A stretch of DNA of 64,000 nucleotides from a virus. The notes under the pieces are model-generated. The model ran no database searches, was not told where the DNA came from, and saw only the letters and a list, made by a program, of their open reading frames with translations. The stretch spans positions 30,523 through 94,522 of the IMG/VR virus record IMGVR_UViG_3300042898_001429. The stretch is one strand, 5' to 3'. Position 1 is the stretch's first letter. Each line of letters opens with the position of its first letter. The position numbers were made by a program, and so were the translations under genes. This document shows positions 1 through 64,000 of this stretch, piece by piece.

Positions 1-571
1 CAGAAACAGTAGAAGTAATTGCACCTGTGTAACGAAGGTTAAAACGTTGCCCAGATGTTCCGTTGCTATAAGTGTTGCGAGTAACTGTTTGCACAGGAGA
101 TTCACTGTCTTCGTAAATACCTTCACCAACTTGTACAACAACTGAGGTAGCCGATGGACCCATGCTTGCTGATGCTGTAGTAGTGAAATAAACAACAGGC
201 AAGTTATCGGTTGCTGAAGCAATAAAACCCGTGTTGATGGGGATAATAATTGTGTCAGAATGCGTTGGGTTAGTTGCTGCAATAGTAACTGTACCCGTTG
301 ACGCTGTCTGAGATGCGGGTCGGTAATCAAAAAGGTTTGCTAAGGCTAAAATACTAGACTTATTATTAGCAGTGCCTATATAAGTTTCGGCTGCCGCACG
401 GTCCACGTAGTAGTGAAGGATATCTCCCATATACGCCCAAAGGTCTACAAAGACCATTCCGAAGTCAGATGAGTTTCTATTTGACCACTCTGGGAGTACA
501 GCAGATGCACGGTCTAAAAGGTCTTGGCGAATAGACAGGTAATCCCTGCTTGTGTAATCAAAACTAGGCAT
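1..571 (-). CDS. Baseplate wedge / baseplate J-like (T4 gp6-like) protein, truncated by window edge
   Basis: Manual translation from ATG at 571: MPSFDYTSRDYLSIRQDLLDRASAVLPEWSNRNSSDFGMVFVDLWAYMGDILHYYVDRAAAETYI..., the typical N-terminus of gp6/baseplate-J proteins; follows the gp25-like gene. Confidence 0.85.
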   Translation of the reverse strand, partial: MPSFDYTSRDYLSIRQDLLDRASAVLPEWSNRNSSDFGMVFVDLWAYMGDILHYYVDRAAAETYIGTANNKSSILALANLFDYRPASQTASTGTVTIAATNPTHSDTIIIPINTGFIASATDNLPVVYFTTTASASMGPSATSVVVQVGEGIYEDSESPVQTVTRNTYSNGTSGQRFNLRYTGAITSTVS

Positions 572-572
572 T

Positions 573-980
573 TTAGAACCCTCCGTTAGTCGTGGTATTA
601 GATATATTAAAGGTTACTACTGAAGAGTTGTACGGGGGTACCACATATTTTACTGAAATAGAGACCGTTGTGTCATACGTATTTCCAGAAAGTAACTCAT
701 TTGGAACACCTATCTGGACGTCAGTAACTCTTCCAAAGGGAAGGTTGGCATTTAAATCGGCTATAGCATCCATACGGTATTCAGCAAATACCAGTGGGTC
801 AGGCTCTTCAAACAAAAGGTTTCTAATGTTTGCCCCGTACTTGGGTTCCATTACCCGTTCCCCAGGGCTAGTCGTCAAGATATCAATTATGTTTTGTTCC
901 ATGATGGCGTCCAGAGACGAGGTTGTAGATATAGCGCCCGTATCGGAAGTAAAAGAAAATGGGATTGAAATAGATTTCAT
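573..980 (-). CDS. Baseplate wedge subunit, GPW/gp25 family
   Basis: ILTTSPGERVMEPKYGANIRNLLFE signature. Confidence 0.9.
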   Translation of the reverse strand: MKSISIPFSFTSDTGAISTTSSLDAIMEQNIIDILTTSPGERVMEPKYGANIRNLLFEEPDPLVFAEYRMDAIADLNANLPFGRVTDVQIGVPNELLSGNTYDTTVSISVKYVVPPYNSSVVTFNISNTTTNGGF

Positions 981-990
981 TGGTTAGTCC

Positions 991-2163
991 TTACACATAA
1001 ACATCAGAATAGTCTTTAGATGACACCCATGCATTATTGATAAGTGCTGGGTCTGGAGGGGTTTTATGTGCCACAGATACTTGCTGGGCATCATCCGTAT
1101 TCCCCAAAGAATCACGAGCAAGTTCAAGGTACGTGACCATATACGATTGTGTTAATTCATGGCGTACTGACACCACATACCAAAACCCATCAAACTCAGA
1201 GTTATATTCATTAATGTTAACAATGCCCCCAGGGTGAATACTTGGGTCAGCAACAATTTGAAGATTGGCAGTCATTGGAAATTTCTTCCTAAGAGCGCCA
1301 GTAACTAAGGACTTACCCATGTCATATGAATCCACATTGGTATTTAAAACATTAGTAAACCTAGACTTAACAGCAGTTGCTAAACCAGAAGATTGAAACT
1401 CTGTACCATTCTCCACTGAAAGTAGTTTTCCTGTTTTATCTAGTAGGTGTAATGTGTCGGGTGTTCTAGCCCCATCAGGAGTAATTGCTCCAATACGTCC
1501 CTCAAAGTTAAGGATTTGACCAGGCTGAGGGCTGACATCCCCCTTACTACCTCGTATGGTGAGAAGCATAGAATATGAAATATTACGGTACAAAGAACTA
1601 AACGGGTCCCAGATTTGAAGATGAGTCCCATCCATAACAGTGGAGTACCCCAACTTTTTAGCGGTACTTACTAAAAATTCCCAATCAGATTGGCTGGACT
1701 GCACCAAGCGTGTAAACCTAAAAGGGTTGTTTGGCACAGAGAATGAAAAAGAATACTTGTCAGCGATAGAACTTGCTATCTCAGCAATTGTCTTAGATTC
1801 CCAAACACGAGAAGTCAATGACTTCATAATATAACTAGAACCAAAACAATGAACAGTTGTTATTTGAAATGGACTTCCATTTACAACTCCATCTTTTGCT
1901 CTAGCCATTGGCTCTAAGTAAACAATATAGCCATAAAAGTAAAAAGTAGAACGTTCTCTAAGTTCAATACTAAATTTTATAGGGACATCAATATACTGAT
2001 GTATTAATTGCGGGTCCATACCAATAAAGTTCAAAGAAGCAACAGTGTGCATTCCTTCTTTTTCTTCAACTGTAATTTCTTGCAGGGTTAAATAATTGAC
2101 AGGGACATTGTCAATTGCAACTTCTACACTAGGAGACAGTGGTGATGAACTTTTGAAAATCAT
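991..2163 (-). CDS. Baseplate hub (T4 gp27 / P2 gpD / VgrG N-terminal-like)
   Basis: QSSQSDWEFLVSTAKKLGY and FDGFWYVVSVRHEL motifs; position in the baseplate cluster. Confidence 0.8.
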   Translation of the reverse strand: MIFKSSSPLSPSVEVAIDNVPVNYLTLQEITVEEKEGMHTVASLNFIGMDPQLIHQYIDVPIKFSIELRERSTFYFYGYIVYLEPMARAKDGVVNGSPFQITTVHCFGSSYIMKSLTSRVWESKTIAEIASSIADKYSFSFSVPNNPFRFTRLVQSSQSDWEFLVSTAKKLGYSTVMDGTHLQIWDPFSSLYRNISYSMLLTIRGSKGDVSPQPGQILNFEGRIGAITPDGARTPDTLHLLDKTGKLLSVENGTEFQSSGLATAVKSRFTNVLNTNVDSYDMGKSLVTGALRKKFPMTANLQIVADPSIHPGGIVNINEYNSEFDGFWYVVSVRHELTQSYMVTYLELARDSLGNTDDAQQVSVAHKTPPDPALINNAWVSSKDYSDVYV

Positions 2164-2417
2164 TTCAAAGGAATCCTAATTACACTGCCCATAGGGATTA
2201 CATCTGGGTAACCCAAGGACTTATTAACGTCTGCAAGTTTCCAGTACATAGATGGGTTGTTTAAATAGCGATTTGCTAAAGACTGAAAGGTTTCCCCTTG
2301 GTCTGAAATAACTGTGTAATATGATGAACTAGTAAATTCAGTACTAGTAGCAATTACGTTAGTAATTCCATTGCGTGTTTCTGTGCTTTCAGAATAGCGA
2401 GAACCTTTGATAATCAT
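2160..2417 (-). CDS. LysM / P2 gpX-like baseplate protein
   Basis: GETFQSLANRYLNNPSMYWKLADVN...GSVIRIP. Confidence 0.8.
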   Translation of the reverse strand: MIIKGSRYSESTETRNGITNVIATSTEFTSSSYYTVISDQGETFQSLANRYLNNPSMYWKLADVNKSLGYPDVIPMGSVIRIPLK

Positions 2418-4078
2418 TATCTATCCTTCCAATTAACAGTCGGTGCTGGGTTTTTTGGAAATTTAAAGATAGTTCCACGAGCATGGAACACTAACCACTG
2501 CGCAAAAGACGAGATAGTAACAGGTTCTGTAAATGTTCTTGTAACAACTTGTGTTCCTGAACTTGTAGTACAAGTTACATTAACAATATGTGTTATGGTT
2601 ACTTTTACAGGATTAATAGCATTTGTCATAGTTTTTGCAAAAGATTGCTGGTCAATATTAAAAGGAACAGCATAGTATTTATGTTTACGTGCAGAAGCCT
2701 TAGTAGTTGCTTTGTTAGTTTCAGTAGCCACTTCTGTGGTTGTCAATTGCTTGGATTTACTATCAGTAAGGTACGTTATATTTCCTTGCGCTAACACTTT
2801 TGTTTGTTGGTTTGGAAGCATTTCTTCCATTACAAACTTGCCACTAAAGTCCCATGTAATTTCACCGTCTGCTATCTTCTTAGCCGCTGCTGGGGAGACC
2901 CAAGATTTAATAGAACCTTCAAATTGTAAGTTTGCCCAGTCTGCACCAACTACAGCAGTGCCATCATTATAAAAATCAGCAAAAGTAGAATAGTTTGTAA
3001 TATTTCTTATTAGTTGACCAGTTATTTCTTTATACAGGCTTGGGCTAGAATACTCAAAGTTAATTCCATATTTAGCAATGTCATCAGCAGCAGCCGCAGT
3101 TGAACCATCAATGCGGGCTTGCGCTTCCATATCTTTAACAGCAGTCTTTAAAGAAGTTGTTAGGTATGCTTCTTCTTTGGCAAAGCCAATGTACAAAGCA
3201 CGGATTTGCAATGAAACTTTACAGATGGTTGGTACATAGTTTTTACTAAACTTTACAAATTGAACACTAGATGTTTCAACAAAACCTTCAACCATAAACA
3301 TGGAAGAGAATACTATGCGAATAGGTAGGGGGCTAAGGAACGCAGCATTTCCATAATTCTTTTCAATGTTTGTTTCAAAGCCTTTATCATTAAACCCAAC
3401 ACTTGCCCCAGTACCATTGGCTGCATAAGACTTTGACACATTAGATGCGTTTTTCCAATAAGTGCTAAGGAAGTCTTTCATGTCAGGCGTTATAGACTGC
3501 CCAATAATTGAATCTAAGATGTACATGTCTGCAAGCACACCAAGGCTTGCTACGTCACCCCAGTTGGTGTTTGACCCATAATTGTCAAGGGATTTTGTTA
3601 AGGGGTTGGCAGTATCTGTAGCAAAGCCGCCATTACTAATTTGGTCTGTTGCGTACATTGCAGAAACTACTTCAGCCTCACGGTTAAATAGCAACTCAAA
3701 TGAAAATGCCGCAGTTCCAGCAATAGGTTGATACAACTGTGCAGGGTCTTGAAGCAATGGGTTAGCAACCATAGAGTTCATAGAGACTGTTCGGTCAATT
3801 GTTTCAGGGTTAAATTGAAAGAATAACCTACGTTGTTTAACTTTAGAAGCAGATGTATTAGGTGTGTTACCCAAAACAGCAGGGTAGATACCACGGATAA
3901 AACCACGTTGAAAACGGGTATCTACTACTTGCTTACCCCTAATAGGGTTATAGATATCAGGCTGTACAGGTCTAGGCCAAATAAAGTTAGGGTTGTCATC
4001 GGGTTGTCTTTTAAGACTTTTGCCAATTTCATAACCTTTTCCAAAATTAAAAAACTGGTTAGATGCGTAACTTTCCAT
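2417..4078 (-). CDS. Tail tube initiator / baseplate protein with C-terminal extension
   Basis: FQFNPETI motif; lies between tape measure and LysM gene. Confidence 0.6.
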   Translation of the reverse strand: MESYASNQFFNFGKGYEIGKSLKRQPDDNPNFIWPRPVQPDIYNPIRGKQVVDTRFQRGFIRGIYPAVLGNTPNTSASKVKQRRLFFQFNPETIDRTVSMNSMVANPLLQDPAQLYQPIAGTAAFSFELLFNREAEVVSAMYATDQISNGGFATDTANPLTKSLDNYGSNTNWGDVASLGVLADMYILDSIIGQSITPDMKDFLSTYWKNASNVSKSYAANGTGASVGFNDKGFETNIEKNYGNAAFLSPLPIRIVFSSMFMVEGFVETSSVQFVKFSKNYVPTICKVSLQIRALYIGFAKEEAYLTTSLKTAVKDMEAQARIDGSTAAAADDIAKYGINFEYSSPSLYKEITGQLIRNITNYSTFADFYNDGTAVVGADWANLQFEGSIKSWVSPAAAKKIADGEITWDFSGKFVMEEMLPNQQTKVLAQGNITYLTDSKSKQLTTTEVATETNKATTKASARKHKYYAVPFNIDQQSFAKTMTNAINPVKVTITHIVNVTCTTSSGTQVVTRTFTEPVTISSFAQWLVFHARGTIFKFPKNPAPTVNWKDR

Positions 4079-6504
4079 TACACCGTCCTCATCATTGTCA
4101 TGCGTAATTCTCTTTCCAGAAGGTTTGCTACATCTTTAGCCATCTTTTGAATATCAAAAGAACCATTTCCAGAAGACTGAATATTAAAACTAGGAGACAC
4201 CGTAATGTTATAAGAGTTTGAGGATGCTGTAGACGACCCCATGCTTAAAGGACCTTTGGTAACAGGGTCTCCACCAGCAGAGGCTTTGGGGTAAGACGCT
4301 GAGGGGTTAGTTGCATTTTGAGTACCGCTGGATGCGTACACGCTTCCGCTTCCAATAACCTCTCCCATACTCATTCCTGAATACATAAAAGATTGGGAAG
4401 ATGTCAAAGATGCACTAGAGACAGAACCTCTAGCACCACTCTTAGATACAGATGAACTAGATATTTCACTAGAGGAACCACCAGTTCCTGGAACTGGGGA
4501 CACTCCAGACGTTACAGATGTACCAGTAGGTGACTCTGAAATACCTTGGCTTCCCGAGTATTCATTTCTACCAAAAGGTATACCAGCGGGTTGTACGTGG
4601 AATGGTTCGTCAGTCTGCGCTCCAGGTTGCGTAGCACCTGTTACCAGTCCAAAGTTAGCAGCGTTGGCACGAATCCATTCATTCTCGGACTGACTCAAGT
4701 CAGCCGCAAGACCAATCTCATGCATGGACTGCCCAGGGGGTGCCATTGGAGGACCGTTTTCCCCATGCTTGTCATATACCCAAACTTCACCATTCCAGAT
4801 GCGGTCAGCATCCTTTGTTTTCTGAGTAACTCCAGCAGGGGCTTTGCTATAACGTTTACGAAACGAGGAGTCCTGACGGGCGCTACTACGCTTTGCATCA
4901 CCAATCTCTAACTTAGGATTAGCAAGAAGCATCTTTTTAAGAGGTTCACGAAGTTTAGGGTCTAGTTGAGAAAGTTTAGATTTGTTATTAGCACTAAGTT
5001 TTGTTTCAGTTGTTTCGCCAGTCGTGGCGTCCCCACCCAGTTCATTGTTAGTACGAACACCCCATACACCACGGCGTTTACGAACAAGACCATCTGACGG
5101 GTCACCACCAGCCATCAAACCCGCTCCACCAAGAGCAAGAAGAGGGTTGCCAGTTGCCACCCCACCAACCACCATGGCTGCTCCACCAATTTTCTTACCT
5201 ATATTAAAAGCAGACCCAAAAACACCACGATGGGCTTTGGTAGAAATACCAGCGCCTGCAATACCAGACAGTTTTTCTTCAAACATCCCCAATGCTTTTG
5301 TTGCCGCTTGAGTCATCTTTTCAAATGTGGCAAAGTTATCCGCTTGGCGTTTGTAGAAGTTTTCTTCACGGTTGGCTTGAACCCTTGTAGTTTCTTCAGC
5401 CTGGTTAGCGTAGTTTCCTTCAACACCCATTAACTCACGTTGGGATTTTTTAGAAGGGTCATAAAACCCTTTTCCACCTTTTTTCTGGTACGCAATATTT
5501 TGTTGAGCGTACTGTAACAAAAGGTCTTGTTGGTCTTCAGCAAGACCAGACATGCTTAAACGAGAACGGGTCATAGAACCTTGTTGAAACGCTCCTGCAA
5601 GCATCTTTTCGTCGCCAAGACCAGTCCTCTTAATGATGTCTTGGTACACTTCTTGTTGGGTGCGTTGCTTTCCACCGATGCCATACATACCAGTACCAAG
5701 CATCATAAACATCTGGTTAGTGGATTGTGGACCAGCCAAAGACCTAGTCATTCCAGCAAGTTGGTCAGTATCATAGGCGTAGCCAGAAGCAGCCCTCATA
5801 GCCTCAATAGAACCTGCTTGCTTTTGAGCATTAAGACCAGTGCTTGCTTGCAACCCAAGCAAGGTATTGATTCCACCCATTCCCAATTTGTATTTTTGGA
5901 GTGGTTCCCGATATTGGTGGTAAACCTGATTTTGGCTAAGTCCAGTAGTCTGCTGGTACAGCATGTTCATGCGGTCAGCACTTAAACTATATGATGCTCC
6001 TCGTGCTGCACGTGCGTCCATTGACCCAAGCAAGTCCCCAGCAAGGCTTGCGGCAGCCATAAATGCATCTTTTTTTGTAGGGACTCTAGGTCCTCCACCA
6101 GCCGCTCCAGCCGCCGCAGATGGGGCTTCATAGTAGTTAACGGTTTGGCTGGACTGTACGACATTGCCAGAACCGACATTCGTGCCACCAGTGAGTGCAC
6201 CAGCCGCTGGAAGGTAGGAACCAGCAGTACCACCTTGGGCACTTCCAATTGCCTTCATGTTCTTGGCTACTTTGCCAAGTTCAGTTGCCCACTTCTTTGT
6301 GTCAGCAATAAGGGTAGGAAGGTCTTGTTTGAATTTAGTTACATGTCCACTAAGGGACTTAAACTCTTTATTTAATTCTTTGAAGGCAGAGGAATCAATA
6401 GCGGCTTGAGAGTTGACGCTGACCTTACCAACGGCTTTACCAGCCTCTGCGCCACCACCATCATCAAATGTGCTTCCCCCGATAGGGGACTCTATGTTTG
6501 CCAT
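4078..6504 (-). CDS. Tape measure protein with C-terminal M15 (VanY-like) Zn peptidase domain
   Basis: Ala/Gly-rich helical 808 aa; RS..Q, SMHEIGLAAD and EPFHVQ match M15 SxHxxGxAxD/ExxH motifs. Confidence 0.8.
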   Translation of the reverse strand: MANIESPIGGSTFDDGGGAEAGKAVGKVSVNSQAAIDSSAFKELNKEFKSLSGHVTKFKQDLPTLIADTKKWATELGKVAKNMKAIGSAQGGTAGSYLPAAGALTGGTNVGSGNVVQSSQTVNYYEAPSAAAGAAGGGPRVPTKKDAFMAAASLAGDLLGSMDARAARGASYSLSADRMNMLYQQTTGLSQNQVYHQYREPLQKYKLGMGGINTLLGLQASTGLNAQKQAGSIEAMRAASGYAYDTDQLAGMTRSLAGPQSTNQMFMMLGTGMYGIGGKQRTQQEVYQDIIKRTGLGDEKMLAGAFQQGSMTRSRLSMSGLAEDQQDLLLQYAQQNIAYQKKGGKGFYDPSKKSQRELMGVEGNYANQAEETTRVQANREENFYKRQADNFATFEKMTQAATKALGMFEEKLSGIAGAGISTKAHRGVFGSAFNIGKKIGGAAMVVGGVATGNPLLALGGAGLMAGGDPSDGLVRKRRGVWGVRTNNELGGDATTGETTETKLSANNKSKLSQLDPKLREPLKKMLLANPKLEIGDAKRSSARQDSSFRKRYSKAPAGVTQKTKDADRIWNGEVWVYDKHGENGPPMAPPGQSMHEIGLAADLSQSENEWIRANAANFGLVTGATQPGAQTDEPFHVQPAGIPFGRNEYSGSQGISESPTGTSVTSGVSPVPGTGGSSSEISSSSVSKSGARGSVSSASLTSSQSFMYSGMSMGEVIGSGSVYASSGTQNATNPSASYPKASAGGDPVTKGPLSMGSSTASSNSYNITVSPSFNIQSSGNGSFDIQKMAKDVANLLERELRMTMMRTV

Positions 6505-6506
6505 AC

Positions 6507-6659
6507 TTAGCCCTTAGAACTTCGCCAACGAGCCATTGAATACCAATATGCACGTTGACGTACTGTCATATATTTTAGGTCATTTAGACCGAACCCATGG
6601 TAGACAGTGGCTATTGACTCGTATTCCAAATAGGTGATTTGTAGGTTAACCAAATAAAA
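6507..6659 (-). CDS. Tail assembly chaperone downstream module (gp51/gpT-like), probably reached by frameshift
   Basis: Open +1 frame ...EYESIATVYHGFGLNDLKYMTVRQRAYWYSMARWRSSKG*, with no upstream ATG; not in the ORF track. Confidence 0.6.
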   Translation of the reverse strand, partial: FYLVNLQITYLEYESIATVYHGFGLNDLKYMTVRQRAYWYSMARWRSSKG

Positions 6660-7434
6660 GGGAGACCCAGTCCATGAGAAGGGTTAGTTCCTCATTGCAA
6701 ACGCCGCACTGAGTTTTCACCTCCCCCATTCTTGGACCTGGGGGGTCAGTGGTTAGCGACTTTACCAACTTACTTCTATCACCAAGATTCAGGGCTAATG
6801 CCCAGTCCTCTAAGTTCTCTGGCCTTGTTGCTCCGTCCCAGACGGTACAACGTGCCAACATCAACGTATTTTGCTCTGCGGTAGTCTTACCTTTTTTTGC
6901 AACATACAAACTATCTGAACCAGTCGGATAATTTAGTTTTACCTTTAACCCATTTTTAAGGGTAACTTCCATAGGAGTATGGAAGTCCTTATCGGCATTT
7001 TGGATTTGAAAATCCTCGTCTAGTTGGATAGTTATAAAGTTTGTACCTTCACAACTTCCACAAGTAACTTCTAGTTCTCGTGCCCGTCCATAGGTTGCTT
7101 TAATTGTTCCAAGAAACAGAAGGTCACGGTCACCAATCATTAACTGGTCTACCAGCAATGGGGTTTCCTGAATATCTATATCTCCAATTGAAAGCACAGA
7201 ACGGGACAAAAGAACCGACATATATTCAGCATATGACAGTTCCTTTTTGGAAGAAGCAGAAGCAATAAACTCCTCGTCTTCCCCATTTAGTTCACGAACA
7301 ACTGCTTTTGTTTGCCATTCCCCTGTTTCATAATTAAGCAAACCTCGCAAAAGGTCTACATGTACGTTAGGTACATCATTAATTTGTGGAACAGAGTCAG
7401 CAATTACAGCATTGGCTCCATTATCATTTGACAT
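6646..7434 (-). CDS. Tail assembly chaperone / baseplate hub assembly protein (T4 gp26-like, CxxC pairs)
   Basis: VRELNGEDEE, GDRDLLFL, CGSC and CGVC motifs; between tube and tape measure. Confidence 0.7.
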   Translation of the reverse strand: MSNDNGANAVIADSVPQINDVPNVHVDLLRGLLNYETGEWQTKAVVRELNGEDEEFIASASSKKELSYAEYMSVLLSRSVLSIGDIDIQETPLLVDQLMIGDRDLLFLGTIKATYGRARELEVTCGSCEGTNFITIQLDEDFQIQNADKDFHTPMEVTLKNGLKVKLNYPTGSDSLYVAKKGKTTAEQNTLMLARCTVWDGATRPENLEDWALALNLGDRSKLVKSLTTDPPGPRMGEVKTQCGVCNEELTLLMDWVSLLFG

Positions 7435-7460
7435 TTTATATTCCTTTTAAGTTGTTTTTT

Positions 7461-8081
7461 TTATTTTGCGCCAGGAAGTGCGGCAATGTCTGCTGGCGTC
7501 CAAGCCAGAATCCATCCTTCGTTATGAAGTACCATTTCCTGAATCATGATGTTGTTGTCACCAGCATTGAGACCGCCCATTGCAAAAGCACCAGGCCAGC
7601 AGTTGAACAACTTAATGCCCAACTTAGGGGTTCCAATAAAGGTGGTCTTTGTTCCTGTTTCAACGCTGTCATTGTATGACGCATTGGAGTGTGGGTGGTC
7701 ATAAACTTTAACCACAACGTCACAACGGTAATCAGAACCGCCTACAGAACCTGGAACACCAGACTGCCAGTTATGGATGAAGCGTTGCCACTTCCACAGT
7801 TGGTCTTGACCTTCAATCACACCACGTGAGAAAGTTACAGGGTCAAAGTCTGTCTGACCAACCATCTTGTGTGGGTGAGTGTTCATTCCACCTTCACGGT
7901 ATGGAATCATTTCATTACGAACCGACAATCCTGACATAGCAGCAAAGCCAATGTTTCCAATACCTGGGGCATACTGTCCCAAGTTAATTGTGTTTGGCGC
8001 ACCAGCGTTGTTCTGGTCCAGTGGGTAAAACTGAACTTCAAACTTAAAGTTACGGATTGGGTCTGTTCTAACGATAGGCAT
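7461..8081 (-). CDS. Tail tube protein (T4 gp19-like)
   Basis: DPIRNFKFEV, GFAAMSGLS, YREGG, FNCWP motifs. Confidence 0.92.
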   Translation of the reverse strand: MPIVRTDPIRNFKFEVQFYPLDQNNAGAPNTINLGQYAPGIGNIGFAAMSGLSVRNEMIPYREGGMNTHPHKMVGQTDFDPVTFSRGVIEGQDQLWKWQRFIHNWQSGVPGSVGGSDYRCDVVVKVYDHPHSNASYNDSVETGTKTTFIGTPKLGIKLFNCWPGAFAMGGLNAGDNNIMIQEMVLHNEGWILAWTPADIAALPGAK

Positions 8082-8091
8082 TAGTTACTCC

Positions 8092-9603
8092 TTAGAGGTT
8101 TTCTCGTACGTTGTTACCGCCAACGAATTGGCTGATATTGATTACAATGAATTCGGCAGGGGCTTGTAAAGACACTCCAATTTCAATGTGAACTTCACCT
8201 TGTTCAATTGTGCTATTTGTGTTGTTTGTAGCATCACAAACAATATAGTAAGCATCAGCCGCACTGCGTCCTTTAAGGCCACCCTGTGACCAGAAACTGG
8301 ACAAGAAGTTGGATATACGTGCACTAATTTCTGACCACAAGCGCTCACCGTTTGGCTCAAACACAGCAGATTGTGTAAGTGCATCAACGTTTGCTTTGAT
8401 GAAGTTAAGGCTACGACGGACTGGAACATACTTAGTGATGTCAGTCTTTTTAAGAGTACGAGCACCATTAACGATAACTCCAGCACCAGGAATTGCTTTC
8501 ATGGTGTTGACATTCAATGCATAAAGGTTTCCAATGTCGGATTCTGTAAAGGTTGTGGTAAGACCGAAGCAATTACGAACGTCATACCCATAACCAGCAG
8601 GGGCCTTAGAAACTCCACGCTCGGTATCAACACGGGTATACAATCCAGCAATTGCTCCACCAGGGTAGGTGGTGCGAAGTGCAGCGGTTCCCGAAGTTGC
8701 TGGGTTTGACATTTCCAACATTGGGTAATACACAGCAGCATATGATGAAATGCTATAAGCACTAATGGTGCTTGTAATGGTATTAACGGAAGTTGCAGTA
8801 CTGAGTGGGTCAATAATCAAGAATGAGTTTCCACGATTTTCAACGTAGTTAATTGCACTGTTAATAATTGTTGAGTTTGACTTACCTACAAGGTTAAACA
8901 ATAACTGACCATTAATAGTATTAAAACTGTTAAGGGTTGTAGACCATGCAAGTTGCGTGGCAGCCGAAGTGTCATCTGTAAGACTTTCACCATCGGCACC
9001 CGTTGAAGGGGTCAATGTAGCGTTAGTTACAATATAAGTTGCTCCAGTAAAGTTCTGAAGGTTGGATACTGAAAGGTATGAAGAGTAGTTATTTATAACA
9101 GTTGGGGCATACCGAGAGTCATCTGGGTTCAAACTTAGTTCTGACCAGCGCTCAACTTCTCCGCCGTTATAAACAGCAACAACATTAAAAGTTGGAGTAT
9201 TACCAGCAACTAAGCCAGCGGTAATTGTTACTGAAAGACTATTTCCCCATGTACCAACATTTTTAGCATTTAGTTTAAACAATGTTGTTCCAGCGGAACC
9301 ATTAAATGTTCCTGTAACGTTAACCGTAGCGGGAGTAGCACTAGCGCCTACAACACGAGCAACATAAGCGGTGCGACCACCATTTGCAAAGAAATGGTAA
9401 ACCGAATAGCCTAATTCGTAAGCACTTGAAACATCTCCAAATTGGGCTTTGAATGAGTTCCATGAATCAACAGCCACTGGACTAGTTGGTCCACGAAGTG
9501 CCGTGCCGAGAAAAGCGGCGGCAGTGGTAGTTGGTCCAGTGGCAACCGAGGTCGCAAAAGGACTCTCAGTTACGTAAACACCTGGACTGTTGTATTGGGC
9601 CAT
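8092..9603 (-). CDS. Tail sheath protein
   Basis: SPGVYVTE, FFANGG, GVSKAPAG, YVPVRR, VFEPN, PAEFIVI. Confidence 0.95.
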   Translation of the reverse strand: MAQYNSPGVYVTESPFATSVATGPTTTAAAFLGTALRGPTSPVAVDSWNSFKAQFGDVSSAYELGYSVYHFFANGGRTAYVARVVGASATPATVNVTGTFNGSAGTTLFKLNAKNVGTWGNSLSVTITAGLVAGNTPTFNVVAVYNGGEVERWSELSLNPDDSRYAPTVINNYSSYLSVSNLQNFTGATYIVTNATLTPSTGADGESLTDDTSAATQLAWSTTLNSFNTINGQLLFNLVGKSNSTIINSAINYVENRGNSFLIIDPLSTATSVNTITSTISAYSISSYAAVYYPMLEMSNPATSGTAALRTTYPGGAIAGLYTRVDTERGVSKAPAGYGYDVRNCFGLTTTFTESDIGNLYALNVNTMKAIPGAGVIVNGARTLKKTDITKYVPVRRSLNFIKANVDALTQSAVFEPNGERLWSEISARISNFLSSFWSQGGLKGRSAADAYYIVCDATNNTNSTIEQGEVHIEIGVSLQAPAEFIVINISQFVGGNNVRENL

Positions 9604-9648
9604 TATAAACTCCTATAGGAAAAGGTAGACGGGGGGAACATTTGGAAG

Positions 9649-10320
9649 TCAGTAATCAATAGTAGCCTTAACTGAAAGGACTTGCTGAGCACCGTACATA
9701 TCTGATGAGGTCAATTCTGCCCCCATCTGTAACGTGTATATTTTGCGGAAAATCCGCTTACGATAACCAGCCTCGGGGTCAAGGAGGTCGGCTGTCGTCC
9801 AGTCCAACAATTCCAAACGACGGTTGGTACCATCGGCTTCAATATTGATGGATGACTTTCGGAAGGGGAAAATCTTCCTAAGAATTGTTGAGGTCAATTG
9901 ACGGTCATGGAGAGCCGTACGACTAAACGTTGAAATCTGATAAACAAGGTCAACAGGTATAAACTCGTTAGTGTGCAACACTTTAAAGTTATTTTTATTA
10001 GTAAAGTTTGACAAATCAGAAGACTCACTGGGCCAGTACGTTACTGCATCAGGTCGTTTTTCCCAGCCCGCAGGGGCACTTGCCCCACCAGCAGTATTGA
10101 AGTAAACCAATTCAGTTTCTGAATGCTGGCGGTTACGGGCATGTACCAAGTCAATCATTTCAATAGTAATGAAAGGGTACGTACGTTCGGTTTCACCTTC
10201 TGGGTAACGAAAGAACACTTGAACTGGACGAGCCACGTCCCTGTCATCATATACATGCAGATTGTTTAAAGCCTTCTTGATGGCTTCATCTTCGGCAAGA
10301 AGGAACCCAGCCCGAGCCAT
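9649..10320 (-). CDS. Tail completion / sheath terminator protein
   Basis: YPFITIEMID and PVDLVYQIS motifs; upstream of sheath. Confidence 0.55.
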   Translation of the reverse strand: MARAGFLLAEDEAIKKALNNLHVYDDRDVARPVQVFFRYPEGETERTYPFITIEMIDLVHARNRQHSETELVYFNTAGGASAPAGWEKRPDAVTYWPSESSDLSNFTNKNNFKVLHTNEFIPVDLVYQISTFSRTALHDRQLTSTILRKIFPFRKSSINIEADGTNRRLELLDWTTADLLDPEAGYRKRIFRKIYTLQMGAELTSSDMYGAQQVLSVKATIDY

Positions 10321-10739
10321 TAGAAGTTCTCCATAAGGGTACGGCGCAACCTAGAGTTAATTTCTTCAGTGTCTTTATCTTGCTGTTGAAGGATTGTGCC
10401 CCGTAAAAGAGGGGTAGGAGCAAGGTGCCCATTTCCGTATTCCAAGTTCATTGCTCTTTCCTGGGTGGCGTCATCCCCAGAGATTGAGTATGCAAATTGA
10501 CGGTTTTCATGTTCATAAGAAACTGAAATAGAATCGGCAATGTCAGCCCAACCAGTGCCAGATTTACGGGCATTTTCTTGCATTTCATTTTGGGTTTGTT
10601 TAGCCTTAGAGTGGAGTATCTCCATAAGGGTCTTGTCGTATATACGCAAAAGGTTGTCCACATAGTCCACAGCACTCAATGAGCCGTTGAAAATACCACC
10701 AGAACCCTTGGGCGTGTATGTTGAAGAAAAGCCACTCAT
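10320..10739 (-). CDS. Neck / tail completion protein (HK97 gp10-like)
   Basis: LEYGNGHLAPTPLLR motif; position. Confidence 0.5.
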   Translation of the reverse strand: MSGFSSTYTPKGSGGIFNGSLSAVDYVDNLLRIYDKTLMEILHSKAKQTQNEMQENARKSGTGWADIADSISVSYEHENRQFAYSISGDDATQERAMNLEYGNGHLAPTPLLRGTILQQQDKDTEEINSRLRRTLMENF

Positions 10740-10806
10740 CGGCGGGACTCCAGGGTTCTAGGCGTTGGACCCCCTAATGAGCACCATTAGGGTTACAACT
10801 ATTTTA

Positions 10807-11343
10807 TCAGGTACCAGGCAACCTTGAAGGCCAAGGCAAATTTTGTGTTGCAAAGGGTGCTGGACCTGTGTCAAAAGGCATTTCTTGGTCAACATAAATT
10901 TCAAGACCTTCAACGACAATAAGGACATCGTCCTTAGCACGCCCTCTTACCTTGTAAGACATCACTGACATATAACGACCATCATATAAAAAGATGTCAT
11001 TTAGATGGTTCCTATACTCAAAAGGGTCACTAATACCTGCTTGACGAAAGTCTTCAATTGATGCCACAACGTTTACAATTTCAACGGGTTGGCGACCTTC
11101 AGGAATTGCACGCTTAGTATCTTCAGACTCTGTGACCATTAAAACAGGGACAACAACACCCGCTTTGTATTTACGACCACTGGCACCATACCCGCCTTCG
11201 TCGTAGACATCATCATATGTAGAGCCTGCACTAGCAGATGCGGCAAATGGTTGATACTCAAACCACATGATAGTTTCACCAACTTGTTGCTGGTACCCAC
11301 GATACTGCTTGCGAATGTGGGCTAGTTCTCTGCGTACATCCAT
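10807..11343 (-). CDS. Head-tail connector (stopper-like)
   Basis: Position in neck cluster; TAATG-coupled to upstream gene. Confidence 0.45.
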   Translation of the reverse strand: MDVRRELAHIRKQYRGYQQQVGETIMWFEYQPFAASASAGSTYDDVYDEGGYGASGRKYKAGVVVPVLMVTESEDTKRAIPEGRQPVEIVNVVASIEDFRQAGISDPFEYRNHLNDIFLYDGRYMSVMSYKVRGRAKDDVLIVVEGLEIYVDQEMPFDTGPAPFATQNLPWPSRLPGT

Positions 11344-12146
11344 TACAAGAACGTGTTGGTCGTGTAACCACTAGGTGGGTCCATATCAATAAAGATATCC
11401 TCACGCAACGGTTCATCTGGAGCAGTGATGAGGATGTGACCTTCTGTGTCATCAGCAAAGATGCGCTCAATGGGACCATAATCCCCAAGTTCTTTGGCTT
11501 TGAACAATGGTACGTAACGGTTAGTAGTGCGAGACACACGGCGAAGGCTGAACTGTTCAATACGCTCAGGACCAATATTGAGGTTATTGGCGTGCTTACG
11601 GTACTCAATTTCCCATGCTTGGCAGAGGTTCTGGAGCATACGAAAACGAGAACTAGCAGGGATGTGTACGGACTCTGAGGTCATTACATCAATGTCACGG
11701 GCATACTCAGTCATAAGAGCCTGTAGAGCCTCTACAAGCGCTCCCAGACCCACTACGTCCAACACAGCGGCTGATGCCTGCTCTAAAGGTACGGCAATGG
11801 TTGGGGTATGGAAGTTAATTGAACGTTCTGAGTAAAATTGAAGGTCTTCAGGAAGAATCCACTCATAGTAATATCCTTCCACCATAATCTTTGTCCCCGC
11901 TGTAGGGGTGGTTGCCATACGTAAAATACCGTTACGTGCATCCAGGCTGTACTGGCTAGTAGTTAATTCCGTTGCGCTGGCACCAGTAGTGCTAGCAATC
12001 CACAAAGTAGTACTATCAACATTAGTTTGTCCTAGTTCGTAAGTGCGTCCAATGGCATCAAAAGACACCTGAAAGAATTTAGGGAAGTCACGAAGGTAGT
12101 TTCGTGCCAATTGCATTGTGTGTTCAAGGGGAGTCAAAGTAGCCAT
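11343..12146 (-). CDS. Head-tail adaptor / neck protein
   Basis: Position; YSLDARNGILR beta module. Confidence 0.45.
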   Translation of the reverse strand: MATLTPLEHTMQLARNYLRDFPKFFQVSFDAIGRTYELGQTNVDSTTLWIASTTGASATELTTSQYSLDARNGILRMATTPTAGTKIMVEGYYYEWILPEDLQFYSERSINFHTPTIAVPLEQASAAVLDVVGLGALVEALQALMTEYARDIDVMTSESVHIPASSRFRMLQNLCQAWEIEYRKHANNLNIGPERIEQFSLRRVSRTTNRYVPLFKAKELGDYGPIERIFADDTEGHILITAPDEPLREDIFIDMDPPSGYTTNTFL

Positions 12147-12154
12147 AGTCTATT

Positions 12155-12316
12155 TTACTGGTCTCCAGAGCCTGCGCCTGGGATAGTGTCTTGGGCAGGT
12201 TGGTTTACCTGTGGCTGGGTTTCACGATAACGGCGTGCCATAACGCCACGGACACGTGTTATGTCACTTACAGTACCTGTAGGTCTAGATATGGGGCGTT
12301 CTAAATCAGTCACCAT
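12155..12316 (-). CDS. Small hypothetical protein (53 aa)
   Basis: Manual ORF MVTDLERPISRPTGTVSDITRVRG...GDQ* fills the gap. Confidence 0.45.
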   Translation of the reverse strand: MVTDLERPISRPTGTVSDITRVRGVMARRYRETQPQVNQPAQDTIPGAGSGDQ

Positions 12317-12552
12317 AATTCCTTTGGACACGCAGAATGTAACAATTTAACTTTAGCAGGCATAAAGCAATGGCACAAAGAGCACTGCTTGGTAACCATG
12401 AGTTCGGGGCAGGATTCACATATAGATAAACGATTATCTGCTGTTTCAGTATCTACATACTCAGTCTCAGGGTTCAGAAAATCTAAAGGAGAGACGTTGC
12501 CTTGTTCTTGCTGTGCAAGGTTTTTAGCCTTCCACTCTTGCCATAGGCTCAT
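12310..12552 (-). CDS. Small Cys-rich protein (DUF6171-like)
   Basis: RLSICESC...QCSLCHCFMPAKVKL...CPKELW; start MSLWQ overlaps upstream stop (ATGA). Confidence 0.6.
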   Translation of the reverse strand: MSLWQEWKAKNLAQQEQGNVSPLDFLNPETEYVDTETADNRLSICESCPELMVTKQCSLCHCFMPAKVKLLHSACPKELW

Positions 12553-12755
12553 TGCTGTCCCCCATGGAGCCGTTCTACAACTTTTGTAAACTTTTCCCCG
12601 TCCCATTCAGACCCGTATGCCAAATCTTTATCATGTAAAACAAACGTAGGATTTGAAAAGTATGCAGACACCATCAAATCACGCATATTTCCTGTTTTTG
12701 GAATAGGGATGCTAAAAGCAATATCTCCCTCAACAATTACAACAATATAGTCCAT
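12549..12755 (-). CDS. Hypothetical protein
   Basis: Clean ORF, AAGGA RBS. Confidence 0.6.
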   Translation of the reverse strand: MDYIVVIVEGDIAFSIPIPKTGNMRDLMVSAYFSNPTFVLHDKDLAYGSEWDGEKFTKVVERLHGGQQ

Positions 12756-12776
12756 TTAATAATCCTTTAAAAGTTT

Positions 12777-13859
12777 TTAAGAAAAGTAAGGATATCCATC
12801 ACATTTTGAGTCTGTCCAATAGTAAGTACCTGTCAATGGGCATTGGATTACACGGTAGGACACACCGTAGGAACAATTACTACCACATGAGTAGCAAATG
12901 TTGTAGTCACCAAAAAATTTAAGATATGGGTTAAAAGCAACATTGTAAACGTAGACCCAACGGTTATCGGCACTTCCATAACCATACCGTTCCATCCATA
13001 AGTTCCAACCCTCATACAAACCAGATGCATCTTGAAGGCTAAAACGGTCAGTACAACTACCTGTGTTGGTCCAATCAGTGACAATATGTTCGGTACACCC
13101 TGATTTAGTAATATATTCTTGGTATTGGTCTTGACCGTTGCATCCGCCACCGCAACCGACAGTTCTATTACGTGTTTGAAGGGCAGACCAGCCATTAGTG
13201 CTAGCCGCTTTACACTCACATGCTCTTTCTGTACAAGTAGTCTCAGAAACTACGTTATATGGAGAGGTGGGTTCGCATCCACTTTTTGTGTAAGTTGTTG
13301 TAGTAACTGTTTTTCTTCCGCATGTTCCGCAGTCTGCATCAACACTTGAAGAAGACGAACCCCATCCTGTGCCACCATTGGCAACAGTACGACAATCTAA
13401 AGGCGTTGTAACGTTTCTAACCGTTGGGATATCACTAGTACCTGCGGAGTTTGTTGCTGATAAATAGTAATTATAAGTAGTGTTTTCCACTAACCCAGTA
13501 ATAGTGGATGTTACATCTTGAGATGTAGCACCTGTAAGGGCAGTAAGTTCTGTGCCTGCGGTATACGCACTATCCGCATTCTTTTTGTAATAGAAACGAG
13601 GAGTAGCGGAAAGGTTGTTAGGGTCAACTGCACCATTAGCAGTAATCCTGTCAAATGCAGATGATGAACCAGCGGCAGTGGTAACTACTGGTCTGTTGTT
13701 CCAAACCTCAACCCACCCTGAGCCATTGTGTGCAAAAACCTTTTTAGCGTAAGACCACACGCTTGGGGAGGTACAGTACCTGACGTCAGCCCAAGCAGTA
13801 AAAGCACTAGCGCCAGTTGCAAAACCTTTGGGAGGTTTATTTAGGTCTGTAGCAGGCAT
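12777..13859 (-). CDS. Virion fibre-like protein: Fn3-like domain plus Cys-rich repeats
   Basis: ITGLVENTTYNYYLSATNSAG (Fn3); Cys-rich C-terminal half. Confidence 0.55.
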   Translation of the reverse strand: MPATDLNKPPKGFATGASAFTAWADVRYCTSPSVWSYAKKVFAHNGSGWVEVWNNRPVVTTAAGSSSAFDRITANGAVDPNNLSATPRFYYKKNADSAYTAGTELTALTGATSQDVTSTITGLVENTTYNYYLSATNSAGTSDIPTVRNVTTPLDCRTVANGGTGWGSSSSSVDADCGTCGRKTVTTTTYTKSGCEPTSPYNVVSETTCTERACECKAASTNGWSALQTRNRTVGCGGGCNGQDQYQEYITKSGCTEHIVTDWTNTGSCTDRFSLQDASGLYEGWNLWMERYGYGSADNRWVYVYNVAFNPYLKFFGDYNICYSCGSNCSYGVSYRVIQCPLTGTYYWTDSKCDGYPYFS

Positions 13860-13862
13860 CTG

Positions 13863-14660
13863 CTAAACCTGAATGTAGACGTCGCCAGCCGCTCCAGTAG
13901 GCGGAGTGGCAGAAGTTCCTACGGTAACGTTTCCAACAGTTGGCCTGCCTGTAATACCTGTCCATGGGGCAGCCGTGGCTGTACCAGTAAGGTTTGCTGT
14001 GATAGTTCCAGCAGAAAAGTTGCCACTTCCATCACGCTGAACAATATTATTAGCAGTATTAGTAGTGGATACTGCTACATACTCAGCAACGTTTTCCCAC
14101 ATACTTGAGGTGGTTTTAATGTATACCTGAGATTGCCCAGTACTAGAAGATACTGAAGTGTTGATGTAGATGTCACCAACAGTGCCAAGGCTAGAACCTG
14201 GGGCACCAACTCCAGTACGAATGTGATTACTTGGCGTAGTAATACGCTTATCAATAATACGTGCTTCAGTAATAATGTCAGTAGTTCCAGCAGCACGGTA
14301 TACCGAGGCAAGGAATACGTCACCAGCAGACAGTGGTGGGAATGTAGGGTTAGAACCACCATAGGCAGTACCATCACGCTTAGTTATGGTTCCAACGGAG
14401 TTTACTACTACAAGGTCAAAACGAGCCGACCCAGAACTACCCTGTCCTAGAGAAAGGGTAGTAGATGCAACAGTGAAGTAAGCGCCATTAGAAACGACTT
14501 CACCAGCAGCAATTGTTACTGTCTGGTCAGAGTTAGCAGATACAGCACAACCAGAAATGACACCAGTTCTGCGGTCACCTAGGGCTACGAAATCACCACT
14601 ATCAGGCTCAGATTGGTCTATTACCGAGGCGTCAGGAGCATTGGGGATTCTATAACCCAT
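13863..14660 (-). CDS. Virion structural / head-fibre-like protein
   Basis: RFDLVVVN, GVGAPGSSLGTVGDIYINT, IVQRDGSGNFSAGTITA fibre motifs. Confidence 0.6.
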   Translation of the reverse strand: MGYRIPNAPDASVIDQSEPDSGDFVALGDRRTGVISGCAVSANSDQTVTIAAGEVVSNGAYFTVASTTLSLGQGSSGSARFDLVVVNSVGTITKRDGTAYGGSNPTFPPLSAGDVFLASVYRAAGTTDIITEARIIDKRITTPSNHIRTGVGAPGSSLGTVGDIYINTSVSSSTGQSQVYIKTTSSMWENVAEYVAVSTTNTANNIVQRDGSGNFSAGTITANLTGTATAAPWTGITGRPTVGNVTVGTSATPPTGAAGDVYIQV

Positions 14661-14668
14661 TATTTACC

Positions 14669-14905
14669 TCAGAGAGTATCGTAGATGTTTCCGTGCGCCT
14701 TCAGGTGTGTGAAGAGGTCGGAAGGGATGTTGTAGGTTTTGCCTTCTTCAAAGTCATAAACCTTGCTGCCCCAATACATTGTCCAGGTGCCTTTAACACG
14801 GGCACGCTTTTGGTCGGACTCTGGTGCTGGTGCGGGGGTTGCAATAACTTCTTCCGTATCGGAAATAGGTTCTGCAAATACATTTGTTGTTCGGGTGGTA
14901 GCCAT
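14669..14905 (-). CDS. Small capsid-adjacent protein
   Basis: AGGAG RBS; directly downstream of MCP. Confidence 0.6.
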   Translation of the reverse strand: MATTRTTNVFAEPISDTEEVIATPAPAPESDQKRARVKGTWTMYWGSKVYDFEEGKTYNIPSDLFTHLKAHGNIYDTL

Positions 14906-14943
14906 TTATAACTCCTAGTTATGTGTATGTGTGTGTTGGTGAA

Positions 14944-14971
14944 ATGGTGAGGGGCCGAAACCCCTCACCAT
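14944..14971 (-). terminator. Hairpin downstream of major capsid gene
   Basis: ATGGTGAGGGG-TTTCGG-CCCCTCACCAT, 11-bp stem with UUCG-type loop, short U tract. Confidence 0.65.
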
Positions 14972-14988
14972 CATATCTCACTCCTTTA

Positions 14989-16077
14989 TCAGGAGATTGA
15001 ACCACCGAGTGTGTTAATAAGTACACGGGATTCTGCGGTGATAACACCGAAGCCCCAAATTGCGTACCAAGCAAGTCCATGCTCACGACCAAAGTCAATG
15101 ACGCCACCGTCACGGAGTTCCACTGGCAATGCAATGGCTTGTCCGAAGGCGTTGTCACCAATCATGATGGCTGAGTATGAGTTTGCTGAAGGCTCTTGAG
15201 CACCAGCAAGTCCTGTGTTGATGTCAACAACGCCTGAACCAAGCGCTGAAGTCTTCAAAACCTGGGTGGTTTCAATGAATACTACGTCATAGAGACGACC
15301 AATTTCACCGAGCATAAAGTTACCTGGAGCGGCATACTTTGTTACTTCAATGAATTCAGGCCAGTCACGGATTGAACGGCTTTGTGATGGGTGAACGAAA
15401 CAAACGTAAGTGTCGCCAAGGCGAGGAATGTTTTGTCCAGCAAGCACTTCAACTGCGTCCTTGATGGAAGCAGGTGACATGTAGCCAGGTGATGCAGAAG
15501 CACCAAGGGTACCTGCATCATAAGGTGAGATAGCACCACGAGTGGTAGCCGCTGTACGACCAAACACTACGTTTGGTGCAACTGCTGCGCCTCCACCGAA
15601 AGGGATACCTGCGGAATAAAGGGTGTTACGAGCCTGAGCGTCCATTGACTGCGCCATGTGGCGACCAAGGAGACGAGAAGCAGACGCCATGACGTCATCA
15701 AATGATGCATTGAGCAACAATTCGGTGACAGCCGTAGCCTGACCCTGTTCCTTAACAGTGATTTGGATTTGGCTAGCGGAAAGAGCCACTGGCTCCATAC
15801 GCACACCTTCAGTTAGTTGTGCACCAACCTGCTCATCAACCGAAAGGTTGTTGTAACGCATGAAGTTAATAGTGAGACCTGGCATAACGCCCAGTTCCGT
15901 CTTCTTGACGGCAAACTGTTCAAAGCGAAGCACTGGCATCGCTTGGAAAAGGATTTCTTTTGACCAGATAGTCTGGATTGCTGGGCTGAGTGTTGCATCA
16001 CTTGAGTAGCCTGTGGTCGTAATTGACCCAAGACCTGCTCCTGTAATAGCACCACCGACGGGACCTGGAAGGGCCAT
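14989..16077 (-). CDS. Major capsid protein (N4-gp56-like family)
   Basis: QAMPVLRFEQFA, GEIGRLYDVVFIET, DFGREHGLAWY; GGAGG RBS. Confidence 0.92.
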   Translation of the reverse strand: MALPGPVGGAITGAGLGSITTTGYSSDATLSPAIQTIWSKEILFQAMPVLRFEQFAVKKTELGVMPGLTINFMRYNNLSVDEQVGAQLTEGVRMEPVALSASQIQITVKEQGQATAVTELLLNASFDDVMASASRLLGRHMAQSMDAQARNTLYSAGIPFGGGAAVAPNVVFGRTAATTRGAISPYDAGTLGASASPGYMSPASIKDAVEVLAGQNIPRLGDTYVCFVHPSQSRSIRDWPEFIEVTKYAAPGNFMLGEIGRLYDVVFIETTQVLKTSALGSGVVDINTGLAGAQEPSANSYSAIMIGDNAFGQAIALPVELRDGGVIDFGREHGLAWYAIWGFGVITAESRVLINTLGGSIS

Positions 16078-16111
16078 AGTGTTATCCTCCGTGGATAGGG
16101 GTTGTTATGTT

Positions 16112-16921
16112 TTAGTACCGACCCCTACGAGAGGGGGTGGCGTTCATGAGCCGTTCACGCATCTTTGCATACTGTTCCATTGGCATATTCCGAATATCTT
16201 CGGCTGTAAGCGTTTGGTATTCCGTTTGATTTTCCATAGGCCCAGTGGGGGGTGACGTTGGCGACACTCCCCTCAAACGACCCTGCTGTTGCTGAGTCGC
16301 TTGTTGGATTGATTCAATAATAGCATTACTTCTCTCACGAAGCACGGCGATTGAGTTTTCAATTTCTTCTTCGCTGTTTCCTGCGACCAAGTCAATGAGT
16401 TCAGGGATAATTGCTTCCTGCTCATCGTTCACTCGGCGTTGACGATATGAGGTCAGTGCCTGCAATGCACGCTCTTTTTCAAGGAGTGCTTCTTGCTGGG
16501 AACGCTGGCGCTCAATTTCATCAAAGCGGGTCTTATAATCTTGCTCAATCTGAGACAACTTTACGTTGAACTCATCTTCACGCTTGAGCAGAAGTTCTTT
16601 TGCACTGAGTTCAGATACTTCTCGTTCCCGAATAAGTTCTGATTCCTTGCTTGCACGCATTTCGGCTTCTTTTTGAGCAGCCTCACGCTCTTGAGCAATC
16701 AAGTTCATTTGCTCTTCCATCGCTTTTACACGTGTATCTGCGTCTTCAAGACGCTTGTACATCTTGTCTTTTTCCTGCTTGCGGATTGACTCAACGTCAT
16801 CCTCAGTAAAAGTCTTGGATGGATTCTTTTTCATTGCGTCCTCAACGAACTGCTCCACTTGTGGAGAGTCTACTGGAACGGAAATAATGTCCCCTTCGGG
16901 GACGTTGCTACGGTTTGCCAT
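16112..16921 (-). CDS. Capsid scaffolding protein
   Basis: Coiled-coil E/K/R-rich, C-terminal IRNMPMEQYAKMRERL; between portal and MCP. Confidence 0.8.
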   Translation of the reverse strand: MANRSNVPEGDIISVPVDSPQVEQFVEDAMKKNPSKTFTEDDVESIRKQEKDKMYKRLEDADTRVKAMEEQMNLIAQEREAAQKEAEMRASKESELIREREVSELSAKELLLKREDEFNVKLSQIEQDYKTRFDEIERQRSQQEALLEKERALQALTSYRQRRVNDEQEAIIPELIDLVAGNSEEEIENSIAVLRERSNAIIESIQQATQQQQGRLRGVSPTSPPTGPMENQTEYQTLTAEDIRNMPMEQYAKMRERLMNATPSRRGRY

Positions 16922-16969
16922 AGGATTTACCTCATTTGTTTGGCGGATTGGAACTTGTTTTGTTTACTT

Positions 16970-18658
16970 TTAGTTATCTTCGTCAGGATTACGACGCTGG
17001 GCGAACCTTGCACCGTAAGCCTTACTTACAATTTTATTTACGAGTTCCCCTTCAACGGCGCTTGCGGCACCGACTCCAGGAAGTGGCGAGGATGAATTCC
17101 CCGTCGTAGATACATTAGCACCTCCAGCAGAGGCTGGCTCAACACCACCACCGTCTGAAATCATGCCTGTAGCCAACATAATTGCTTGCTGAATTTGAGC
17201 ACGCATCATGTCCAAAGCGCCTTGGTCAATGGCATCGTCTTGAAGTTCTTCAAAGATTTCTGCCATCTTTTCATTGGGGAATTCTTCACCAAGAATACGC
17301 AAAGCGCCACGCTTAGATTCCAAACCAAGTTGCATCTTGGCTTGAACTTCGTTGAGTTTAATAAGTTGGTCAACGGGAAGAGGCTCAGGCCAATGAACCG
17401 TTGTTTGATAGGTTGTTGGGTCAAGAGGGTCCAATTGAGTCAATTGGTCAATCTCAGGCTGGGACGTCTTTGATGGGTCGTACACCAACATTTGTGGTTC
17501 AAAAACAGCCGCAGTACGAATGATGATTTCGTTAACACGCTCAAGACCCTTGGTAAAGTGAATCTTCTTCATGTTGAAACGGTTCATCATTGGCTGGTAC
17601 TGGATAGCCAATGCCACACCAGAGGTGTTAGAAATTGGTTGCATTTGACCAAGAGCAGTTTCAGGCACACCAGTAATCTCATGCATAGTGCGCTTAATTA
17701 CTTGGATGTATTCCAAGGCACCAGACATCTCACCACGAGATTCAAGGTTGAATACGTTGGCATCTTTTGGAAGTCCAGCCCAAACCTTCTTAGGTCCACG
17801 CTCTAATTGAGAAGCCTTAGCACCAGTAATGATTGTTACAGGAGCGGCGTGGTAGTTGATGATGTCAGAAACTTCAACCATCTTCTCATTGAGTTCACGG
17901 TTAAGAGGAATGATGTCCCAGATATCTGACTGACCCCATGGAGAAGAAGAGATAGTGACGTTAGGAATATGCACAACTGGAATTGTTCCCAAAGCATTGG
18001 GGTATTCGTCAATTAGTTCATCGTTGATGAACTGTTGTACAAGGTCATCAGAAAGGATTTCAGTAAAGGTATAAACCTGACGAGTTCCTTCAGGAGATGT
18101 ACCCCAGAAGCGATACTTTAACTTAAAGCGAAGAAGTCGGTCACGGTCATGTGGGTGATACTCAGGGAAACAATGTGCTGGGTTCAACGGGATAACACGG
18201 ATGCGACCAGTGTGGGGAATACCTACAGAGTCTGTGTACGGTTCTTCATAAGCAATCTTTACGAAGCAGTCGCCAGTAACAGATGCCAACTGACCCATTT
18301 CCCACATAACATAATGCTTACTGTTGTGGATATCCCACACTTCATGCAAAAGGCTTGGGATGATAGCGCCATTTTGTTCAGGGCAACGAAACTGGACACT
18401 CTTACCAAAACAAAAGTTGGTGATGTAATCCGACATCGTGCGGGTGTAGTTCATGTAGAACTGTGATTCACCCATTTCACGGCGATAAGACCAATGGTGA
18501 CCAAGGTACCAAGCCCACGCAGATGCGTAACGGTTTAAGCGAGGACCATGTACTTCAAACTCTTCGTCAGCAAGTTCCACCAAACCAAGTGGGGAAATCG
18601 CAACGGTGAGGTCGCTAGAAGACGCTCTATATGATGGGGACCAAAAATCAACTGCCAT
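16970..18658 (-). CDS. Portal protein (SPP1 gp6-like)
   Basis: NALGTIPVVHIPN, WGQSDI, NTSGVAL motifs; 562 aa. Confidence 0.9.
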   Translation of the reverse strand: MAVDFWSPSYRASSSDLTVAISPLGLVELADEEFEVHGPRLNRYASAWAWYLGHHWSYRREMGESQFYMNYTRTMSDYITNFCFGKSVQFRCPEQNGAIIPSLLHEVWDIHNSKHYVMWEMGQLASVTGDCFVKIAYEEPYTDSVGIPHTGRIRVIPLNPAHCFPEYHPHDRDRLLRFKLKYRFWGTSPEGTRQVYTFTEILSDDLVQQFINDELIDEYPNALGTIPVVHIPNVTISSSPWGQSDIWDIIPLNRELNEKMVEVSDIINYHAAPVTIITGAKASQLERGPKKVWAGLPKDANVFNLESRGEMSGALEYIQVIKRTMHEITGVPETALGQMQPISNTSGVALAIQYQPMMNRFNMKKIHFTKGLERVNEIIIRTAAVFEPQMLVYDPSKTSQPEIDQLTQLDPLDPTTYQTTVHWPEPLPVDQLIKLNEVQAKMQLGLESKRGALRILGEEFPNEKMAEIFEELQDDAIDQGALDMMRAQIQQAIMLATGMISDGGGVEPASAGGANVSTTGNSSSPLPGVGAASAVEGELVNKIVSKAYGARFAQRRNPDEDN

Positions 18659-18702
18659 GTTGCATACACCTTACCATCAATACTGACAGTAACTAAAAGT
18701 GT

Positions 18703-18993
18703 TTAGGCTTTTGCTTTAGGAGCAGCCTTTTTAGCAGGCTGTTTCTTCTTCGCTACTTCAGCGGTTACTTCCTCAACAATTTTAGGAAGTTCTACAGATG
18801 CCTTAGTAAGGAAGTTAGCCGTTCCTTTGTCACCAACAAGGGTGCTTGCATACGCAAGACCTGTGATAACAAGTGGCATGATGGCGGCTTGTGCGCCTGG
18901 GTCAATGTTTGCCTTAGCAAGGAAATATGAAAGTGCGCCGACAGCGGCACCCTTTAGAGTCTGGTCTGCGACCTGTTGGTTCTTTGTAGCCAT
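18703..18993 (-). CDS. Small membrane protein (holin-like)
   Basis: Two hydrophobic segments, Lys-rich tail; AGGAG RBS. Confidence 0.5.
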   Translation of the reverse strand: MATKNQQVADQTLKGAAVGALSYFLAKANIDPGAQAAIMPLVITGLAYASTLVGDKGTANFLTKASVELPKIVEEVTAEVAKKKQPAKKAAPKAKA

Positions 18994-19034
18994 GAGAATC
19001 TCCTGTATGGAATGTACCTAACAATGATACTACG

Positions 19035-19331
19035 TTATCGGTGAAGGTAGTTAATCTTTTTGACCATCCCCATTGGAATCATGATTCCGTTTCCTGCGTG
19101 GGTGTCATTAATAAGAGAAACTAACTTGACGCACTCGGCGTCTTTATGCATGAGATACCCAACAGACAGAGATTTGGCTGGCTTTGACTTTTGAATTTCT
19201 TCAAGGCCAAACCAACCATTCTCAATGTCTGATGCATCCAACCAAAGGACTTCTACAAGAGGTGGTTTTTTAGGATTTGCTTTTCCAAACACTGCATTAA
19301 CGAAGTCTTTGAAGTCTGGAAGAGAGGACAT
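19035..19331 (-). CDS. Hypothetical protein
   Basis: VEVLWLDA...SVGYL motif; TAGAAT 7 nt upstream of ATG. Confidence 0.65.
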   Translation of the reverse strand: MSSLPDFKDFVNAVFGKANPKKPPLVEVLWLDASDIENGWFGLEEIQKSKPAKSLSVGYLMHKDAECVKLVSLINDTHAGNGIMIPMGMVKKINYLHR

Positions 19332-19336
19332 GACAC

Positions 19337-20485
19337 CTATTCTACACCTAGTAATTTGCCCTTATAAAACATGGTTCCATCATGGATTGGGAGCATTTCA
19401 GGATGAAACGCACCGTCTCCTTCTTGGTAGTAAATAATCCCAAGACCTTGTTGCCAATCCTCTACACAAGTGATTGGGCGACCATCCAAGTCCATACCAC
19501 CCTTGGTAGATGGCACCATACCGTCTACACGGGCTAGACAGCCAAAGGAGATAGCGGCAATGGTCTTAGGACCATCCCAGTCGCTCCGTGTGCGCTCTGC
19601 CCACTCACGGCGGTGGATATGCCCATAGACCACTGAGGACTTCTCTGTGCCTAGGTATTTGTGGGCTGTAGAGCCACCTGAAGCCACTTTGGTTCCGTGG
19701 ATAATCTTGATGCGGTTATTTAGCCAAAACTGGCTGGCAGGGTACCCAGCAAAGTACTCCACCCCAAAGTCGTCAAAACGGCACAGGAAGGGGATAGAGA
19801 GCACTGGGAAGGATGTAGGGGTATTACCCTGCTTCAAACCAAATGCGGCTTTAGCGTTGTCAATGATGTAGTTCGTAAGACGAATCTCATGGTTACCTTC
19901 CATCCAGATAATGCGAGCATAAGGAGCCGCATCTCTGATTTGGGCACACAACGTGGTTAGGTAATCAATTGTTGCTTGGGTAGTCAAAGAGAACGCAGGA
20001 CTCAACCGATACTTTGACATCTCTGGAAGGTCAGCATTATCCCCGTTTAGGGCTACGATGTCAGGTTTTTCTGCTTTAATAACTGCAAGTGCGTAGTCCA
20101 TTGCAACTGGGTCGTGAGTACTAATCAGTTCCCCGCTTGCATCACGGAAGAACCCAGCCTGAATGTCAGGAAGCACAACGCACTTCTTCCAAGTAGATAC
20201 CGATTGTTTTACAGTAACTTTAGGAAGTTTAATTGCAGGACCTTGGTTAACAGGATTCCACTCAGGACCTTCTGCCCACTTGGGGGAGAATTGGATAGCC
20301 GCAAGGTCATGAATCTGTGCTTCACCATCTTGGTCTTTTGTTAAAGATTGGTAGAGGCTGACACGTTTTACAGAACCAATTTCATTGATGTCAATGTTTT
20401 GTCGGTCAAGGATTTCAACTAACTTACCAAGTGCTTGCGCTTTGGACTCGGGTGGTGTGGACAACTTATCTGCTAATTCGCTCAC
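19337..20485 (-). CDS. Calcineurin-like metallophosphoesterase
   Basis: PDIQ, NGDNAD, GNHE, IIHG, GHIHR motifs. Confidence 0.85.
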   Translation of the reverse strand: MSELADKLSTPPESKAQALGKLVEILDRQNIDINEIGSVKRVSLYQSLTKDQDGEAQIHDLAAIQFSPKWAEGPEWNPVNQGPAIKLPKVTVKQSVSTWKKCVVLPDIQAGFFRDASGELISTHDPVAMDYALAVIKAEKPDIVALNGDNADLPEMSKYRLSPAFSLTTQATIDYLTTLCAQIRDAAPYARIIWMEGNHEIRLTNYIIDNAKAAFGLKQGNTPTSFPVLSIPFLCRFDDFGVEYFAGYPASQFWLNNRIKIIHGTKVASGGSTAHKYLGTEKSSVVYGHIHRREWAERTRSDWDGPKTIAAISFGCLARVDGMVPSTKGGMDLDGRPITCVEDWQQGLGIIYYQEGDGAFHPEMLPIHDGTMFYKGKLLGVE

Positions 20486-20750
20486 AAGAGCACTCCTTGT
20501 TTACGTGACGTTGCACAGTGCTTACACTTACAAAATGACCAAAAGAATCTAGTACTTTAGATAGCCACGAAGCGCTGAACTTCTTTGATTTTCCCATTCC
20601 AGCATCTTGACGGATTCCATCAACTGCTCTATCTAGGGCTTCTTTTTCCTCATTACTGAGGATGTCACGTATTTGGGTGAACTTACACAGTAAGTTATCG
20701 CCCTGTACACGAGGAGTTGTTAACGCCTCTACAAGTGAATTGGGTTCCAC
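20466..20750 (-). CDS. Hypothetical protein (possible HTH, C-terminal H..CSC)
   Basis: VSVSTVQRHVNKECSC. Confidence 0.5.
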   Translation of the reverse strand: MEPNSLVEALTTPRVQGDNLLCKFTQIRDILSNEEKEALDRAVDGIRQDAGMGKSKKFSASWLSKVLDSFGHFVSVSTVQRHVNKECSCERISR

Positions 20751-20825
20751 TGCTAGTCCTTCTGTTAGTGTGGTTTATTCACAAACCACATCACCAACAT
20801 ACTACCATCCCAATCAGGTTGTCAA

Positions 20826-21026
20826 CTATTGTTTATCTACATGCCAATCAATATGGTCGTTAAGGCGGTCCCCAACTTTATCCACGCTATTTTGCACTTT
20901 ATCTAACCTCTGCATTACTTGACCGTGGTCAAGAGAGTTAGTCTTCTTCATTGCTTTAAACTCTTTAATTGAAAAACCAAAGGTTGTTATTACTGCAACA
21001 ATAATGGTGGCAAGTGCGGGGTCCAT
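20826..21026 (-). CDS. Small membrane protein (TM plus coiled coil)
   Basis: N-terminal TM, RLDKVQNSVDKVGDRLNDHIDWH. Confidence 0.6.
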   Translation of the reverse strand: MDPALATIIVAVITTFGFSIKEFKAMKKTNSLDHGQVMQRLDKVQNSVDKVGDRLNDHIDWHVDKQ

Positions 21027-21029
21027 GGG

Positions 21030-21779
21030 TCAACGACCCCTCCGACGAATATCTACAGCACGAGGGTTGCCACGACGTGGATGACCCATTTCTTTCCAAG
21101 AAAGCCATGTAGCGGCTTGTAGTTGGTTAGGAAGAAGCCCTGCTTTGTTTGCGGCGGCACGACCAGCATCAGCAAAAGTGTTGTAACGCCCCATAGCACC
21201 CAAACCTCTGTCTGCTGTCTGCCAAGGCATCTTTAAACCAGCACTTGAGTCTGCGTCATGTGTATCTGAAACATATGCCTCTTCATCAAGAGGATTTATA
21301 ATAGTTTTAGTAAAATTATAAGTTTTTAAGTCTTTTGGAAGAACATCACTCCAATGTTCTCCTTCAGCAATCCGTGTTGCGGCTTCAACTTGTGCACCCG
21401 TAGCCTTACCTAACGGCACACCCGTTTTAAAGAATTGGTCAGCACTACGTACATTTTGAGTCCATTCAGTACCACGACTACTAAGTGCGCCAATCACACC
21501 AGCAGCCTTTTCAACATCAGGGTGAATTGCCTGTGCGATACGGTGAGCGGTTGGGTACCAATTCATACCACGTTCTACTTGGTCAGAGGTTGCTATACGT
21601 AAAGCATTTCTCTTGTTGTGAACCATATTGCCAAACTGACCAGTTGACATACGCATGTCTTCAGGAACCGTCGTGTCAGAAGAGGCTTGACGAATGGGGA
21701 TTTTGTCTGTCCCAGGTTGGCGTTCAACAAAGCGAAAGCCTTTGTCTTTAAGGTACTGGGGGTACTCTACATCTCCCAT
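21030..21779 (-). CDS. Conserved phage protein (DUF7178-like)
   Basis: WYPTAH, AAGVIGALS, KTYNF, DTH, QLQAATW motifs. Confidence 0.5.
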   Translation of the reverse strand: MGDVEYPQYLKDKGFRFVERQPGTDKIPIRQASSDTTVPEDMRMSTGQFGNMVHNKRNALRIATSDQVERGMNWYPTAHRIAQAIHPDVEKAAGVIGALSSRGTEWTQNVRSADQFFKTGVPLGKATGAQVEAATRIAEGEHWSDVLPKDLKTYNFTKTIINPLDEEAYVSDTHDADSSAGLKMPWQTADRGLGAMGRYNTFADAGRAAANKAGLLPNQLQAATWLSWKEMGHPRRGNPRAVDIRRRGR

Positions 21780-21781
21780 AT

Positions 21782-22315
21782 TTACCCTTGAGAGTATCGG
21801 AGTTGGCGCTTAGCGGATGTCTCTGCATTTCCACGGTTGTCTTGGCGATAAGCCTCTTTACCAGCACCACGGAACTTGCCAGCGCTTTCACGACGCTTGT
21901 GCTCATCCGCACCATTACCTATGTCGGTAGACCGACGTGCTTCTTTAAAGGTTTGTGGCTTAAAATCATCCATAGGGTCAGTGAATACTTCACCAGTACC
22001 CTCCATGGTCTTTTGTTTGAATGTCTGTGCCTGTGAACCACGGCGTTGTGGGACGTATTTATTACGCATGCCGCTATCTTCATAACTTGGTGTAGCACGT
22101 GCCGCATGGAAAGAAGACCTACGAGAACGACCAACGTCAAATTTATAAGTACCTAATGCACCTGCGTACACAGGAGAAATAGGTAGACCAGAGACGGTTG
22201 AAGTAATAGAAGGTAAACCTACCTTCTGTACGTCTTGTTCTCCGCTATCTCCAGTGGTAGGGGCACCACTATCTCCCGTGACAGGGGCACCACTTGATGG
22301 AGCGCCCGCTTCCAC
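21782..22315 (-). CDS. Hypothetical protein
   Basis: In-operon ORF. Confidence 0.55.
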   Translation of the reverse strand: MEAGAPSSGAPVTGDSGAPTTGDSGEQDVQKVGLPSITSTVSGLPISPVYAGALGTYKFDVGRSRRSSFHAARATPSYEDSGMRNKYVPQRRGSQAQTFKQKTMEGTGEVFTDPMDDFKPQTFKEARRSTDIGNGADEHKRRESAGKFRGAGKEAYRQDNRGNAETSAKRQLRYSQG

Positions 22316-22318
22316 TAT

Positions 22319-22729
22319 TTAGTCGTTTACGACAGTTGGGTTTGGACGGTTCATGTGAGCGCCTGTATTGAAGGCATACTCAAACTGTGGCATCGCATCG
22401 CCACTCATGGCACCCTGTACGAAGTCTGACAATACTGTCGGTGCTTCAATCCAAGATGCTGAACCAACGTGAGCACGCTCACGCATGGTGTCCATTGCAT
22501 GCTTGTACTGTGATTCAGGGTTGGTATGGGATGAACGACCAAGTGGTTGGGTGTCCATGTACGCTCCCTGAGCGAAGTCATGAGGGACATCGGTGTCGGT
22601 TGCGACACCCTCTTCAAAACGAAGAGGTCCCTTATTGCCAGGGATGCTAGGGGCAAAGTTACGCTCAAAGACGTTTACGCCTTTTTCTGGGAACATTGGG
22701 TTAGGTGCTACGGTCACGTAATCCTCCAA
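22319..22729 (-). CDS. Hypothetical protein
   Basis: In-operon ORF; start uncertain. Confidence 0.6.
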   Translation of the reverse strand: MEDYVTVAPNPMFPEKGVNVFERNFAPSIPGNKGPLRFEEGVATDTDVPHDFAQGAYMDTQPLGRSSHTNPESQYKHAMDTMRERAHVGSASWIEAPTVLSDFVQGAMSGDAMPQFEYAFNTGAHMNRPNPTVVND

Positions 22730-22775
22730 ATAGGAATGTTGGTATCTTTACAACTTTACACTATTTTAAAGGTTC

Positions 22776-24338
22776 TCACCTAAAGAATGGGTTTTCAGCC
22801 ACCATAATTTGGGGCATCGTATCTTGGATAGTCATATGGCAAGCGATAGCCAAAGAGTCAGGGTAGTCGTCAAACGCACCCTTCTCATTTGGCGCAGCGG
22901 CTAATAGATACGGGCCTTTATAGACTTTTTCAAGGTCAGCCATCTGTTGATTAAAACGCTTCCAAGTACGGGTACGGCGTGCCTTACTGTGTCCAGGAAT
23001 GATTAATTGTTCACGCTGAATAAGTTCAGTTAAATGCACCCAGCGCTCGTTTTGAGCCTTTGAATCAGAAGATATAGACAAGACTTCAATATCAGGAAGT
23101 AGAACCTGTAGGCGCTCTGCTACAGCCCCTCCTACGCCTTGGGCGTCCACCCCAATACGCAGACAATCATAATTTCTAATAAAATCAATAATTTCAAAAT
23201 ATTGAGACTCCCACTCTTCGTTGTTAATCTCAAGCCAGTTAAGAATACGGTGCTCATAGAACCCGAATGGGTCTGGGTGGTCCCAGTCAACCCAGAGCAC
23301 GGTGACCACAGTGGAGTCGTTGGCACGTGCCACGTCAATCCCGACTACAACAGGAGTACGCCACCACTGTTTAACCAAGCCCATGGATGTGTCGTAGAGG
23401 CGCTCCATGCGCTCTTCTGTAACAAACATACCCTTTTCCAAAATCCACTTATTGCAGTAGGACATCTGGAATTCATCAGAGTCTTCACCAATACGTAGTT
23501 TTTCTTTAGCAATAAACTTTTCGTAGTTAGTGTTGTACTTAGCGGCTGTGCGCCAGTCATATTCAAAGTGGGCACGGCGAATCTTTCTACCGCTAATCTC
23601 ACGCCTCTTGTTGAACTGAATGGCTTTATAGAAATAGCACTTGTTACGGGTTGCAGTACCCGTTAAACAAATAGAACCGTTGTTGAACGCCAACATGGGT
23701 TTAATTGACTTGTTAATCATGAACTCGTCGGCTTCCTGAGCCTCGTCAATAAGGACGAAGTGGTAGGTCTTAGACTCAATCTTTGCCTTGGGGTTACAAG
23801 TTTGCATACGGCAGATTGACCCAGAGTGCTTGAGGGTGATAATACGTCCTCTACCACGAGTACCACCTGATGTGGCTTTGTCATCAATCTCGGGGTCTAA
23901 CAAGAAGTTAAGGGCGTGGTCACTAGACAGTTTGCTGACAATACGCCCAAAGACGGTTTCAGCCTGCTCTTCAACGGGTGCAAATACTCCAACCCAAAAG
24001 CCTTTATCAAACTTGCTCAACCATGTTGGGTAGATAGGAGCCAACTTAGGAAGAATGACCATCATGCCTGCAAGGACATTAGAAAGGACCTCGGACTTAC
24101 CCGACTGGCGGGTAGCCACCACAGTGATTTCCTCACCGTCTCCTAAGACAATTGACTCAATAATCCTGTAGGCAATAGGGACTTGGTAGGGAAAGAGGGT
24201 TACGTCACAAAACTCTTCTACAAATAGAATAAGTTTCTTTACAAGAGTGTCTAGAAACTCTGAGGAGGTTTCGTCAAGTTCCTCTACGTATTCTTCTGGT
24301 AGTTCTAGTTGCTCTATTTGTTCTTCGTCTGTTATCAC
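22776..24338 (-). CDS. Terminase large subunit
   Basis: Walker A TRQSGKS, Walker B VLIDEAQ, nuclease GIDVAR...DST and DDYPDSLA. Confidence 0.95.
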   Translation of the reverse strand: MITDEEQIEQLELPEEYVEELDETSSEFLDTLVKKLILFVEEFCDVTLFPYQVPIAYRIIESIVLGDGEEITVVATRQSGKSEVLSNVLAGMMVILPKLAPIYPTWLSKFDKGFWVGVFAPVEEQAETVFGRIVSKLSSDHALNFLLDPEIDDKATSGGTRGRGRIITLKHSGSICRMQTCNPKAKIESKTYHFVLIDEAQEADEFMINKSIKPMLAFNNGSICLTGTATRNKCYFYKAIQFNKRREISGRKIRRAHFEYDWRTAAKYNTNYEKFIAKEKLRIGEDSDEFQMSYCNKWILEKGMFVTEERMERLYDTSMGLVKQWWRTPVVVGIDVARANDSTVVTVLWVDWDHPDPFGFYEHRILNWLEINNEEWESQYFEIIDFIRNYDCLRIGVDAQGVGGAVAERLQVLLPDIEVLSISSDSKAQNERWVHLTELIQREQLIIPGHSKARRTRTWKRFNQQMADLEKVYKGPYLLAAAPNEKGAFDDYPDSLAIACHMTIQDTMPQIMVAENPFFR

Positions 24339-24353
24339 AATATTAATTCTAGA

Positions 24354-24566
24354 CTAACTGCGTCGGTCTAACTCTTCCCAAATAGAATTGAGGATAGTGA
24401 GGGACTCAGAAACAAGGTCACTGCTTCCTTTGCGAAAACGCCACTCATCAAATTGGCTACAGAAGTTCATCAACGATGAGTCCATCCACCCAACAAGGGC
24501 ATCAGTCTCCATCTTGGTTACACGGCTAGTTGCTTTTTCTTTAAGTTCTTTATTCCAGAAGCGCAT
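24354..24566 (-). CDS. Hypothetical protein
   Basis: TAATG-coupled ORF. Confidence 0.55.
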   Translation of the reverse strand: MRFWNKELKEKATSRVTKMETDALVGWMDSSLMNFCSQFDEWRFRKGSSDLVSESLTILNSIWEELDRRS

Positions 24567-25018
24567 TACCAGTTTCCAATATCTGTGGGTCGTGTGTCCA
24601 TAAACCTAGCACCAAGAACTCCGAGTTCAGCATCTTGCTCAGTCTTATATTTGACTTTTTTACAGATGCCTATTTGAAATGATTTTTTAAATAAAGATAG
24701 TTGGATACCTTTCCCTGTGCGCCACGGGGAGTCAGTTTCTAACATAAAGCCAGAACCTACATAGAGCCTTTGAGTCTTTTCGTAGTCTCTGGTAATCCAA
24801 TAGACAGGTCCAACACCTTGGACGCTGTTTGCGGTGTCTTTAAATATAAAGTATCCGAATAGGGCTATTCCAAGAAAACCTGGGATAAAAGAAAAGATAG
24901 TGAGGGCTATAGATAGAATAAAACAAACTAAAGACCAGTATGAGGCTACTTTTTTAAAGTGAGAAAACAGACGGGTCATTAATCTTTTTGTAGTTGTAAT
25001 CACGAGTCCATGCCTCAA
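24566..25018 (-). CDS. Membrane protein, start uncertain
   Basis: Hydrophobic N-terminal segments. Confidence 0.45.
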   Translation of the reverse strand: MRHGLVITTTKRLMTRLFSHFKKVASYWSLVCFILSIALTIFSFIPGFLGIALFGYFIFKDTANSVQGVGPVYWITRDYEKTQRLYVGSGFMLETDSPWRTGKGIQLSLFKKSFQIGICKKVKYKTEQDAELGVLGARFMDTRPTDIGNW

Positions 25019-25442
25019 TGGTTTGCCCTTTTGAATTTGTATTCAGAAAATCTAGATATACCGATGGGGGCATATCAGTGTATTCATAAATTTCTTGTGT
25101 TTTCTTTTTACCATTTTTGCGAGTTCCGCCAAATTGTACATACGCCGTACCAGTTAAGCCCGTCATTCTGTTAGGCACAAAACGATGTTTAATAACACGA
25201 GTACTTAGTTCTGGACCTTGGTAGTAGTCAGGCTCTGGGATTGAGATAACTGTTTTAGTATCAAACAAAGAAGTATATTCTTGGTTAGATTCTTCAATCT
25301 GCTCTTGAAATTGCTTACCTTTATCAGAAAAGCCACCACCTGTCAGCCATGACGGGGTAGGGCTATCTGTTTCAATGTCATTCCAATTCTTACGAAGACG
25401 TTCACGTCCTGCTGGTTGGATTCCTGCTGGTTTACGAGGCAT
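24954..25442 (-). CDS. KTSC-domain-like protein
   Basis: YVQF...YEYTDMPPSVYLDFLNTNSKGQTI. Confidence 0.55.
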   Translation of the reverse strand: MPRKPAGIQPAGRERLRKNWNDIETDSPTPSWLTGGGFSDKGKQFQEQIEESNQEYTSLFDTKTVISIPEPDYYQGPELSTRVIKHRFVPNRMTGLTGTAYVQFGGTRKNGKKKTQEIYEYTDMPPSVYLDFLNTNSKGQTIEAWTRDYNYKKINDPSVFSL

Positions 25443-25459
25443 CTGTTTAGCCTACCGTA

Positions 25460-25987
25460 TTATGCAGGCTTAGGAATTGCTCGCCATGCTGCTTCAAACT
25501 TTGCAGCATCTTTAGCCATCTCTGGAGAAAGTTCTACATGCAACCACTTGCCCCCAAAACTTCCAGCATTATCGTCCTTGGTAAATAATTTTACCCCTTT
25601 AGAATTTTCTCCTCTTGAGCACCTGAAGCCTCTTCCATAGCCAGGTTTCCCATCTTTGGCATCTTTGTCAAATGCGTAGTCGTGGATTTCTTCAATGCCA
25701 AGTTCTAACGTGTGTGCCAACAAGAAGTCCCACATAGCAACGCCAACCTTGCGGTCAGTGTAACCAAGGTCTATAGCGGCTCCAGTGGCATGAACAGACA
25801 TCCACTTTTCCATTCCTGGGTCACCAATCTTCTTACCTTCGGTATGAGAATTTCGCATCAATCGGGCAACATAGATTCCCATATTGGTGGCTTTGTATCT
25901 CTTGGCACAAAGTTCGGCTAATTTTAAGGTTCCAGGCTGTGCCTTTTTTCCGTCAAAACTGGGGTAATAAGAGTATTTTCTGGTCAT
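25460..25987 (-). CDS. Endolysin-like Zn peptidase (M15-type fold)
   Basis: SVHATGAAIDLG and WLHVE; leaderless TAAAAT-N6-ATG. Confidence 0.7.
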   Translation of the reverse strand: MTRKYSYYPSFDGKKAQPGTLKLAELCAKRYKATNMGIYVARLMRNSHTEGKKIGDPGMEKWMSVHATGAAIDLGYTDRKVGVAMWDFLLAHTLELGIEEIHDYAFDKDAKDGKPGYGRGFRCSRGENSKGVKLFTKDDNAGSFGGKWLHVELSPEMAKDAAKFEAAWRAIPKPA

Positions 25988-26005
25988 GGTTATATTTTAC
26001 CTTAA

Positions 26006-26293
26006 TTATTCCGTTGGTTTTGGGTATCTGTCTTTTACTTCTTTGATAACGGCTTTCCAAGCATCAAACCCTTGATGATAGAGGATGTCCCATTGGTCAT
26101 TTGTAGACGGATAGGCAAGTTGGCGTTGTTCTATATACTCAGTTTTTTGTAACTCAAAAGAAGAAGAAGCCCATTCAATTAGCAAAGCGTCTTTTTCTTC
26201 TTCTGTGTGCTCAAATATTTCACCATTAGTGATGTATGTCATACCTGAAATTTGTTGTTTTAATTCTTCTAAGATTTGTTCTTTACTTTTCAT
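26006..26293 (-). CDS. Tail-fibre-associated small protein
   Basis: RQLAYPSTNDQWDILYH...VKDRYPKP motif. Confidence 0.55.
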   Translation of the reverse strand: MKSKEQILEELKQQISGMTYITNGEIFEHTEEEKDALLIEWASSSFELQKTEYIEQRQLAYPSTNDQWDILYHQGFDAWKAVIKEVKDRYPKPTE

Positions 26294-27222
26294 TTGTTGT
26301 ACCCGTAAATAGTTATAGTTCCAGACATTGTTCCATTAGGAAAAGCGTTGGAAATACCCGAATAAAACCTAATACCATCAAATGACGCTTCACTATCAAT
26401 ACGACCACTTACTTGCCTTACATTAAACCCGTCTGTGTTACCTGCATTAAACCTATTTTGTCTAAAACCGAGGAAAGAAGTTGGAAATCCAGAGACTTGA
26501 GGTCTATAAATATCCATGTAGGCATCAGCGCCCTGAAAAACATCGGACCAAATAACCCAACCTTCTTGTACCTGTCCTGCCGCCGATACTGTTACTGCAC
26601 TACCGTTTGCGTAAGACCCTGACCATGCTAAAATTCCTTGTGCATAACTAAGAGAAGAGTTTGTTGTGCCACCAGACCTTAATGATGCACAAACTACACG
26701 ACCAGCAAGACCCCCACTGGTTGTTTCAATAGAAACTCTATAGTTAGTAAACTGGCTTGTAAAAACATTGTCAAAGTTAACTGCTGTAACACCAACAAAT
26801 TCAACCCTCTGTAATTTTGTTAGACCAGTATTAGTAGCCGAACCAGCAGTGGTGGCATAACCAGCAGTGGTTGCAGTAGTAGCCGAACCAGCGGTAGTGG
26901 CATTAGTGGCATTAGTGGCATTAGTGGCGCTACCAGCAGTGGTAGCGTACGTAGCAGTCCCAGCACTGCCAGCACTACCAGCAGTAGTGGCATAAGCATT
27001 ATCAGTCTGTACCCAAAAGACATTAGTCAGATTAGTGTCATCTGACGTTACTACTATCTGGTCACCAATAGTGGGGACTATCCAAGGCGCTTTGCGCCCA
27101 ATATAAGATAGGGCTACTTCTGAATCAATTCCTAAAATAGTAGGAATCTTGACACGGACTTCTCCTGTAGTGGCATTTGAGAAGGTAACAAGCGCCCTAT
27201 GTATTGGGTGTGCGCTATGCAT
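26290..27222 (-). CDS. Baseplate spike-like protein: gp5/gpV OB-fold, ATTAGS repeats, C-terminal domain
   Basis: GEVRVKIPTILG...VPTIGDQIVV...NVFWV followed by ATTAG/ATN repeats. Confidence 0.6.
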   Translation of the reverse strand: MHSAHPIHRALVTFSNATTGEVRVKIPTILGIDSEVALSYIGRKAPWIVPTIGDQIVVTSDDTNLTNVFWVQTDNAYATTAGSAGSAGTATYATTAGSATNATNATNATTAGSATTATTAGYATTAGSATNTGLTKLQRVEFVGVTAVNFDNVFTSQFTNYRVSIETTSGGLAGRVVCASLRSGGTTNSSLSYAQGILAWSGSYANGSAVTVSAAGQVQEGWVIWSDVFQGADAYMDIYRPQVSGFPTSFLGFRQNRFNAGNTDGFNVRQVSGRIDSEASFDGIRFYSGISNAFPNGTMSGTITIYGYNK

Positions 27223-27356
27223 TATTCTTCTGAGATAGGGCTATCTGATGCATTTGACATCTTTTGCAATGCGGCTTTATAAGCAATATTTTCAAGGGTA
27301 AGGCGCTTTACTTCTTCAAGTAGGCCATTGATAAGGTCATCAGTTTGTAGTTCCAT
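27222..27356 (-). CDS. Small coiled-coil protein (44 aa)
   Basis: Manual ORF MELQTDDLINGLLEEVKRLTLENIAYKAAL...; AGGAG RBS. Confidence 0.5.
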   Translation of the reverse strand: MELQTDDLINGLLEEVKRLTLENIAYKAALQKMSNASDSPISEE

Positions 27357-27393
27357 TTAAGGCTCCTTTGTTATGTGGTGAGTGTAGCAGGTG

Positions 27394-27528
27394 TTATTCG
27401 GCTGGTCGTACCAGTGGTGCAGGTGGTTCTTCTTCGTGTTCCCACAGGATTAGTTCATCGCCAGCGACAGCCCACCCATCCTCAAAACCAGCATCTTTTA
27501 GTAATTGGCAAACTTCTTCGTGGCTCAT
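27394..27528 (-). CDS. Small fibre-associated protein (44 aa)
   Basis: Manual ORF MSHEEVCQLLKDAGFEDGWAVAGDELILWEHEEEPPAP...; ATGA overlap. Confidence 0.5.
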   Translation of the reverse strand: MSHEEVCQLLKDAGFEDGWAVAGDELILWEHEEEPPAPLVRPAE

Positions 27529-28109
27529 CCCGCAATCTCCATTAATGTAATTTGAGAAAGAATATTTGACTGCTGAACAACAACTCCTGCTCCGCCTGCG
27601 TTATTTGCAAATACGGTTTTGTATGTTAAAGCAGAGGTGCTGGATGGGGAATCAAGATAGTTAGAAGAAATAGAAAAATACATCTGCATTGCGGTATTTG
27701 TAAAACCAACATAAAGAATATTTTGTAAAATGTTTACACCATTTCTATGTATTTGCATCAAGATGCCGTTACCTGCACTATCTGCGCTTTTCCAACTATT
27801 GGGATGACTTATCAAAATTAGAATTTTACTTGATGTTGATTTGGGGGTAATTGTTGCTGACAACCCTGTGTCTACATAAGTGCTTGAGTTGTTGGTTGTT
27901 GTAGTTGAATTTGTCCCAACTACGGTTTGCAACACAGTGCCGTTGGTTGGAGTGGTAGCCGAAATATACCGCCATGCTGTGCCATTCCAAACACCAAGCA
28001 TGTCTGTGTCGGTTTCGTAAATCATTTGACCCTCATACGGGGCTGTAGGGCGACTTGAAGATAGACATACGCCAGGGCGTAACCCAGTTGAATTATTACT
28101 AATAGACAT
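27525..28109 (-). CDS. Tail fibre / receptor-binding module
   Basis: RPTAPYEGQMIYETDTD N-module; GTVLQTVV...ITPKSTSSKIL...LDSPSSTSALTYK. Confidence 0.7.
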   Translation of the reverse strand: MSISNNSTGLRPGVCLSSSRPTAPYEGQMIYETDTDMLGVWNGTAWRYISATTPTNGTVLQTVVGTNSTTTTNNSSTYVDTGLSATITPKSTSSKILILISHPNSWKSADSAGNGILMQIHRNGVNILQNILYVGFTNTAMQMYFSISSNYLDSPSSTSALTYKTVFANNAGGAGVVVQQSNILSQITLMEIAG

Positions 28110-28111
28110 TA

Positions 28112-28819
28112 TTAACCAATCCTCACTGGTGTTATATATAAACGCCTATTCCAAAAATACGCTGTGGTTCCAGCATTAGAAACTGCGTATTGAAGTTTGA
28201 TTGTTGAACCAGAAGCAAGAGAAGTTCTACGGATAGTGGCTACATGGTTCCCATTTATTTGCCCACCTCCATAAACTTGTGAATCTCCCAAATCCCAACC
28301 AAGCGATGTTGAATCTCCAGTCACCCAAATACGAGCATTGGTAGAAGTATTTGTTGTCTCGGCAATAAAATTATATGTGCAGTCCCAATCCCCTGCAAAC
28401 GGAGTTACAAAAGACGGACCAACAGTTGAAAGGTCCGCAAAGGTTAATGATGTCGTAGTTTGGCGTGTACCAAAATAATTATTAGGACCAACATAAGAGA
28501 AGTTTGGTGGACCACCAATAAATTCCCATTTGTATGCAGACGTAGAAGCAGAACGATAACGGAAACGCCACACTACACCATTCGTTGAGTCAGCAACATA
28601 ATCAATAATCTGACCATCAACAGGGCTAGAAGGAAGAGACGTTACGAGTGTTGATGTTCCTGGCATTACCCATGCTGAACCGTTGTAGACAAGAACACGG
28701 TCAGTGTCTTTTTCGTACAACATTTGACCTTCAAAAGGTGATGCAGGTCGTGTAGCAGCCGAATCAACCACCCCTGGTTTGATTAGCGATGAACTACCGA
28801 TTTGACTTGTGATAGGCAT
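28112..28819 (-). CDS. Tail fibre / receptor-binding module
   Basis: RPASPFEGQMLYEKDTD N-module shared with neighbour. Confidence 0.65.
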   Translation of the reverse strand: MPITSQIGSSSLIKPGVVDSAATRPASPFEGQMLYEKDTDRVLVYNGSAWVMPGTSTLVTSLPSSPVDGQIIDYVADSTNGVVWRFRYRSASTSAYKWEFIGGPPNFSYVGPNNYFGTRQTTTSLTFADLSTVGPSFVTPFAGDWDCTYNFIAETTNTSTNARIWVTGDSTSLGWDLGDSQVYGGGQINGNHVATIRRTSLASGSTIKLQYAVSNAGTTAYFWNRRLYITPVRIG

Positions 28820-28977
28820 TAGTTCCCCTCCCGTTCTTCTGCCGTGTTACCTTCAGCAACCCATATGAGATACGCCTGATAGTCCGTGTTGGCAGGGTCG
28901 TTCGGAATCATCGCAGAATCAGAAATTCTAAAAATTGATTTATTTTTGCTATATGGGTTTGAAATAAGTTTATACAT
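28819..28977 (-). CDS. Small fibre chaperone-like protein (52 aa)
   Basis: Manual ORF ...IPNDPANTDYQAYLIWVAEGNTAEE. Confidence 0.6.
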   Translation of the reverse strand: MYKLISNPYSKNKSIFRISDSAMIPNDPANTDYQAYLIWVAEGNTAEEREGN

Positions 28978-30092
28978 TACAATTCCGCCGATGCAGCCCA
29001 GTGTCCCCTAATACTGACCGCCACATAATTAGCCCCAACTCCGAAAAACATCATTCCTCCACTTGCACCAGCCCAATCGCCAGTCCAGTTGTAAGAAGAG
29101 TTTGTATCTCCTACGCCACTTCTGTTGTAGGTAAAATTATTAGCAACACCAGCAGTTGACCAAACATTTAAAGTGGGAGTTACTCTTTTGAGCACTTTAA
29201 ACTGTATGTGAACAAGTGCATTGCCATACAAGTCGCTAACGGTTCCGACAAAAAGACTTCCAGGATTAGACGAAGCCCCAGGAGCAACATCGTAATTATA
29301 AGATTTTTCGTAGTACCGTTGGCACAGGGCTAGTTCTACACCGATAGGGCGTTGTTCAAACGGGGTTGGCTGGTAGTTCTGTTCCAACTGCACACCAGTC
29401 AAATAAAAAGTTGAGTTTGCAATGGTAGCCAAGTTGACCGAATCGCTAGTTGCGTAATGGTAAGAACTCAATGCCCCCCATGAATCCAAGTTAGTATTTC
29501 CAATACGGTCAGCGTGAGAACCAAGCGAGAAGGACATACTTAACCCAGCACCTGTTGCTTTTTCCCAAACACCACTGGACACAGCCGTTGCCATATCTAT
29601 CGTTATGGTTTTGTATTCCCAAGTGTTTGCCGAGTTGATTGTGTATGTTTTTAATAGGCTTCTAGTAGAAGCACCATTGGTAAACCAGATACTATATTTT
29701 CCTGCTGTTGACGACCTAACCCAAAAAGACAAAGAACATGTTTTCCCATAAAGGGCAGAAGCATTATATCCTTCTATAGTTTGATTAACGAATTGGTTTC
29801 CACCAGAAGAAAATGTTAAAGGCGTGGCACCGTTAGCCCATTTGTAAGCATTGGTAAATCCAGTTGGGACAACCGTTGTTTCATTGCTGACAGTTGGATT
29901 TGTACCTGCTGACCATGTGTAGTCTTGGGTTCTCCACCTATCTGCACCGTAATAGTATGTACCACCACCAGTACCAAAAGAAAACGAAGTACCCCGTTGT
30001 GCAACTTTCATATCTCCATTGGTGATTACATTACGAAATCCCAACCCCGCTGGGAGTAGCGCAGAAGAACCGAGAGCAGAAGAAATAGGCAT
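28977..30092 (-). CDS. Tail fibre with carbohydrate-binding-like domain
   Basis: RNVITNGDMKVAQRG...TGVQLE...TPFEQRPIGVELALCQRYY; start MPISS coupled via TAATG. Confidence 0.7.
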   Translation of the reverse strand: MPISSALGSSALLPAGLGFRNVITNGDMKVAQRGTSFSFGTGGGTYYYGADRWRTQDYTWSAGTNPTVSNETTVVPTGFTNAYKWANGATPLTFSSGGNQFVNQTIEGYNASALYGKTCSLSFWVRSSTAGKYSIWFTNGASTRSLLKTYTINSANTWEYKTITIDMATAVSSGVWEKATGAGLSMSFSLGSHADRIGNTNLDSWGALSSYHYATSDSVNLATIANSTFYLTGVQLEQNYQPTPFEQRPIGVELALCQRYYEKSYNYDVAPGASSNPGSLFVGTVSDLYGNALVHIQFKVLKRVTPTLNVWSTAGVANNFTYNRSGVGDTNSSYNWTGDWAGASGGMMFFGVGANYVAVSIRGHWAASAEL

Positions 30093-30442
30093 TAGGCTGT
30101 TTGTTTCGTCCATCCAACGACAGTCACATTGACCTTTGCGCCAGTATCTGATAATCCCTGAATAGTCTCTCCAGCATTCAGGACAATACCCGTATCCAAG
30201 ATGATTGTGTCAAATCCAGCAATAGGAAGAAGAGAGACAAAACGATTAGCAAGAGTAGCGGCTGAACCAATCGCCAGAGAAAGAACACGGTCTTGGGTGT
30301 CTGTATTGCACATGATTACTTGCTTGACAATATACTGGTATCCAGAGGGAACTGTGGCAACAACAGTTGTAGTGGTTCCCAATTGAGTACTCGCCACACC
30401 TGAGTCATTTAGTCTTGCTTCGTTGCGGTCACCGACAGCCAT
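30092..30442 (-). CDS. Fibre adaptor-like beta protein
   Basis: TVPSGYQYIVKQVIMCN module, paralogous to 30442 and 32244 N-termini. Confidence 0.55.
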   Translation of the reverse strand: MAVGDRNEARLNDSGVASTQLGTTTTVVATVPSGYQYIVKQVIMCNTDTQDRVLSLAIGSAATLANRFVSLLPIAGFDTIILDTGIVLNAGETIQGLSDTGAKVNVTVVGWTKQTA

Positions 30443-30930
30443 TACATCATCTCCATTAACATTATTGCACCTGCTTGGTTATTAGACAAAAAGGCGTTAG
30501 GTCCTAGTTTTGCGGCGGTTATATTACTATCTGCAATTTTAGCAGTAGTTACAGCGGAATCCGCTAACCCTGAAACTACCATACCGCCAGCGTTCTCTAC
30601 GCCTGAGATGGTTACGTTAATAGTAGAACTAGCGCTAGACTTGGCTGAGATAAAATCACCCGAAGTCATTACCTGTGATACATCCAATAATACTGTTTCA
30701 TTAGCCGCTAATGACAAAGAGTTAAATAAACGGTTGGCTGTGCCAGCAGTTTGTGTAACGGGTACCAAAGAGATGCTAATAGTGGCAGTTGCAGAAGCGC
30801 TTGTGTTGGTTACTACAAACTGTTTAATCATTGTTGTAGTGGTTTGGGCGGTAGGGCACGTATACAGGTTTGTCTCAGTGTTAGCCGTAAGGACGGCTGG
30901 TCCTGATAGTCGTTTTTCTGTAAAAGCCAT
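30442..30930 (-). CDS. Fibre adaptor-like beta protein
   Basis: YTCPT...IKQFVVTN module; ADSAVTTAKIAD repeat. Confidence 0.55.
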   Translation of the reverse strand: MAFTEKRLSGPAVLTANTETNLYTCPTAQTTTTMIKQFVVTNTSASATATISISLVPVTQTAGTANRLFNSLSLAANETVLLDVSQVMTSGDFISAKSSASSTINVTISGVENAGGMVVSGLADSAVTTAKIADSNITAAKLGPNAFLSNNQAGAIMLMEMM

Positions 30931-31148
30931 TACTGTTCCTCGCTCGCAAATCGTTCTTCATATGGTTCAGGCGTGTTGCCTTCTGCAAGCCACAACTCAT
31001 ACTCAACAAAATCAGCATTTGCAGGGTCGGGTGGAATAGAAGAAACTGTACCGTCATCGTTTATTCGTTCAATGTAACGAGCAAGTGCTGGGATATTAGG
31101 TGGACACCACGGATACTGTGTCAAATCGCCTTCAATATATGTAGCCAT
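30930..31148 (-). CDS. Small fibre chaperone-like protein
   Basis: IPPDPANADFVEYELWLAEGNTPEP. Confidence 0.6.
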   Translation of the reverse strand: MATYIEGDLTQYPWCPPNIPALARYIERINDDGTVSSIPPDPANADFVEYELWLAEGNTPEPYEERFASEEQ

Positions 31149-31149
31149 T

Positions 31150-32244
31150 TTATAACTCCGCCGTTTGTGTTGAACTGATAAAGAAACTTAAAGCATGGTA
31201 CCCACCACTAGCAGCAGCAAACGCAAAATAAGCACCATCGTTGTGGGCAACATAATAAGCAGAAGACCCCGCAGACAAGTTGGCTGTTCCTGGAGTTCTC
31301 CACTGAACGCTAGATAAAGTTACAGTGGGGGCTGCTCTAAATGGCACACGCATGTTTTGTGCGCCGTAGTAATAGTTTGCTGGTGCATAACCAATAGCAA
31401 CTGGCATTTCTTGGTACTGTCCGTAAGGGTAGTTCTGGTAGTACCTCATACATAAGTGTAGTTCTATGCCAATAGGTCGTTGTTCAAATGGTGTCACTTG
31501 TGAACCTGCCTCAATTTGCACACCTGTAATATCCACATAGTCATTAGTGCTGGCAGTACCAGTTGGACTAACAGTAAAAAACAAACCAGCCTGTGTAGTA
31601 CCAGCAGGAACGGTTACATACAAAACAAAACGCTGCCAATTAGTTGTGGGAGTTACCTGTTGGGATAAAGGTTCAGTGTAACTAGTCCAACCACCTGACC
31701 AAATAACATCTCGTTCTGTACCTGTACCTACTCCCATACGGGCAAGAATAGTTGAACCAGTAAAGTTGCTACCAACCCTAGCGTAAAAAGAAACCACAAC
31801 AGGCAAACCAGCAACTTTGCTGATGGCACTTGTTTCAAAAGATTGACTTAAATAAATAGGATTTGTTGCTGTGTTACCTGAGTTGCGTTGAAGCCTAATA
31901 GCATTTTGAAAACCACTCAATCCAGAAGCAATTTGTGATTGTGTAGAACCAGCAACAGCACGGTATGTAGCCCAACGGTCAGCCTGGTATGCAGCACTAC
32001 TAGATGCGCTTTGTATTGCGACTGATGTTCCTCTTTGCCAAATATCAAATCCACCGTTTATTACTATATTACGGAACCCGCTTAATGGGATATCTGTACT
32101 TAGTTTTGCTTGAGTAACTGCATTAGCGGCGATATCGGCAGTGCCAACTGCTCCATCAGCAATATCTACAGTCTGAATAGAGCCATCAACATAAGTTGAT
32201 TCTCCAGTAGTACCTAATTGAGAGACTCTACGAATACCAGTCAT
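31150..32244 (-). CDS. Tail fibre with carbohydrate-binding-like domain
   Basis: RNIVINGGFDIWQRG...ITGVQIE...TPFEQRPIGIELHLCMRYY. Confidence 0.7.
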   Translation of the reverse strand: MTGIRRVSQLGTTGESTYVDGSIQTVDIADGAVGTADIAANAVTQAKLSTDIPLSGFRNIVINGGFDIWQRGTSVAIQSASSSAAYQADRWATYRAVAGSTQSQIASGLSGFQNAIRLQRNSGNTATNPIYLSQSFETSAISKVAGLPVVVSFYARVGSNFTGSTILARMGVGTGTERDVIWSGGWTSYTEPLSQQVTPTTNWQRFVLYVTVPAGTTQAGLFFTVSPTGTASTNDYVDITGVQIEAGSQVTPFEQRPIGIELHLCMRYYQNYPYGQYQEMPVAIGYAPANYYYGAQNMRVPFRAAPTVTLSSVQWRTPGTANLSAGSSAYYVAHNDGAYFAFAAASGGYHALSFFISSTQTAEL

Positions 32245-33329
32245 TATGCGACCCTTGCTCCAGAAAAGTTATTGTATGTTAAGCCTGCGCTGTAAGTCCC
32301 CGTAGCAGGAACAGAAAACAAACATTTAACTGTATCCCCAACTGCCAATTTTGTAATTAAAGACACTTCAACATAATGGTCAATACCGCCACTTGCAGGA
32401 TGAACACTACCAAAATATGTATTGGCATAAGAACCTGTCGTCACGATACAACCCCTCATAATTCCTGATGTTCCGATGCTGTAAGCGTTTGTGTGTGCAG
32501 TAAAACTATAAGTGCCTGCTTGACCCGCTGGAACAGTAAAAACACCACTTACTACATTGTTTGTATCGTCATATATCTCGGCGTTGTATGCAATTGTTGC
32601 CCCATTTGTTGCGGTACCGTTTCCCCCAGAAAGATAAACAAGAAAGTTAGGAACAGCACCAGTACTAATGTTTGATACTGCTGTAGTGACAAATGCTGTC
32701 GTAGCGATTTGGGTATTGTTTGTAGTGGAGTTAGCAGTAGGTGCTAGTGGAACACCAGTCAGTGATACATTGCTTTTAATTGCCGTGACGCCAGTATCAG
32801 AGATTGTTACATCTCCCGTTTCGGCAACAGCAGTAGGAACTCCCGATGAGTTGTAGACAATAACATTTCCAGCAGTACTTGTCGCAAGTTTTGACAACTC
32901 AATCGCAGCCGATGCGTTGATGTCTGCATTGACAATTGCTCCATCAGCAATCTTGGCTGAAGTAATAGCATTGTCAGCAATGTAGGTAGCCGTAGATGCA
33001 AGAGGACCATCGTTAAGGACGCCTGAGACTGTCAGGTTGAGCGCCGAGCCTGTAGAAGCCAGCGCCCTGAGAATTTCACCAGTTGTAACTACCTGAGACA
33101 AGTTAATAATCACCGTGTCGTTAGCCGCTACTGACGTACCACTAAATAGGGCATTCCCAGCAGAAGCCGCACCGATGTAGAAGGTAAAGGTAGCCGCAGT
33201 TCCTGTAATGTTCGTTACGACTAATTGTTTAATAATTGCCGAGTACCCAGTTGGAACTGTGTACAGCGCACTAGCCGCTGATGTTGTCAGCGTTGTAGGG
33301 GAAATGAAGCGTGTCTCTACGAATGGCAT
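32244..33329 (-). CDS. Tail fibre with C1q-like C-terminal domain
   Basis: IADNAITSAKIAD, LTGVPLAPTA...TQIATTAFV, GVFTVPAGQAGTYSF. Confidence 0.65.
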   Translation of the reverse strand: MPFVETRFISPTTLTTSAASALYTVPTGYSAIIKQLVVTNITGTAATFTFYIGAASAGNALFSGTSVAANDTVIINLSQVVTTGEILRALASTGSALNLTVSGVLNDGPLASTATYIADNAITSAKIADGAIVNADINASAAIELSKLATSTAGNVIVYNSSGVPTAVAETGDVTISDTGVTAIKSNVSLTGVPLAPTANSTTNNTQIATTAFVTTAVSNISTGAVPNFLVYLSGGNGTATNGATIAYNAEIYDDTNNVVSGVFTVPAGQAGTYSFTAHTNAYSIGTSGIMRGCIVTTGSYANTYFGSVHPASGGIDHYVEVSLITKLAVGDTVKCLFSVPATGTYSAGLTYNNFSGARVA

Positions 33330-34216
33330 TAGTACCTCACTATATAGTTTAGAACCATTGTTGGCTGCATTACGCTATGAGATTCAGCAGCAGATGCAGC
33401 CGTGTTGGGTTGGTTGCTCATCGTTACAGAACCTGAAATTGAACCAGCAGGGGTAAAAGAGTGTGCATGACGAGCAGAAGCACCACCCGTACTGAAGTTG
33501 TGTTGGTGGTTCGGGTAAGAACCTGTATGGTCAGCATACGAACCTCCTCCACGACCTACTGCATGGTTATTTTCCATTGTTGTACCAGCAACACCTACAA
33601 CTCTCAAGAAGTCTGTGTAAGCGTTCATTGAAGTAGTGCCAGAGTGTGAGTGGTCTGGAGAATCATTTCCCGTTGTGCTACCAGTACCCGTAAAAGAACC
33701 ACTGAATGAAGCGGTGTTGGCGTGAGCGTGAGCAGGAACTCCTGATTGTGCAGAAGTCAAAGTTACATACTGTGACCCAATAACTGTTCCAGAACTATTG
33801 GCAATATCAAGGCGAAGAGCGTCTGTGCCGCCCATATTGTCAATACCAGCAACCGTACGACCACGAAGGTCAGGAAGACAGAAGTCAGTTTCTGCTACGA
33901 CACCAGTATTGTAAGTAGTTGAAAGAACTGCGAACAAAGCGGCGTAGGTGGTTCTTGATACTGCTTGTCCATAGCAAAGCAACCACCCTGTAGGTGCAGT
34001 AGAACCAGCAAACGGGGTAATCATACCCACGGGTAGACCTACACCAGCAGCAAAGGTAGCCGTAGTTGCGCCAGAACTATCAATAGCCATTACAGATGCG
34101 CCAGAATGGTTCTTAACCTCAAAGATGTTAGAAGTTGACCCTACTACCTGCTGGATTAATACTGAATCAGCGCCAACGTTAAATTGTGGTGCTGTGTCTA
34201 CACGCCTACGAGCCAT
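33329..34216 (-). CDS. Tail collar domain protein
   Basis: PVGMITPFAGSTAPTGWLLCYGQAVSRTTYAALF...LPDLRGR; HxH motifs; QPTMVLNYI. Confidence 0.9.
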   Translation of the reverse strand: MARRRVDTAPQFNVGADSVLIQQVVGSTSNIFEVKNHSGASVMAIDSSGATTATFAAGVGLPVGMITPFAGSTAPTGWLLCYGQAVSRTTYAALFAVLSTTYNTGVVAETDFCLPDLRGRTVAGIDNMGGTDALRLDIANSSGTVIGSQYVTLTSAQSGVPAHAHANTASFSGSFTGTGSTTGNDSPDHSHSGTTSMNAYTDFLRVVGVAGTTMENNHAVGRGGGSYADHTGSYPNHQHNFSTGGASARHAHSFTPAGSISGSVTMSNQPNTAASAAESHSVMQPTMVLNYIVRY

Positions 34217-34380
34217 TAGTTAGTCTCCATACGCAATAATACAGTAACATCATAAATCTGGTTAGAGGCGTTGTTTACTTTGTCTACAACAACCCACTTT
34301 TCACCATCATATGTCCATGTTTTTCCACCGACTGTATGGGTCTGATTTGTTGCAGGGGAGTTTGGAAAGTCAATAGCCAT
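34216..34380 (-). CDS. Small fibre-associated protein (54 aa)
   Basis: Manual ORF MAIDFPNSPATNQTHTVGGKTWTYDGEKW... Confidence 0.6.
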   Translation of the reverse strand: MAIDFPNSPATNQTHTVGGKTWTYDGEKWVVVDKVNNASNQIYDVTVLLRMETN

Positions 34381-34562
34381 TATTCTAGGTTCCATTCTTC
34401 AGCGGTGTTACCTTCAGTAACCCACGCAAGATACGCCTGATAATCCGAGTTGGCAGGGTCAGCCGCAAAAGACATTACACCACCATCTTCTTTGTAACGG
34501 AAAATAATAGTTCCAGTTTCACCAGTAAACCGATGTGTTTCTTCAAGTGTGTAATACATCAC
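34380..34562 (-). CDS. Small fibre chaperone-like protein
   Basis: ADPANSDYQAYLAWVTEGNTAEE. Confidence 0.6.
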   Translation of the reverse strand: MMYYTLEETHRFTGETGTIIFRYKEDGGVMSFAADPANSDYQAYLAWVTEGNTAEEWNLE

Positions 34563-37500
34563 AACTCCGCACTAACTTCAATATAACCTGCAGAAGTATT
34601 CGCTATCAAAGCAAAAGTTAATTGAGTTGACCATGCTGTGCCACCACTTCTGTCTACAATCATAACTGCATGAGTCGTGCTATTGGCTGCGCTGACAGCG
34701 GCTCTAGGAATACCGACATAGTTACCAAGTAAAACATTGTAAGCATAAACACTGCTAGAACCAAAAGTTACGGCATGGGTTCTCATTGGAACTGGGTGCT
34801 GAATTACGCCTTCTATTGCTGTTCCTGTATATGAAACAAAGTTCTGTGTAGATAAATATGCTGCACTTACAGATGTGTTGCCAAGGCGGTAGTAATACCG
34901 TTGGCAAAGGGCTAGTTCTGTGCCATATGGTCGGTGTTCAAACGGGGTTGCCACGGTATTTGCTTCAAGTTGTACACCCGTAATGGCAAAGATGTTTCCG
35001 ACAGTTGCAAAAGCGTTTGCATGCCCAGTAACGCCAGCGGGAGTTGATGATGAACTCCACGCACCAGCAGCCCCAGTAGATGATGCCTCAACACGGGGGG
35101 TAAAGGAAAGAAAAACACCTGAACCATTAGTAGTCAACCATGTTCCCGAAGTCTCACCAGCAATAGTTATTGTTTTCTTTTCCCAAGTGTTGGCTGCAGA
35201 AATAGTATAAGAAGCAATATAGTTACGAGTTGCGCCAAAATTGTTCAACTTAATGGAATATGTGCCAGTAACTGCTGAGCGAACCCAAAAAGAAACTGTT
35301 ATGGTTTTTGCCCCAGCAGTACCCCATGCTAGTTGTGCCGAGTTTAATCCTTCTATTGCTTGATTTATTTCAATATAGTCATAAGCGTATACAGTTCCAA
35401 CCGTGGTTACAGTCATTCGTAATGAATGTGTAAAACCTTGCCCGCTCGGAACATCAGAGTTCTGCGAAGTTGTTACTTGTAGGTTTCCTGTGTAGTTTCC
35501 AACTCGCCAACGGTCAACTGTGTACCCAGTATTAGTTCCAGTAAGGGCAGTTGCTCGTTGGTTAACCTGCATCCCACCGTTAATGATTAGGTTGCGAGAA
35601 CCATTTGCTTGAGTAGACCACGCCAAGCCATTGGTTGCAGTAGAGTCAGCAACAAGTACTTGATTATCAACACCGACTGGCAACTTGGCTACAACATCTG
35701 CTGTAGCACCTACGAGTAGGTCGCCTTTAGCGTCAATGACTGTATTGGTGCTGTCAGAAGCCCATGAGACCCCCGTAGTGGTACTTGAGTTAGCAATAAG
35801 CCTTTGGCTGTTAGTTCCTACAGTTAAACGGTCTACGGTCTGTGAGGCAGTTCCAAGGATTAAATCACCTTTAGCCTGAACAATTCTTGTAATGGGGTCG
35901 TAAGAAGCGCCTGCGCCAATTTCAATCCACTGAGAATCATAGTAAATAAAGGTAAGACCACTATCAGATTCAAACCAAAGCGCTCCAGCAGTAGGGGAAA
36001 CTGGTGGTGTATCAGAGACAGTGATACTTGCTCCACCACCAGCAGAAGCGTTAGTCCACAAACTTGTAGCAGTATTGTACTTTAATACTTGACCATCAGT
36101 AGGGCTAGTAATAACAACGTCACTGAGACTATCAATAGGTATATTTGAAGGCACATAAGACGATGAACCAGTATTGAAAGCAAGTACTTGCCCGTTAGTT
36201 GCACCAATCGGTTGTATTTTTGTTTGGTTACCGTTGCTCCAGTCAGTCCATTTAAGTTCTTGAGGAAGTAGTTCTGCCTGATAAACGAGGTCGTTGATGA
36301 CTACTTCATTGTAAGAGAAGCGAGCAAGCCCCGCACTTGGATGTAGGTGCAATGATTGAGGGTTTAAGTCCAACCAGTCATTAACACCCGCTTCACCTAA
36401 GCGAAGGTACTGGTTAAATGACCCAGATTGCCAGTTAGTACCATCCCAAATTAATGGTTGATATGTAATTGGTGAAGCAGCAGATACATCAGTTAAATCA
36501 TTTAAAGTAGAAACGCCACCAGCAGAAGCGTTAGTCCATAAACTTGTAGAAGAGTTATATTTTAATATTTCACCATTTGCAGGTGATGTAATGGCAACAT
36601 CTGAAAGGTCATCAATAACAACGCTTGCCATGGCTGTACTGTGGTCTAAAGCATTATGGCGAGTATCAGTTAAGTACTGAGTGTGGTCATCATCTGCAAG
36701 GCCAGTCATTGACCCGTGGTCGGAAACAGGTGTAGTACCTACACCTTGGTCTGAGGAAATAACACTTCTTAGGTCAAGGACATCAGTAATTATTGCGCTT
36801 GGCGTATTTGTATATGAGGTTTTGCACTCATAAATAATCTTATAAAGAGGGCGAAACTCAACGATTGGAAAACCATCCAAATTAAGTGAAGCATAAAACT
36901 CTGCTTGCGCTGCACCATTGGCTGAATATGAATCTTGACCAATAATGGCAATAATTGGTTCATTTAGATTATTAGTAGCAATAATCCAAGACACACCAAA
37001 GTGGTTATTCGTTACATCTGGTGTTGACCATGTTCCAGCAGTATTTAGGTTGTATCTTGGTCTGTCTGTTCCCTGCTTCAACGGGAATTCCGTTGCGGTA
37101 TCTTTTACCCAGTGATTATTAAGTCTGTAGAAGGCTGGAATTTTAGCGTTACCTTGAAGAACTTGTTGCCAAGTATTTGGTGTTGGTGTTGCAGAATGTA
37201 CAATATCAACTTGCAAATCTTCATCAAAAAATGTTCCATTAGCAATATCTAGTTTTGCGTGAGAATCTAATGAACCATCGCCATCAAGAATATAGTTAGT
37301 TGCACCAAAACCATTTGCAATTGCTGCACCACGGGTTCTGTGTAGATACTCATGGGTTGCCCAGTCAAGTGTTATGCCATGGCGCTCATCAGCAAAGAAG
37401 TATGCTTTGTTATCTACTTCATTCCAGTAGATGTAAGCAGTTGGTGCGTCTGTATCCCAAACAAAGTAACTGGTCCGATAACTTAAAACACCTGAAGAGT

Positions 37501-38257
37501 CAAAGTAAATGTAGTAAAGACCTGATGTATCTGGAATAGTGACCGTTGATGTGGTTGTCTTTACAAACCGTTTACCTGCACACCACACTGTGTATGATGT
37601 AGATGCTGGTGCAATAGAAAATGTGCGTGTACCTTCGTTAAATGAAATAACGCTGTCTGCTTTATTCTCATGACCCATCGGCTCATTGGATGGGCTAACC
37701 TTATTAACCCAGTTTGTACCATCAAACTCAAGAAATTGACCATTGGCTGGTGTACTGATAACAACGTCTGTGAGGGTGTCAAGGGCTAATGCAGTGTTAT
37801 TACCTGTTACAGCGGCATAGATAGCCACACGAACACTGTTAGTAGTTGGTACAACGCTGAAGTCAATAGTTACTGTGCCAGTTGTAGTAGCCGCCCAATA
37901 AGCGTCAATAACTTCATAAGGTGAAGCCGCATTACGGATAGTAACAAAGACATCACGAGTGTTAAGACCATGCGATAAAACAAAAACATCATTGGTACCA
38001 TCACCAATAGTTGCGGTGTATGTACTCCCAGCAACTCCTGAAGCACCGTTTACCCAGTCGGTGCCGTTATATACAAGGGCTTGACCATTAGAAGGTGTGG
38101 TGACAATAACGTCTGAAAGGTCATCAATAGAGCCGACAGTAGAGGCAGTACCAGGAACAAACTTAGTTCCGTTGTATTTAAGTACTTGGTCGCTGGCAGC
38201 GCCAGCAGGGTCAATCTCAACGCCCTTGACAAATAGTGATTTGAGAAAGTTAGCCAT
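34559..38257 (-). CDS. Long tail fibre protein
   Basis: Repeated LSDVxITSPxNGQxLxYNxxxWxN units, AKGDLxxG repeats, C-terminal RNLIINGG...LCQRYY domain. Confidence 0.8.
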   Translation of the reverse strand: MANFLKSLFVKGVEIDPAGAASDQVLKYNGTKFVPGTASTVGSIDDLSDVIVTTPSNGQALVYNGTDWVNGASGVAGSTYTATIGDGTNDVFVLSHGLNTRDVFVTIRNAASPYEVIDAYWAATTTGTVTIDFSVVPTTNSVRVAIYAAVTGNNTALALDTLTDVVISTPANGQFLEFDGTNWVNKVSPSNEPMGHENKADSVISFNEGTRTFSIAPASTSYTVWCAGKRFVKTTTSTVTIPDTSGLYYIYFDSSGVLSYRTSYFVWDTDAPTAYIYWNEVDNKAYFFADERHGITLDWATHEYLHRTRGAAIANGFGATNYILDGDGSLDSHAKLDIANGTFFDEDLQVDIVHSATPTPNTWQQVLQGNAKIPAFYRLNNHWVKDTATEFPLKQGTDRPRYNLNTAGTWSTPDVTNNHFGVSWIIATNNLNEPIIAIIGQDSYSANGAAQAEFYASLNLDGFPIVEFRPLYKIIYECKTSYTNTPSAIITDVLDLRSVISSDQGVGTTPVSDHGSMTGLADDDHTQYLTDTRHNALDHSTAMASVVIDDLSDVAITSPANGEILKYNSSTSLWTNASAGGVSTLNDLTDVSAASPITYQPLIWDGTNWQSGSFNQYLRLGEAGVNDWLDLNPQSLHLHPSAGLARFSYNEVVINDLVYQAELLPQELKWTDWSNGNQTKIQPIGATNGQVLAFNTGSSSYVPSNIPIDSLSDVVITSPTDGQVLKYNTATSLWTNASAGGGASITVSDTPPVSPTAGALWFESDSGLTFIYYDSQWIEIGAGASYDPITRIVQAKGDLILGTASQTVDRLTVGTNSQRLIANSSTTTGVSWASDSTNTVIDAKGDLLVGATADVVAKLPVGVDNQVLVADSTATNGLAWSTQANGSRNLIINGGMQVNQRATALTGTNTGYTVDRWRVGNYTGNLQVTTSQNSDVPSGQGFTHSLRMTVTTVGTVYAYDYIEINQAIEGLNSAQLAWGTAGAKTITVSFWVRSAVTGTYSIKLNNFGATRNYIASYTISAANTWEKKTITIAGETSGTWLTTNGSGVFLSFTPRVEASSTGAAGAWSSSSTPAGVTGHANAFATVGNIFAITGVQLEANTVATPFEHRPYGTELALCQRYYYRLGNTSVSAAYLSTQNFVSYTGTAIEGVIQHPVPMRTHAVTFGSSSVYAYNVLLGNYVGIPRAAVSAANSTTHAVMIVDRSGGTAWSTQLTFALIANTSAGYIEVSAEL

Positions 38258-38290
38258 AATAGTCCTCTACTAGGGTAGCACGAGGCTACC

Positions 38291-39526
38291 CTAAGCCAAG
38301 ATTACTACTCGGTATTGGTTAGCAGTTGGTGCTACCGCAAAGTATAGGGTGGTTGTGCTACTGGTATTGACAATATCAGCGTATACAACTTCGCCCGATG
38401 AAACTTCATATACGTTTACTACTAGGTCTGCGGTTGCAAGACCATGGGTAATGGCATATGACGTAGCAGATGTAGAAAGAGTTTCAGCATGCTTCTTCTT
38501 TGTCCATACGGGAGCAGATGCGCCCGCAACAAGGACATGTCCAGATGTACCAAGGCCAAGAGTGGTGGTTGTGGCAGAACCTGTTTGGTAAACAAGTGAA
38601 CCAGCGGCTCCACCAGTAACGTTGGTTGCTGTCGTAGTGGTTGCAGAGTTACCTGTGTACTCAGTTGCTGACAGTACTTGTGTACCAGCAATCTTGATAA
38701 CTTTAGTTGCCGCAAGGTCAATATGTTCAGAAGACGTCCATGCCGCTGTACTGGATATCCAGTTCCATGTCTTATCAGTGGCACCTTTAAGGGTAATACC
38801 ACCGCCATTGGCTGTAGAGTCAGATGGGGAAGCAACATCACCCAAAATAAAGTTAATATCATCAACGGTGATGACTGTTGAGTTAATAGTAGTTGTTGTA
38901 CCATTAACGGTCAGGTTACCTGCAACTGTTACAGTTCCCGAAGCGTTACCAATGTTGACGTTTGTAGCCGCACCAGCAAAGTTGACCGTGGTAGCCGTTG
39001 TGTTAACAAGGTCAAATGAGGTGCTTGCTGTAGTAAGCGATGTTGTAATTGCAGGGCTAGTGCCAAATACAAGGACACCAGAGCCAGTTTCATCAGAGAT
39101 GACTCCAGCCAGTTCAGCAGATGTAGTAGCCGCAAAAACGCTTAACTTGTCAGTTGTCTTAGCAACATTGGTGATAGCACCAGAAACACCATTGACTGTT
39201 GTAACGCCCGTGGTAGCCGTTAGGTACGTTGTGGTGTCAACTGTCCAGTTACTTGCACCATCAGTTTTAAGGAATCCAGAGGTACCCGTGAGAGCGGCAA
39301 TCGCTGTAAGGTCAGCGTCAAGAGGTTGCCATGTGCCAGCACCACCTGAAGATAACTCAACCCATGCCGTACCGTTGTAATACTTGAGTTTATTTAAACC
39401 ACCGTTGGTATCAAAGTAAATACCACCAGCCTTGGCATTGGTTGTAGGTGCAGTACCAGCGTTATGAATAACGGCATTGAGGAGTTCATTGCCATTTAGA
39501 TTGACATTATTTAGAAACTTTGACAT
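38291..39526 (-). CDS. Tail fibre / structural protein
   Basis: WQPLDADLTAIAAL, DETGSGVLVFGTSP, GNLTVNGTTTTINST motifs. Confidence 0.7.
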   Translation of the reverse strand: MSKFLNNVNLNGNELLNAVIHNAGTAPTTNAKAGGIYFDTNGGLNKLKYYNGTAWVELSSGGAGTWQPLDADLTAIAALTGTSGFLKTDGASNWTVDTTTYLTATTGVTTVNGVSGAITNVAKTTDKLSVFAATTSAELAGVISDETGSGVLVFGTSPAITTSLTTASTSFDLVNTTATTVNFAGAATNVNIGNASGTVTVAGNLTVNGTTTTINSTVITVDDINFILGDVASPSDSTANGGGITLKGATDKTWNWISSTAAWTSSEHIDLAATKVIKIAGTQVLSATEYTGNSATTTTATNVTGGAAGSLVYQTGSATTTTLGLGTSGHVLVAGASAPVWTKKKHAETLSTSATSYAITHGLATADLVVNVYEVSSGEVVYADIVNTSSTTTLYFAVAPTANQYRVVILA

Positions 39527-39533
39527 TTAATCC

Positions 39534-39959
39534 TCACGAAAAGTATGCTTTCCCACCGAAACTGGCGGAAAATGAGATAGAAACTTGATTCTCTGTTATA
39601 TATAATACATCACCTATGACCATGTTCCCGCCGTTATCAACCACGCTCACCGATGGGAAGAACCCCAAATTGTGAGTAATGGTCCACGTGGACGCTGAAA
39701 CACTCTGGGTATATACAAATGAGCCACCAACTGGTAAAACAAAGTTAAGAGTTTGAGACGGGGCTACACCAGTAATAGATACAGATGCTGGCACTCCAGC
39801 CGTTACAGTACCAATAGCAAGGACGTTGGCGGGTCCAGCCACACCTGGGTCGTGTACCTCTAATACTTGTTCAGTAGGCTCAGTTACAACAGAAACATTC
39901 TTTTTCTGGGTAACTGTTACATACTTATTAGGTGTTTTTGTAACTTCTACGGTGCTCAT
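39534..39959 (-). CDS. Virion structural protein
   Basis: WTITHNLGFFPSVSVVD motif. Confidence 0.6.
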   Translation of the reverse strand: MSTVEVTKTPNKYVTVTQKKNVSVVTEPTEQVLEVHDPGVAGPANVLAIGTVTAGVPASVSITGVAPSQTLNFVLPVGGSFVYTQSVSASTWTITHNLGFFPSVSVVDNGGNMVIGDVLYITENQVSISFSASFGGKAYFS

Positions 39960-40675
39960 ACAGGTGGTGCTGAAACCGCTGCTTCAACTACTAGGGTTCC
40001 CGATGATAGGCAATCCCAATCACCTGCGGAATCTTGTACAAAAAGGTCAAATGGGTATGAACCAGCGGCAACGTCGTTGGTATTAGAAATATGTACTTCC
40101 AAGGTTGCGCCAGTTGCTGGAGCCAAGTAACCACGCTTGTTGGCTGGAGTTAGTGCAATAACAGTATTTTCTGCTGGTGTGGTAGCGTACCAACGCAAGT
40201 CCACAACGGTGGTGCCAGTAGACGTTTTAGCCTGCATGAAGGCACTTTGGACAGTAATAACAACGCCAGTAGAGTCTTTCCATGTAAAGGTACGGCGATA
40301 GTCCGTGTATTGCTTATAACGGATTTCCATAGCCTGTGTGTCCTCCAGAGGGGTAATAGTATCTAAAGCAGATACAGTAATTGTACCCCCAGATACTGGG
40401 CGCTGAACGCCTTTAATAGTAGCCATTACATCGTATTGCAGGTCTCCAAGTGGTAAATCTTGGGTTTCTTCAGCCGTTAATGAAAGTTCAATTCCATTTT
40501 CTTTAGTAATACTTGTAGTTATTTCAACTTTTGACAGGGTTCCTGTCTTGATAAAAGCACGAGCCTCTGAAGGGTAAAGCAAAGCATGGCTGTACTTGTT
40601 TTTGATGATAATAAGGCGTTCCCACGGGAGACCTCTGTCAAGTCTGTAATTGACTGTTTGCGGAATGTTAGCCAT
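39956..40675 (-). CDS. Structural protein with two BppU-like beta domains
   Basis: IELSLTAEET..L..G..YDV and YPFDLFVQDSAG duplicated module; TAAACT-N6-ATG. Confidence 0.55.
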   Translation of the reverse strand: MANIPQTVNYRLDRGLPWERLIIIKNKYSHALLYPSEARAFIKTGTLSKVEITTSITKENGIELSLTAEETQDLPLGDLQYDVMATIKGVQRPVSGGTITVSALDTITPLEDTQAMEIRYKQYTDYRRTFTWKDSTGVVITVQSAFMQAKTSTGTTVVDLRWYATTPAENTVIALTPANKRGYLAPATGATLEVHISNTNDVAAGSYPFDLFVQDSAGDWDCLSSGTLVVEAAVSAPPV

Positions 40676-40700
40676 AGAACTAGTTTACTCTAGACTGAGG

Positions 40701-40862
40701 CTACTCATCGTCTTGAAAAAACGCTCCTAAAAGATGAATAATCAGGGTAGCCCCTGCAATCCAAAGGGCCATAACTTTAACGGCACCTGACAGGGTGATA
40801 AGGACAAGGGCAGTTCCTGCGAGGGTCCACAGCAATGCGTATATTTCTTTAAATAATTTCAT
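40701..40862 (-). CDS. Small two-TM membrane protein (53 aa)
   Basis: Manual ORF MKLFKEIYALLWTLAGTALVLITLSGAVKVMALWIAGATLIIHLLGAFFQDDE. Confidence 0.6.
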   Translation of the reverse strand: MKLFKEIYALLWTLAGTALVLITLSGAVKVMALWIAGATLIIHLLGAFFQDDE

Positions 40863-40864
40863 TA

Positions 40865-42394
40865 TTACTTTCTACGAGAGTCAGATGACGAAGAACTACT
40901 GGTAGATGAAGAAACAGAAACTGCTGGTGCCATAAATAATACCCCAGATGCAGCAATTAAAACTCTACGCTGGCCCACGTTGATACTTGAGCCAACAGGC
41001 ACATACGTATTAAACTTGCCACCGAACACGTTAATCTGTTCCTCAAAGGCTGCCCGAACTTCTTCTGGTGCATCTTGCACGGCTTCAATCAGTTGTTCTG
41101 CCTGTGCATCAGACAGGTCAGAGACTTCAACGGCATCAAAGATTTCAGTTGCTTGCTCAGATGTTACTGATTGCAAAACCTCTGGGTTAGTGGCGAGTGC
41201 GGTTGCTTCTTCAGCACTGACACCTTGTTCAATAATATTATCCACAGCCGCTGCAATTTCAGATTGGGGCAATATACTGATAGCGCCAAGCAATGCTGTT
41301 ACCTCTGGGTCAACTTGTACAAGTTCTTGTACAGGTTCAGTTGTAGTGGTTGTATTAGGCACTGTAGTGGTCGTAGAGGTACTTGTACTCGTTGTTGTGG
41401 ACACAGGGGCCAAAGTGGTACTAGTTGTAGAGGTACTTGTGGTACCCGTCACAGGTGCTATCGTGGTAGTTGTCTCAGGAACCGTTGTGGAGGTTGTGGA
41501 TGTTGTACTTGTCGGTAGTTCTGTTGTTGTCGGCGGCTCTGTTGTCGTTGTCGTTATCAAAATGGTGGTGGTGGTAGTAGATGACGTGGTTGTGGTTGGT
41601 GCCAGTGTCGTTGTGGTTGTGGATGTTGTGGAAGTCGTGGTAGACGACGTAGTGGTCGTAGTTGCAGTAACACCAGTAATCTGAGTGGAATACGCAGAAT
41701 AAACACGAACTGTGTCATTATCTGCCCGAACCCTGATTTGACAGGTTGTATTAGAGGGTAAGTCCTCAATAATGGCGCTAGTGGTCTGCGAAATAGCACC
41801 TAAGTGTGGTTGTGAACCATCGTCACAATCTACAAGAACTATGTATTGTTCTATTTCAGTATTTGAAGACTCTGGTTCATCCCAACTAATGTAAATCTTA
41901 GTTGAGTTTACAGATGTGACCCGCACGTTTGTTGGGGCATTTAAATATGGGGCAAGGGTAGTAGTTGTCGTACTAGTACTGGTAGTGCTGGTTGTAGTCG
42001 TTGGGGGTGCATTTGTGGGGGCAGAACTAGTATCTACCACATATGAAGTTCCATACCAACTATCAGGGTTTCCACAGCAAACGCTTGTGCGTAGGCGGTA
42101 AGTACCTGTATTTTGAACAGCATAAGAAATATATGAATCTAGACCAAAGTAGTCGTCATTTACGCCAACAACTGTGCCCTCGTTGTTATATAGCCACAGT
42201 TGGCTGTCAATACCATATTGTTGGGCGTACGTCCGTACCGTAAAGGTTGTACCAGCGTCTAAGGTAAAGTAATAGTCATCAGGACCTGTAGTGGTAAAGA
42301 TGTCGGCTTTGGCGGAGGGAGACGGATAAAACCCCAGGAATGTGAGCATTACCCACAGGAAACAACTTGTAATCCGCAAACGGGATTTAAGCAT
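40865..42394 (-). CDS. Secreted/membrane-anchored protein: PPC-like and Fn3 domains, Thr-rich mucin-like stalk
   Basis: Signal-peptide-like N-terminus, DSQLWLYN..NDD..GLDS, APTNVRV..ISWDEP, long Thr-rich tract, C-terminal hydrophobic segment. Confidence 0.7.
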   Translation of the reverse strand: MLKSRLRITSCFLWVMLTFLGFYPSPSAKADIFTTTGPDDYYFTLDAGTTFTVRTYAQQYGIDSQLWLYNNEGTVVGVNDDYFGLDSYISYAVQNTGTYRLRTSVCCGNPDSWYGTSYVVDTSSAPTNAPPTTTTSTTSTSTTTTTLAPYLNAPTNVRVTSVNSTKIYISWDEPESSNTEIEQYIVLVDCDDGSQPHLGAISQTTSAIIEDLPSNTTCQIRVRADNDTVRVYSAYSTQITGVTATTTTTSSTTTSTTSTTTTTLAPTTTTSSTTTTTILITTTTTEPPTTTELPTSTTSTTSTTVPETTTTIAPVTGTTSTSTTSTTLAPVSTTTSTSTSTTTTVPNTTTTTEPVQELVQVDPEVTALLGAISILPQSEIAAAVDNIIEQGVSAEEATALATNPEVLQSVTSEQATEIFDAVEVSDLSDAQAEQLIEAVQDAPEEVRAAFEEQINVFGGKFNTYVPVGSSINVGQRRVLIAASGVLFMAPAVSVSSSTSSSSSSDSRRK

Positions 42395-42427
42395 TAAACA
42401 AGTTTATCAGTGTTAGAGTAATAGCAT

Positions 42428-42991
42428 ATGAACCGATTAAACGTAGGTTGTGGACCATTTTATGCAGATGGATGGGTTAACACAGATGTATTCCAAAGTG
42501 AGAACATAACACCCGATGTCTTAGTAAAAGGTGGAGAACCTTATCCATTTGATGATTCATCTTTTGATGCTATATACCTTGGTCATATTCTTGAACATAT
42601 TTCTTGGAATGATGTGCCGTCATTTTTAAATGAAATCTCACGTATTGCTACACCAGATGCTCAAATTATGGTAGTTGGTCCTGATGTCTTTAAAGTTCTT
42701 AATATGTGGAAAAACGATGAATTAAGTATTACTGATGTAATGATTACGTTAGAACACCAAGACAAAAACTTTCAATATGAAGAAGACGGAATTATGTGGG
42801 ATGGCGCTCCCCACTATTGGAATTGCCATGAAGACCGAATTATTGACTTATTAAACAATATGGGATTTAGAGATGTCTGCAATCAATATGATTCTTTAAT
42901 CCTTACAAATGACGATGTTTGTGGGGTTAAATGGCCTGTAACTTCACGAGTTAAATGGCAAATGGCTGTTTCTTTTAAAAACAACAAGTAG
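42428..42991 (+). CDS. Class I SAM-dependent methyltransferase (type 11)
   Basis: LNVGCG, YPFDDSSFDAIYLGHILEHI. Confidence 0.85.
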   Translation: MNRLNVGCGPFYADGWVNTDVFQSENITPDVLVKGGEPYPFDDSSFDAIYLGHILEHISWNDVPSFLNEISRIATPDAQIMVVGPDVFKVLNMWKNDELSITDVMITLEHQDKNFQYEEDGIMWDGAPHYWNCHEDRIIDLLNNMGFRDVCNQYDSLILTNDDVCGVKWPVTSRVKWQMAVSFKNNK

Positions 42992-42997
42992 ACACGA

Positions 42998-43025
42998 AGA
43001 CGGACCGCTCGCAAGCAATCCGTCT
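42998..43025 (-). terminator. Hairpin between convergent genes
   Basis: Minus strand AGACGGATTGCT-TGCG-AGCGGTCCGTCT, stem with G-U pairs. Confidence 0.5.
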
Positions 43026-43077
43026 CGGTGGGTAAAACCTCACTATTAATTATACACTAAATGAGAATTAGTGAGAA

Positions 43078-43659
43078 TTACCAACGATTTGGTAGACCTG
43101 CTGTGTTTGCATTATGGTGATGCCAATTCCATGTGATATCTGGAATTGCTAAAAACTTACCACCTGCGTCATGAATGCTTTTCCAAAATGGGAAATCTTG
43201 GAATTCCCATGCACCTATTTTGTTGTTATCTGGCATAAAAGTGGCATTTGAATCTAAAATTAAAGAACGACGAACTAAACAAGTTATAGGGAAACAGAGG
43301 GGAGATTCAATATCAAACTGTTTCCCTTTGTTCATTGGAAAAGGGTCTGAACCATTAATAACATCAAACCAGCCCCATACAACATCTGCTTGTTGGTCAT
43401 GTGCTGCATTAAGTAATGTTCCAACATGGTGAGGTTGAAACTCGTCATCGTCATCTAGAAAAGCAATCCACTCGCTATTTGCCATTTTTATAGCATTATT
43501 GCGGTTTTCCCATGCACCTTCTTTTTTAAGGTCAAGTGAGATAGCAATTTCAGATACAGGGTGTGTTTGCGTAAAAACACTTGGAAGTGCACGAGATGTA
43601 AGCAGATGAGAGCGTGTAGGGATGGAAGGTATACAAACGCTAACTGTGTCCGTGCTCAT
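43078..43659 (-). CDS. Glycosyltransferase family 2
   Basis: VSVCIPS, RNNAI, WIAFLDDDD motifs. Confidence 0.85.
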   Translation of the reverse strand: MSTDTVSVCIPSIPTRSHLLTSRALPSVFTQTHPVSEIAISLDLKKEGAWENRNNAIKMANSEWIAFLDDDDEFQPHHVGTLLNAAHDQQADVVWGWFDVINGSDPFPMNKGKQFDIESPLCFPITCLVRRSLILDSNATFMPDNNKIGAWEFQDFPFWKSIHDAGGKFLAIPDITWNWHHHNANTAGLPNRW

Positions 43660-43790
43660 CAATAAATTCCCTCACAACAAGAGTCCCTAGAGCCACAAGA
43701 TTCGCACCGATAATGAGCGTGTTCAGGGCGCATTTGACCGCCACACCACACACATTGCTCAGACAGGTCACAGACTTTCTCATCTGACAT
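43659..43790 (-). CDS. Small Zn-ribbon protein (43 aa)
   Basis: Manual ORF ...CVWCGGQMRPEHAHYRCESCGSRDSCCEG. Confidence 0.55.
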   Translation of the reverse strand: MSDEKVCDLSEQCVWCGGQMRPEHAHYRCESCGSRDSCCEGIY

Positions 43791-44263
43791 TAGTCGTAAT
43801 CTGTTCCAGATTCCTGGACAAAGTTGTTGAGGTCAGTGTGCAAGACAGTTGGGTCAGGCCAATCTTCTGCTGTAGCAGGACTTCCCAATCCGTGGCGGTT
43901 GTAATCATTGTAATCAATGAGGTCTACTGCCCCACGCTTAGGGTGATGTAATTCCATCATCATTCCCATATGTACACCCTTCCAACCTGATGGATGCTTG
44001 ATTTCATAAACAGTAGTGTCATAGTCAGAGTTAAACCGCACATTTCCCAATCGTCCATGCGCTGGGTTGTTTACCTCATACTTTTGGCGAAACTGCTCAT
44101 TTTCACGATTTTGCTTTGAAAGTACATGGTGTTCATAGTCTTGAAAACCGTCGGCTTGTGCCATACCATCAAGAAGGTGTTGACCAAAGGCAGCGCCTGC
44201 AATCTCGTTCTCTTCACGCTTGGACATGCCAAACTGTTCACTAAAGTGTTCTTTTCCAGGCAT
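43790..44263 (-). CDS. Hypothetical protein (N-terminal HFSEQFG)
   Basis: Clean ORF, AGGA RBS. Confidence 0.6.
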   Translation of the reverse strand: MPGKEHFSEQFGMSKREENEIAGAAFGQHLLDGMAQADGFQDYEHHVLSKQNRENEQFRQKYEVNNPAHGRLGNVRFNSDYDTTVYEIKHPSGWKGVHMGMMMELHHPKRGAVDLIDYNDYNRHGLGSPATAEDWPDPTVLHTDLNNFVQESGTDYD

Positions 44264-44630
44264 CTTGTCCTACTTCTGTACGTCTAGAGTAATAATCCAC
44301 TCAGTTTCAGCAAGACGCTGAACACCCATGGTGATAGAACGCTTAAAACCATTGCTAGTTGCCATGTTCTGAGCAATAGAGATGGCTTCACTTTGCGAAA
44401 CAGTATGAACTGGGTACTTTACGACCATGCTTTATTCCAACTCTTTAAAGAGTCCCTAGTGCCATCAAGGGTATCGTCCAACACGCAACTTGGTTCTTCA
44501 CAAATCAAAATCTTGTGGGCTTGTTCAATAACATCCAATGATTCTATTTGAAGATTTCTCATCAACTTTGATAAAGCCCAATTAGCAAGGATAATACCTT
44601 GCAATAAAAGAACTACTTTAACTCGCTTTG

Positions 44631-45581
44631 TCATGCTTCCCAAGGGAGTTTGTAGTTAACTTCATCTGGGTGGTGTTGGTGCTCTAAATAATCGTCAGGT
44701 CCAAAAATGTCACGTTGCCCACCTTTACCAGTGCCTTGAACTTTAAATTGCTGAGACAATGCAACCCAGTCAGGATTCTTCTTATCTGCTGGCTCATATT
44801 CAGGAACTTTCATGGTGTTTTTGTAGTCAAACGCAAAATCACCCATATCAGTAGATTGACCAGTTCCAAATGAACCTTTACGTTGCCCTTCAGGAACATT
44901 GACACTTTCAGGTCGTAGTACTGCTTGAGGGATTGGTTTATCTTTACGTATGCTAGGAATTACTGGAGAAGCACCTAGTGCAGTTCCTGGGTCACTTGCA
45001 AACTTTCGGTCAGAACCAATGGAGCGTCCTAAGAGTTCAACACCTTTAGCACGGTATGCTTGGCAGTTAGGGTGATTACAAGATGGTCCTGCAATTTTCA
45101 AGAACAGCAGTCCTTGCTGACGGGCATTGGCCTCATCAGTAGTACGGGGAGTGTTGCGGTCAAAAGATGACGCACGAGGTCCTGCTGCAATATCCATTCC
45201 ACCAAAGCCAGAGGCACGGTATGAACCATGGGTATCAGCAGCATCAAAGTCGCTACTTCCACCAGTGTTTTTTCCGCCATCAACCATTGCTGAACCTACA
45301 AAGTGTTCACTTTCAGCGACAGCGGCGGCACTCTTGTCAGCCGCTCTAGTGATACCAAATTGTGTTGCTCCTGACCCACGTGTTCTTTCACGAGAAGCAC
45401 GGAGTGCGCTGTAGTTAGCGTCAATATTGGAAAAACCCTTACGCATGTCTTCAATGCGCTCTGGCGTGTAGTAACTGTCTTCTCCACCTTGTTCAATCTC
45501 AATGAGTTCTGAATCAGACGGGCCAGTCATACCCCCAAACTGGCTAGTAGACAATTTACTGTTATCAGGATTATTTGACAT
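44631..45581 (-). CDS. Hypothetical protein (N-terminal LSTSQFG)
   Basis: 316 aa ORF. Confidence 0.65.
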   Translation of the reverse strand: MSNNPDNSKLSTSQFGGMTGPSDSELIEIEQGGEDSYYTPERIEDMRKGFSNIDANYSALRASRERTRGSGATQFGITRAADKSAAAVAESEHFVGSAMVDGGKNTGGSSDFDAADTHGSYRASGFGGMDIAAGPRASSFDRNTPRTTDEANARQQGLLFLKIAGPSCNHPNCQAYRAKGVELLGRSIGSDRKFASDPGTALGASPVIPSIRKDKPIPQAVLRPESVNVPEGQRKGSFGTGQSTDMGDFAFDYKNTMKVPEYEPADKKNPDWVALSQQFKVQGTGKGGQRDIFGPDDYLEHQHHPDEVNYKLPWEA

Positions 45582-45585
45582 ACAA

Positions 45586-45921
45586 CTATTCTACATCATC
45601 AAATAATGTGGGTTTGTGCCCAGTATCAAAGTGCTTACGGCGATAACGGGGCTTTTTAAATGTTTCCCCAGGTAACCCATTATTAATCGCATTTAGAACT
45701 GTACTATCCTCGTCTTTAGTAACGGGTACGTTCTTTACTACTTTTCCTTCGGGCTTATCTTCAGCCGCTGATGCTCGTGCTGCTTCAGCCTTTCCTTGTT
45801 CTGCAAGGTTTGCTGCGTTCTCTGCTTCTTTCTTTTTACGCCATTCCGCCATCTTGCGGTCTTTGTTAGGCGTAAAGTCTGGGCCAGAGAACCTGTCGTA
45901 GTCTTTACCTGATAGTCCCAT
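45586..45921 (-). CDS. Hypothetical protein
   Basis: Charged ORF, TAATG-coupled. Confidence 0.55.
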   Translation of the reverse strand: MGLSGKDYDRFSGPDFTPNKDRKMAEWRKKKEAENAANLAEQGKAEAARASAAEDKPEGKVVKNVPVTKDEDSTVLNAINNGLPGETFKKPRYRRKHFDTGHKPTLFDDVE

Positions 45922-46085
45922 TAGTTGGACTCATCATAATGATACATCTGCTGGTACTCTACATCACTTGTTTTAAACTTACGTAGTTTCCCAGTTCTGT
46001 CGTAATACAAGGTGTTACCCTCATCATCCGTGTACTCATTCTCTTCTGGGTCACTCCAGCGCTTAGATGTTGGCATATAGATAGT

Positions 46086-46319
46086 CTACTTCTTTGCGCC
46101 TTTGTCAACCTTGTTGAAGACATCATTTATTTCGTCGGCGTCAATCTTGCCGTCATCCATGTAGGCACGGGCTAAACCTTCAATAACAGTGGCAACGCCA
46201 CCAACACCAGCCATTAGGACTGCCTTCCAGAGGTCAACACCAGCAATAGCACCCGCACCCACCACAGATAAGCCAGATGCGGCAAAAACGGCAAGGATAC
46301 GAAGGATAATCTGTTTCAC
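46086..46319 (-). CDS. Holin-like membrane protein
   Basis: Two TM segments, DDGKIDADEINDVF tail. Confidence 0.55.
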   Translation of the reverse strand: MKQIILRILAVFAASGLSVVGAGAIAGVDLWKAVLMAGVGGVATVIEGLARAYMDDGKIDADEINDVFNKVDKGAKK

Positions 46320-47023
46320 TAATCCATTTTAGCAAAAAATTCAAGTATTTTATTCCTACTAGCGGCATGCAAGCCATCATGACTGTTGCCACGTATTGTT
46401 GATTGGCTTTCTGCTAGTTCTACAAACATTGGGTAGACATAGGTAACACAATCATTAAATAGTACGTTCTCTGCTATCCCCATATTGACAATAGTTTTTA
46501 TCAATCCATCTTTAATATGCTTAGATACCAAGGTTTGGGCGTACTCTCGGTGTATAAGGTATACCCCACTGCTCCAGTCCTCCCCTTTGTCCCGTTCCCG
46601 TAGTCTCATATGGCTGTCCTGCCATTCAATACGTATAGAAGACATCTGAAAAACAACACATTCTTCTGGAAGTTGCTCAAACAAGTCTTTCCATGAGATT
46701 TTCCAATTTTTCACTAATTCAAAAGACATATCATCTTCAAAGAAAATAGCGTATGGTGAGTCACTTGTGTTTAACCAATGTTCTATTGCCAAAAAGTGGG
46801 ATGCAGCACAAGCGTGCTCAGTAGGCATCATGACGGGATTTTGCTCTATAACAACACCCTGTGCTTCTAAATCCTTAGCAGCATCTATAGCGGTTACAAA
46901 TGAAAAGTCAGTAATACCATGCTCTTCAAATTGAGCAATCATATTTTCTTTTCGTTCAGGGCTTCGTTCCAAATTAATAACATAAATAGGGCCAAAGCCC
47001 TCAAAATTGTGTGGGGTATTCAT
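46319..47023 (-). CDS. Glycosyltransferase family 25
   Basis: IYVINLERSPERK, ACAASH, IFFEDD motifs. Confidence 0.88.
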   Translation of the reverse strand: MNTPHNFEGFGPIYVINLERSPERKENMIAQFEEHGITDFSFVTAIDAAKDLEAQGVVIEQNPVMMPTEHACAASHFLAIEHWLNTSDSPYAIFFEDDMSFELVKNWKISWKDLFEQLPEECVVFQMSSIRIEWQDSHMRLRERDKGEDWSSGVYLIHREYAQTLVSKHIKDGLIKTIVNMGIAENVLFNDCVTYVYPMFVELAESQSTIRGNSHDGLHAASRNKILEFFAKMD

Positions 47024-47049
47024 GACCGATAGTTTACTTGTTTTGCTTA

Positions 47050-47205
47050 TTAAGCGTCAGAAAAGTCTTTTTCTTCTTCTTTTTTAGGCTTGTAAGAAGG
47101 GTGATTCCTCTTAGTAGCCTCAATGCGGTCAAACTGTGCGCTTAACTTGCGCTGACGGTACTGGTCTAGATACACCACGTTGGTTTGGTCTTCAGCCATT
47201 GCCAT
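47050..47205 (-). CDS. Small hypothetical protein (contains KLSAQF)
   Basis: Manual ORF MAMAEDQTNVVYLDQYRQRKLSAQFDRIE... Confidence 0.45.
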   Translation of the reverse strand: MAMAEDQTNVVYLDQYRQRKLSAQFDRIEATKRNHPSYKPKKEEEKDFSDA

Positions 47206-47207
47206 TA

Positions 47208-47381
47208 TTATTCGTTTCGGCTATCTGGACGATTTTTACCGAGAGCCTCATCCAAGTCAGGTAAAAATCTTTCAGGGTTCTTCTCGTACATGTTAGGGAA
47301 CTTGCGAGTTGCAGACGCTGCAAGGTATTCTTCCCACGTTGGTTTAGCAGGACGGGAGAACTGTTCAGGGTTAAGAACCAT
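47208..47381 (-). CDS. Small hypothetical protein (MVLNPEQF...)
   Basis: TAAACT-N7-ATG leaderless start at 47381. Confidence 0.55.
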   Translation of the reverse strand: MVLNPEQFSRPAKPTWEEYLAASATRKFPNMYEKNPERFLPDLDEALGKNRPDSRNE

Positions 47382-47403
47382 AACTACCAGTTTACTTCTT
47401 AAA

Positions 47404-47577
47404 TTATCCGCCGTTGCGGTAAAAACCACGCCCAATAAGGTTAATAACAGGCGCAGAGAAGATTCTTTTCAACTCGCCAGCACATACAGGACAGTTTTCT
47501 TGTAACTGTGGCTTATGAACAGACCGTTCCTCTTCATAATAGTGCTCATTGGTGCATTTGTACTGATAAATTGCCAT
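47404..47577 (-). CDS. FmdB-family zinc ribbon protein
   Basis: Manual ORF MAIYQYKCTNEH...CPVCAGELKRIFSAPVINLIGRGFY. Confidence 0.75.
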   Translation of the reverse strand: MAIYQYKCTNEHYYEEERSVHKPQLQENCPVCAGELKRIFSAPVINLIGRGFYRNGG

Positions 47578-47639
47578 TTTGTGTCCTACTCAACCCGAAA
47601 AATTTTGTATTTCTGGGGATAACTCTCTAATAATCTACT

Positions 47640-48071
47640 TTAAAACTTCTCTTTAGCAGCATGTGGGTAACTTTTTGCATAATCATCCATCTCATTACCG
47701 CTGTAGTTGAAGTCACTATCATACACAACGGGTACATAGACGGTTTTACCCTCTTTAGCGAGGTCACTAGCGGCTTGTACACGATGGTGACCTTGTCCCA
47801 TGGTGAAAGTACCATCTTGTTCAGGGACAATCGTGACATGACGCCGTACACCCTCTTTAGCAATGGTGTCTTTCAACCCTTTACTCTTCTTGTCTTCCCA
47901 TAACTCGTCCATGGTCTGCTCAGGTGCTACCAAAATTTTACCTGTTTCTGGGTCCACATCCTGAACATATTCACCCTGACGGTCAACCGAATCGGACACG
48001 AGACCCTTGATTTCATCACCAGTCATGAATAACTTGTACTGGTAGGGGCTTAGATGGTTACGTGCAGACAT
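47640..48071 (-). CDS. ParB/Sulfiredoxin N-terminal-domain protein (no HTH)
   Basis: IAKEGVRRHVTI...MGQGHHRVQAA. Confidence 0.65.
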   Translation of the reverse strand: MSARNHLSPYQYKLFMTGDEIKGLVSDSVDRQGEYVQDVDPETGKILVAPEQTMDELWEDKKSKGLKDTIAKEGVRRHVTIVPEQDGTFTMGQGHHRVQAASDLAKEGKTVYVPVVYDSDFNYSGNEMDDYAKSYPHAAKEKF

Positions 48072-48073
48072 TC

Positions 48074-48511
48074 TTACTTATTATACTCTTCCACGTCAGA
48101 GGGGCCACGGCGCTTATGTTCAGGACTTCCAGGAATAGGGTCTTGGTCTGGACGTGCAGTACCACGAGATACTGACCCAAAGCGAGTTGCAAGACGCTTT
48201 TCATATCGGTGGCGAGGCTCTACTAGTGGAACAGGTGCTGTAGAGTCAAATTGGTTACTCGTGAAGTCTACGATGTATGGTCCACGGCTTGTGGGTACAT
48301 TCACAGCAGCATGACCGAAGTCGTCTCCAGCGTCATACGGCTGTAGGTGAGAACCAGATACACCACCATGTTCAATAAAATGGTCTGAGTATTCGTAGCA
48401 CATACCCTTTTGACGCTTGTCTGTATCAGAGAAGTCTTTGAAGTACCGCTCACCATGCGCTTGTGCAATTGTGCGTAGGTGGTCAGGGTTGATATGGTCA
48501 GATGCTGACAT
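48074..48511 (-). CDS. Papain/transglutaminase-like C-H-D protein
   Basis: GMCYEYS...GHAAV...YIVDFTSNQF. Confidence 0.55.
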   Translation of the reverse strand: MSASDHINPDHLRTIAQAHGERYFKDFSDTDKRQKGMCYEYSDHFIEHGGVSGSHLQPYDAGDDFGHAAVNVPTSRGPYIVDFTSNQFDSTAPVPLVEPRHRYEKRLATRFGSVSRGTARPDQDPIPGSPEHKRRGPSDVEEYNK

Positions 48512-48825
48512 TAGTAACCGTACTGTACTGGGATAAAGGAGTCAGGGTTCAAGTCGTGTGCGATAGCGGTGCGGTGGTGACCATCCATAATGGTAGGTGC
48601 ACCCTTGCGGTCATTCAACCGAACTGGTGTTTGTACACCATTTTTCTTAATATCTTCTCGTAAACCAGAATAGGTAAGGGAAGGACCCTTACTTTGATAT
48701 ACATGCTCTTGATATAGGTTTGAATCTTTAAGACTTGATGCACTTGGGTCGTCGTTAGCACCAAAATTAACTAGTTCACCTGCTGTAAAGAACAAACGAC
48801 GCTGTAGGTGTTCAGATGCTGACAT
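48511..48825 (-). CDS. ParB/Sulfiredoxin N-terminal-domain protein (no HTH)
   Basis: LREDIKKNGVQTPVRL...IMDGHHRTAIA. Confidence 0.75.
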   Translation of the reverse strand: MSASEHLQRRLFFTAGELVNFGANDDPSASSLKDSNLYQEHVYQSKGPSLTYSGLREDIKKNGVQTPVRLNDRKGAPTIMDGHHRTAIAHDLNPDSFIPVQYGY

Positions 48826-49553
48826 TACCAGTTCTTACGTTCTCTATTTTGGATGGTGATGTTACTCTCAGGCATTACCCCTGTGTAGTCCATCGGAAGT
48901 GTTGGTTGTTCTAACGTCTGCTTCTCACCGAACTGAGCCATGTTCAGGCTAGGGGAAGGGACCATGTAAGAGGTTGTATGGTACCGAATAGACTCATTAT
49001 CCATCATGTCGTAGTCTAAATCTGGTGTTTCAGTATTATTCTGGTACGGTACAACTTTATTTTGACGTAATGCGTTAAGTGCTGACTTGACCAGTGGGTG
49101 GTCTACGCCATGGTTACTGCGTGACAAGTTAATTGATGTAGGGACGTTATGACCCTTTTCCTGCAAGAAGTGTGCGTGTGCCTCGTTAGCAATGTCATCT
49201 GGGACAGTTACTGGATGAATCTTGGCGTGGGGAGAGATAGCAAGCCTTTGTACGTTAGGAACGTCCTCTGGTCCATCATATAGAGGTTCGTCGTCGTCAT
49301 TGGTCTTGTATGACCAGTGTGGGTTAATACGCTGTGCTGCTTGGTCTGCTGAGCCAACATGAATAACTGGTGCCTTCATGAACTCTGGACGTAGGTCGGC
49401 GTGGGTACCGTGATACACCTCAATGCCTTCGGGATTTTTTCTAAAATCAGGAGAAGGGTTCTGCATCTGTTGCATCAAAGCAAACCGTGGGTTAAAGTCC
49501 TTCGGTGCTTCAGATGTAACTGGAATCTTACCAAAGAGGTCTTTGTTGAGCAT
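48825..49553 (-). CDS. Possible ADP-ribosyltransferase-fold protein
   Basis: VYHGT...IHVGSADQAAQR...YQN.TE...SYMV. Confidence 0.45.
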   Translation of the reverse strand: MLNKDLFGKIPVTSEAPKDFNPRFALMQQMQNPSPDFRKNPEGIEVYHGTHADLRPEFMKAPVIHVGSADQAAQRINPHWSYKTNDDDEPLYDGPEDVPNVQRLAISPHAKIHPVTVPDDIANEAHAHFLQEKGHNVPTSINLSRSNHGVDHPLVKSALNALRQNKVVPYQNNTETPDLDYDMMDNESIRYHTTSYMVPSPSLNMAQFGEKQTLEQPTLPMDYTGVMPESNITIQNRERKNW

Positions 49554-49864
49554 TATTCAACCTGCTTCAGCGCAAGTGGGGAGATGGAGTGTTTGAGTAC
49601 TTCACCGTTCTCTGCCCAGTCCCAAGGTGCAGAATTAGGTAATTCAACAGAAAACACTGCATCACCGTACTCACGAGCGTTATTAATGTTTTCAGAGAGG
49701 TATACACCTTCAGGATGCCCTGCCTCGTGGGTTTCACCCTCTTCTAGACCTTCATAGCCTTCGGCAGGGTTGTGTGCTACTAATCCATGCTTCTTGATGG
49801 ATTCAACGTTTTTGCTATTCGTACCATGATAGAAGGTATGGAACTGGTGGCGATTAAGAGTCAC
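49553..49864 (-). CDS. ADP-ribosyltransferase-fold protein (H-Y-type)
   Basis: FYHGT...SIKKHGL...GVYLSENINNAREYG..VFSV. Confidence 0.65.
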   Translation of the reverse strand: MTLNRHQFHTFYHGTNSKNVESIKKHGLVAHNPAEGYEGLEEGETHEAGHPEGVYLSENINNAREYGDAVFSVELPNSAPWDWAENGEVLKHSISPLALKQVE

Positions 49865-50100
49865 TTATAGTCCCAAGAGCCGATGCTTGTAGAGCATGAT
49901 GGACAAGTAAAACCATCTGGGTAGGAAGATTGAGGACCTTTACCAACATGAGACAAGCGTATTGCGTTTGTGTTCTTACGGTCAACTAGAGCGTATTCGG
50001 GGTCATTCTTTGCACAATCTGTACATATGGCTTCTTCACCAGTATCATACCCAACAATAGGGTTACCAGCACTTTCGTGAAAATGTTCGTTACGACTCAT
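49861..50100 (-). CDS. Small Zn-binding protein
   Basis: CTDC...CPSC; TAAACT-N6-ATG leaderless start. Confidence 0.6.
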   Translation of the reverse strand: MSRNEHFHESAGNPIVGYDTGEEAICTDCAKNDPEYALVDRKNTNAIRLSHVGKGPQSSYPDGFTCPSCSTSIGSWDYK

Positions 50101-50115
50101 CTACTAAGTTTACAA

Positions 50116-50131
50116 TGTTTCACGTGAAACA
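50116..50131. promoter_or_regulatory. parS: parS site (chromosomal type)
   Basis: TGTTTCACGTGAAACA, perfect 16-bp palindrome. Confidence 0.85.
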
Positions 50132-50247
50132 ATTTGGAATAGGGCTATGAAATCCCAGTTTTTCCGTTATCGCATTTTCCATTATGGGGCTATATGGGGT
50201 GTTGCTGGTCTTTGGGGGGTGGACCCTGCCCCCATACCCCGTGAAAA

Positions 50248-50270
50248 TACCCCCCTAACCATGGGGGGTA
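50248..50270 (-). terminator. Hairpin plus U-run directly after cassette promoter 1
   Basis: Minus strand TACCCCCC-ATGGTTA-GGGGGGTA then TTTT. Confidence 0.5.
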
Positions 50271-50275
50271 CTCTC

Positions 50276-50314
50276 ATCTTAGCACGGCTGAGGGGAAGCC
50301 GAGGGGGGGGGGGG
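50276..50314 (-). promoter_or_regulatory. Cassette promoter 1 (no ORF at +1)
   Basis: C12-TCGGCT-N15-TAAGAT. Confidence 0.8.
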
Positions 50315-51040
50315 TCAGTCTACTGAGACCGAGAACGTCATTTCTCCGAGGGCTTCACGCACTTTGTCTGTGAGGTCAAGGTTGTCCACCGCATTCTCTA
50401 CCGCCTGAGCGAATGAGTAGGACTCTGTGACATCATCCACGATGTCCTTGTCGTCAAATGCGCTCTCTACTGCGCTCTCAATCTCCACGGATACTTCCGC
50501 CATGACTTGCTTGACAATAAGGCTAATGAGTTGGGCGACTAGGTCGCTGGCTGTTGTTACTGGGCTTGTGTATGTTTCCATAACTCCATCGTAGGCGCTG
50601 GGCGCTGGAGCCGAGGGAGGGGGGGTCAGCGCCGCATTTACTTGCATAGTGCAACTAGATGTTTCACGTGAAACATTTTGAGGGCTATATGTTTCACGTG
50701 AAACATCGGAGGGGGATAAGGGCAGGCTTTCACCACGTACACGTGCATTCAGTATTGCTACACGCTCACAGGGCACCCACGCATCCAGCGTATCTATGTT
50801 CACGCCCACCATGTCCTCGCCCACCTCTACGAAGGCTCCAGCCTTGAGAGCATTCGCCCATGTATAAGCCTCTTCAGCCTGACGGAGGAATTGCCCAGCA
50901 AACTCCATAGTTCCAGCATCAGCCAGTTTCCCAGCCATATCTAGATAGTACTCACCAGCCACCCATATATGGTGCCCAAGTGAATAGCCTCCCATGTAGT
51001 AGTGGCGTGTCGTGTTGTGTGTTGTCGTGTCGTTGTTCAT
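50315..51040 (-). CDS. Hypothetical protein; internal leaderless start at 50581 gives a separate 88-aa acidic protein
   Basis: Promoter 3 heads ATG 51040; promoter 2 heads in-frame ATG 50581. Confidence 0.65.
   Translation of the reverse strand: MNNDTTTHNTTRHYYMGGYSLGHHIWVAGEYYLDMAGKLADAGTMEFAGQFLRQAEEAYTWANALKAGAFVEVGEDMVGVNIDTLDAWVPCERVAILNARVRGESLPLSPSDVSRETYSPQNVSRETSSCTMQVNAALTPPPSAPAPSAYDGVMETYTSPVTTASDLVAQLISLIVKQVMAEVSVEIESAVESAFDDKDIVDDVTESYSFAQAVENAVDNLDLTDKVREALGEMTFSVSVD
50588..50625 (-). promoter_or_regulatory. Cassette promoter 2 (leaderless, ATG 50581)
   Basis: TCGGCT-N15-TACGAT-N6-ATG. Confidence 0.8.
50660..50675. promoter_or_regulatory. parS: parS site
   Basis: Within the 18-bp palindrome ATGTTTCACGTGAAACAT (50659-50676). 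Confidence 0.85.
50690..50705. promoter_or_regulatory. parS: parS site
   Basis: Within the 18-bp palindrome ATGTTTCACGTGAAACAT (50689-50706). Confidence 0.85.
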
Positions 51041-51046
51041 GTCTTC

Positions 51047-51084
51047 ACCTTAGTCGTGTCGTGTTGTATCCGTGGGGGAGGGGG
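51047..51084 (-). promoter_or_regulatory. Cassette promoter 3 (leaderless, ATG 51040)
   Basis: ACGGAT-N15-TAAGGT-N6-ATG. Confidence 0.8.
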
Positions 51085-51105
51085 TGGTAGGTCGCTTGGC
51101 GCCGC

Positions 51106-51378
51106 CTAATCCAGCATCCCCATGTACTCTAGGTCTTCCATCGTGGAGGCGTATCCATCTAGGTCGTCTCCCAGTAGGTCAGCGATAATTCCACGTGCCT
51201 CTGCTCGGCTGTCTGCTCTGCATCCGCTCGTCTCGTAGTCGGAGCCGTTGAAGGCTTCGCACCCTTTGGCGCTGAAGTCTTTGGCGACTTTGGAGTAGGT
51301 CGTGCCCATCTCCTGTGCCACCTCGTGGAGCGTTTCGTTCTCCCAAGGTTCTCCGCAATTCCTGCAATATATGTCCAT
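51106..51378 (-). CDS. Hypothetical protein (CRNC)
   Basis: Start MDIYCRNC after AAAGGG RBS. Confidence 0.65.
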   Translation of the reverse strand: MDIYCRNCGEPWENETLHEVAQEMGTTYSKVAKDFSAKGCEAFNGSDYETSGCRADSRAEARGIIADLLGDDLDGYASTMEDLEYMGMLD

Positions 51379-51415
51379 GTCGTTGCCCTTTCTAGTGGCG
51401 CTGGTTGATATCTCC

Positions 51416-51452
51416 ACCTTAGCCCACCCTCCTGTGAGCCAGTAGGGGGGGG
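51416..51452 (-). promoter_or_regulatory. Cassette promoter 4 (leadered; ATC at +1)
   Basis: CTGGCT-N15-TAAGGT. Confidence 0.75.
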
Positions 51453-51474
51453 TGTCGTGTGGCGTGTCGTGTCG

Positions 51475-51867
51475 CTATCCGTACGTCACTTCTCCCAGCA
51501 TGGCGTACTGGAGGATGGCGTCTCCGTCTCCAGCGTCTAGGTCATCCCAGCGTGTCCACGGGCATTGTGCGATGATGGCATTGACTCCTCGTGCGATGTC
51601 ATTGACAGATAGCGCCTTCACGATTACCTTCGCAGGCTCGTCTGTCTCGTAGGTGTCAGGGTTAGCGATAGCCAACTTGAAGTAGATGGCGTCAGGGTCA
51701 GATGGAATGATATCCCAATCATATTCCTGAGCATATATGGGGGTTGTGCGCCACCAGTCGTAGCCTGCCTCGTCCCAGCCTGAACCCATTACGCCACTAA
51801 TTAGTTCCTTCGTGGGTACTGGCATGGTTATCTGTGTGTGTTGTGTGGTGTGTTGTGTCGTTGTCAT
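51475..51867 (-). CDS. Hypothetical acidic protein
   Basis: Leaderless; C-terminal DAGDGDAILQYAMLGEVTYG, related to 53904..54236. Confidence 0.75.
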   Translation of the reverse strand: MTTTQHTTQHTQITMPVPTKELISGVMGSGWDEAGYDWWRTTPIYAQEYDWDIIPSDPDAIYFKLAIANPDTYETDEPAKVIVKALSVNDIARGVNAIIAQCPWTRWDDLDAGDGDAILQYAMLGEVTYG

Positions 51868-51873
51868 GGTTTC

Positions 51874-51909
51874 ATCTTAGGGTGTGGTGTGGATAGCCGA
51901 GGGAGGGGG
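51874..51909 (-). promoter_or_regulatory. Cassette promoter 5 (leaderless)
   Basis: TCGGCT-N15-TAAGAT-N6-ATG. Confidence 0.85.
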
Positions 51910-52233
51910 TCAGATGCTGAAGAACACGTGCCCATTGGTCTCCCAATAGTCGTGGCGTAGTTCACGTGCCCATGCCTTGTAGTCAATGAAGCCCACAAGG
52001 TGGTCGGGCACTTCTACCGTTTCGTCAAATAACTGCTCGGCAAAGTCTGCAAAGTCGTTATACTCACCACGGTATGAGTCAATGAAGCCAGCCACCTCTG
52101 ACTCGTAGTCGCTGTCAATGTGGTGGTTATCGCAATAGACCGCAAAGGCTTCGTGGTCAATGCCATGGTCTTGGCACAGCACCTGCACTTCTTCGTTATC
52201 GGCAATGTGTGTATATGTTTGGGTCGTTGTCAT
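51910..52233 (-). CDS. ardA: ArdA-like antirestriction (DNA mimic) protein, C-terminal domains
   Basis: YRGEYNDFADFAEQLFDETVEVPDHLVGFIDYKAWARELRHDYWETNGHVF; very acidic. Confidence 0.75.
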   Translation of the reverse strand: MTTTQTYTHIADNEEVQVLCQDHGIDHEAFAVYCDNHHIDSDYESEVAGFIDSYRGEYNDFADFAEQLFDETVEVPDHLVGFIDYKAWARELRHDYWETNGHVFFSI

Positions 52234-52601
52234 ACACTCACCTTAGCCTGTGGCGTGTCTAGCCGAGGGAGGGGGTGTGCTTCGCACCATTGGCACAGCC
52301 AGCGCACAGCATCGTCAGGTGTGTCGTTACACTCGTAGCCGTCAATGGGGTCGCCGTTGTCGTATCGTGCCCTGTCGCCGTCTAGTTCCCAGCGTGTTGA
52401 GTAGGTACTGGTGGTGTCGTCATAGAACTCATCGGCGTCTGCTACTTCGCCCACTACCCACACCTCTCCAGCGATAGTGCCCTCATAGGCACGTCCCATA
52501 GACCAGTTGTACCCAGCATTCTTATTGAGTGTGAATGTCACACGTTCACCATTACAGTAATCGTAGATAATCTTGGGTGTTTGCGTTTTGTTCGTTGTCA
52601 T
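52230..52601 (-). CDS. Hypothetical acidic protein
   Basis: Leaderless start. Confidence 0.7.
   Translation of the reverse strand: MTTNKTQTPKIIYDYCNGERVTFTLNKNAGYNWSMGRAYEGTIAGEVWVVGEVADADEFYDDTTSTYSTRWELDGDRARYDNGDPIDGYECNDTPDDAVRWLCQWCEAHPLPRLDTPQAKVSV
52240..52275 (-). promoter_or_regulatory. Cassette promoter 6 (leaderless)
   Basis: TCGGCT-N15-TAAGGT-N6-ATG. Confidence 0.85.
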
Positions 52602-52607
52602 ATCTGT

Positions 52608-52643
52608 ACCTTAGTCGTTGTCCGTGTTAGCGGAGGTAGGGGG
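52608..52643 (-). promoter_or_regulatory. Cassette promoter 7 (leaderless)
   Basis: TCCGCT-N15-TAAGGT-N6-ATG. Confidence 0.8.
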
Positions 52644-52772
52644 TGTGTCGTTGATGCCCGCAAGTTCTAGTGCCTCTGCGTGCTCCATGTCCATGTTGAG
52701 TATTCGTGCGATGCCGTAGGCTAGTGCCCGTGTCATTGCATTGGTGAAGTCGTTGTCTGTGTCGTTGCTCAT
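52611..52772 (-). CDS. Small hypothetical protein (53 aa)
   Basis: Manual ORF MSNDTDNDFTNAMTRALAYGIARIL..., headed by promoter 8. Confidence 0.65.
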   Translation of the reverse strand: MSNDTDNDFTNAMTRALAYGIARILNMDMEHAEALELAGINDTPPTSANTDND

Positions 52773-52778
52773 GTTCAT

Positions 52779-52816
52779 ACTTTACTTGTTGGTGTTGGTA
52801 GCCAAAGGGGAGGGGG
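52779..52816 (-). promoter_or_regulatory. Cassette promoter 8 (leaderless)
   Basis: TTGGCT-N15-TAAAGT-N6-ATG. Confidence 0.85.
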
Positions 52817-52997
52817 TGAGTAGAGTCTCAAATAATTCTTTGGTCTTATTGAAACTGTCATCTTCATAGACAATGGTGTTATCTACGTTGTCCCACACGT
52901 GATACCACGTGCCTCCGTCGTAGTCGTGGTTAGTGTCCACACATTTGCTTAGTTCATAACGTCCATCTTGGGACTTCATGCGTGTTGTCGTTGTCAT
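52782..52997 (-). CDS. Hypothetical protein
   Basis: Leaderless start. Confidence 0.7.
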   Translation of the reverse strand: MTTTTRMKSQDGRYELSKCVDTNHDYDGGTWYHVWDNVDNTIVYEDDSFNKTKELFETLLTPSPLATNTNK

Positions 52998-53003
52998 ATT
53001 CTC

Positions 53004-53041
53004 ATCTTAGTTGTTGCTCGTGGTAGCGAGGGGGGAGGGGG
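53004..53041 (-). promoter_or_regulatory. Cassette promoter 9 (leaderless)
   Basis: CTCGCT-N15-TAAGAT-N6-ATG. Confidence 0.8.
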
Positions 53042-53318
53042 TCAGGAGTTTCTTCATTCCGATAGGGTAGCGCTTGACCGTTCCGTCAGGCTCAATGCGG
53101 AATGAGCCACACGTTGTTGCCAGCCATTGGTGTTCACCGTTTGGCGTTAGGCGAGATACGGAGCCTGTCATGGCACCGTCACGCTGTTCACGTCCTAGTT
53201 CAATCACGTACTCCACGCCATTGACAACATACACGTTGCTCTTTCCTGTGGCGTCTACACATAGTTGAACCCATTGGCGGTATGTGTCATCTGCATCTTG
53301 TCGGCATGAGTAGCCCAT
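53007..53318 (-). CDS. Hypothetical protein
   Basis: AAAGGA RBS. Confidence 0.7.
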   Translation of the reverse strand: MGYSCRQDADDTYRQWVQLCVDATGKSNVYVVNGVEYVIELGREQRDGAMTGSVSRLTPNGEHQWLATTCGSFRIEPDGTVKRYPIGMKKLLTPSPLATTSNN

Positions 53319-53350
53319 TATCGTTGTCCTTTGTTCGTTGCGATGTCTTC

Positions 53351-53386
53351 ATCTTAGTTTGTCGTTGTTATAACCAGTAGGGGGGG
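53351..53386 (-). promoter_or_regulatory. Cassette promoter 10 (leadered; ATC at +1)
   Basis: CTGGTT-N15-TAAGAT. Confidence 0.75.
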
Positions 53387-53387
53387 T

Positions 53388-53635
53388 AGTCGTATGTTTC
53401 ACACTTCGTCTGCGTGACCATTGGTGGCTCTACCTGCCACCCTCGTATTATCTGACCATACTTGTCAGACTGACACTTTATCTCCCTGCCAGCAAATGGG
53501 ATGTTTAGGTGAATATCTCTCGTCACGCCCTAACGTATGACTTACTCAGGCGATATCCTGCCTGTACCTAGTTTCCATACCTCCCACACCCCCTAGGTTG
53601 GATGTGGGAGGTCTTAGGGGTTTGTTGCCCTAAGA
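53388..53635. ncRNA. Candidate structured non-coding element
   Basis: About 245 bp without a long ORF, containing at least six inverted repeats, some nested. Confidence 0.35.
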
Positions 53636-53860
53636 ACTTTGTAATTCTTTACACGGATGCGTGGTATATGTACCGAGTTCACCCATGATGGCGTGTGCCT
53701 CCTGAAGGCTTGAAGCAAACAATGAAATGTCTGCTTTACCTACGTGGATAGCGACGATAGCAAAGTTGCCAAAGTCAGTTACCCTTGCGGAAATGTGTGA
53801 TGCCTCCACGTGATGGAAAGATATCCCTGTCAGTATTGGTTGTGTTGTTTCGTTGCTCAT
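53630..53860 (-). CDS. Hypothetical protein
   Basis: Leaderless start. Confidence 0.7.
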   Translation of the reverse strand: MSNETTQPILTGISFHHVEASHISARVTDFGNFAIVAIHVGKADISLFASSLQEAHAIMGELGTYTTHPCKELQSS

Positions 53861-53866
53861 GTCTTC

Positions 53867-53903
53867 ATCTTACTTTCTTGTTGTTGTAGCCGAGGGGGAG
53901 GGG
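53867..53903 (-). promoter_or_regulatory. Cassette promoter 11 (leaderless)
   Basis: TCGGCT-N15-TAAGAT-N6-ATG. Confidence 0.85.
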
Positions 53904-54236
53904 TTAGGAATACTGGACGTCACCGAAGAAACCGTATTGCCACACATAGTCACGCTCGTGTGAGTCTGTCTCCATGCGTATGAGTTCCTGAGTTTCTTCT
54001 TGTGAGTGTGCTAGTGCATACAACCTGAGTCCACGTAGTAGTGTCTCGGTGTCATACGTCAGTATTACGTTGTCTTCGTACGTGAACCATAGTTCACCGC
54101 TTGGGTATTCTTCCGTTTCGTAATAACCAGCCCAATGGCGAGTGCCATCGTTGCTCTTCATAAAGTCCACCCATTCGTCTGTGACGATTAGTGAATACTC
54201 TACTTTTACTTCGTATCGTGTTTGTGTCGTTGTCAT
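53904..54236 (-). CDS. Hypothetical acidic protein
   Basis: Leaderless; DYVWQYGFFGDVQYS tail. Confidence 0.7.
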   Translation of the reverse strand: MTTTQTRYEVKVEYSLIVTDEWVDFMKSNDGTRHWAGYYETEEYPSGELWFTYEDNVILTYDTETLLRGLRLYALAHSQEETQELIRMETDSHERDYVWQYGFFGDVQYS

Positions 54237-54242
54237 GTTCTT

Positions 54243-54278
54243 ATCTTACTTTCCTGTGATGTTAGCCAAGGGGGAGGG
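54243..54278 (-). promoter_or_regulatory. Cassette promoter 12 (leaderless)
   Basis: TTGGCT-N15-TAAGAT-N6-ATG. Confidence 0.85.
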
Positions 54279-54665
54279 TCACCACGTACGTTGCCAGTTA
54301 TCGCCCATTTGTTCTGTGAGCATCTTCATCTCACGCTTGGTTACGCTTGCTACGTCTTTCCAGTTGCTGAATGCACGTGTCAAGCCCATTGCCAACCTAC
54401 ACGCCAGTTCTGCCCAGTCTTCTAGTGTTGGGTCTTCGTGGTTCTCATTAGCCTGTGCAGTCTCAATAAGCACGATGTCTGCTAGGCATTGTGGGCAGTA
54501 TTGCCCTCTTACACGCTCTCCCTCTTCGTACGCCCATCCAGTACCGTGGTCGTAGTGAGTCCATGTGCGCTTTGTCAATGGGTGTTTTTCCTCATTGTCA
54601 AAATCGTTACAACCATCGCACTTGTCGTTGGTCTTTCCAGTTTCTGTAATTTGTGTCGTTGTCAT
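54279..54665 (-). CDS. Hypothetical Zn-finger protein
   Basis: CDGC...CPQC; leaderless. Confidence 0.7.
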   Translation of the reverse strand: MTTTQITETGKTNDKCDGCNDFDNEEKHPLTKRTWTHYDHGTGWAYEEGERVRGQYCPQCLADIVLIETAQANENHEDPTLEDWAELACRLAMGLTRAFSNWKDVASVTKREMKMLTEQMGDNWQRTW

Positions 54666-54671
54666 GTTCGT

Positions 54672-54707
54672 ATCTTAGGTCGTGGTATTACAAGCCGAGG
54701 GGGAGGG
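54672..54707 (-). promoter_or_regulatory. Cassette promoter 13 (leaderless)
   Basis: TCGGCT-N15-TAAGAT-N6-ATG. Confidence 0.85.
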
Positions 54708-54864
54708 TCAGGTCACGGTCACACTTGATACAAATGCACCCTGACTCACCTGTCAATGCAGAGTCACAGTCGTAGGGCAAGCGTTCATATATCACTAAGA
54801 TGTCCAGCGTAGAAGGCTCTCCGCAATGGTCACAGAATGTAATGTGGTCGTTGCGATTACTCAT
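54688..54864 (-). CDS. Small Zn-finger protein (58 aa)
   Basis: Manual ORF MSNRNDHITFCDHC...CIKCDRDL; TAATG-coupled. Confidence 0.55.
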   Translation of the reverse strand: MSNRNDHITFCDHCGEPSTLDILVIYERLPYDCDSALTGESGCICIKCDRDLTLPLGL

Positions 54865-55106
54865 TAGAGATTGTCTCCGTGTTGGTCGGTGTAGAGGAGG
54901 TCTTTGGTGCCATTGCTCCTGAAGTCATCCTCTACCAACATTTCCACGTACTCCATGACATCATCATAGGTGACTTCTATGTCGGCATCACCTCTGTTGT
55001 CTTGATGTATCGTGCGCACTATCTCTTCCACGTCATACGTGAATACACGCATTACGTTGATGTGTGTGATGGTGTCTTGTGAGTCGGGGTTGATTATCGT
55101 TGTCAT
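54864..55106 (-). CDS. Hypothetical acidic protein
   Basis: Leaderless start. Confidence 0.7.
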   Translation of the reverse strand: MTTIINPDSQDTITHINVMRVFTYDVEEIVRTIHQDNRGDADIEVTYDDVMEYVEMLVEDDFRSNGTKDLLYTDQHGDNL

Positions 55107-55112
55107 GTCTTT

Positions 55113-55148
55113 ATCTTACGGGATGAGTACGTCAGCCAAGGTAGGGGG
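55113..55148 (-). promoter_or_regulatory. Cassette promoter 14 (leaderless)
   Basis: TTGGCT-N15-TAAGAT-N6-ATG. Confidence 0.85.
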
Positions 55149-55574
55149 TGTCTGACCATCGTCATACAGTCTTCCTTGCTTCGTGTAGTCCACGTTGCCT
55201 AGGTTGCTCACCATGACACTAAGGTCGTACTGGTGATAGGTCGTACCGTCATATGTGAGATGTTGCTTCGGTGCTACAAACGCTGGTGAGCATGGGCATT
55301 GGCAGTATGCGTATTGGTTCCATTGCATTCTAGAGCCATCAAAATCTAGTCCTGCCTCAGCAAGGATGCGTAGTGCGTGTTTCTTGTACTCAGCGTGTGG
55401 ACGTCGTGTGCGATTGTTGAGGTTGTCTAAGACAGTCTCAGTATCTGAGTCTCCCCATACCGACACTCGTGGTCGTACGTTCATGCGGAATGCTGTCATG
55501 TTCCTAGTCCACGTGCGTGGTTGGATGTAGATAGTTCCACTTGGTGTTGTGATTGTTATGTCGTTGTTGCTCAT
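55116..55574 (-). CDS. Hypothetical protein
   Basis: WNQYAYCQCPCSPAF motif; leaderless. Confidence 0.7.
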   Translation of the reverse strand: MSNNDITITTPSGTIYIQPRTWTRNMTAFRMNVRPRVSVWGDSDTETVLDNLNNRTRRPHAEYKKHALRILAEAGLDFDGSRMQWNQYAYCQCPCSPAFVAPKQHLTYDGTTYHQYDLSVMVSNLGNVDYTKQGRLYDDGQTPPTLADVLIP

Positions 55575-55810
55575 GACTTCACCTTAGTCCACCAACGCTT
55601 TAGCCGAGGGGGAGGGGTTGAATACTTAGTGATGGGTGTACCCTTCAGAGCGCCTAACTCAACAATGGTTACATCACTTCCATTCTCGTACCATTCTTCC
55701 AATAGAAACTTCTCGTACTCGTCTAGTGTGTCTGTGTCTACTACGACCACCTGTGGGTCATAATTGAGGACTGTGCCTGTCACCATGTCAATAAGAATAA
55801 TGTTGCTCAT
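55571..55810 (-). CDS. Hypothetical protein
   Basis: GGAGG RBS, ATGA overlap. Confidence 0.65.
   Translation of the reverse strand: MSNIILIDMVTGTVLNYDPQVVVVDTDTLDEYEKFLLEEWYENGSDVTIVELGALKGTPITKYSTPPPRLKRWWTKVKS
55581..55617 (-). promoter_or_regulatory. Cassette promoter 15 (leaderless)
   Basis: TCGGCT-N15-TAAGGT-N6-ATG. Confidence 0.85.
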
Positions 55811-56052
55811 TCGTATTCCTCCACGATTAGGTGTCCAGCGTCATTGCCTTCTTGGTCTGAACTTACGATTGCATATGTGCTGTCGGTGAACTCAATAACG
55901 ATGGTATTGACATACACGTTGTTATGCTCTCGCTGATACCATCCCATGCCCTTTACTTCTTCGTCAATCATGTGGCGAACTCGCTTGATTGTCTTACCAG
56001 CAAGTCCCCTGATGGCAGGGTCAAAATGCTCTGTGTGCTTTAGTGTTTTCAT
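55807..56052 (-). CDS. Hypothetical protein
   Basis: LAGKTIKRVR...SSDQEGNDAG; leaderless. Confidence 0.7.
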   Translation of the reverse strand: MKTLKHTEHFDPAIRGLAGKTIKRVRHMIDEEVKGMGWYQREHNNVYVNTIVIEFTDSTYAIVSSDQEGNDAGHLIVEEYE

Positions 56053-56058
56053 ATCTTT

Positions 56059-56094
56059 ACTTTAGTTGTCGTTGTGTGTAGCCAAGGGAGAGGG
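56059..56094 (-). promoter_or_regulatory. Cassette promoter 16 (leaderless)
   Basis: TTGGCT-N15-TAAAGT-N6-ATG. Confidence 0.85.
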
Positions 56095-56589
56095 TCACCA
56101 TGATGACTGGTAGGAGAACTCCCAACCCCATCCACTAGTGTCTGACAGCGTGGGGTCATTCAGCAGTTGTTCAAGGGTAAGCGCCGTGTATAAGACGTCA
56201 TTGTAGTATTGCTCATTCACGTCAGTATCTCCAAAGAAGAACCCCGACGAAGTTGGCAGTACCTCTTCTGAGAAGGCATTGTCACGCTTTGCGTACACTT
56301 GCCTGCAAAGGTCTAACAATGTTTCTAAGTTCTCTTTGCTAACGTAATACGAACGGCAGTCGTCCTCGCCACCCTGTACGTTGTTCACGAACCAGTTGTG
56401 GATTTGGTTTGCTTTGCGCCATTGCCCTACCTTGATAGTGACTTCAGCAGATGGCATATTGTCAGTAATAAATAAATGTGAAACTTTCAATGCCTTTGCT
56501 ATTTCAGCAAAAGTGTTCTTGTCTGTGTCGTTGCTGTGGTCTGCGCCTGAAACGTATTTCTTAGCGGAGAGGTATTGGTCTAATCCCAT
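56095..56589 (-). CDS. Conserved phage protein (MGLD...WRKANQIHNWF...GFFFG...YQSSW)
   Basis: Recognisable widespread phage motif set; AAGGA RBS. Confidence 0.75.
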   Translation of the reverse strand: MGLDQYLSAKKYVSGADHSNDTDKNTFAEIAKALKVSHLFITDNMPSAEVTIKVGQWRKANQIHNWFVNNVQGGEDDCRSYYVSKENLETLLDLCRQVYAKRDNAFSEEVLPTSSGFFFGDTDVNEQYYNDVLYTALTLEQLLNDPTLSDTSGWGWEFSYQSSW

Positions 56590-56629
56590 GTCGTTGTCCT
56601 TTTTGTTGTTTGTTGTTTGGTTTAGTTGT

Positions 56630-56665
56630 ATTTTATCTCAGCACGTTTGTAGCCGAGGGAGGGGG
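56630..56665 (-). promoter_or_regulatory. Cassette promoter 17 (leadered)
   Basis: TCGGCT-N15-TAAAAT. Confidence 0.8.
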
Positions 56666-56668
56666 TTG

Positions 56669-57088
56669 TTAGTCATTACCATTTACTGTGTCAATAACTA
56701 TTTGGCATACTGTGTCTAGGACATCAGCAGGCATACCTTCTAGGTACGCAAGAAGGTTATCTTGTAGTCTTTGCTTTAATTCTTTTACTTCTTCACCCTC
56801 ATACGAAATGTAAGTATCTATTGCAACTTCTACGTAGTCAGTCCACGGCTCGCTGGTCACGAAGTAACCAATGCGATTTACAAACGCTTTTCCAGCGACA
56901 ATAAGTGTTCCTTCATCACCGTCTACCCATGTCCACACATTGTTTTCGGGTTGTTCGTGTACGAAGTCAAACTCGGTGTCGTAGGTCTCAAACATAGTGC
57001 CATTCCATGATGCGTCAGTATCTAGGTGGTTGGTAATAGGCTTGTATTGTTTTTCCCATTGGTCTTCAGTAATTTGTGTGTCGTTCAT
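56669..57088 (-). CDS. Hypothetical acidic protein
   Basis: MFETY...NVWTWVDGD...VNRIGYFVT; TAATG-coupled start MNDTQ. Confidence 0.7.
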   Translation of the reverse strand: MNDTQITEDQWEKQYKPITNHLDTDASWNGTMFETYDTEFDFVHEQPENNVWTWVDGDEGTLIVAGKAFVNRIGYFVTSEPWTDYVEVAIDTYISYEGEEVKELKQRLQDNLLAYLEGMPADVLDTVCQIVIDTVNGND

Positions 57089-57321
57089 TAGATGACCCAC
57101 ACTTCTACGTCATCTAGGTCTGTGTCATCAAGTGATAATTGGTTGATAATAAAACCCTTGCCGTTTTCTGCTGGGTCACTAGGTTCACTTACCGTAACGT
57201 TGGTAATCCACTCTTCTGCAAAAGTATCAGCGTTCCAATCACTTGGGATTTCTGCTTCTACTGTGACAGACAATTTGATTGTTTGCGTAAAACGTATTTT
57301 GTTCATTTGTTGGTTGTTCAT
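57088..57321 (-). CDS. Hypothetical acidic protein
   Basis: Leaderless start. Confidence 0.7.
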   Translation of the reverse strand: MNNQQMNKIRFTQTIKLSVTVEAEIPSDWNADTFAEEWITNVTVSEPSDPAENGKGFIINQLSLDDTDLDDVEVWVI

Positions 57322-57327
57322 GTTCTT

Positions 57328-57363
57328 ATCTTATCTTTTGTTGTGCATAGCCAAGGGGGAGGG
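57328..57363 (-). promoter_or_regulatory. Cassette promoter 18 (leaderless)
   Basis: TTGGCT-N15-TAAGAT-N6-ATG. Confidence 0.85.
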
Positions 57364-57442
57364 TAAGCCCTGTGAGGAGTGTTCCGCTTCTATCGTAGGG
57401 CAACGACGAACTACGAGAGCGAAACACCCCTCACAAGGCTTA
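57364..57442 (-). other. 79-nt long RNA hairpin
   Basis: About 25-bp contiguous stem with three G-U pairs on the minus strand, plus an inner 6-bp stem. Confidence 0.7.
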
Positions 57443-57625
57443 CCACTCGTGATAGCGAATGGTGCTGATTATAATAGCGCCAACAAAGCACATCATGATG
57501 CCTAAAAAACCCCACCACAATGATGCGCTTTCAATAGTGAACCCTAGCATCATGCCCGTGGCGTAGAGAACTACGATGGCTCTCTTCTTGGCTCTAGTCC
57601 ATTTGACCCAGTTAGTGACGTGCAT
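57440..57625 (-). CDS. Small two-TM membrane protein
   Basis: Hydrophobic segments; TAATG-coupled. Confidence 0.6.
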   Translation of the reverse strand: MHVTNWVKWTRAKKRAIVVLYATGMMLGFTIESASLWWGFLGIMMCFVGAIIISTIRYHEW

Positions 57626-57897
57626 TAGAAATCACGCTCTACTAACTCATAGCCCATGACTAAGTCAATGTACCAAGAGTCATCTACTTGAAACTCTGCT
57701 TCATGCTGTGCAATGGCTTTTAGCAAACGTTGTTGCTCGTGGTCAGTAAAGTAGTAGAACACTTCGTCATCAGGTATTCCATATGAGTCATGCTTCATGT
57801 CTGTCTCATAATCATATGTGCCGAATGATACGTAAAAGTATTCAGGGTCTTCGTTGAGCCACACTACGTGGCACTTTATTCCAATAATTGTTGTCAT
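57625..57897 (-). CDS. Hypothetical acidic protein
   Basis: GAGGT RBS after promoter 19. Confidence 0.7.
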   Translation of the reverse strand: MTTIIGIKCHVVWLNEDPEYFYVSFGTYDYETDMKHDSYGIPDDEVFYYFTDHEQQRLLKAIAQHEAEFQVDDSWYIDLVMGYELVERDF

Positions 57898-58163
57898 CGT
57901 GTTACCTCTACCTTTACTTTACTGTGGAGTGTATTGAGCCGAGGGAGGGGGGCACGAGATAAGCGCACAGGAGGAGACACATGGAATGCCTTACCCCATT
58001 GCATATCATCTTCTGCCACAACGTCCTCGTACTCAACTACTTTGCCTTGCTCGTGGTCAATGAAGAGCAGTAGATTGCCTGCGTGGTCAATGTGTATCCC
58101 GACATACCAATCGTCCATGTGTAGGTACGATGTGCCGTCTCGCTGAACGATATTGTTATTCAT
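57894..58163 (-). CDS. Hypothetical protein
   Basis: Likely start MNNNIV. Confidence 0.55.
   Translation of the reverse strand: MNNNIVQRDGTSYLHMDDWYVGIHIDHAGNLLLFIDHEQGKVVEYEDVVAEDDMQWGKAFHVSPPVRLSRAPLPRLNTLHSKVKVEVTR
57916..57952 (-). promoter_or_regulatory. Cassette promoter 19 (short leader)
   Basis: TCGGCT-N15-TAAAGT. Confidence 0.8.
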
Positions 58164-58344
58164 CGTATTCCACAATTTCCCATGGTCTGTCCCAGCCCAC
58201 AGAGCCATCTGAGTCTTCTGACTTTAGTTGGTCATCATCATAAGAGTTGTAGATGTTCTCTGCCTCTTCTGCCGACTCTGCCTCAATCACGTACATATGA
58301 CTGACGTTTTCAGTTACATAAACTGCGTATTGTTTCTTGCTCAT
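58156..58344 (-). CDS. Small acidic protein (IEAESAEEAE motif)
   Basis: Likely start MSKKQY after AAAGG RBS. Confidence 0.6.
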   Translation of the reverse strand: MSKKQYAVYVTENVSHMYVIEAESAEEAENIYNSYDDDQLKSEDSDGSVGWDRPWEIVEYDE

Positions 58345-58499
58345 CTCTGAGACCTTTCTATTTGTTTGGTTTCGGTTGCTATTACTTCTTGTGTGGTGTC
58401 TACACACACGGACTCGTTCCATCCGAACTTGAGTGTTGCCTCATATGCGCTGTCTGCTTCTACTTCATGTACGTGACGAGTGATTATTTCATATGTCAT
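58341..58499 (-). CDS. Small protein (VEADSAYEA motif, 52 aa)
   Basis: Manual ORF MTYEIITRHVHEVEADSAYEA...; ATGA overlap. Confidence 0.45.
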   Translation of the reverse strand: MTYEIITRHVHEVEADSAYEATLKFGWNESVCVDTTQEVIATETKQIERSQR

Positions 58500-58513
58500 G
58501 GTGTATAAAGGCA

Positions 58514-58837
58514 TTACTTATTCCAATCTGTTGGGAAAGGAATGGGGATTTCGTATTCCTCATCGTAGTTGGGTACACCATTGACTACTGGGTAAGCAAG
58601 GCAGACAATGTCTGTCAAGTTACGGCTGACGTAGTTGAGGTCTACCCTGTCGCCAAAGGCAAACCAGTAGTCCATCTCTTCAATGTCATATCCGCTTGGC
58701 TCATCCAGTTGTTTGCGATAATCGGTGAGCATATCATCTAGTTTTTCCTTGATGGCGTGCTCAACTGCAAAAGCAGTAATCTGCTCAAGGTTGCGCTGGA
58801 TGTAGTGGAATGTATCGTCATATTCTTGTGGGGTCAT
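58514..58837 (-). CDS. Hypothetical acidic protein
   Basis: Leaderless start. Confidence 0.7.
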   Translation of the reverse strand: MTPQEYDDTFHYIQRNLEQITAFAVEHAIKEKLDDMLTDYRKQLDEPSGYDIEEMDYWFAFGDRVDLNYVSRNLTDIVCLAYPVVNGVPNYDEEYEIPIPFPTDWNK

Positions 58838-58843
58838 GTCATT

Positions 58844-58881
58844 ACCTTAGTTGTTAGTGGGTTGAGCCGAGGGGGAGGGGG
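58844..58881 (-). promoter_or_regulatory. Cassette promoter 20 (leaderless)
   Basis: TCGGCT-N15-TAAGGT-N6-ATG. Confidence 0.85.
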
Positions 58882-59008
58882 TCACGGGTTTGGCTAACCA
58901 TGTCCGTAACGATTTGCATTCTTTACAGAATTGGTCGCCCATGGCATTTCTTATTACTGCCTTAGTTTCTAAGCAGTAGTCACATGTATCTGTTCGTGTT
59001 GTTTCCAT
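58847..59008 (-). CDS. Small Zn-finger protein (53 aa)
   Basis: Manual ORF METTRTDTCDYC...FCKEC..., headed by promoter 21. Confidence 0.6.
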   Translation of the reverse strand: METTRTDTCDYCLETKAVIRNAMGDQFCKECKSLRTWLAKPVTPSPSAQPTNN

Positions 59009-59014
59009 AACCCC

Positions 59015-59055
59015 ACTTTAGTTTGTAGGGTTGGTAGCCAATGGGGAGGGGGGGG
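59015..59055 (-). promoter_or_regulatory. Cassette promoter 21 (leaderless)
   Basis: TTGGCT-N15-TAAAGT-N6-ATG. Confidence 0.85.
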
Positions 59056-59056
59056 T

Positions 59057-59088
59057 CTCCCTCGGCTCGGTAATGAGTGTGCCAAGAT
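59057..59088 (+). promoter_or_regulatory. Cassette promoter 22, divergent, upstream of helicase
   Basis: CTCCC-TCGGCT-N15-CAAGAT (non-consensus first base), then AAGGAG RBS. Confidence 0.65.
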
Positions 59089-59108
59089 GGGCACAAGCAA
59101 GGAGACAC

Positions 59109-60992
59109 ATGAACGGCATTACACCAAGACAGCAACGTGACATACATGATGCACTAGAACAACGCATGACCCCACTAGAAATGGTTGGGTGCATTGACGA
59201 ATGGATTAGTTCCATGGAGTTAGACAAACTGACGTTCAAGTCAGCATCCACATTGCTGGATTACTTAGCGTATCTTCCCGTAGAAAGAACGCCTGCGCTG
59301 GCTCACATCCCTGAAGAAGCCACACGCATAATTGTAAATACCGCTAAGGGCAAGTGCCACCTATGCAATGAGATAATCACTGCTGGTCAAGGGCACAAAG
59401 CCTTCATAAATGGTGCGTGGTGGATTTTTCATGCCGTTGATAAGTGCCCTGCCGTAAGTGTCGTAAATGACATCGTGTATTCCTCACAGTTACGACCAGC
59501 ACTTGATGAGTTTGTACAAACTTTAGACAAGGTAGAGGCACAGATTATCCCTGATGAGGCTTTGTTCAAGTTGTCAAGTTCTAAGGATTTTGACCTAGAT
59601 TTTGACCTAGAACTACCACTCCTTGGTTACCAAAGGTCGGCTGTTGAATACGTACGCCGTACCCATCGCACGTTGGTATGTCAGGACATGGGGCTTGGTA
59701 AGACACCGATTGGTATTGCTGTAGCGCATATGGCAGTAACCGAGGGTTACAAGGTAATGATTTCAGTACCTCCAAACCTTCTGTACCAATGGGGTGCTGA
59801 GATAAAGAGGTTCGCCCCTTGGCTCAAGGTGGCATCTATCAAGGGTCGTAAGACATACAAGTTGCCAAAGTGTGACGTGTTGTTAGTGCCTGACTCCATC
59901 ATTGACTCATGGCAGAACAAACTTGTCGGTAAGTTCACCAGTCTCATTGTTGATGAGGCACACCGCTTCAAGAGTGAGACAAGCAACCGCACTAGAGGCT
60001 TGTCTCTTATCGCCTCACAGGTTCCCAAAGATGGTTACTGTGTCCTGCTATCGGGAACTATTATTCCTAATCGCCCCTCAGAGTTTATTTCACCGTTGAA
60101 GATTATCGGGAGGCTTGACCCCATCTTTGGTACTAAGAGGCAGTTCCTCATTCGCTATTGCGATTACCAAATAGTCAACGGGTTTCCGTACACAAAGGGA
60201 GCCACCAACACCACGGAACTCAATGAGATACTCAGGAGCACCGTCTACTCACGTACTCGTAAAATTGACGTGTTAGAAGACCTACCCCCTAAGCGCAGAG
60301 CACAACTAGACATAGAATTATCCGATAGTTCTATGAACAAGTACCGCAATGCTGAGGCAGACTTCCTTGCTTGGGTCATGGAGAACTACGGGGCGGATGC
60401 GCACAAAGCGGCGAGCAAGGCTCCAGTCATCACAGAGATAAATAAACTTAGGCAGTTGCTTGGTGAGGCAAAGGTGGAGCCAGCGTGCGCTCACATCCGC
60501 TCACTGCTGGAGGCAGGAGAACAGGTCATTGCATTCGCATACCATTCCAGCGTCATCAACGCTCTCAAGGAACACTTCAAGAATGATGGAGTTGTCGTTG
60601 TTGCTGGTGGCATGACTGCCGAAGCCAAGAACAATGCCGTTACTAAGTTCACCAATGGTGAGGCTCGTTTGTTCATTGGACAGTACGAAGCAGCGAGTGT
60701 CGGTCTCAACCTTCAAGTTGCCAGCCACGTGGTCATGGTTGAAATACCATGGTCACCAAGTGTTGGTGCACAAGCAGAGGACAGGGCATGGCGCTATGGC
60801 GTCAAGAACGCCGTAGTTGCTTGGTGGCTGACAGCCATTGACCCCAATGCACCAACCATTGACGCTCGTATGTGGCGTATATGTAATGCCAAGCAAGAGA
60901 GCATCTCAGCATGTCTTGATGGTTGGGCTGAGGACATGAACGCCGAGGCAGGTAGTGTGACAGCCCTTCTCCTTGAAGAGATGATGTCATGA
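59109..60992 (+). CDS. SNF2-family (SMARCAL1/HARP-like) helicase
   Basis: DMGLGKT, IVDEAH, LLSGT, VGLNL, QAEDRAWRYG; start reassigned to ATG 59109 after AAGGAG. Confidence 0.9.
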   Translation: MNGITPRQQRDIHDALEQRMTPLEMVGCIDEWISSMELDKLTFKSASTLLDYLAYLPVERTPALAHIPEEATRIIVNTAKGKCHLCNEIITAGQGHKAFINGAWWIFHAVDKCPAVSVVNDIVYSSQLRPALDEFVQTLDKVEAQIIPDEALFKLSSSKDFDLDFDLELPLLGYQRSAVEYVRRTHRTLVCQDMGLGKTPIGIAVAHMAVTEGYKVMISVPPNLLYQWGAEIKRFAPWLKVASIKGRKTYKLPKCDVLLVPDSIIDSWQNKLVGKFTSLIVDEAHRFKSETSNRTRGLSLIASQVPKDGYCVLLSGTIIPNRPSEFISPLKIIGRLDPIFGTKRQFLIRYCDYQIVNGFPYTKGATNTTELNEILRSTVYSRTRKIDVLEDLPPKRRAQLDIELSDSSMNKYRNAEADFLAWVMENYGADAHKAASKAPVITEINKLRQLLGEAKVEPACAHIRSLLEAGEQVIAFAYHSSVINALKEHFKNDGVVVVAGGMTAEAKNNAVTKFTNGEARLFIGQYEAASVGLNLQVASHVVMVEIPWSPSVGAQAEDRAWRYGVKNAVVAWWLTAIDPNAPTIDARMWRICNAKQESISACLDGWAEDMNAEAGSVTALLLEEMMS

Positions 60993-61030
60993 CCCCCTCC
61001 CCCTTGGCTTTAAGACCGAACAGATAATAT
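60993..61030 (+). promoter_or_regulatory. Cassette promoter 23 (leadered)
   Basis: TGA|CCCCCTCCCCC-TTGGCT-N15-TAATAT. Confidence 0.85.
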
Positions 61031-61076
61031 AAGACCAACAGGGACAACGTCCCAACAAACATAAGGAAATAATACA

Positions 61077-62108
61077 ATGAGCAGAGAAACTAGCAAGACG
61101 CTAAATACCATGACGCTAATCGGTAACGTCGCCAAGCGTGGTTCTAACGCATGGCATTATCGTGCAGAGTCCCAAGGTGGAGAGCCAAACCATTACGACG
61201 GAGCAATCCCCATTGAAGACGTTGAGCGCCGTCTCTTCTTCTGGAACGCTGTTGAAGCACCAGTATTCGTAGGCGTCCGTGACGAGCGTGGAGACATCAT
61301 CCGTTACATTGAACAGCCTGACCGCAAAGCAATCATGCGTGATGACAACAACCACGTGATGGGTATGTTCAAGGAAGATTACGCTATCCATCAGTATCGC
61401 CACACACTTCTTGACAACGTCAGCAACATCATTGACAACAACCAACTGGTTGTGGACTCTGCTGGATGCTTGCGTGAAGGTGCCATCGCTTGGGTAGCAG
61501 TATCCATGCCCGACAACATTGAAACCTCAGCGGGTTTCCCTGTACGCCCAATCTTGTTGGCAACCACCAGCCACAACGGAACTATCGCAACCACCTACAA
61601 GCAGGTGTATAACGCCCCTGTATGTGACAACACGTTGTTCGCAGGTTTAGGTACTGATGGAGCACAATTCAAGGCTCGCCATAGCAAGCACAGTGATATG
61701 AAAATCCAATCAATTCGTGAAGCACTGGACATCGTGTTCAGCATGAGCGAAGACATCATTGCTGAGATTGAAAGACTGTCCAACATTACAGTCACTGCTA
61801 ATGAGTGGGACGCCATTGTCAATCGCCTCATCCCTGTGGGAGAAGCAGAAACTACTCATCAAGTGTCCATTACACGTATGCAGAACAAGCAAGAAATAAT
61901 GCGTAACCTGTACCGTACCGACCCAATGGTTGCGCCATGGCATGGCACCGCATTGGGAGTTCTTCAGGCTTTCAATACCTTCCAGCACCACGTTGCTGGT
62001 GACAACAAGACACGTTCAGAGCGCAATGCAATGAACTCACTCAACGGAAAGATACAGCAGTCAGACGCCAACGTAATCTCAGTCATCAACGACTTGGTAC
62101 TGGCGTGA
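61077..62108 (+). CDS. DUF932 family phage/plasmid protein
   Basis: AWH, DSAGCLREG, LLATTSHNG, VCDNTL, RHS, GTALGVLQAF motifs. Confidence 0.8.
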   Translation: MSRETSKTLNTMTLIGNVAKRGSNAWHYRAESQGGEPNHYDGAIPIEDVERRLFFWNAVEAPVFVGVRDERGDIIRYIEQPDRKAIMRDDNNHVMGMFKEDYAIHQYRHTLLDNVSNIIDNNQLVVDSAGCLREGAIAWVAVSMPDNIETSAGFPVRPILLATTSHNGTIATTYKQVYNAPVCDNTLFAGLGTDGAQFKARHSKHSDMKIQSIREALDIVFSMSEDIIAEIERLSNITVTANEWDAIVNRLIPVGEAETTHQVSITRMQNKQEIMRNLYRTDPMVAPWHGTALGVLQAFNTFQHHVAGDNKTRSERNAMNSLNGKIQQSDANVISVINDLVLA

Positions 62109-62119
62109 CATTGGTGGTG

Positions 62120-62154
62120 GGGGGAGAGGTGGTGTCAAACGCCATCTCTTTCCC
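62120..62154 (+). terminator. Hairpin after DUF932 gene
   Basis: GGGGGAGAGGTGGTGT-CAA-ACGCCATCTCTTTCCC, 16-bp stem with G-U pairs. Confidence 0.55.
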
Positions 62155-62170
62155 TAGCCTCCGCCATGTA

Positions 62171-62446
62171 ATGAACACAGGGTGGCGTGAAAACGCCAGT
62201 TGTGCAGACCTCCCAAAGGCTGTCTTCTTTGATTACCAATCAGGAACTACAGAACACAAAAAACAAACTGTTGCGTTAGCAATGGCGACTTGTAAGGGAT
62301 GTAAAGTGCGTTCTCAGTGTTATGAGTTCTCTGTGATGAACAATGAGCCATTCGGTATTTGGGCTGGGACGTACCCACACCACAGAAAGAGGCTGTTCAG
62401 ACAGTTCAAGGTTACAGGGATTCTAGAACCTCAAGAAGTCGTTTAG
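62171..62446 (+). CDS. whiB: WhiB family transcriptional regulator
   Basis: WRENASC...CKGCKVRSQC...FGIWAG; likely start MNTGW. Confidence 0.88.
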   Translation: MNTGWRENASCADLPKAVFFDYQSGTTEHKKQTVALAMATCKGCKVRSQCYEFSVMNNEPFGIWAGTYPHHRKRLFRQFKVTGILEPQEVV

Positions 62447-63485
62447 AACCAACCCCGATATCTCGTTTCCAAACGGCTTCACGTAACAGTGCGCCTTCTT
62501 TGGAACGGATGTCGGGGTTTTTTAATGCCTCAATATGTGCTATCCATTGTTTTGGTTTTTTAGCAACGCTCCCAAGACCCCACGCATCATGTAACTTACG
62601 ATACGACGGAAGGTCAGAGCCAACCCATGGTATTCCTGATGCTGAATACTCTAATAGTTTTATGTCAGACTTAGCGTGGTTGAATGGTAAGTCATTCAAT
62701 GGAGCAAGACCAATGTCCATCTTTAACAGTGATGGGTATTGCTCAGGGTCACATGCAGGGGTTTTATCAACTGCTTCTTCAGGTAGCCCCCACTTGCTAG
62801 CGACTGATGGTGCACCGATGTGATATCCACCATGCATTACAAGTATCTCGTTACGCTCGTACATGGGCTTGATAATTCCTGAAAGTATCTCTAAGTCATT
62901 ACTTCTATGGTTGGTTGAGCCGACCCATCCGACTGTTGGCAGTCCATCTGTGTGCACCACGGGAGTGAACCTAGCCACGTCTACTGTGTTCTCTAAAACC
63001 AAGATAGGACAGTGCACGAACGCAGAAATCCTGTCAGCCAAGTAGTCGGTAGACACAGTAACTAAGTCACTGGCATTGAGAACGCTCTTGTAGTGGTTTG
63101 TGTTCTCATCAGGGCTTATCTTTGGGTGTGACGACTCAAAAGCAGAGTTGCTTGGTCGCAGTCCCCAATACCAGTCATCAAGGTCGTTGATAATGATTTG
63201 CCCATACGCTTGAGCATCTTTTATGTGTGCTGTCAGTGTTCCATGCATAAGACGCTGCATGTAAACAATATCAACATCATGTAGTTCTTTTGAGCCATCT
63301 TGAATGTCAATAGAGAAGTGGGTCTTGTTCCAAACTAGGAGACCCTCAAAAATCTCAACACCGTCACGAGACAGTGTAGACATGTATTGACCTAGGCGTA
63401 CCCAGCCAGCGCCACCCCAGTGTGATTTGCCGTCATAGGCTCTCTCCGCTGGAATCTTGTCCCCGCTTGCTATTCCTAATCTCAT
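62412..63485 (-). CDS. GT-B (GT4-like) glycosyltransferase
   Basis: INDLDD, VTVSTDYL, VGWVGS, DIGLAPL...FNHAKSDIKLLEYSASGIP. Confidence 0.85.
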   Translation of the reverse strand: MRLGIASGDKIPAERAYDGKSHWGGAGWVRLGQYMSTLSRDGVEIFEGLLVWNKTHFSIDIQDGSKELHDVDIVYMQRLMHGTLTAHIKDAQAYGQIIINDLDDWYWGLRPSNSAFESSHPKISPDENTNHYKSVLNASDLVTVSTDYLADRISAFVHCPILVLENTVDVARFTPVVHTDGLPTVGWVGSTNHRSNDLEILSGIIKPMYERNEILVMHGGYHIGAPSVASKWGLPEEAVDKTPACDPEQYPSLLKMDIGLAPLNDLPFNHAKSDIKLLEYSASGIPWVGSDLPSYRKLHDAWGLGSVAKKPKQWIAHIEALKNPDIRSKEGALLREAVWKRDIGVGSKRLLEVLESL

Positions 63486-63615
63486 CTTGTGGTTCCAATT
63501 CTATAATTCTGTTGGCTCGTTTTTGGCACTTGTGTGCAGGACGTGTTGATAAAGGTATGCCAGTGGACATACTAACACCACACGCATTGCATATATACTT
63601 TACTTCTTGTGTCAT
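63433..63615 (-). CDS. Small Zn-binding protein
   Basis: YICNACG...HKC. Confidence 0.45.
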   Translation of the reverse strand: MTQEVKYICNACGVSMSTGIPLSTRPAHKCQKRANRIIELEPQDEIRNSKRGQDSSGESL

Positions 63616-63659
63616 GTTTTTATGTTAGCGGGTTAAAGATGTCTTTGTATAGGACGCAT

Positions 63660-64000
63660 TCATGACTTAGGTCGTGTCTTCATCCACTCAAACATCCCAG
63701 CCTCTGTATAGCGGTCTCGTAATGGCTTGCGTGTTTTCCAGTTGACACAATCTCTTCCCCAGTTACTGGAGTCACGCCATCCGATAGCAGGTCTAAAGAA
63801 TGGTCGGTTGTTCAATTTGTCGTCAAGTGTTCTAAATACATTCTTGGTTTGATATCCAAAGAATGCCAAGCGATTAGCAACAACGATTTGCTCTTCTTTT
63901 GTTGCTCCCTTAGGTGAGTGTGAAAACTCTCTGCCTCCAAAGCCTTGCCATGCTGATTGAGCCATACCAAGACCACCTGCGTAGTAACCACCGTCATTCC
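63660..64000 (-). CDS. Rpf-like (transglycosylase-like) domain protein, 5' end outside window
   Basis: Frame open to window edge: WNDGGYYAGGLGMAQSAWQGFGG...ATKEEQIVVANRL. Confidence 0.75.
   Translation of the reverse strand, partial: NDGGYYAGGLGMAQSAWQGFGGREFSHSPKGATKEEQIVVANRLAFFGYQTKNVFRTLDDKLNNRPFFRPAIGWRDSSNWGRDCVNWKTRKPLRDRYTEAGMFEWMKTRPKS

Follow-up and report, generated by a model that had tools for sequence, protein, structure and literature searches.

Introduction

Why would a phage that encodes no DNA-binding ParB carry several perfect copies of TGTTNCACGTGAAACA, the site of chromosomal ParB in most bacteria, Actinobacteria included (PMC7022226)? The question is raised by a 64,000-nt stretch of viral DNA, called the window here, which spans positions 30523-94522 of a 94,522-bp IMG/VR virus record with a completeness rating of 100%. 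A preliminary description, made from the letters of the window, had pointed to three parS sites of the host-chromosome type and proposed that the phage uses them to recruit or to titrate host ParB.

Three perfect parS sites in a phage genome

The 16-mer TGTTTCACGTGAAACA is found exactly where the preliminary description had placed it, at 50116-50131, 50660-50675, and 50690-50705 (parS1, parS2, and parS3). Its assignment to the host-chromosome type is borne out by the consensus given in PMC7022226, which all three sites fit at 16 of 16 positions, the comparison being with this general consensus. The last two sites are indeed 18-bp palindromes whose starts lie 30 bp apart and which encode VSRET twice in a minus-strand ORF, and AGGGCTAT, said to follow the first two sites, is present at 50141 and 50681.

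With up to three mismatches allowed, the window holds four parS matches against 0.48 expected, and this count was reached in none of 100 dinucleotide-preserving shuffles of the window. The scan of the rest of the genome that had been recommended adds no further site, and across all 94,522 bp there are only these three at one mismatch or fewer, the next-best sites being no closer than three mismatches. Among actinobacterial chromosomes, that of Corynebacterium glutamicum has 10 copies and that of Mycobacterium smegmatis 3 (PMC7022226). The phage sites do not take up the origin-proximal placement beside a parAB operon; they lie between the early genes of the phage and an operon of small enzymes, and no identified replication origin adjoins them.

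Layout of the locus

All genes around the locus are on the minus strand (Table 1). Between 59041 and 50302, a regular-expression search finds at least 17 stereotyped promoter cassettes on this strand, laid out as a C-rich run, T[CT]GGCT, N15, TAAGAT, TAAAGT, TAAGGT or a close variant, and N6, with an ATG directly after it in most. Most cassettes precede one small leaderless gene with a Thr-rich N terminus.

Table 1. Features of the parS locus and of the operon downstream of it, in minus-strand order (window positions)
Feature	Position	Strand	Remarks
241-aa ORF	50315-51040	minus	N-terminal helical domain, disordered linker (aa 107-164) with parS3 and parS2, acidic helical C-terminal domain
parS3	50690-50705		18-bp palindrome 50689-50706; start 30 bp from that of parS2; encodes D-VSRET
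TAGCCCT	50681-50687	minus	Between parS3 and parS2; encodes a conserved Ser-Pro
parS2	50660-50675		18-bp palindrome 50659-50676; encodes N-VSRET in the linker of ORF 50315-51040
Internal cassette promoter, TCGGCT-N15-TACGAT-N6	50582-50614	minus	In frame within the ORF, before the invariant ATG 50581; regular expression
Last cassette promoter of the array, TCGGCT-N15-TAAGAT-N6	50270-50302	minus	Regular expression
Terminator-like GC hairpin and T-run	50243-50268	minus	Directly after the last cassette promoter, upstream of parS1
TAGCCCT	50141-50147	minus	9 nt upstream of parS1; kept in L102
parS1	50116-50131		Non-coding; 16 nt upstream of ATG 50100, first gene of the next minus-strand operon
-10-like hexamer, TTG-TAAACT-N6	50101-50115	minus	Abuts parS1, leaderless spacing from ATG 50100; read from the sequence
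First operon gene, 79 aa, Zn-ribbon-like	49861-50100	minus	Tightly packed operon downstream of parS1
Small ADP-ribosyltransferase-like (ART-like) gene	49553-49864	minus	Weak PARP and ART-PolyVal matches; second in the operon
ParB/Srx-fold mini-protein ORF	48511-48825	minus	Weak PHROG matches to ParB-like proteins; GHHR motif
ParB/Srx-fold mini-protein ORF	47640-48071	minus	Weak PHROG matches to ParB-like proteins; GHHR motif

Read on the minus strand from 51040, the order of elements is the N-terminal domain, parS3, TAGCCCT, parS2, a C-run, the internal cassette promoter, and ATG 50581, from which the acidic C-terminal domain runs to 50315; the last cassette promoter and the GC hairpin with its T-run come next and are followed by TAGCCCT, N9, parS1, TTG-TAAACT-N6, and ATG 50100. 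By this order the last cassette gene (50581-50315) is enclosed by the sites, all of which sit in the control DNA that joins the early promoter-cassette array to the next operon. The preliminary description had put them at the boundary between the virion genes and the cassette array, which is roughly right as far as the array goes, but what the sites precede is the small-enzyme operon that starts at 50100, and the virion genes begin further downstream than this operon.

The last cassette promoter has no ATG behind it, and a GC hairpin of 5 to 6 bp with a T-run follows immediately, which could serve as an attenuator, give rise to a tiny RNA, or terminate the array. From the hexamer that abuts parS1 we infer a promoter for the operon beginning at ATG 50100; a generic sigma-70 scan returned no promoter at parS1. 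Beyond the ART-like gene the operon extends down to 47640. The 214-nt gap between the ORF and the operon is highly conserved in the relative G012 described below; no RNA family was found in it by an RNA family search, and its predicted fold is not unusual (z = -1.07).

An open reading frame that runs through control DNA

The product of ORF 50315-51040 has no Pfam or PHROG match. AlphaFold2 predicts linker residues 107-164 to be disordered (pLDDT 30-38), within a model that is poor as a whole (50.7). A DNA-binding fold for this protein was considered and not retained, none being visible in the low-confidence model, whose pLDDT of 50.7 is too poor for a fold search. A homologue search over 5.8 billion proteins gave 24 related clusters at 46-100% identity, and a profile scan of IMG/VR yielded no further loci.

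In the alignment, NVSRET hardly varies among the 22 in-frame homologues, even at identities as low as 46%. This peptide is the translation of AAT GTT TCA CGT GAA ACA, the sequence of parS2, and a frameshifted homologue has MFHVKH, which is this DNA read in a different frame. DVSRET occurs in 5 of the 22 in-frame homologues in addition to the protein of the window. The linker around NVSRET is rich in substitutions and indels among the homologues. Two further conserved linker peptides coincide with elements of the cassette DNA, TPPP with the C-run and AYDGVMET with the -10 hexamer, N6, and the ATG, whose M154 is invariant. Because NVSRET is nearly invariant inside a disordered and indel-rich linker, we conclude from the sequence comparison that the constraint probably acts on the DNA and that the linker is best read as a control region staying open in frame. 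The invariance at the protein level could in principle reflect a function of the peptide.

The acidic C-terminal domain is probably also made on its own, since its start codon, ATG 50581, is invariant and in frame and has an entire cassette promoter in front of it within the ORF. Reading the ORF as a split gene was rejected, there being no short homologues and all 22 in-frame homologues crossing the linker in one frame. In appearance, the linker resembles a translated intergenic control region with its usual TGA out of frame.

Conservation of the sites and limits of the trait

Two close relatives were found in IMG/VR, G012 (46 kb; locus L102) and G009 (72 kb; locus L103). The gene order of G012 is that of the window from 39.5 to 64 kb, at about 74-95% nucleotide identity. 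The preliminary description had named a chimeric assembly as a danger and had called for checks of continuity and of conservation in relatives. The collinearity of G012 over 39.5-64 kb disposes of the chimera, as do L103 and a third locus, L227, both of which come from independent assemblies, and the relatives confirm parS2 in three lineages, parS1 in G012, and parS3 in L227.

parS2 is perfect in G012, G009, and L227, a metagenome contig of a third lineage, and thus in all three lineages for which there is DNA; in G012 and G009 it is intact amid about 80% nucleotide identity. It shows no synonymous change over these lineages, set against a synonymous background of 21-23% differences per identical codon, which by itself is weak (about 0.1 by rough estimate). 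For parS1, which of the two close relatives only G012 covers, the copy is perfect, and both its flank and the arrangement TTG-TAAACT-N6-ATG have been retained there despite a different gene behind them. The ART-like gene, second in the operon of the window, lies directly downstream of parS1 in G012. parS3 is degenerate in L102 and L103, with five mismatches, whereas in L227 parS3 and parS2 are both perfect and have the same 30-bp spacing. The distance from parS2 to the -35 element of the internal promoter is 45 nt in the window and 18 nt in L227, owing to a 27-nt deletion, and this -35 element reads TTGGCT in L227.

Further out, parS is absent from five complete relatives (G001 to G005), whose TerL proteins are 81-84% identical, and from the cultured Streptomyces phage BRock. 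Among 15 further related contigs searched, only G009 and G012 were positive. A trait of the whole phage group is therefore rejected; the absence of parS from the more distant relatives and from BRock confines it to one sub-lineage, and its absence from five complete relatives and BRock makes it dispensable for this type of phage. parS came with, and stays with, one accessory gene family. The parS-less G001 has, at C1:21894-21956 (L194), two other palindromes of 16 to 22 bp, 47 bp apart and with a shared half-site, GTGTCA, which may be an unrelated operator pair.

The phage, its host, and its partition genes

The ends of the genome share about 160 nt, with one mismatch between the copies, and this overlap indicates that the genome is complete and circularly permuted. 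Tail sheath, portal, large terminase, and tail fibers were recognized through PHROG matches, which identify the phage as a myovirus. Its closest cultured terminases, those of the Streptomyces phages BRock and LuckySocke, are 45-47% identical, and the genome has no nucleotide match among cultured phages. No tRNAs were found in the window. Integrative lysogeny was rejected, as a six-frame Pfam search of the whole genome revealed neither a tyrosine integrase nor a serine recombinase or resolvase, and the complete genome yielded no lysogeny genes.

Two WhiB genes are present, one in the window at 62105-62446 (plus strand) and one at genome positions 781-978 (minus strand), and a gene for an Rpf-type transglycosylase straddles the junction of the circularly permuted assembly. 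WhiB and Rpf genes are tied to actinobacterial division and dormancy, and among 14 control genomes the two families were present only in Corynebacterium. The two WhiB genes and the Rpf-type transglycosylase, together with the kinship of TerL to that of Streptomyces phages, mark the host as an actinobacterium. The WhiB query gave no match in the reference genomes. The host search produced a single terminase match, 76% identical, on a 16-kb contig (L226, PCAM01000041.1) that is binned in a Chloroflexota metagenome-assembled genome; this is probably a binning error and no evidence on the host.

Six-frame Pfam searches of the whole genome gave no match to ParB_N, HTH_ParB, AAA_31, or CbiA (ParA-type). 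The earlier remark that the window holds no ParA and no ParB with a helix-turn-helix (HTH) thus remains true and can be widened to the complete genome, and a cognate phage parAB elsewhere, for which a search had been proposed, is rejected. What the region does encode are two ParB/Srx-fold proteins without a DNA-binding domain, the products of 47640-48071 and 48511-48825. The model of the former is confident (pLDDT 86) and consistently matches, with modest scores, the N domains of KorB, ParB, Noc, PadC, and SbnI as well as sulfiredoxin; in a profile search against the PDB, KorB was found at E = 0.26. Functional coupling of parS with these mini-proteins was considered and found no support. Paralogues occur in the parS-less relatives G005 (four copies) and G001, and for this reason the mini-proteins are not tied to parS.

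Orphan parS sites in other phages

IMG/VR was scanned for pairs of perfect parS sites separated by 5-35 bp. This tandem arrangement is present on at least 98 contigs (L004-L101), which form at least 38 nucleotide-level clusters with GC contents of 26-73%, and none of the contigs listed is related to the window phage. Among the matches listed, 46 of 50 sampled contigs lack ParB_N, as do all 12 sampled records that are at least 90% complete. The matches listed include several clusters of phi29-like podoviruses of Clostridium or Bacillus and one cluster whose members are complete phages of 42 to 43 kb, bounded by direct terminal repeats, with a GC content of 54% and no cultured relative.

A single perfect parS was also noticed in an unrelated group of phage fragments (L214:9150-9400 and its look-alikes), where it lies in conserved intergenic DNA immediately before the leaderless gene of the large terminase, whose -10 element is TAGGGT. 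ParB_N and WhiB were not found on fragments of the L214 type.

Comparison with known systems

Bacillus phage phi29 carries five parS sites, through which host Spo0J assists in bringing the phage DNA into the prespore (Meijer et al. 2005, related in PMC2731898). The likeness lies in a phage classed as lytic that has no ParB or ParA of its own and several parS sites of the host consensus, with the host partition protein as putative reader in our case; the sites fit the consensus and are kept in relatives here too, in a host phylum assigned from WhiB and Rpf. The outcome for phi29, by the same account, is that the phage genome is inherited by a cell compartment that does not lyse (PMC2731898). 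The differences are those between a 19-kb protein-primed podovirus of spore-forming Firmicutes and a 94-kb actinobacterial myovirus. In phi29 the parS sites act together with Spo0A boxes in spore entrapment, whereas no partner sites are known here, and in the lineage of the window phage one to three sites are clustered in control DNA, two of them in a translated linker. A host parS on a phage without ParB, which the preliminary description had implied to be new, was thus already on record for phi29 and Spo0J (PMC2731898) and is common in IMG/VR. As phi29 uses host Spo0J through parS, the locus is an extension of the phi29 kind to a new host phylum and phage type and not a new principle.

With the chromosomal complexes of parS and ParB-CTP in C. 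glutamicum, M. smegmatis, and Streptomyces, the phage sites share the identical 16-bp sequence (PMC7022226), but they lie beside neither parAB nor oriC, and their number and context are specific to the phage. P1 and the integrase-less cluster A mycobacteriophages likewise bear centromere sites for extrachromosomal inheritance on the phage genome (PMC8612146; PMC10286716). Unlike the window phage, which encodes neither protein, P1, N15, and the cluster A mycobacteriophages each bring a ParA and a ParB, with a site specificity peculiar to the phage. Partition systems reported to date from actinophages are whole parABS cassettes (PMC8612146), and our literature search found no report of host-type parS in actinophages. 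KorB at its operator OB, and ParB-dependent repression in general, resemble the locus in having the site of a ParB-family clamp at or near promoters, and the mini-protein fold matches the N domains of KorB and ParB. In contrast to KorB/OB, the phage encodes neither a DNA-binding protein of the KorB type nor a KorA partner, and of the spacings between site and promoter that of parS2 to its -35 element varies from 18 to 45 nt and that of parS1 to the -10-like element is kept in L102.

What the sites may be for

Taking the sequence evidence together, we favor, with a probability of roughly 55%, the reading that selection has retained the three sites for the loading of ParB in a single sub-lineage of freshwater-type actinophages, with host ParB as their reader, and that they serve the positioning or inheritance of the phage genome. 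Host chromosomal ParB is the expected reader because the phage encodes no DNA-binding ParB. After entry, ParB-CTP clamps of the host would load at parS and spread over the neighboring few kilobases, and the phage genome would then be handled like an origin-proximal part of the host chromosome, with ParA- and pole-dependent positioning and SMC loading. Such handling would allow the phage genome to be positioned and inherited where lysis is not immediate, as in slow-growing or dormant cells, in the way that phi29 makes use of Spo0J. Transcription at parS1, which abuts the -10-like element between the last cassette promoter and the next operon, would likely be damped or insulated as a secondary effect.

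In our analysis, positioning or inheritance would rank first, followed by a role in transcription and then by ParB titration. The first place reflects that this is the only function demonstrated for such sites, namely in phi29, and that WhiB and Rpf genes are present in this genome as well. A single parS can reportedly stabilize a plasmid via host Soj and Spo0J, a finding ascribed to Lin and Grossman in 1998.

Host ParB bound at parS1 to parS3, or spread from them, might instead act on transcription, as a repressor or roadblock between the early array and the operon that follows, in the manner of KorB or of P. aeruginosa ParB at parS3/4, and have no role in segregation. Several features would suit such a function: parS1 lies against the -10-like TAAACT, at leaderless spacing from ATG 50100 in a geometry kept in L102, and stands between the last cassette promoter with its hairpin and the operon; parS2 and parS3 are upstream of the internal cassette promoter; the single parS of the unrelated phage group is just upstream of a leaderless TerL gene; and P. 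aeruginosa offers a case of ParB-dependent repression next to parS, by the account in 10.1101/151340. We nevertheless regard transcriptional control without segregation as unlikely, given that the distance from parS2 to the -35 element varies between 45 nt and the 18 nt of L227, that the sigma-70 scan has no promoter at parS1, and that chromosomal ParB regulates transcription in few species only (PMC7022226). Less likely again is a ParB sponge, whereby replicating phage DNA would draw ParB and SMC loading off the host origin and disturb segregation or division to the benefit of the phage. Actinobacterial chromosomes have 3 to 10 sites (PMC7022226), so that some tens of phage copies would outnumber them, and parAB genes are missing from the phage, but titration would work without conserved placement in control DNA, each genome has just one to three sites, and titration could be a side effect of any role in which ParB is bound. 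As a side effect it would be unavoidable once the phage DNA replicates, and it could also be the main purpose.

Two readings dispense with ParB altogether. In one, the palindromes are read by an unrecognized DNA-binding protein of the phage or by some non-ParB factor of the host, and their match to parS is convergent or a relic of captured host DNA. Most genes of the region have no known function, and the TAGCCCT that accompanies the sites may hint at a further element for recognition. However, three copies match at 16 of 16 positions and those of relatives match too, the six frames hold no ParB-type HTH, ORF 50315-51040 has no DNA-binding fold in its low-confidence model, and the ParB/Srx mini-proteins lack a DNA-binding domain and are present in parS-less relatives as well, all of which makes another reader improbable. 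In the other, the sites have no function as DNA and are due to chance, to an assembly artifact, or to selection on the VSRET peptide. That two of them lie in a coding frame whose peptide is conserved speaks for it, but parS1 is non-coding and yet conserved, no shuffle attained the number of matches seen, the locus recurs in independent assemblies, and the linker is predicted to be disordered, so that we consider it very improbable.

If host ParB does load at these sites, the phi29 trick would reach Actinobacteria and large tailed phages without a link to sporulation, and phages regarded as lytic would have a route to inheritance or silencing in slow-growing aquatic bacteria. The 38 or more tandem-parS clusters, mostly without ParB, suggest a common hijack of host machinery that phage annotation ignores, and which the biochemistry of ParB-CTP can now address directly. 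A bolder and rather doubtful proposal is that borrowing of host ParB through orphan parS sites is a general phage strategy that has gone largely unrecognized, and no peculiarity of phi29 and sporulation. With its sites set into a translated control region and a promoter, the window phage would combine partitioning with silencing of the operon behind the early genes and, together with WhiB and Rpf, would have a carrier state coupled to dormancy in bacteria that do not sporulate.

The TAGCCCT flank

On the coding strand of the genome there are 18 copies of TAGCCCT against 5.8 expected, an approximately 3-fold excess, and the idea that the motif is a rare signal is weakened by this number of copies. 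In the window phage and its relatives the motif stands 5-12 nt upstream of parS. It is placed likewise in 11 contigs of the unrelated group (L211-L214, L218-L222, L224, and L225), and at L223:11257-11294 it flanks parS on both sides, making a perfect palindrome of 46 bp.

Follow-up and report, generated by a model that had tools for sequence, protein, structure and literature searches.

We analysed a 64,000-nt window of the 94.5-kb genome of an uncultured phage that infects actinobacteria, in which about two dozen small early genes lie behind near-identical putative promoters. They occur as 23 sites within a single 11-kb block, and every site has a -10 hexamer at a distance of 15 nt (minus-strand copies are named by the low coordinate of the -10). 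Every one of the 23 copies in the original prediction was located where it had been placed, and both its hexamer tally (TCGGCT in 11, TTGGCT in 7, variants in 5) and its division into 16 copies with a leaderless ATG, 6 with a leader and SD and 1 without an ORF proved exact. Three host-type parS palindromes adjoin the array.

On the minus strand, cassette 1 (59008..59051) consists of CCCCTCCCCA followed by TTGGCT, N15 and TAAAGT, scores 56 bits and has its predicted +1 at the ATG of a 53-aa CxxC..CxxC gene. Leaderless genes also follow cassettes 2 (58837..58880; 107 aa, MTPQ...), 4 (57321..57364; 77 aa, 57083-57315), 6 (56052..56095; 81 aa), 7 (55574..55617; 152 aa), 8 (55106..55149; 80 aa), 9 (54665..54708; 128 aa), 10 (54236..54279; 110 aa), 11 (53860..53903; 76 aa), 13 (52997..53040; variant CTCGCT, 71 aa), 14 (52772..52815; 53 aa), 15 (52601..52644; variant TCCGCT, 123 aa), 17 (51867..51910; 130 aa) and 19 (51040..51083; variant ACGGAT, 241 aa, ORF 51040-50315), as well as cassette 16 (52233..52276), whose 107-aa product (51910-52233) is an ArdA antirestriction protein (PF07275, 47.7 bits). 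A leader and SD separate the predicted start from the gene in cassettes 3 (57909..57952; 12 nt, AGAGG, 90 aa), 5 (56623..56666; 34 nt, 164 aa), 12 (53344..53387; variant CTGGTT, 26 nt, 103 aa) and 18 (51409..51452; variant CTGGCT, 31 nt, a 90-aa gene with a weak HTH-like stretch). Cassette 20 (50581..50624, -10 at 50588) lies within and in frame with the 241-aa ORF 51040-50315 and would yield an 88-aa C-terminal product, while the ORF-less cassette 21 (50269..50312) has a +1 that leads directly into a terminator-like hairpin after the last copy (50250..50268, minus strand; CCCCCC-ATGGTTA-GGGGGG followed by TATTTT). No other convincing minus-strand terminator was found in the block, and none lies between cassettes.

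Two copies face rightward. A degenerate divergent copy (59052..59095, plus strand; -10 at 59083) precedes an SNF2 helicase gene (ATG, 59109-60992) with a 14-nt AAGGAG leader; it has a G-run and just a short TCTCCC before TCGGCT, carries CAAGAT instead of TANNNT and scores -4.8 bits in the leave-one-out test, and its orthologues in B- and C-type relatives are full copies. The other (60994..61037, plus strand) heads, with a 40-nt leader, an operon of DUF932 (61077..62108, plus strand) and WhiB1 (62105..62446, plus strand), the latter the fastest-evolving of the syntenic genes. A 5'-UTR hairpin, GGGAC-AAC-GTCCC, occupies +5..+17 of this leader (61041..61053, plus strand), with compensatory changes in relatives.

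Leave-one-out position weight matrices recover 22/23 copies robustly, at 24-59 bits; in 30 Markov shuffles of the 94.5-kb genome the best score averages 3.4 and never exceeds 18. No copies were found outside the block and no orphan elements anywhere in the genome, in which the element always stands with a -10 at exactly 15 nt; the invariant N15 spacer of the original prediction holds for every element in the genome, and the relatives keep the geometry while the element itself is rewritten.

Judged on sequence, the 23 copies are best read as promoters with an actinobacterial -10 and a +1 on the A of the ATG. They have the -10 and purine start of a sigma-A/sigma70 promoter: an A stands 7 nt past the -10 in 23/23, as had been claimed, and TANNNT is present in 22/23, although the hexamer is in fact narrower than that description, being TAARRT in most copies. 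Conservation runs on past the -10 into N6 and the first codons (ATGACAACGA). The TGA said to precede the C-run occurs only in a minority of copies, many using the TAA of the -10 as upstream stop codon instead. Sixteen cassettes combine an ATG at the predicted +1 with the absence of an SD: the upstream SD energy of this leaderless set (n = 16) is -4.7 kcal/mol, no better than that of shuffles (-4.1 +/- 2.6), and SDs are present elsewhere, at -7.1 kcal/mol for leadered copies and -7.4 kcal/mol for translationally coupled genes.

These energies bear on whether the sites are promoters at all. TAARRT-N6-ATG could instead serve ribosome binding, with the upstream word acting in translation or at the RNA level as SAS/ESAS does in cluster K mycobacteriophages; for some -10/N6 stretches (TAAGGTGA) the pairing energy with the anti-SD does reach -8 to -10 kcal/mol. 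We give this idea scarcely any credence, since the mean SD energy of the leaderless cassettes does not exceed that of shuffles, T1 and T6 of TANNNT are kept even in the non-purine variants TAATAT, TACGAT, TACAAT and TATAGT, element, N15 and TANNNT also precede six genes with separate leaders and SDs, and a hairpin stands at the predicted 5' end, where every lineage retains it, by compensatory changes, at +4..+9 of the DUF932 leader. The geometry, the lack of SDs at leaderless starts and the 5' hairpin support the proposal that these putative promoters serve their own small, mostly leaderless genes. From such features we infer transcription from the predicted +1 sites, and its timing.

The upstream element is, as had been proposed, non-canonical. 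A sigma70 consensus scan misses every copy (0/23; the block gives 12 matches where 14.7 are expected), and the array copies have no TTGACA-like -35 at 16-18 nt from the -10. In its place stands an asymmetric 16-nt element, CCCCTCCCC followed by TYGGCT, at -43..-28 and ending 15 bp from the -10; its 5' half (here the C-run) changes slowly, and its 3' hexamer, with its centre close to -30, changes fast. The C-run, originally described as part of the motif, is so in this genome but is not essential to the design: TAGGATT replaces it in sister lineages. Among related metagenomic phages the geometry is the same and the -43..-28 element differs by lineage, with at least eight types. Over more than 100 promoters, in every lineage, the distance from element to -10 never varies, around an N15 whose sequence is unconserved. 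This lineage-by-lineage rewriting at fixed geometry is new here.

Within a genome the hexamer is the best-conserved segment, with 64-82% identity among paralogous copies, and between orthologous promoters it is the worst-conserved, at 26-28%, below even the free spacer (50-54%). Such a pattern implies a lineage-specific reader, and the rewriting of the element in concert within each lineage strengthens the case for a dedicated reader. An outgroup carries a canonical -35 at the corresponding promoter (GTTGCAA-N17-TAGNTT), which the clade lost exactly where the element arose. The entire early promoter set thus lost its -35 and gained a word that differs among lineages, and with the outgroup still canonical this is a dated evolutionary switch. 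Lineage-private 16-letter words in place of the -35 suggest, on comparative sequence evidence, a lineage-specific factor that steers the host RNA polymerase.

The reading we favour, with a little better than even confidence, is that the array comprises about 22 hybrid promoters, each joining a host-type -10 to a lineage-specific element that replaces the -35 and is read by a lineage-specific, most likely phage-encoded factor. The array would sit at the 5' end of a long leftward transcription unit, together with the divergent helicase gene and the DUF932-WhiB operon. Host housekeeping (sigma-A type) RNA polymerase would read TAARRT at -12..-7 and start 7 nt downstream, which in 16 cassettes would be the A of the ATG, giving leaderless mRNAs. 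The ancestral -35 box would have been replaced by the asymmetric element, from which, at the usual position of sigma region 4, the DNA-binding factor would position or activate polymerase in the manner of the T4 MotA box or the PafBC -26 element. We infer that the element acts positively and that its reader is phage-encoded. Activation need not be essential, since for many actinobacterial sigma-A promoters a -10 is enough.

Hybrid promoters (T4 MotA box, PafBC -26 element) and the PeSL cassettes of T4-type phages are the nearest known arrangements, and the array belongs to none of them. T4 middle promoters, read by MotA/AsiA through sigma appropriation, likewise number dozens per genome, and in them a host-type -10 is paired with a phage-specific element that stands in for the -35, at fixed spacing and near -30, as an asymmetric site that MotA reads as a monomer (PMC2988021). 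The MotA box, however, is (a/t)3TGCTTtA at 12+/-1 bp from the -10 (PMC2988021), whereas the array element, 16 nt long, keeps its end at 15 bp from the -10 without any variation in spacing and lacks TGCTT. The phage has no homologue of MotA (PF09158) or AsiA (PF09010), neither matching at E<=1 in six frames; moreover, unlike in T4, even close relatives have rewritten elements, the predicted transcripts are leaderless and the array heads the genome's first genes instead of forming a middle class. At PafBC promoters, a case of sigma adaptation, the actinobacterial sigma-A holoenzyme similarly reads a canonical -10 with an adaptor-specific upstream element in place of the -35 (PMC8635444), but that is a host regulon and this a phage-private code, in a phage without a WYL protein (PF13280, no match) and with 0 matches to the -26 element (RecA-NDp TGTCRGTG-N8-TANNNT) in its genome.

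Asymmetric, multi-copy sites oriented with transcription would also suit a repressor, and in cluster A operators/stoperators sites of 13-16 bp, in 20-35 oriented copies, diversify in specificity among related phages (PMC9283540, PMC6550527). Host sigma-A might accordingly read the -10 constitutively, the element being an operator at which a phage repressor covers the -35 region for early shut-off or immunity, and its rewriting an immunity diversification as in the cluster A repressors and stoperators. The ability of actinobacterial promoters to work on a -10 only would allow this, the parS palindromes next to the array hint at a plasmid-prophage lifestyle, and in the outgroup a palindrome spans the -10 of the corresponding promoter, which may make repression here an ancestral trait. 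We nevertheless regard a repressor operator as rather unlikely. Absolute spacing in more than 100 promoters is not required by steric repression, and the canonical -35 of the clade vanished exactly where the element appeared. Stoperators, bound by a monomeric two-domain repressor, block elongation and are dispersed genome-wide independently of promoters (PMC9283540, PMC6550527), whereas the array sites all lie in one 11-kb block, at a fixed 15 nt from their -10 boxes, with no orphan. No tyrosine integrase was found, and no repressor-like HTH among the proteins screened.

As to the favoured factor itself, Pfam or PHROGs searches covering about 100 of some 160 called ORFs turned up two WhiBs and an HTH_36 replication-type protein but no other convincing DNA-binding domain, so the dedicated factor originally proposed gains from the concerted rewriting and lacks a candidate among the proteins screened. 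A phage sigma factor, one suggested reader, drops out, with no sigma r2, r4 or r4_2 in the genome (PF04542 and PF08281 without a match); the 90-aa HTH-like protein reaches only 10.9 bits to PF04545, and types A and B do not differ in its HTH. The nearby WhiB, also put forward, finds no support either: WhiB1 shows no covariation with the element once phylogeny is allowed for (partial Mantel p = 0.98), and types C and D have a WhiB1 tail in common and different elements. Nor do WhiB2, the HTH-like 90-aa protein or the SNF2 N-terminus co-vary with it.

That no phage reader emerged from these screens leaves room for a reader of host origin, either an alternative sigma or a transcription factor, with lineages differing by host or by the host regulator they co-opted. 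Element type follows phage phylogeny (rho = 0.84 with DUF932), and the element of the E1 sister lineage matches the actinobacterial DnaA box at 8/9 positions on its reverse strand (TTGTCCAAA), which a random 16-mer would do with p about 0.002. A host reader nonetheless seems to us quite improbable. The A-type element scores 4/9 against the DnaA box, which is no likeness, and no represented cellular genome has the A-type composite as a multi-copy motif, a search of 185,579 species genomes (596 Gb) giving 22 scattered single matches; the RecA-NDp/PafBC motif is missing from the phage genome; and lineages merely about 15-20% apart in protein sequence already carry different hexamers, a faster change than is usual for host regulator specificities.

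We tentatively extend the favoured reading, as a possibility that we rate somewhat below even, to a clade of lake actinophages with a private code. In each lineage a small adaptor would dock on host sigma-A polymerase and read the 16-nt word, word and adaptor co-diversifying into orthogonal pairs that co-infecting relatives could not use; such an adaptor would belong to a new protein family, with no kinship to sigma, MotA/AsiA or PafBC. A clear prediction is that words swapped between lineages should abolish activity without the matching factor. The reader, if found, would be a new means of re-targeting sigma-A polymerase and would supply actinobacterial synthetic biology with orthogonal promoter/factor pairs. 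To our knowledge, phage takeover of host transcription is understood in detail for few model phages and for hardly any actinobacterial phages.

The content of the array fits the predicted host-takeover and anti-defence role in one respect, ArdA being suited to early anti-defence. It is the sole protein identified; the other 25 or so have no recognisable family match, so host takeover is an analogy only. The proposed immediate-early timing sits awkwardly with a phage-encoded activator unless the factor is packaged or the promoters are basally active.

An internal ATG without an SD would go untranslated from a read-through transcript, so each small gene needs its own promoter, and the array illustrates both how leaderless translation forces one promoter per gene and how cassettes shuffle. 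Cassette indels fall exactly at junctions, types A and B arrange their cassettes in different orders, and types B and C have reordered and lineage-specific cassettes. Together with the RecA and PD-(D/E)XK nucleases that the phage encodes, this turnover would suit an element that had no specific reader and was homogenised by short-patch gene conversion (molecular drive), serving mainly as homology for cassette shuffling, with tracts that would naturally end at the non-homologous spacer. We hold this to be very improbable: 16 nt falls short of usual homology requirements, position and spacing are fixed to the base, a functional -35 occupied the corresponding position in the outgroup, and the -10 and start region are equally repeated yet not private. 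Under the hybrid-promoter reading the shuffling recalls the PeSLs of T4-type phages, repeated early promoters with canonical sigma70 -35/-10 boxes and a stem-loop terminator that punctuate small, mostly ORFan genes (PMC2839356, PMC4122927). The array differs from these in lacking -35 boxes and inter-cassette terminators and in its predicted leaderless starts and lineage-private upstream word; as with PeSLs, gene insertions, deletions and reordering in relatives, such as those of types B and C, are bounded by cassettes, and in the relative L001 the gene at 57083-57315 is cleanly missing, the loss being exact at the ATG.

The original prediction of 23 promoter copies between 50.27 and 61.04 kb of the window was borne out at every position. 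Each copy, named here by its -10 coordinate, consists of a 16-nt element (a C-run followed by a hexamer), a spacer, a -10 box, six further nucleotides and an A at the predicted start (+1). The hexamer tally (TCGGCT in 11 copies, TTGGCT in 7, variants in 5), the spacer of 15 nt in all copies and the A placed 7 nt past the -10 in every one are exactly as predicted, as is the division into 16 leaderless copies with the ATG at +1, six with a short leader and SD, and one without an ORF. The motif itself is as first described, but the conserved region is wider than first proposed: the -10 is mostly TAARRT, the N6 is purine-rich, and many array genes start ATGACAACGA. Scored by leave-one-out with a 59-column weight matrix, 22 copies reach 24–59 bits, against best scores averaging 3.4 bits (maximum 18) when the whole genome was Markov-shuffled 30 times, and a weight-matrix scan of the whole genome found no copies outside 50.27–61.04 kb. 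The remaining copy, 59083 on the plus strand, scores -4.8 bits, with CAAGAT as its -10 and only a short TCTCCC run; because related phages carry complete, leaderless copies at the orthologous site, we regard it as a decayed member and not a chance match.

Wherever the element occurs, a -10 lies exactly 15 nt away (23 sites in the block); elsewhere in the genome there are two weak matches, at shuffle level. The composite pattern of type A, the version carried by the window's own phage, occurs 17 times in the block; 596 Gb of cellular genomes yielded only 22 scattered single matches, none of them actinobacterial, and exact-pattern scans of IMG/VR recovered it only in a near-identical contig, L001. 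Promoter DNA often also encodes the end of the upstream gene, which stops at the -10's own TAA, at a TGA directly next to the C-run, or at the TGA within ATGA. Copy 50588 (window 50581–51040) lies in frame within a 241-aa ORF, and would give an 88-aa C-terminal isoform via a leaderless internal start.

Four lines of evidence indicate that these copies are promoters. A TANNNT followed by a purine start 7 nt downstream is the geometry of actinobacterial sigma-A promoters, and non-purine variants of the -10 (TAATAT and TACGAT, for example) still retain T1, A2 and T6. The same element-N15-TANNNT unit also precedes six genes with separate leaders and their own SD, so the -10 hexamer is not itself a ribosome site. 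Where the ATG is at +1, SD energies average -4.7 kcal/mol over the 16 cassettes (shuffles, -4.1 ± 2.6), no better than chance, and an SD is present in leadered copies (-7.1 kcal/mol) and translationally coupled array genes (-7.4 kcal/mol). Finally, all lineages have a hairpin in the DUF932 leader that starts at +4 to +9, with a stem preserved by compensatory changes (GGGAC/GTCCC, GGGGC/GCCCC, AGAGGC/GCCTCT, GAGG/CCTC, GGGGT/ACCCC); a stabilising hairpin at the 5' terminus makes sense only if the transcript starts as predicted. That the element acts in translation instead is accordingly very improbable. On average, the SD energies also give no support to a second role of the -10 as the SD of read-through transcripts. 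A generic sigma70 scan detected none of the copies, whose sequence upstream of the -10 is thus non-canonical.

More than 90 related IMG/VR loci were recovered by searching with the flanking helicase and a DUF932 alignment. Within the clade defined by DUF932 identity of at least 69%, the geometry (16-nt element, 15 nt, TAARRT, 6 nt, A/ATG) is kept at every locus, and the element sequence differs by lineage: CCCCTCCCC + TYGGCT in type A (the window's genome and L001), CCCCTACCCC + AYGCAC in type B (L002, L009 and others; 18–20 sites), C8-9 + NAGCAC in type C (L004) and CCCCATCCC + TTAGAT in type D (L005), while in the E types TAGGATT is joined to TGGACAA (E1; L010, L011, L013 and others), CGTCCAC (E2; L024), CGTGACT (E3; L025–L029) or CGCCACT (E4; L032). 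The 5' half thus changes slowly and the 3' hexamer fast, and every element type sits at the identical position in the one orthologous DUF932 promoter. In the next outgroup (DUF932 identity 56–59%, contigs up to 97 kb), compared at the DUF932 promoter from flanking sequence short of the arrays, that promoter reads GTTGCAA-N17-TAGNTT, with a canonical -35 and a palindrome across the -10, so the clade swapped a normal -35 for a new kind of element and then diversified it. The outgroup palindrome (L033–L053, e.g. L038:5900–5990) is an 8-bp inverted repeat flanking the -10, CCACGGAG..TAGTTTTAT..CTCAGTGG, whose arms show compensatory changes between lineages; it may serve as an operator or as a promoter feature of cruciform/hairpin type. 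In the E1 arrays (L010, L014, L027), the reverse complement of the element, TTGTCCAAA, agrees with the actinobacterial DnaA box at 8 of 9 positions (p ~0.002 for a random 16-mer), and E2 (TCGTCCACC) matches 7/9 in the opposite orientation. DnaA-box likeness does not account for the window's element, where type A matches only 4/9; it applies only to the sister type E1.

Comparison of orthologous promoters (10 pairs for A vs B, 7 for A vs C) shows hexamers only 26–28% identical, about random, with unconstrained spacers at 50–54% and -10 boxes at 83–93%. Between non-orthologous copies in the same genome the hexamer is 64–82% identical and the spacer 35–41%. Within a genome, then, no segment is more conserved than the hexamer; between genomes, none is less so. 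Sharp conservation edges and retained orthologous spacers argue against copying of whole promoters, and the pattern requires either a trans-acting reader, a factor recognising the element, whose specificity has changed, or gene conversion restricted to the element. Such conversion operating with no reader at all we consider quite improbable.

The best-supported reading, which we hold to be moderately probable, is that these are hybrid promoters served by a positive, polymerase-associated reader: a host sigma-A -10 would pair with a private element further upstream, centred near -30. The MotA box of T4 sits at -30 (PMC2988021), the same place as the centre of the array's element, and the PafBC -26 element (PMC8635444) is conceptually alike. 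Were the element instead a repressor operator, it would have to be reconciled with a spacing that tolerates no change, with the lack of any orphan site and with the disappearance of the -35, all of which favour the positive reader; we judge an operator unlikely.

No candidate for this positive reader emerged from the genome, in which we found no sigma region 2, 4 or 4_2 domains, MotA, AsiA, WYL protein, tyrosine integrase or RecA-NDp motif. A screen of about 100 of the ~160 called ORFs against Pfam or PHROGs gave as transcription-type matches only two WhiBs and an HTH_36 replication-type protein, and DNA-binding domains were absent from the small fast-evolving genes at genome 5.9–12.1 kb and from genes at 43–50 kb and 21–34 kb. 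We examined candidates for co-variation with element type. The only sigma-r4-like match (10.9 bits) falls in a 90-aa HTH-like array protein, rejected as 90% identical between A and B with an identical HTH. Likewise too conserved are the SNF2 N-terminal region, which lacks domain-specific divergence, and a 107-aa MTPQ protein (present in types B and C, ~78% identity). WhiB2, a second WhiB-family protein of 143 aa (genome 583–1014, outside the window; L018) with a conserved C-terminal HGSWIRYRQGCRCSDC module, is nearly invariant, module included, and far more conserved among relatives than WhiB1. WhiB1 (62105–62446, plus strand), itself under a promoter of this class, evolves faster than any other syntenic gene (56% identity A vs B; 27–33% to the outgroup vs ~57% for its neighbours) and forms a distinct subtype in the clade. 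The original prediction named WhiB as a candidate reader, which the data do not support: element identity tracks overall phylogeny (rho = 0.84 with DUF932), and a partial Mantel test of WhiB1 against element identity, controlling for DUF932, gave r = -0.22, p = 0.98. Types C and D, moreover, have a common WhiB1 C-terminal tail yet different elements. At the level of whole-genome DNA, A and the B-type records are collinear at 70–95% identity, differing only in indels and one unalignable DUF7178 gene. Reading of the element by a host factor strikes us as improbable; like reader-free conversion and a translational role, it is less likely than either a positive reader or a repressor operator.

Of the array genes, one encodes ArdA (51910–52233, 47.7 bits), and the other ~25 have no family matches. 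L001, ~3% diverged in DNA, is without exactly one gene (57083–57315), and as its deletion starts at the leaderless ATG, the promoter now stands before the next gene; several cassettes are missing or added in types B and C, and some are reordered. Such modular shuffling resembles that of PeSL cassettes (PMC2839356), from which the array differs in being without stem-loop terminators. There are no minus-strand inter-cassette terminators within the block, and the only convincing minus-strand terminator (50268–50250) directly follows the last, ORF-less copy. A palindrome of the host-chromosome parS type, TGTTTCACGTGAAACA, occurs three times: at 50660–50675 and 50690–50705, inside ORF 51040–50315 just upstream of internal copy 50588, and at 50116–50131, in the 169-nt leader that separates the last promoter/hairpin from gene 50100–49861. 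Type B lacks this adjacent 79-aa gene (49861–50100) and one of two ParB-like paralogues (48074–48511). The three-gene block at 48480–49858, including a fragment match to a PARP-like ADP-ribosyltransferase (49553–49864), is 95% identical in DNA to a B-type contig, and its neighbours 74–87%, suggesting recent exchange. Between cassettes 11 and 12, ~260 nt (53368–53630) hold a hairpin, CCTCCCACA..TGTGGGAGG, and no convincing ORF; the stretch is conserved in type B, with a 52-aa GTG ORF 82% identical, and is either a small RNA, with no Rfam match, or a small gene.

The source is a single IMG/VR viral contig of 94,522 bp (45% GC, 237-bp terminal overlap, complete per CheckV), of which the window spans bases 30523–94522. 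The phage is contractile-tailed, as its tail sheath gene (8092–9603) shows, and carries an SPP1-type portal (16970–18658), a large terminase (22776–24338), two WhiB-family genes, the DUF932 gene, two SNF2 helicases, PolA, DnaB and RecA. Among cultured phages its closest relatives are the BRock-like Streptomyces myoviruses, whose terminase is only ~46% identical; the block had no megablast match among 50,697 phage records, and scans of it found no Rfam families or tRNAs. The minus strand carries nearly all genes, and the array forms the 5' end of that leftward unit, divergent from the plus-strand helicase-DUF932-WhiB1 operon. A canonical promoter-like site, TTGACA-N17-TAGTAT (window 20751–20825), stands upstream of gene 20466–20750, implying that ordinary sigma-A promoters coexist with the private class. 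A sugar/nucleotide enzyme cluster (window 42428–47023 and 62412–63485; genome 1473–3175), with GT2, GT25 and GT1-like glycosyltransferases, a methyltransferase, a GDP-mannose-4,6-dehydratase/epimerase and an NT5C 5'-nucleotidase, possibly serves glycosylation of the virion, cell envelope or DNA.
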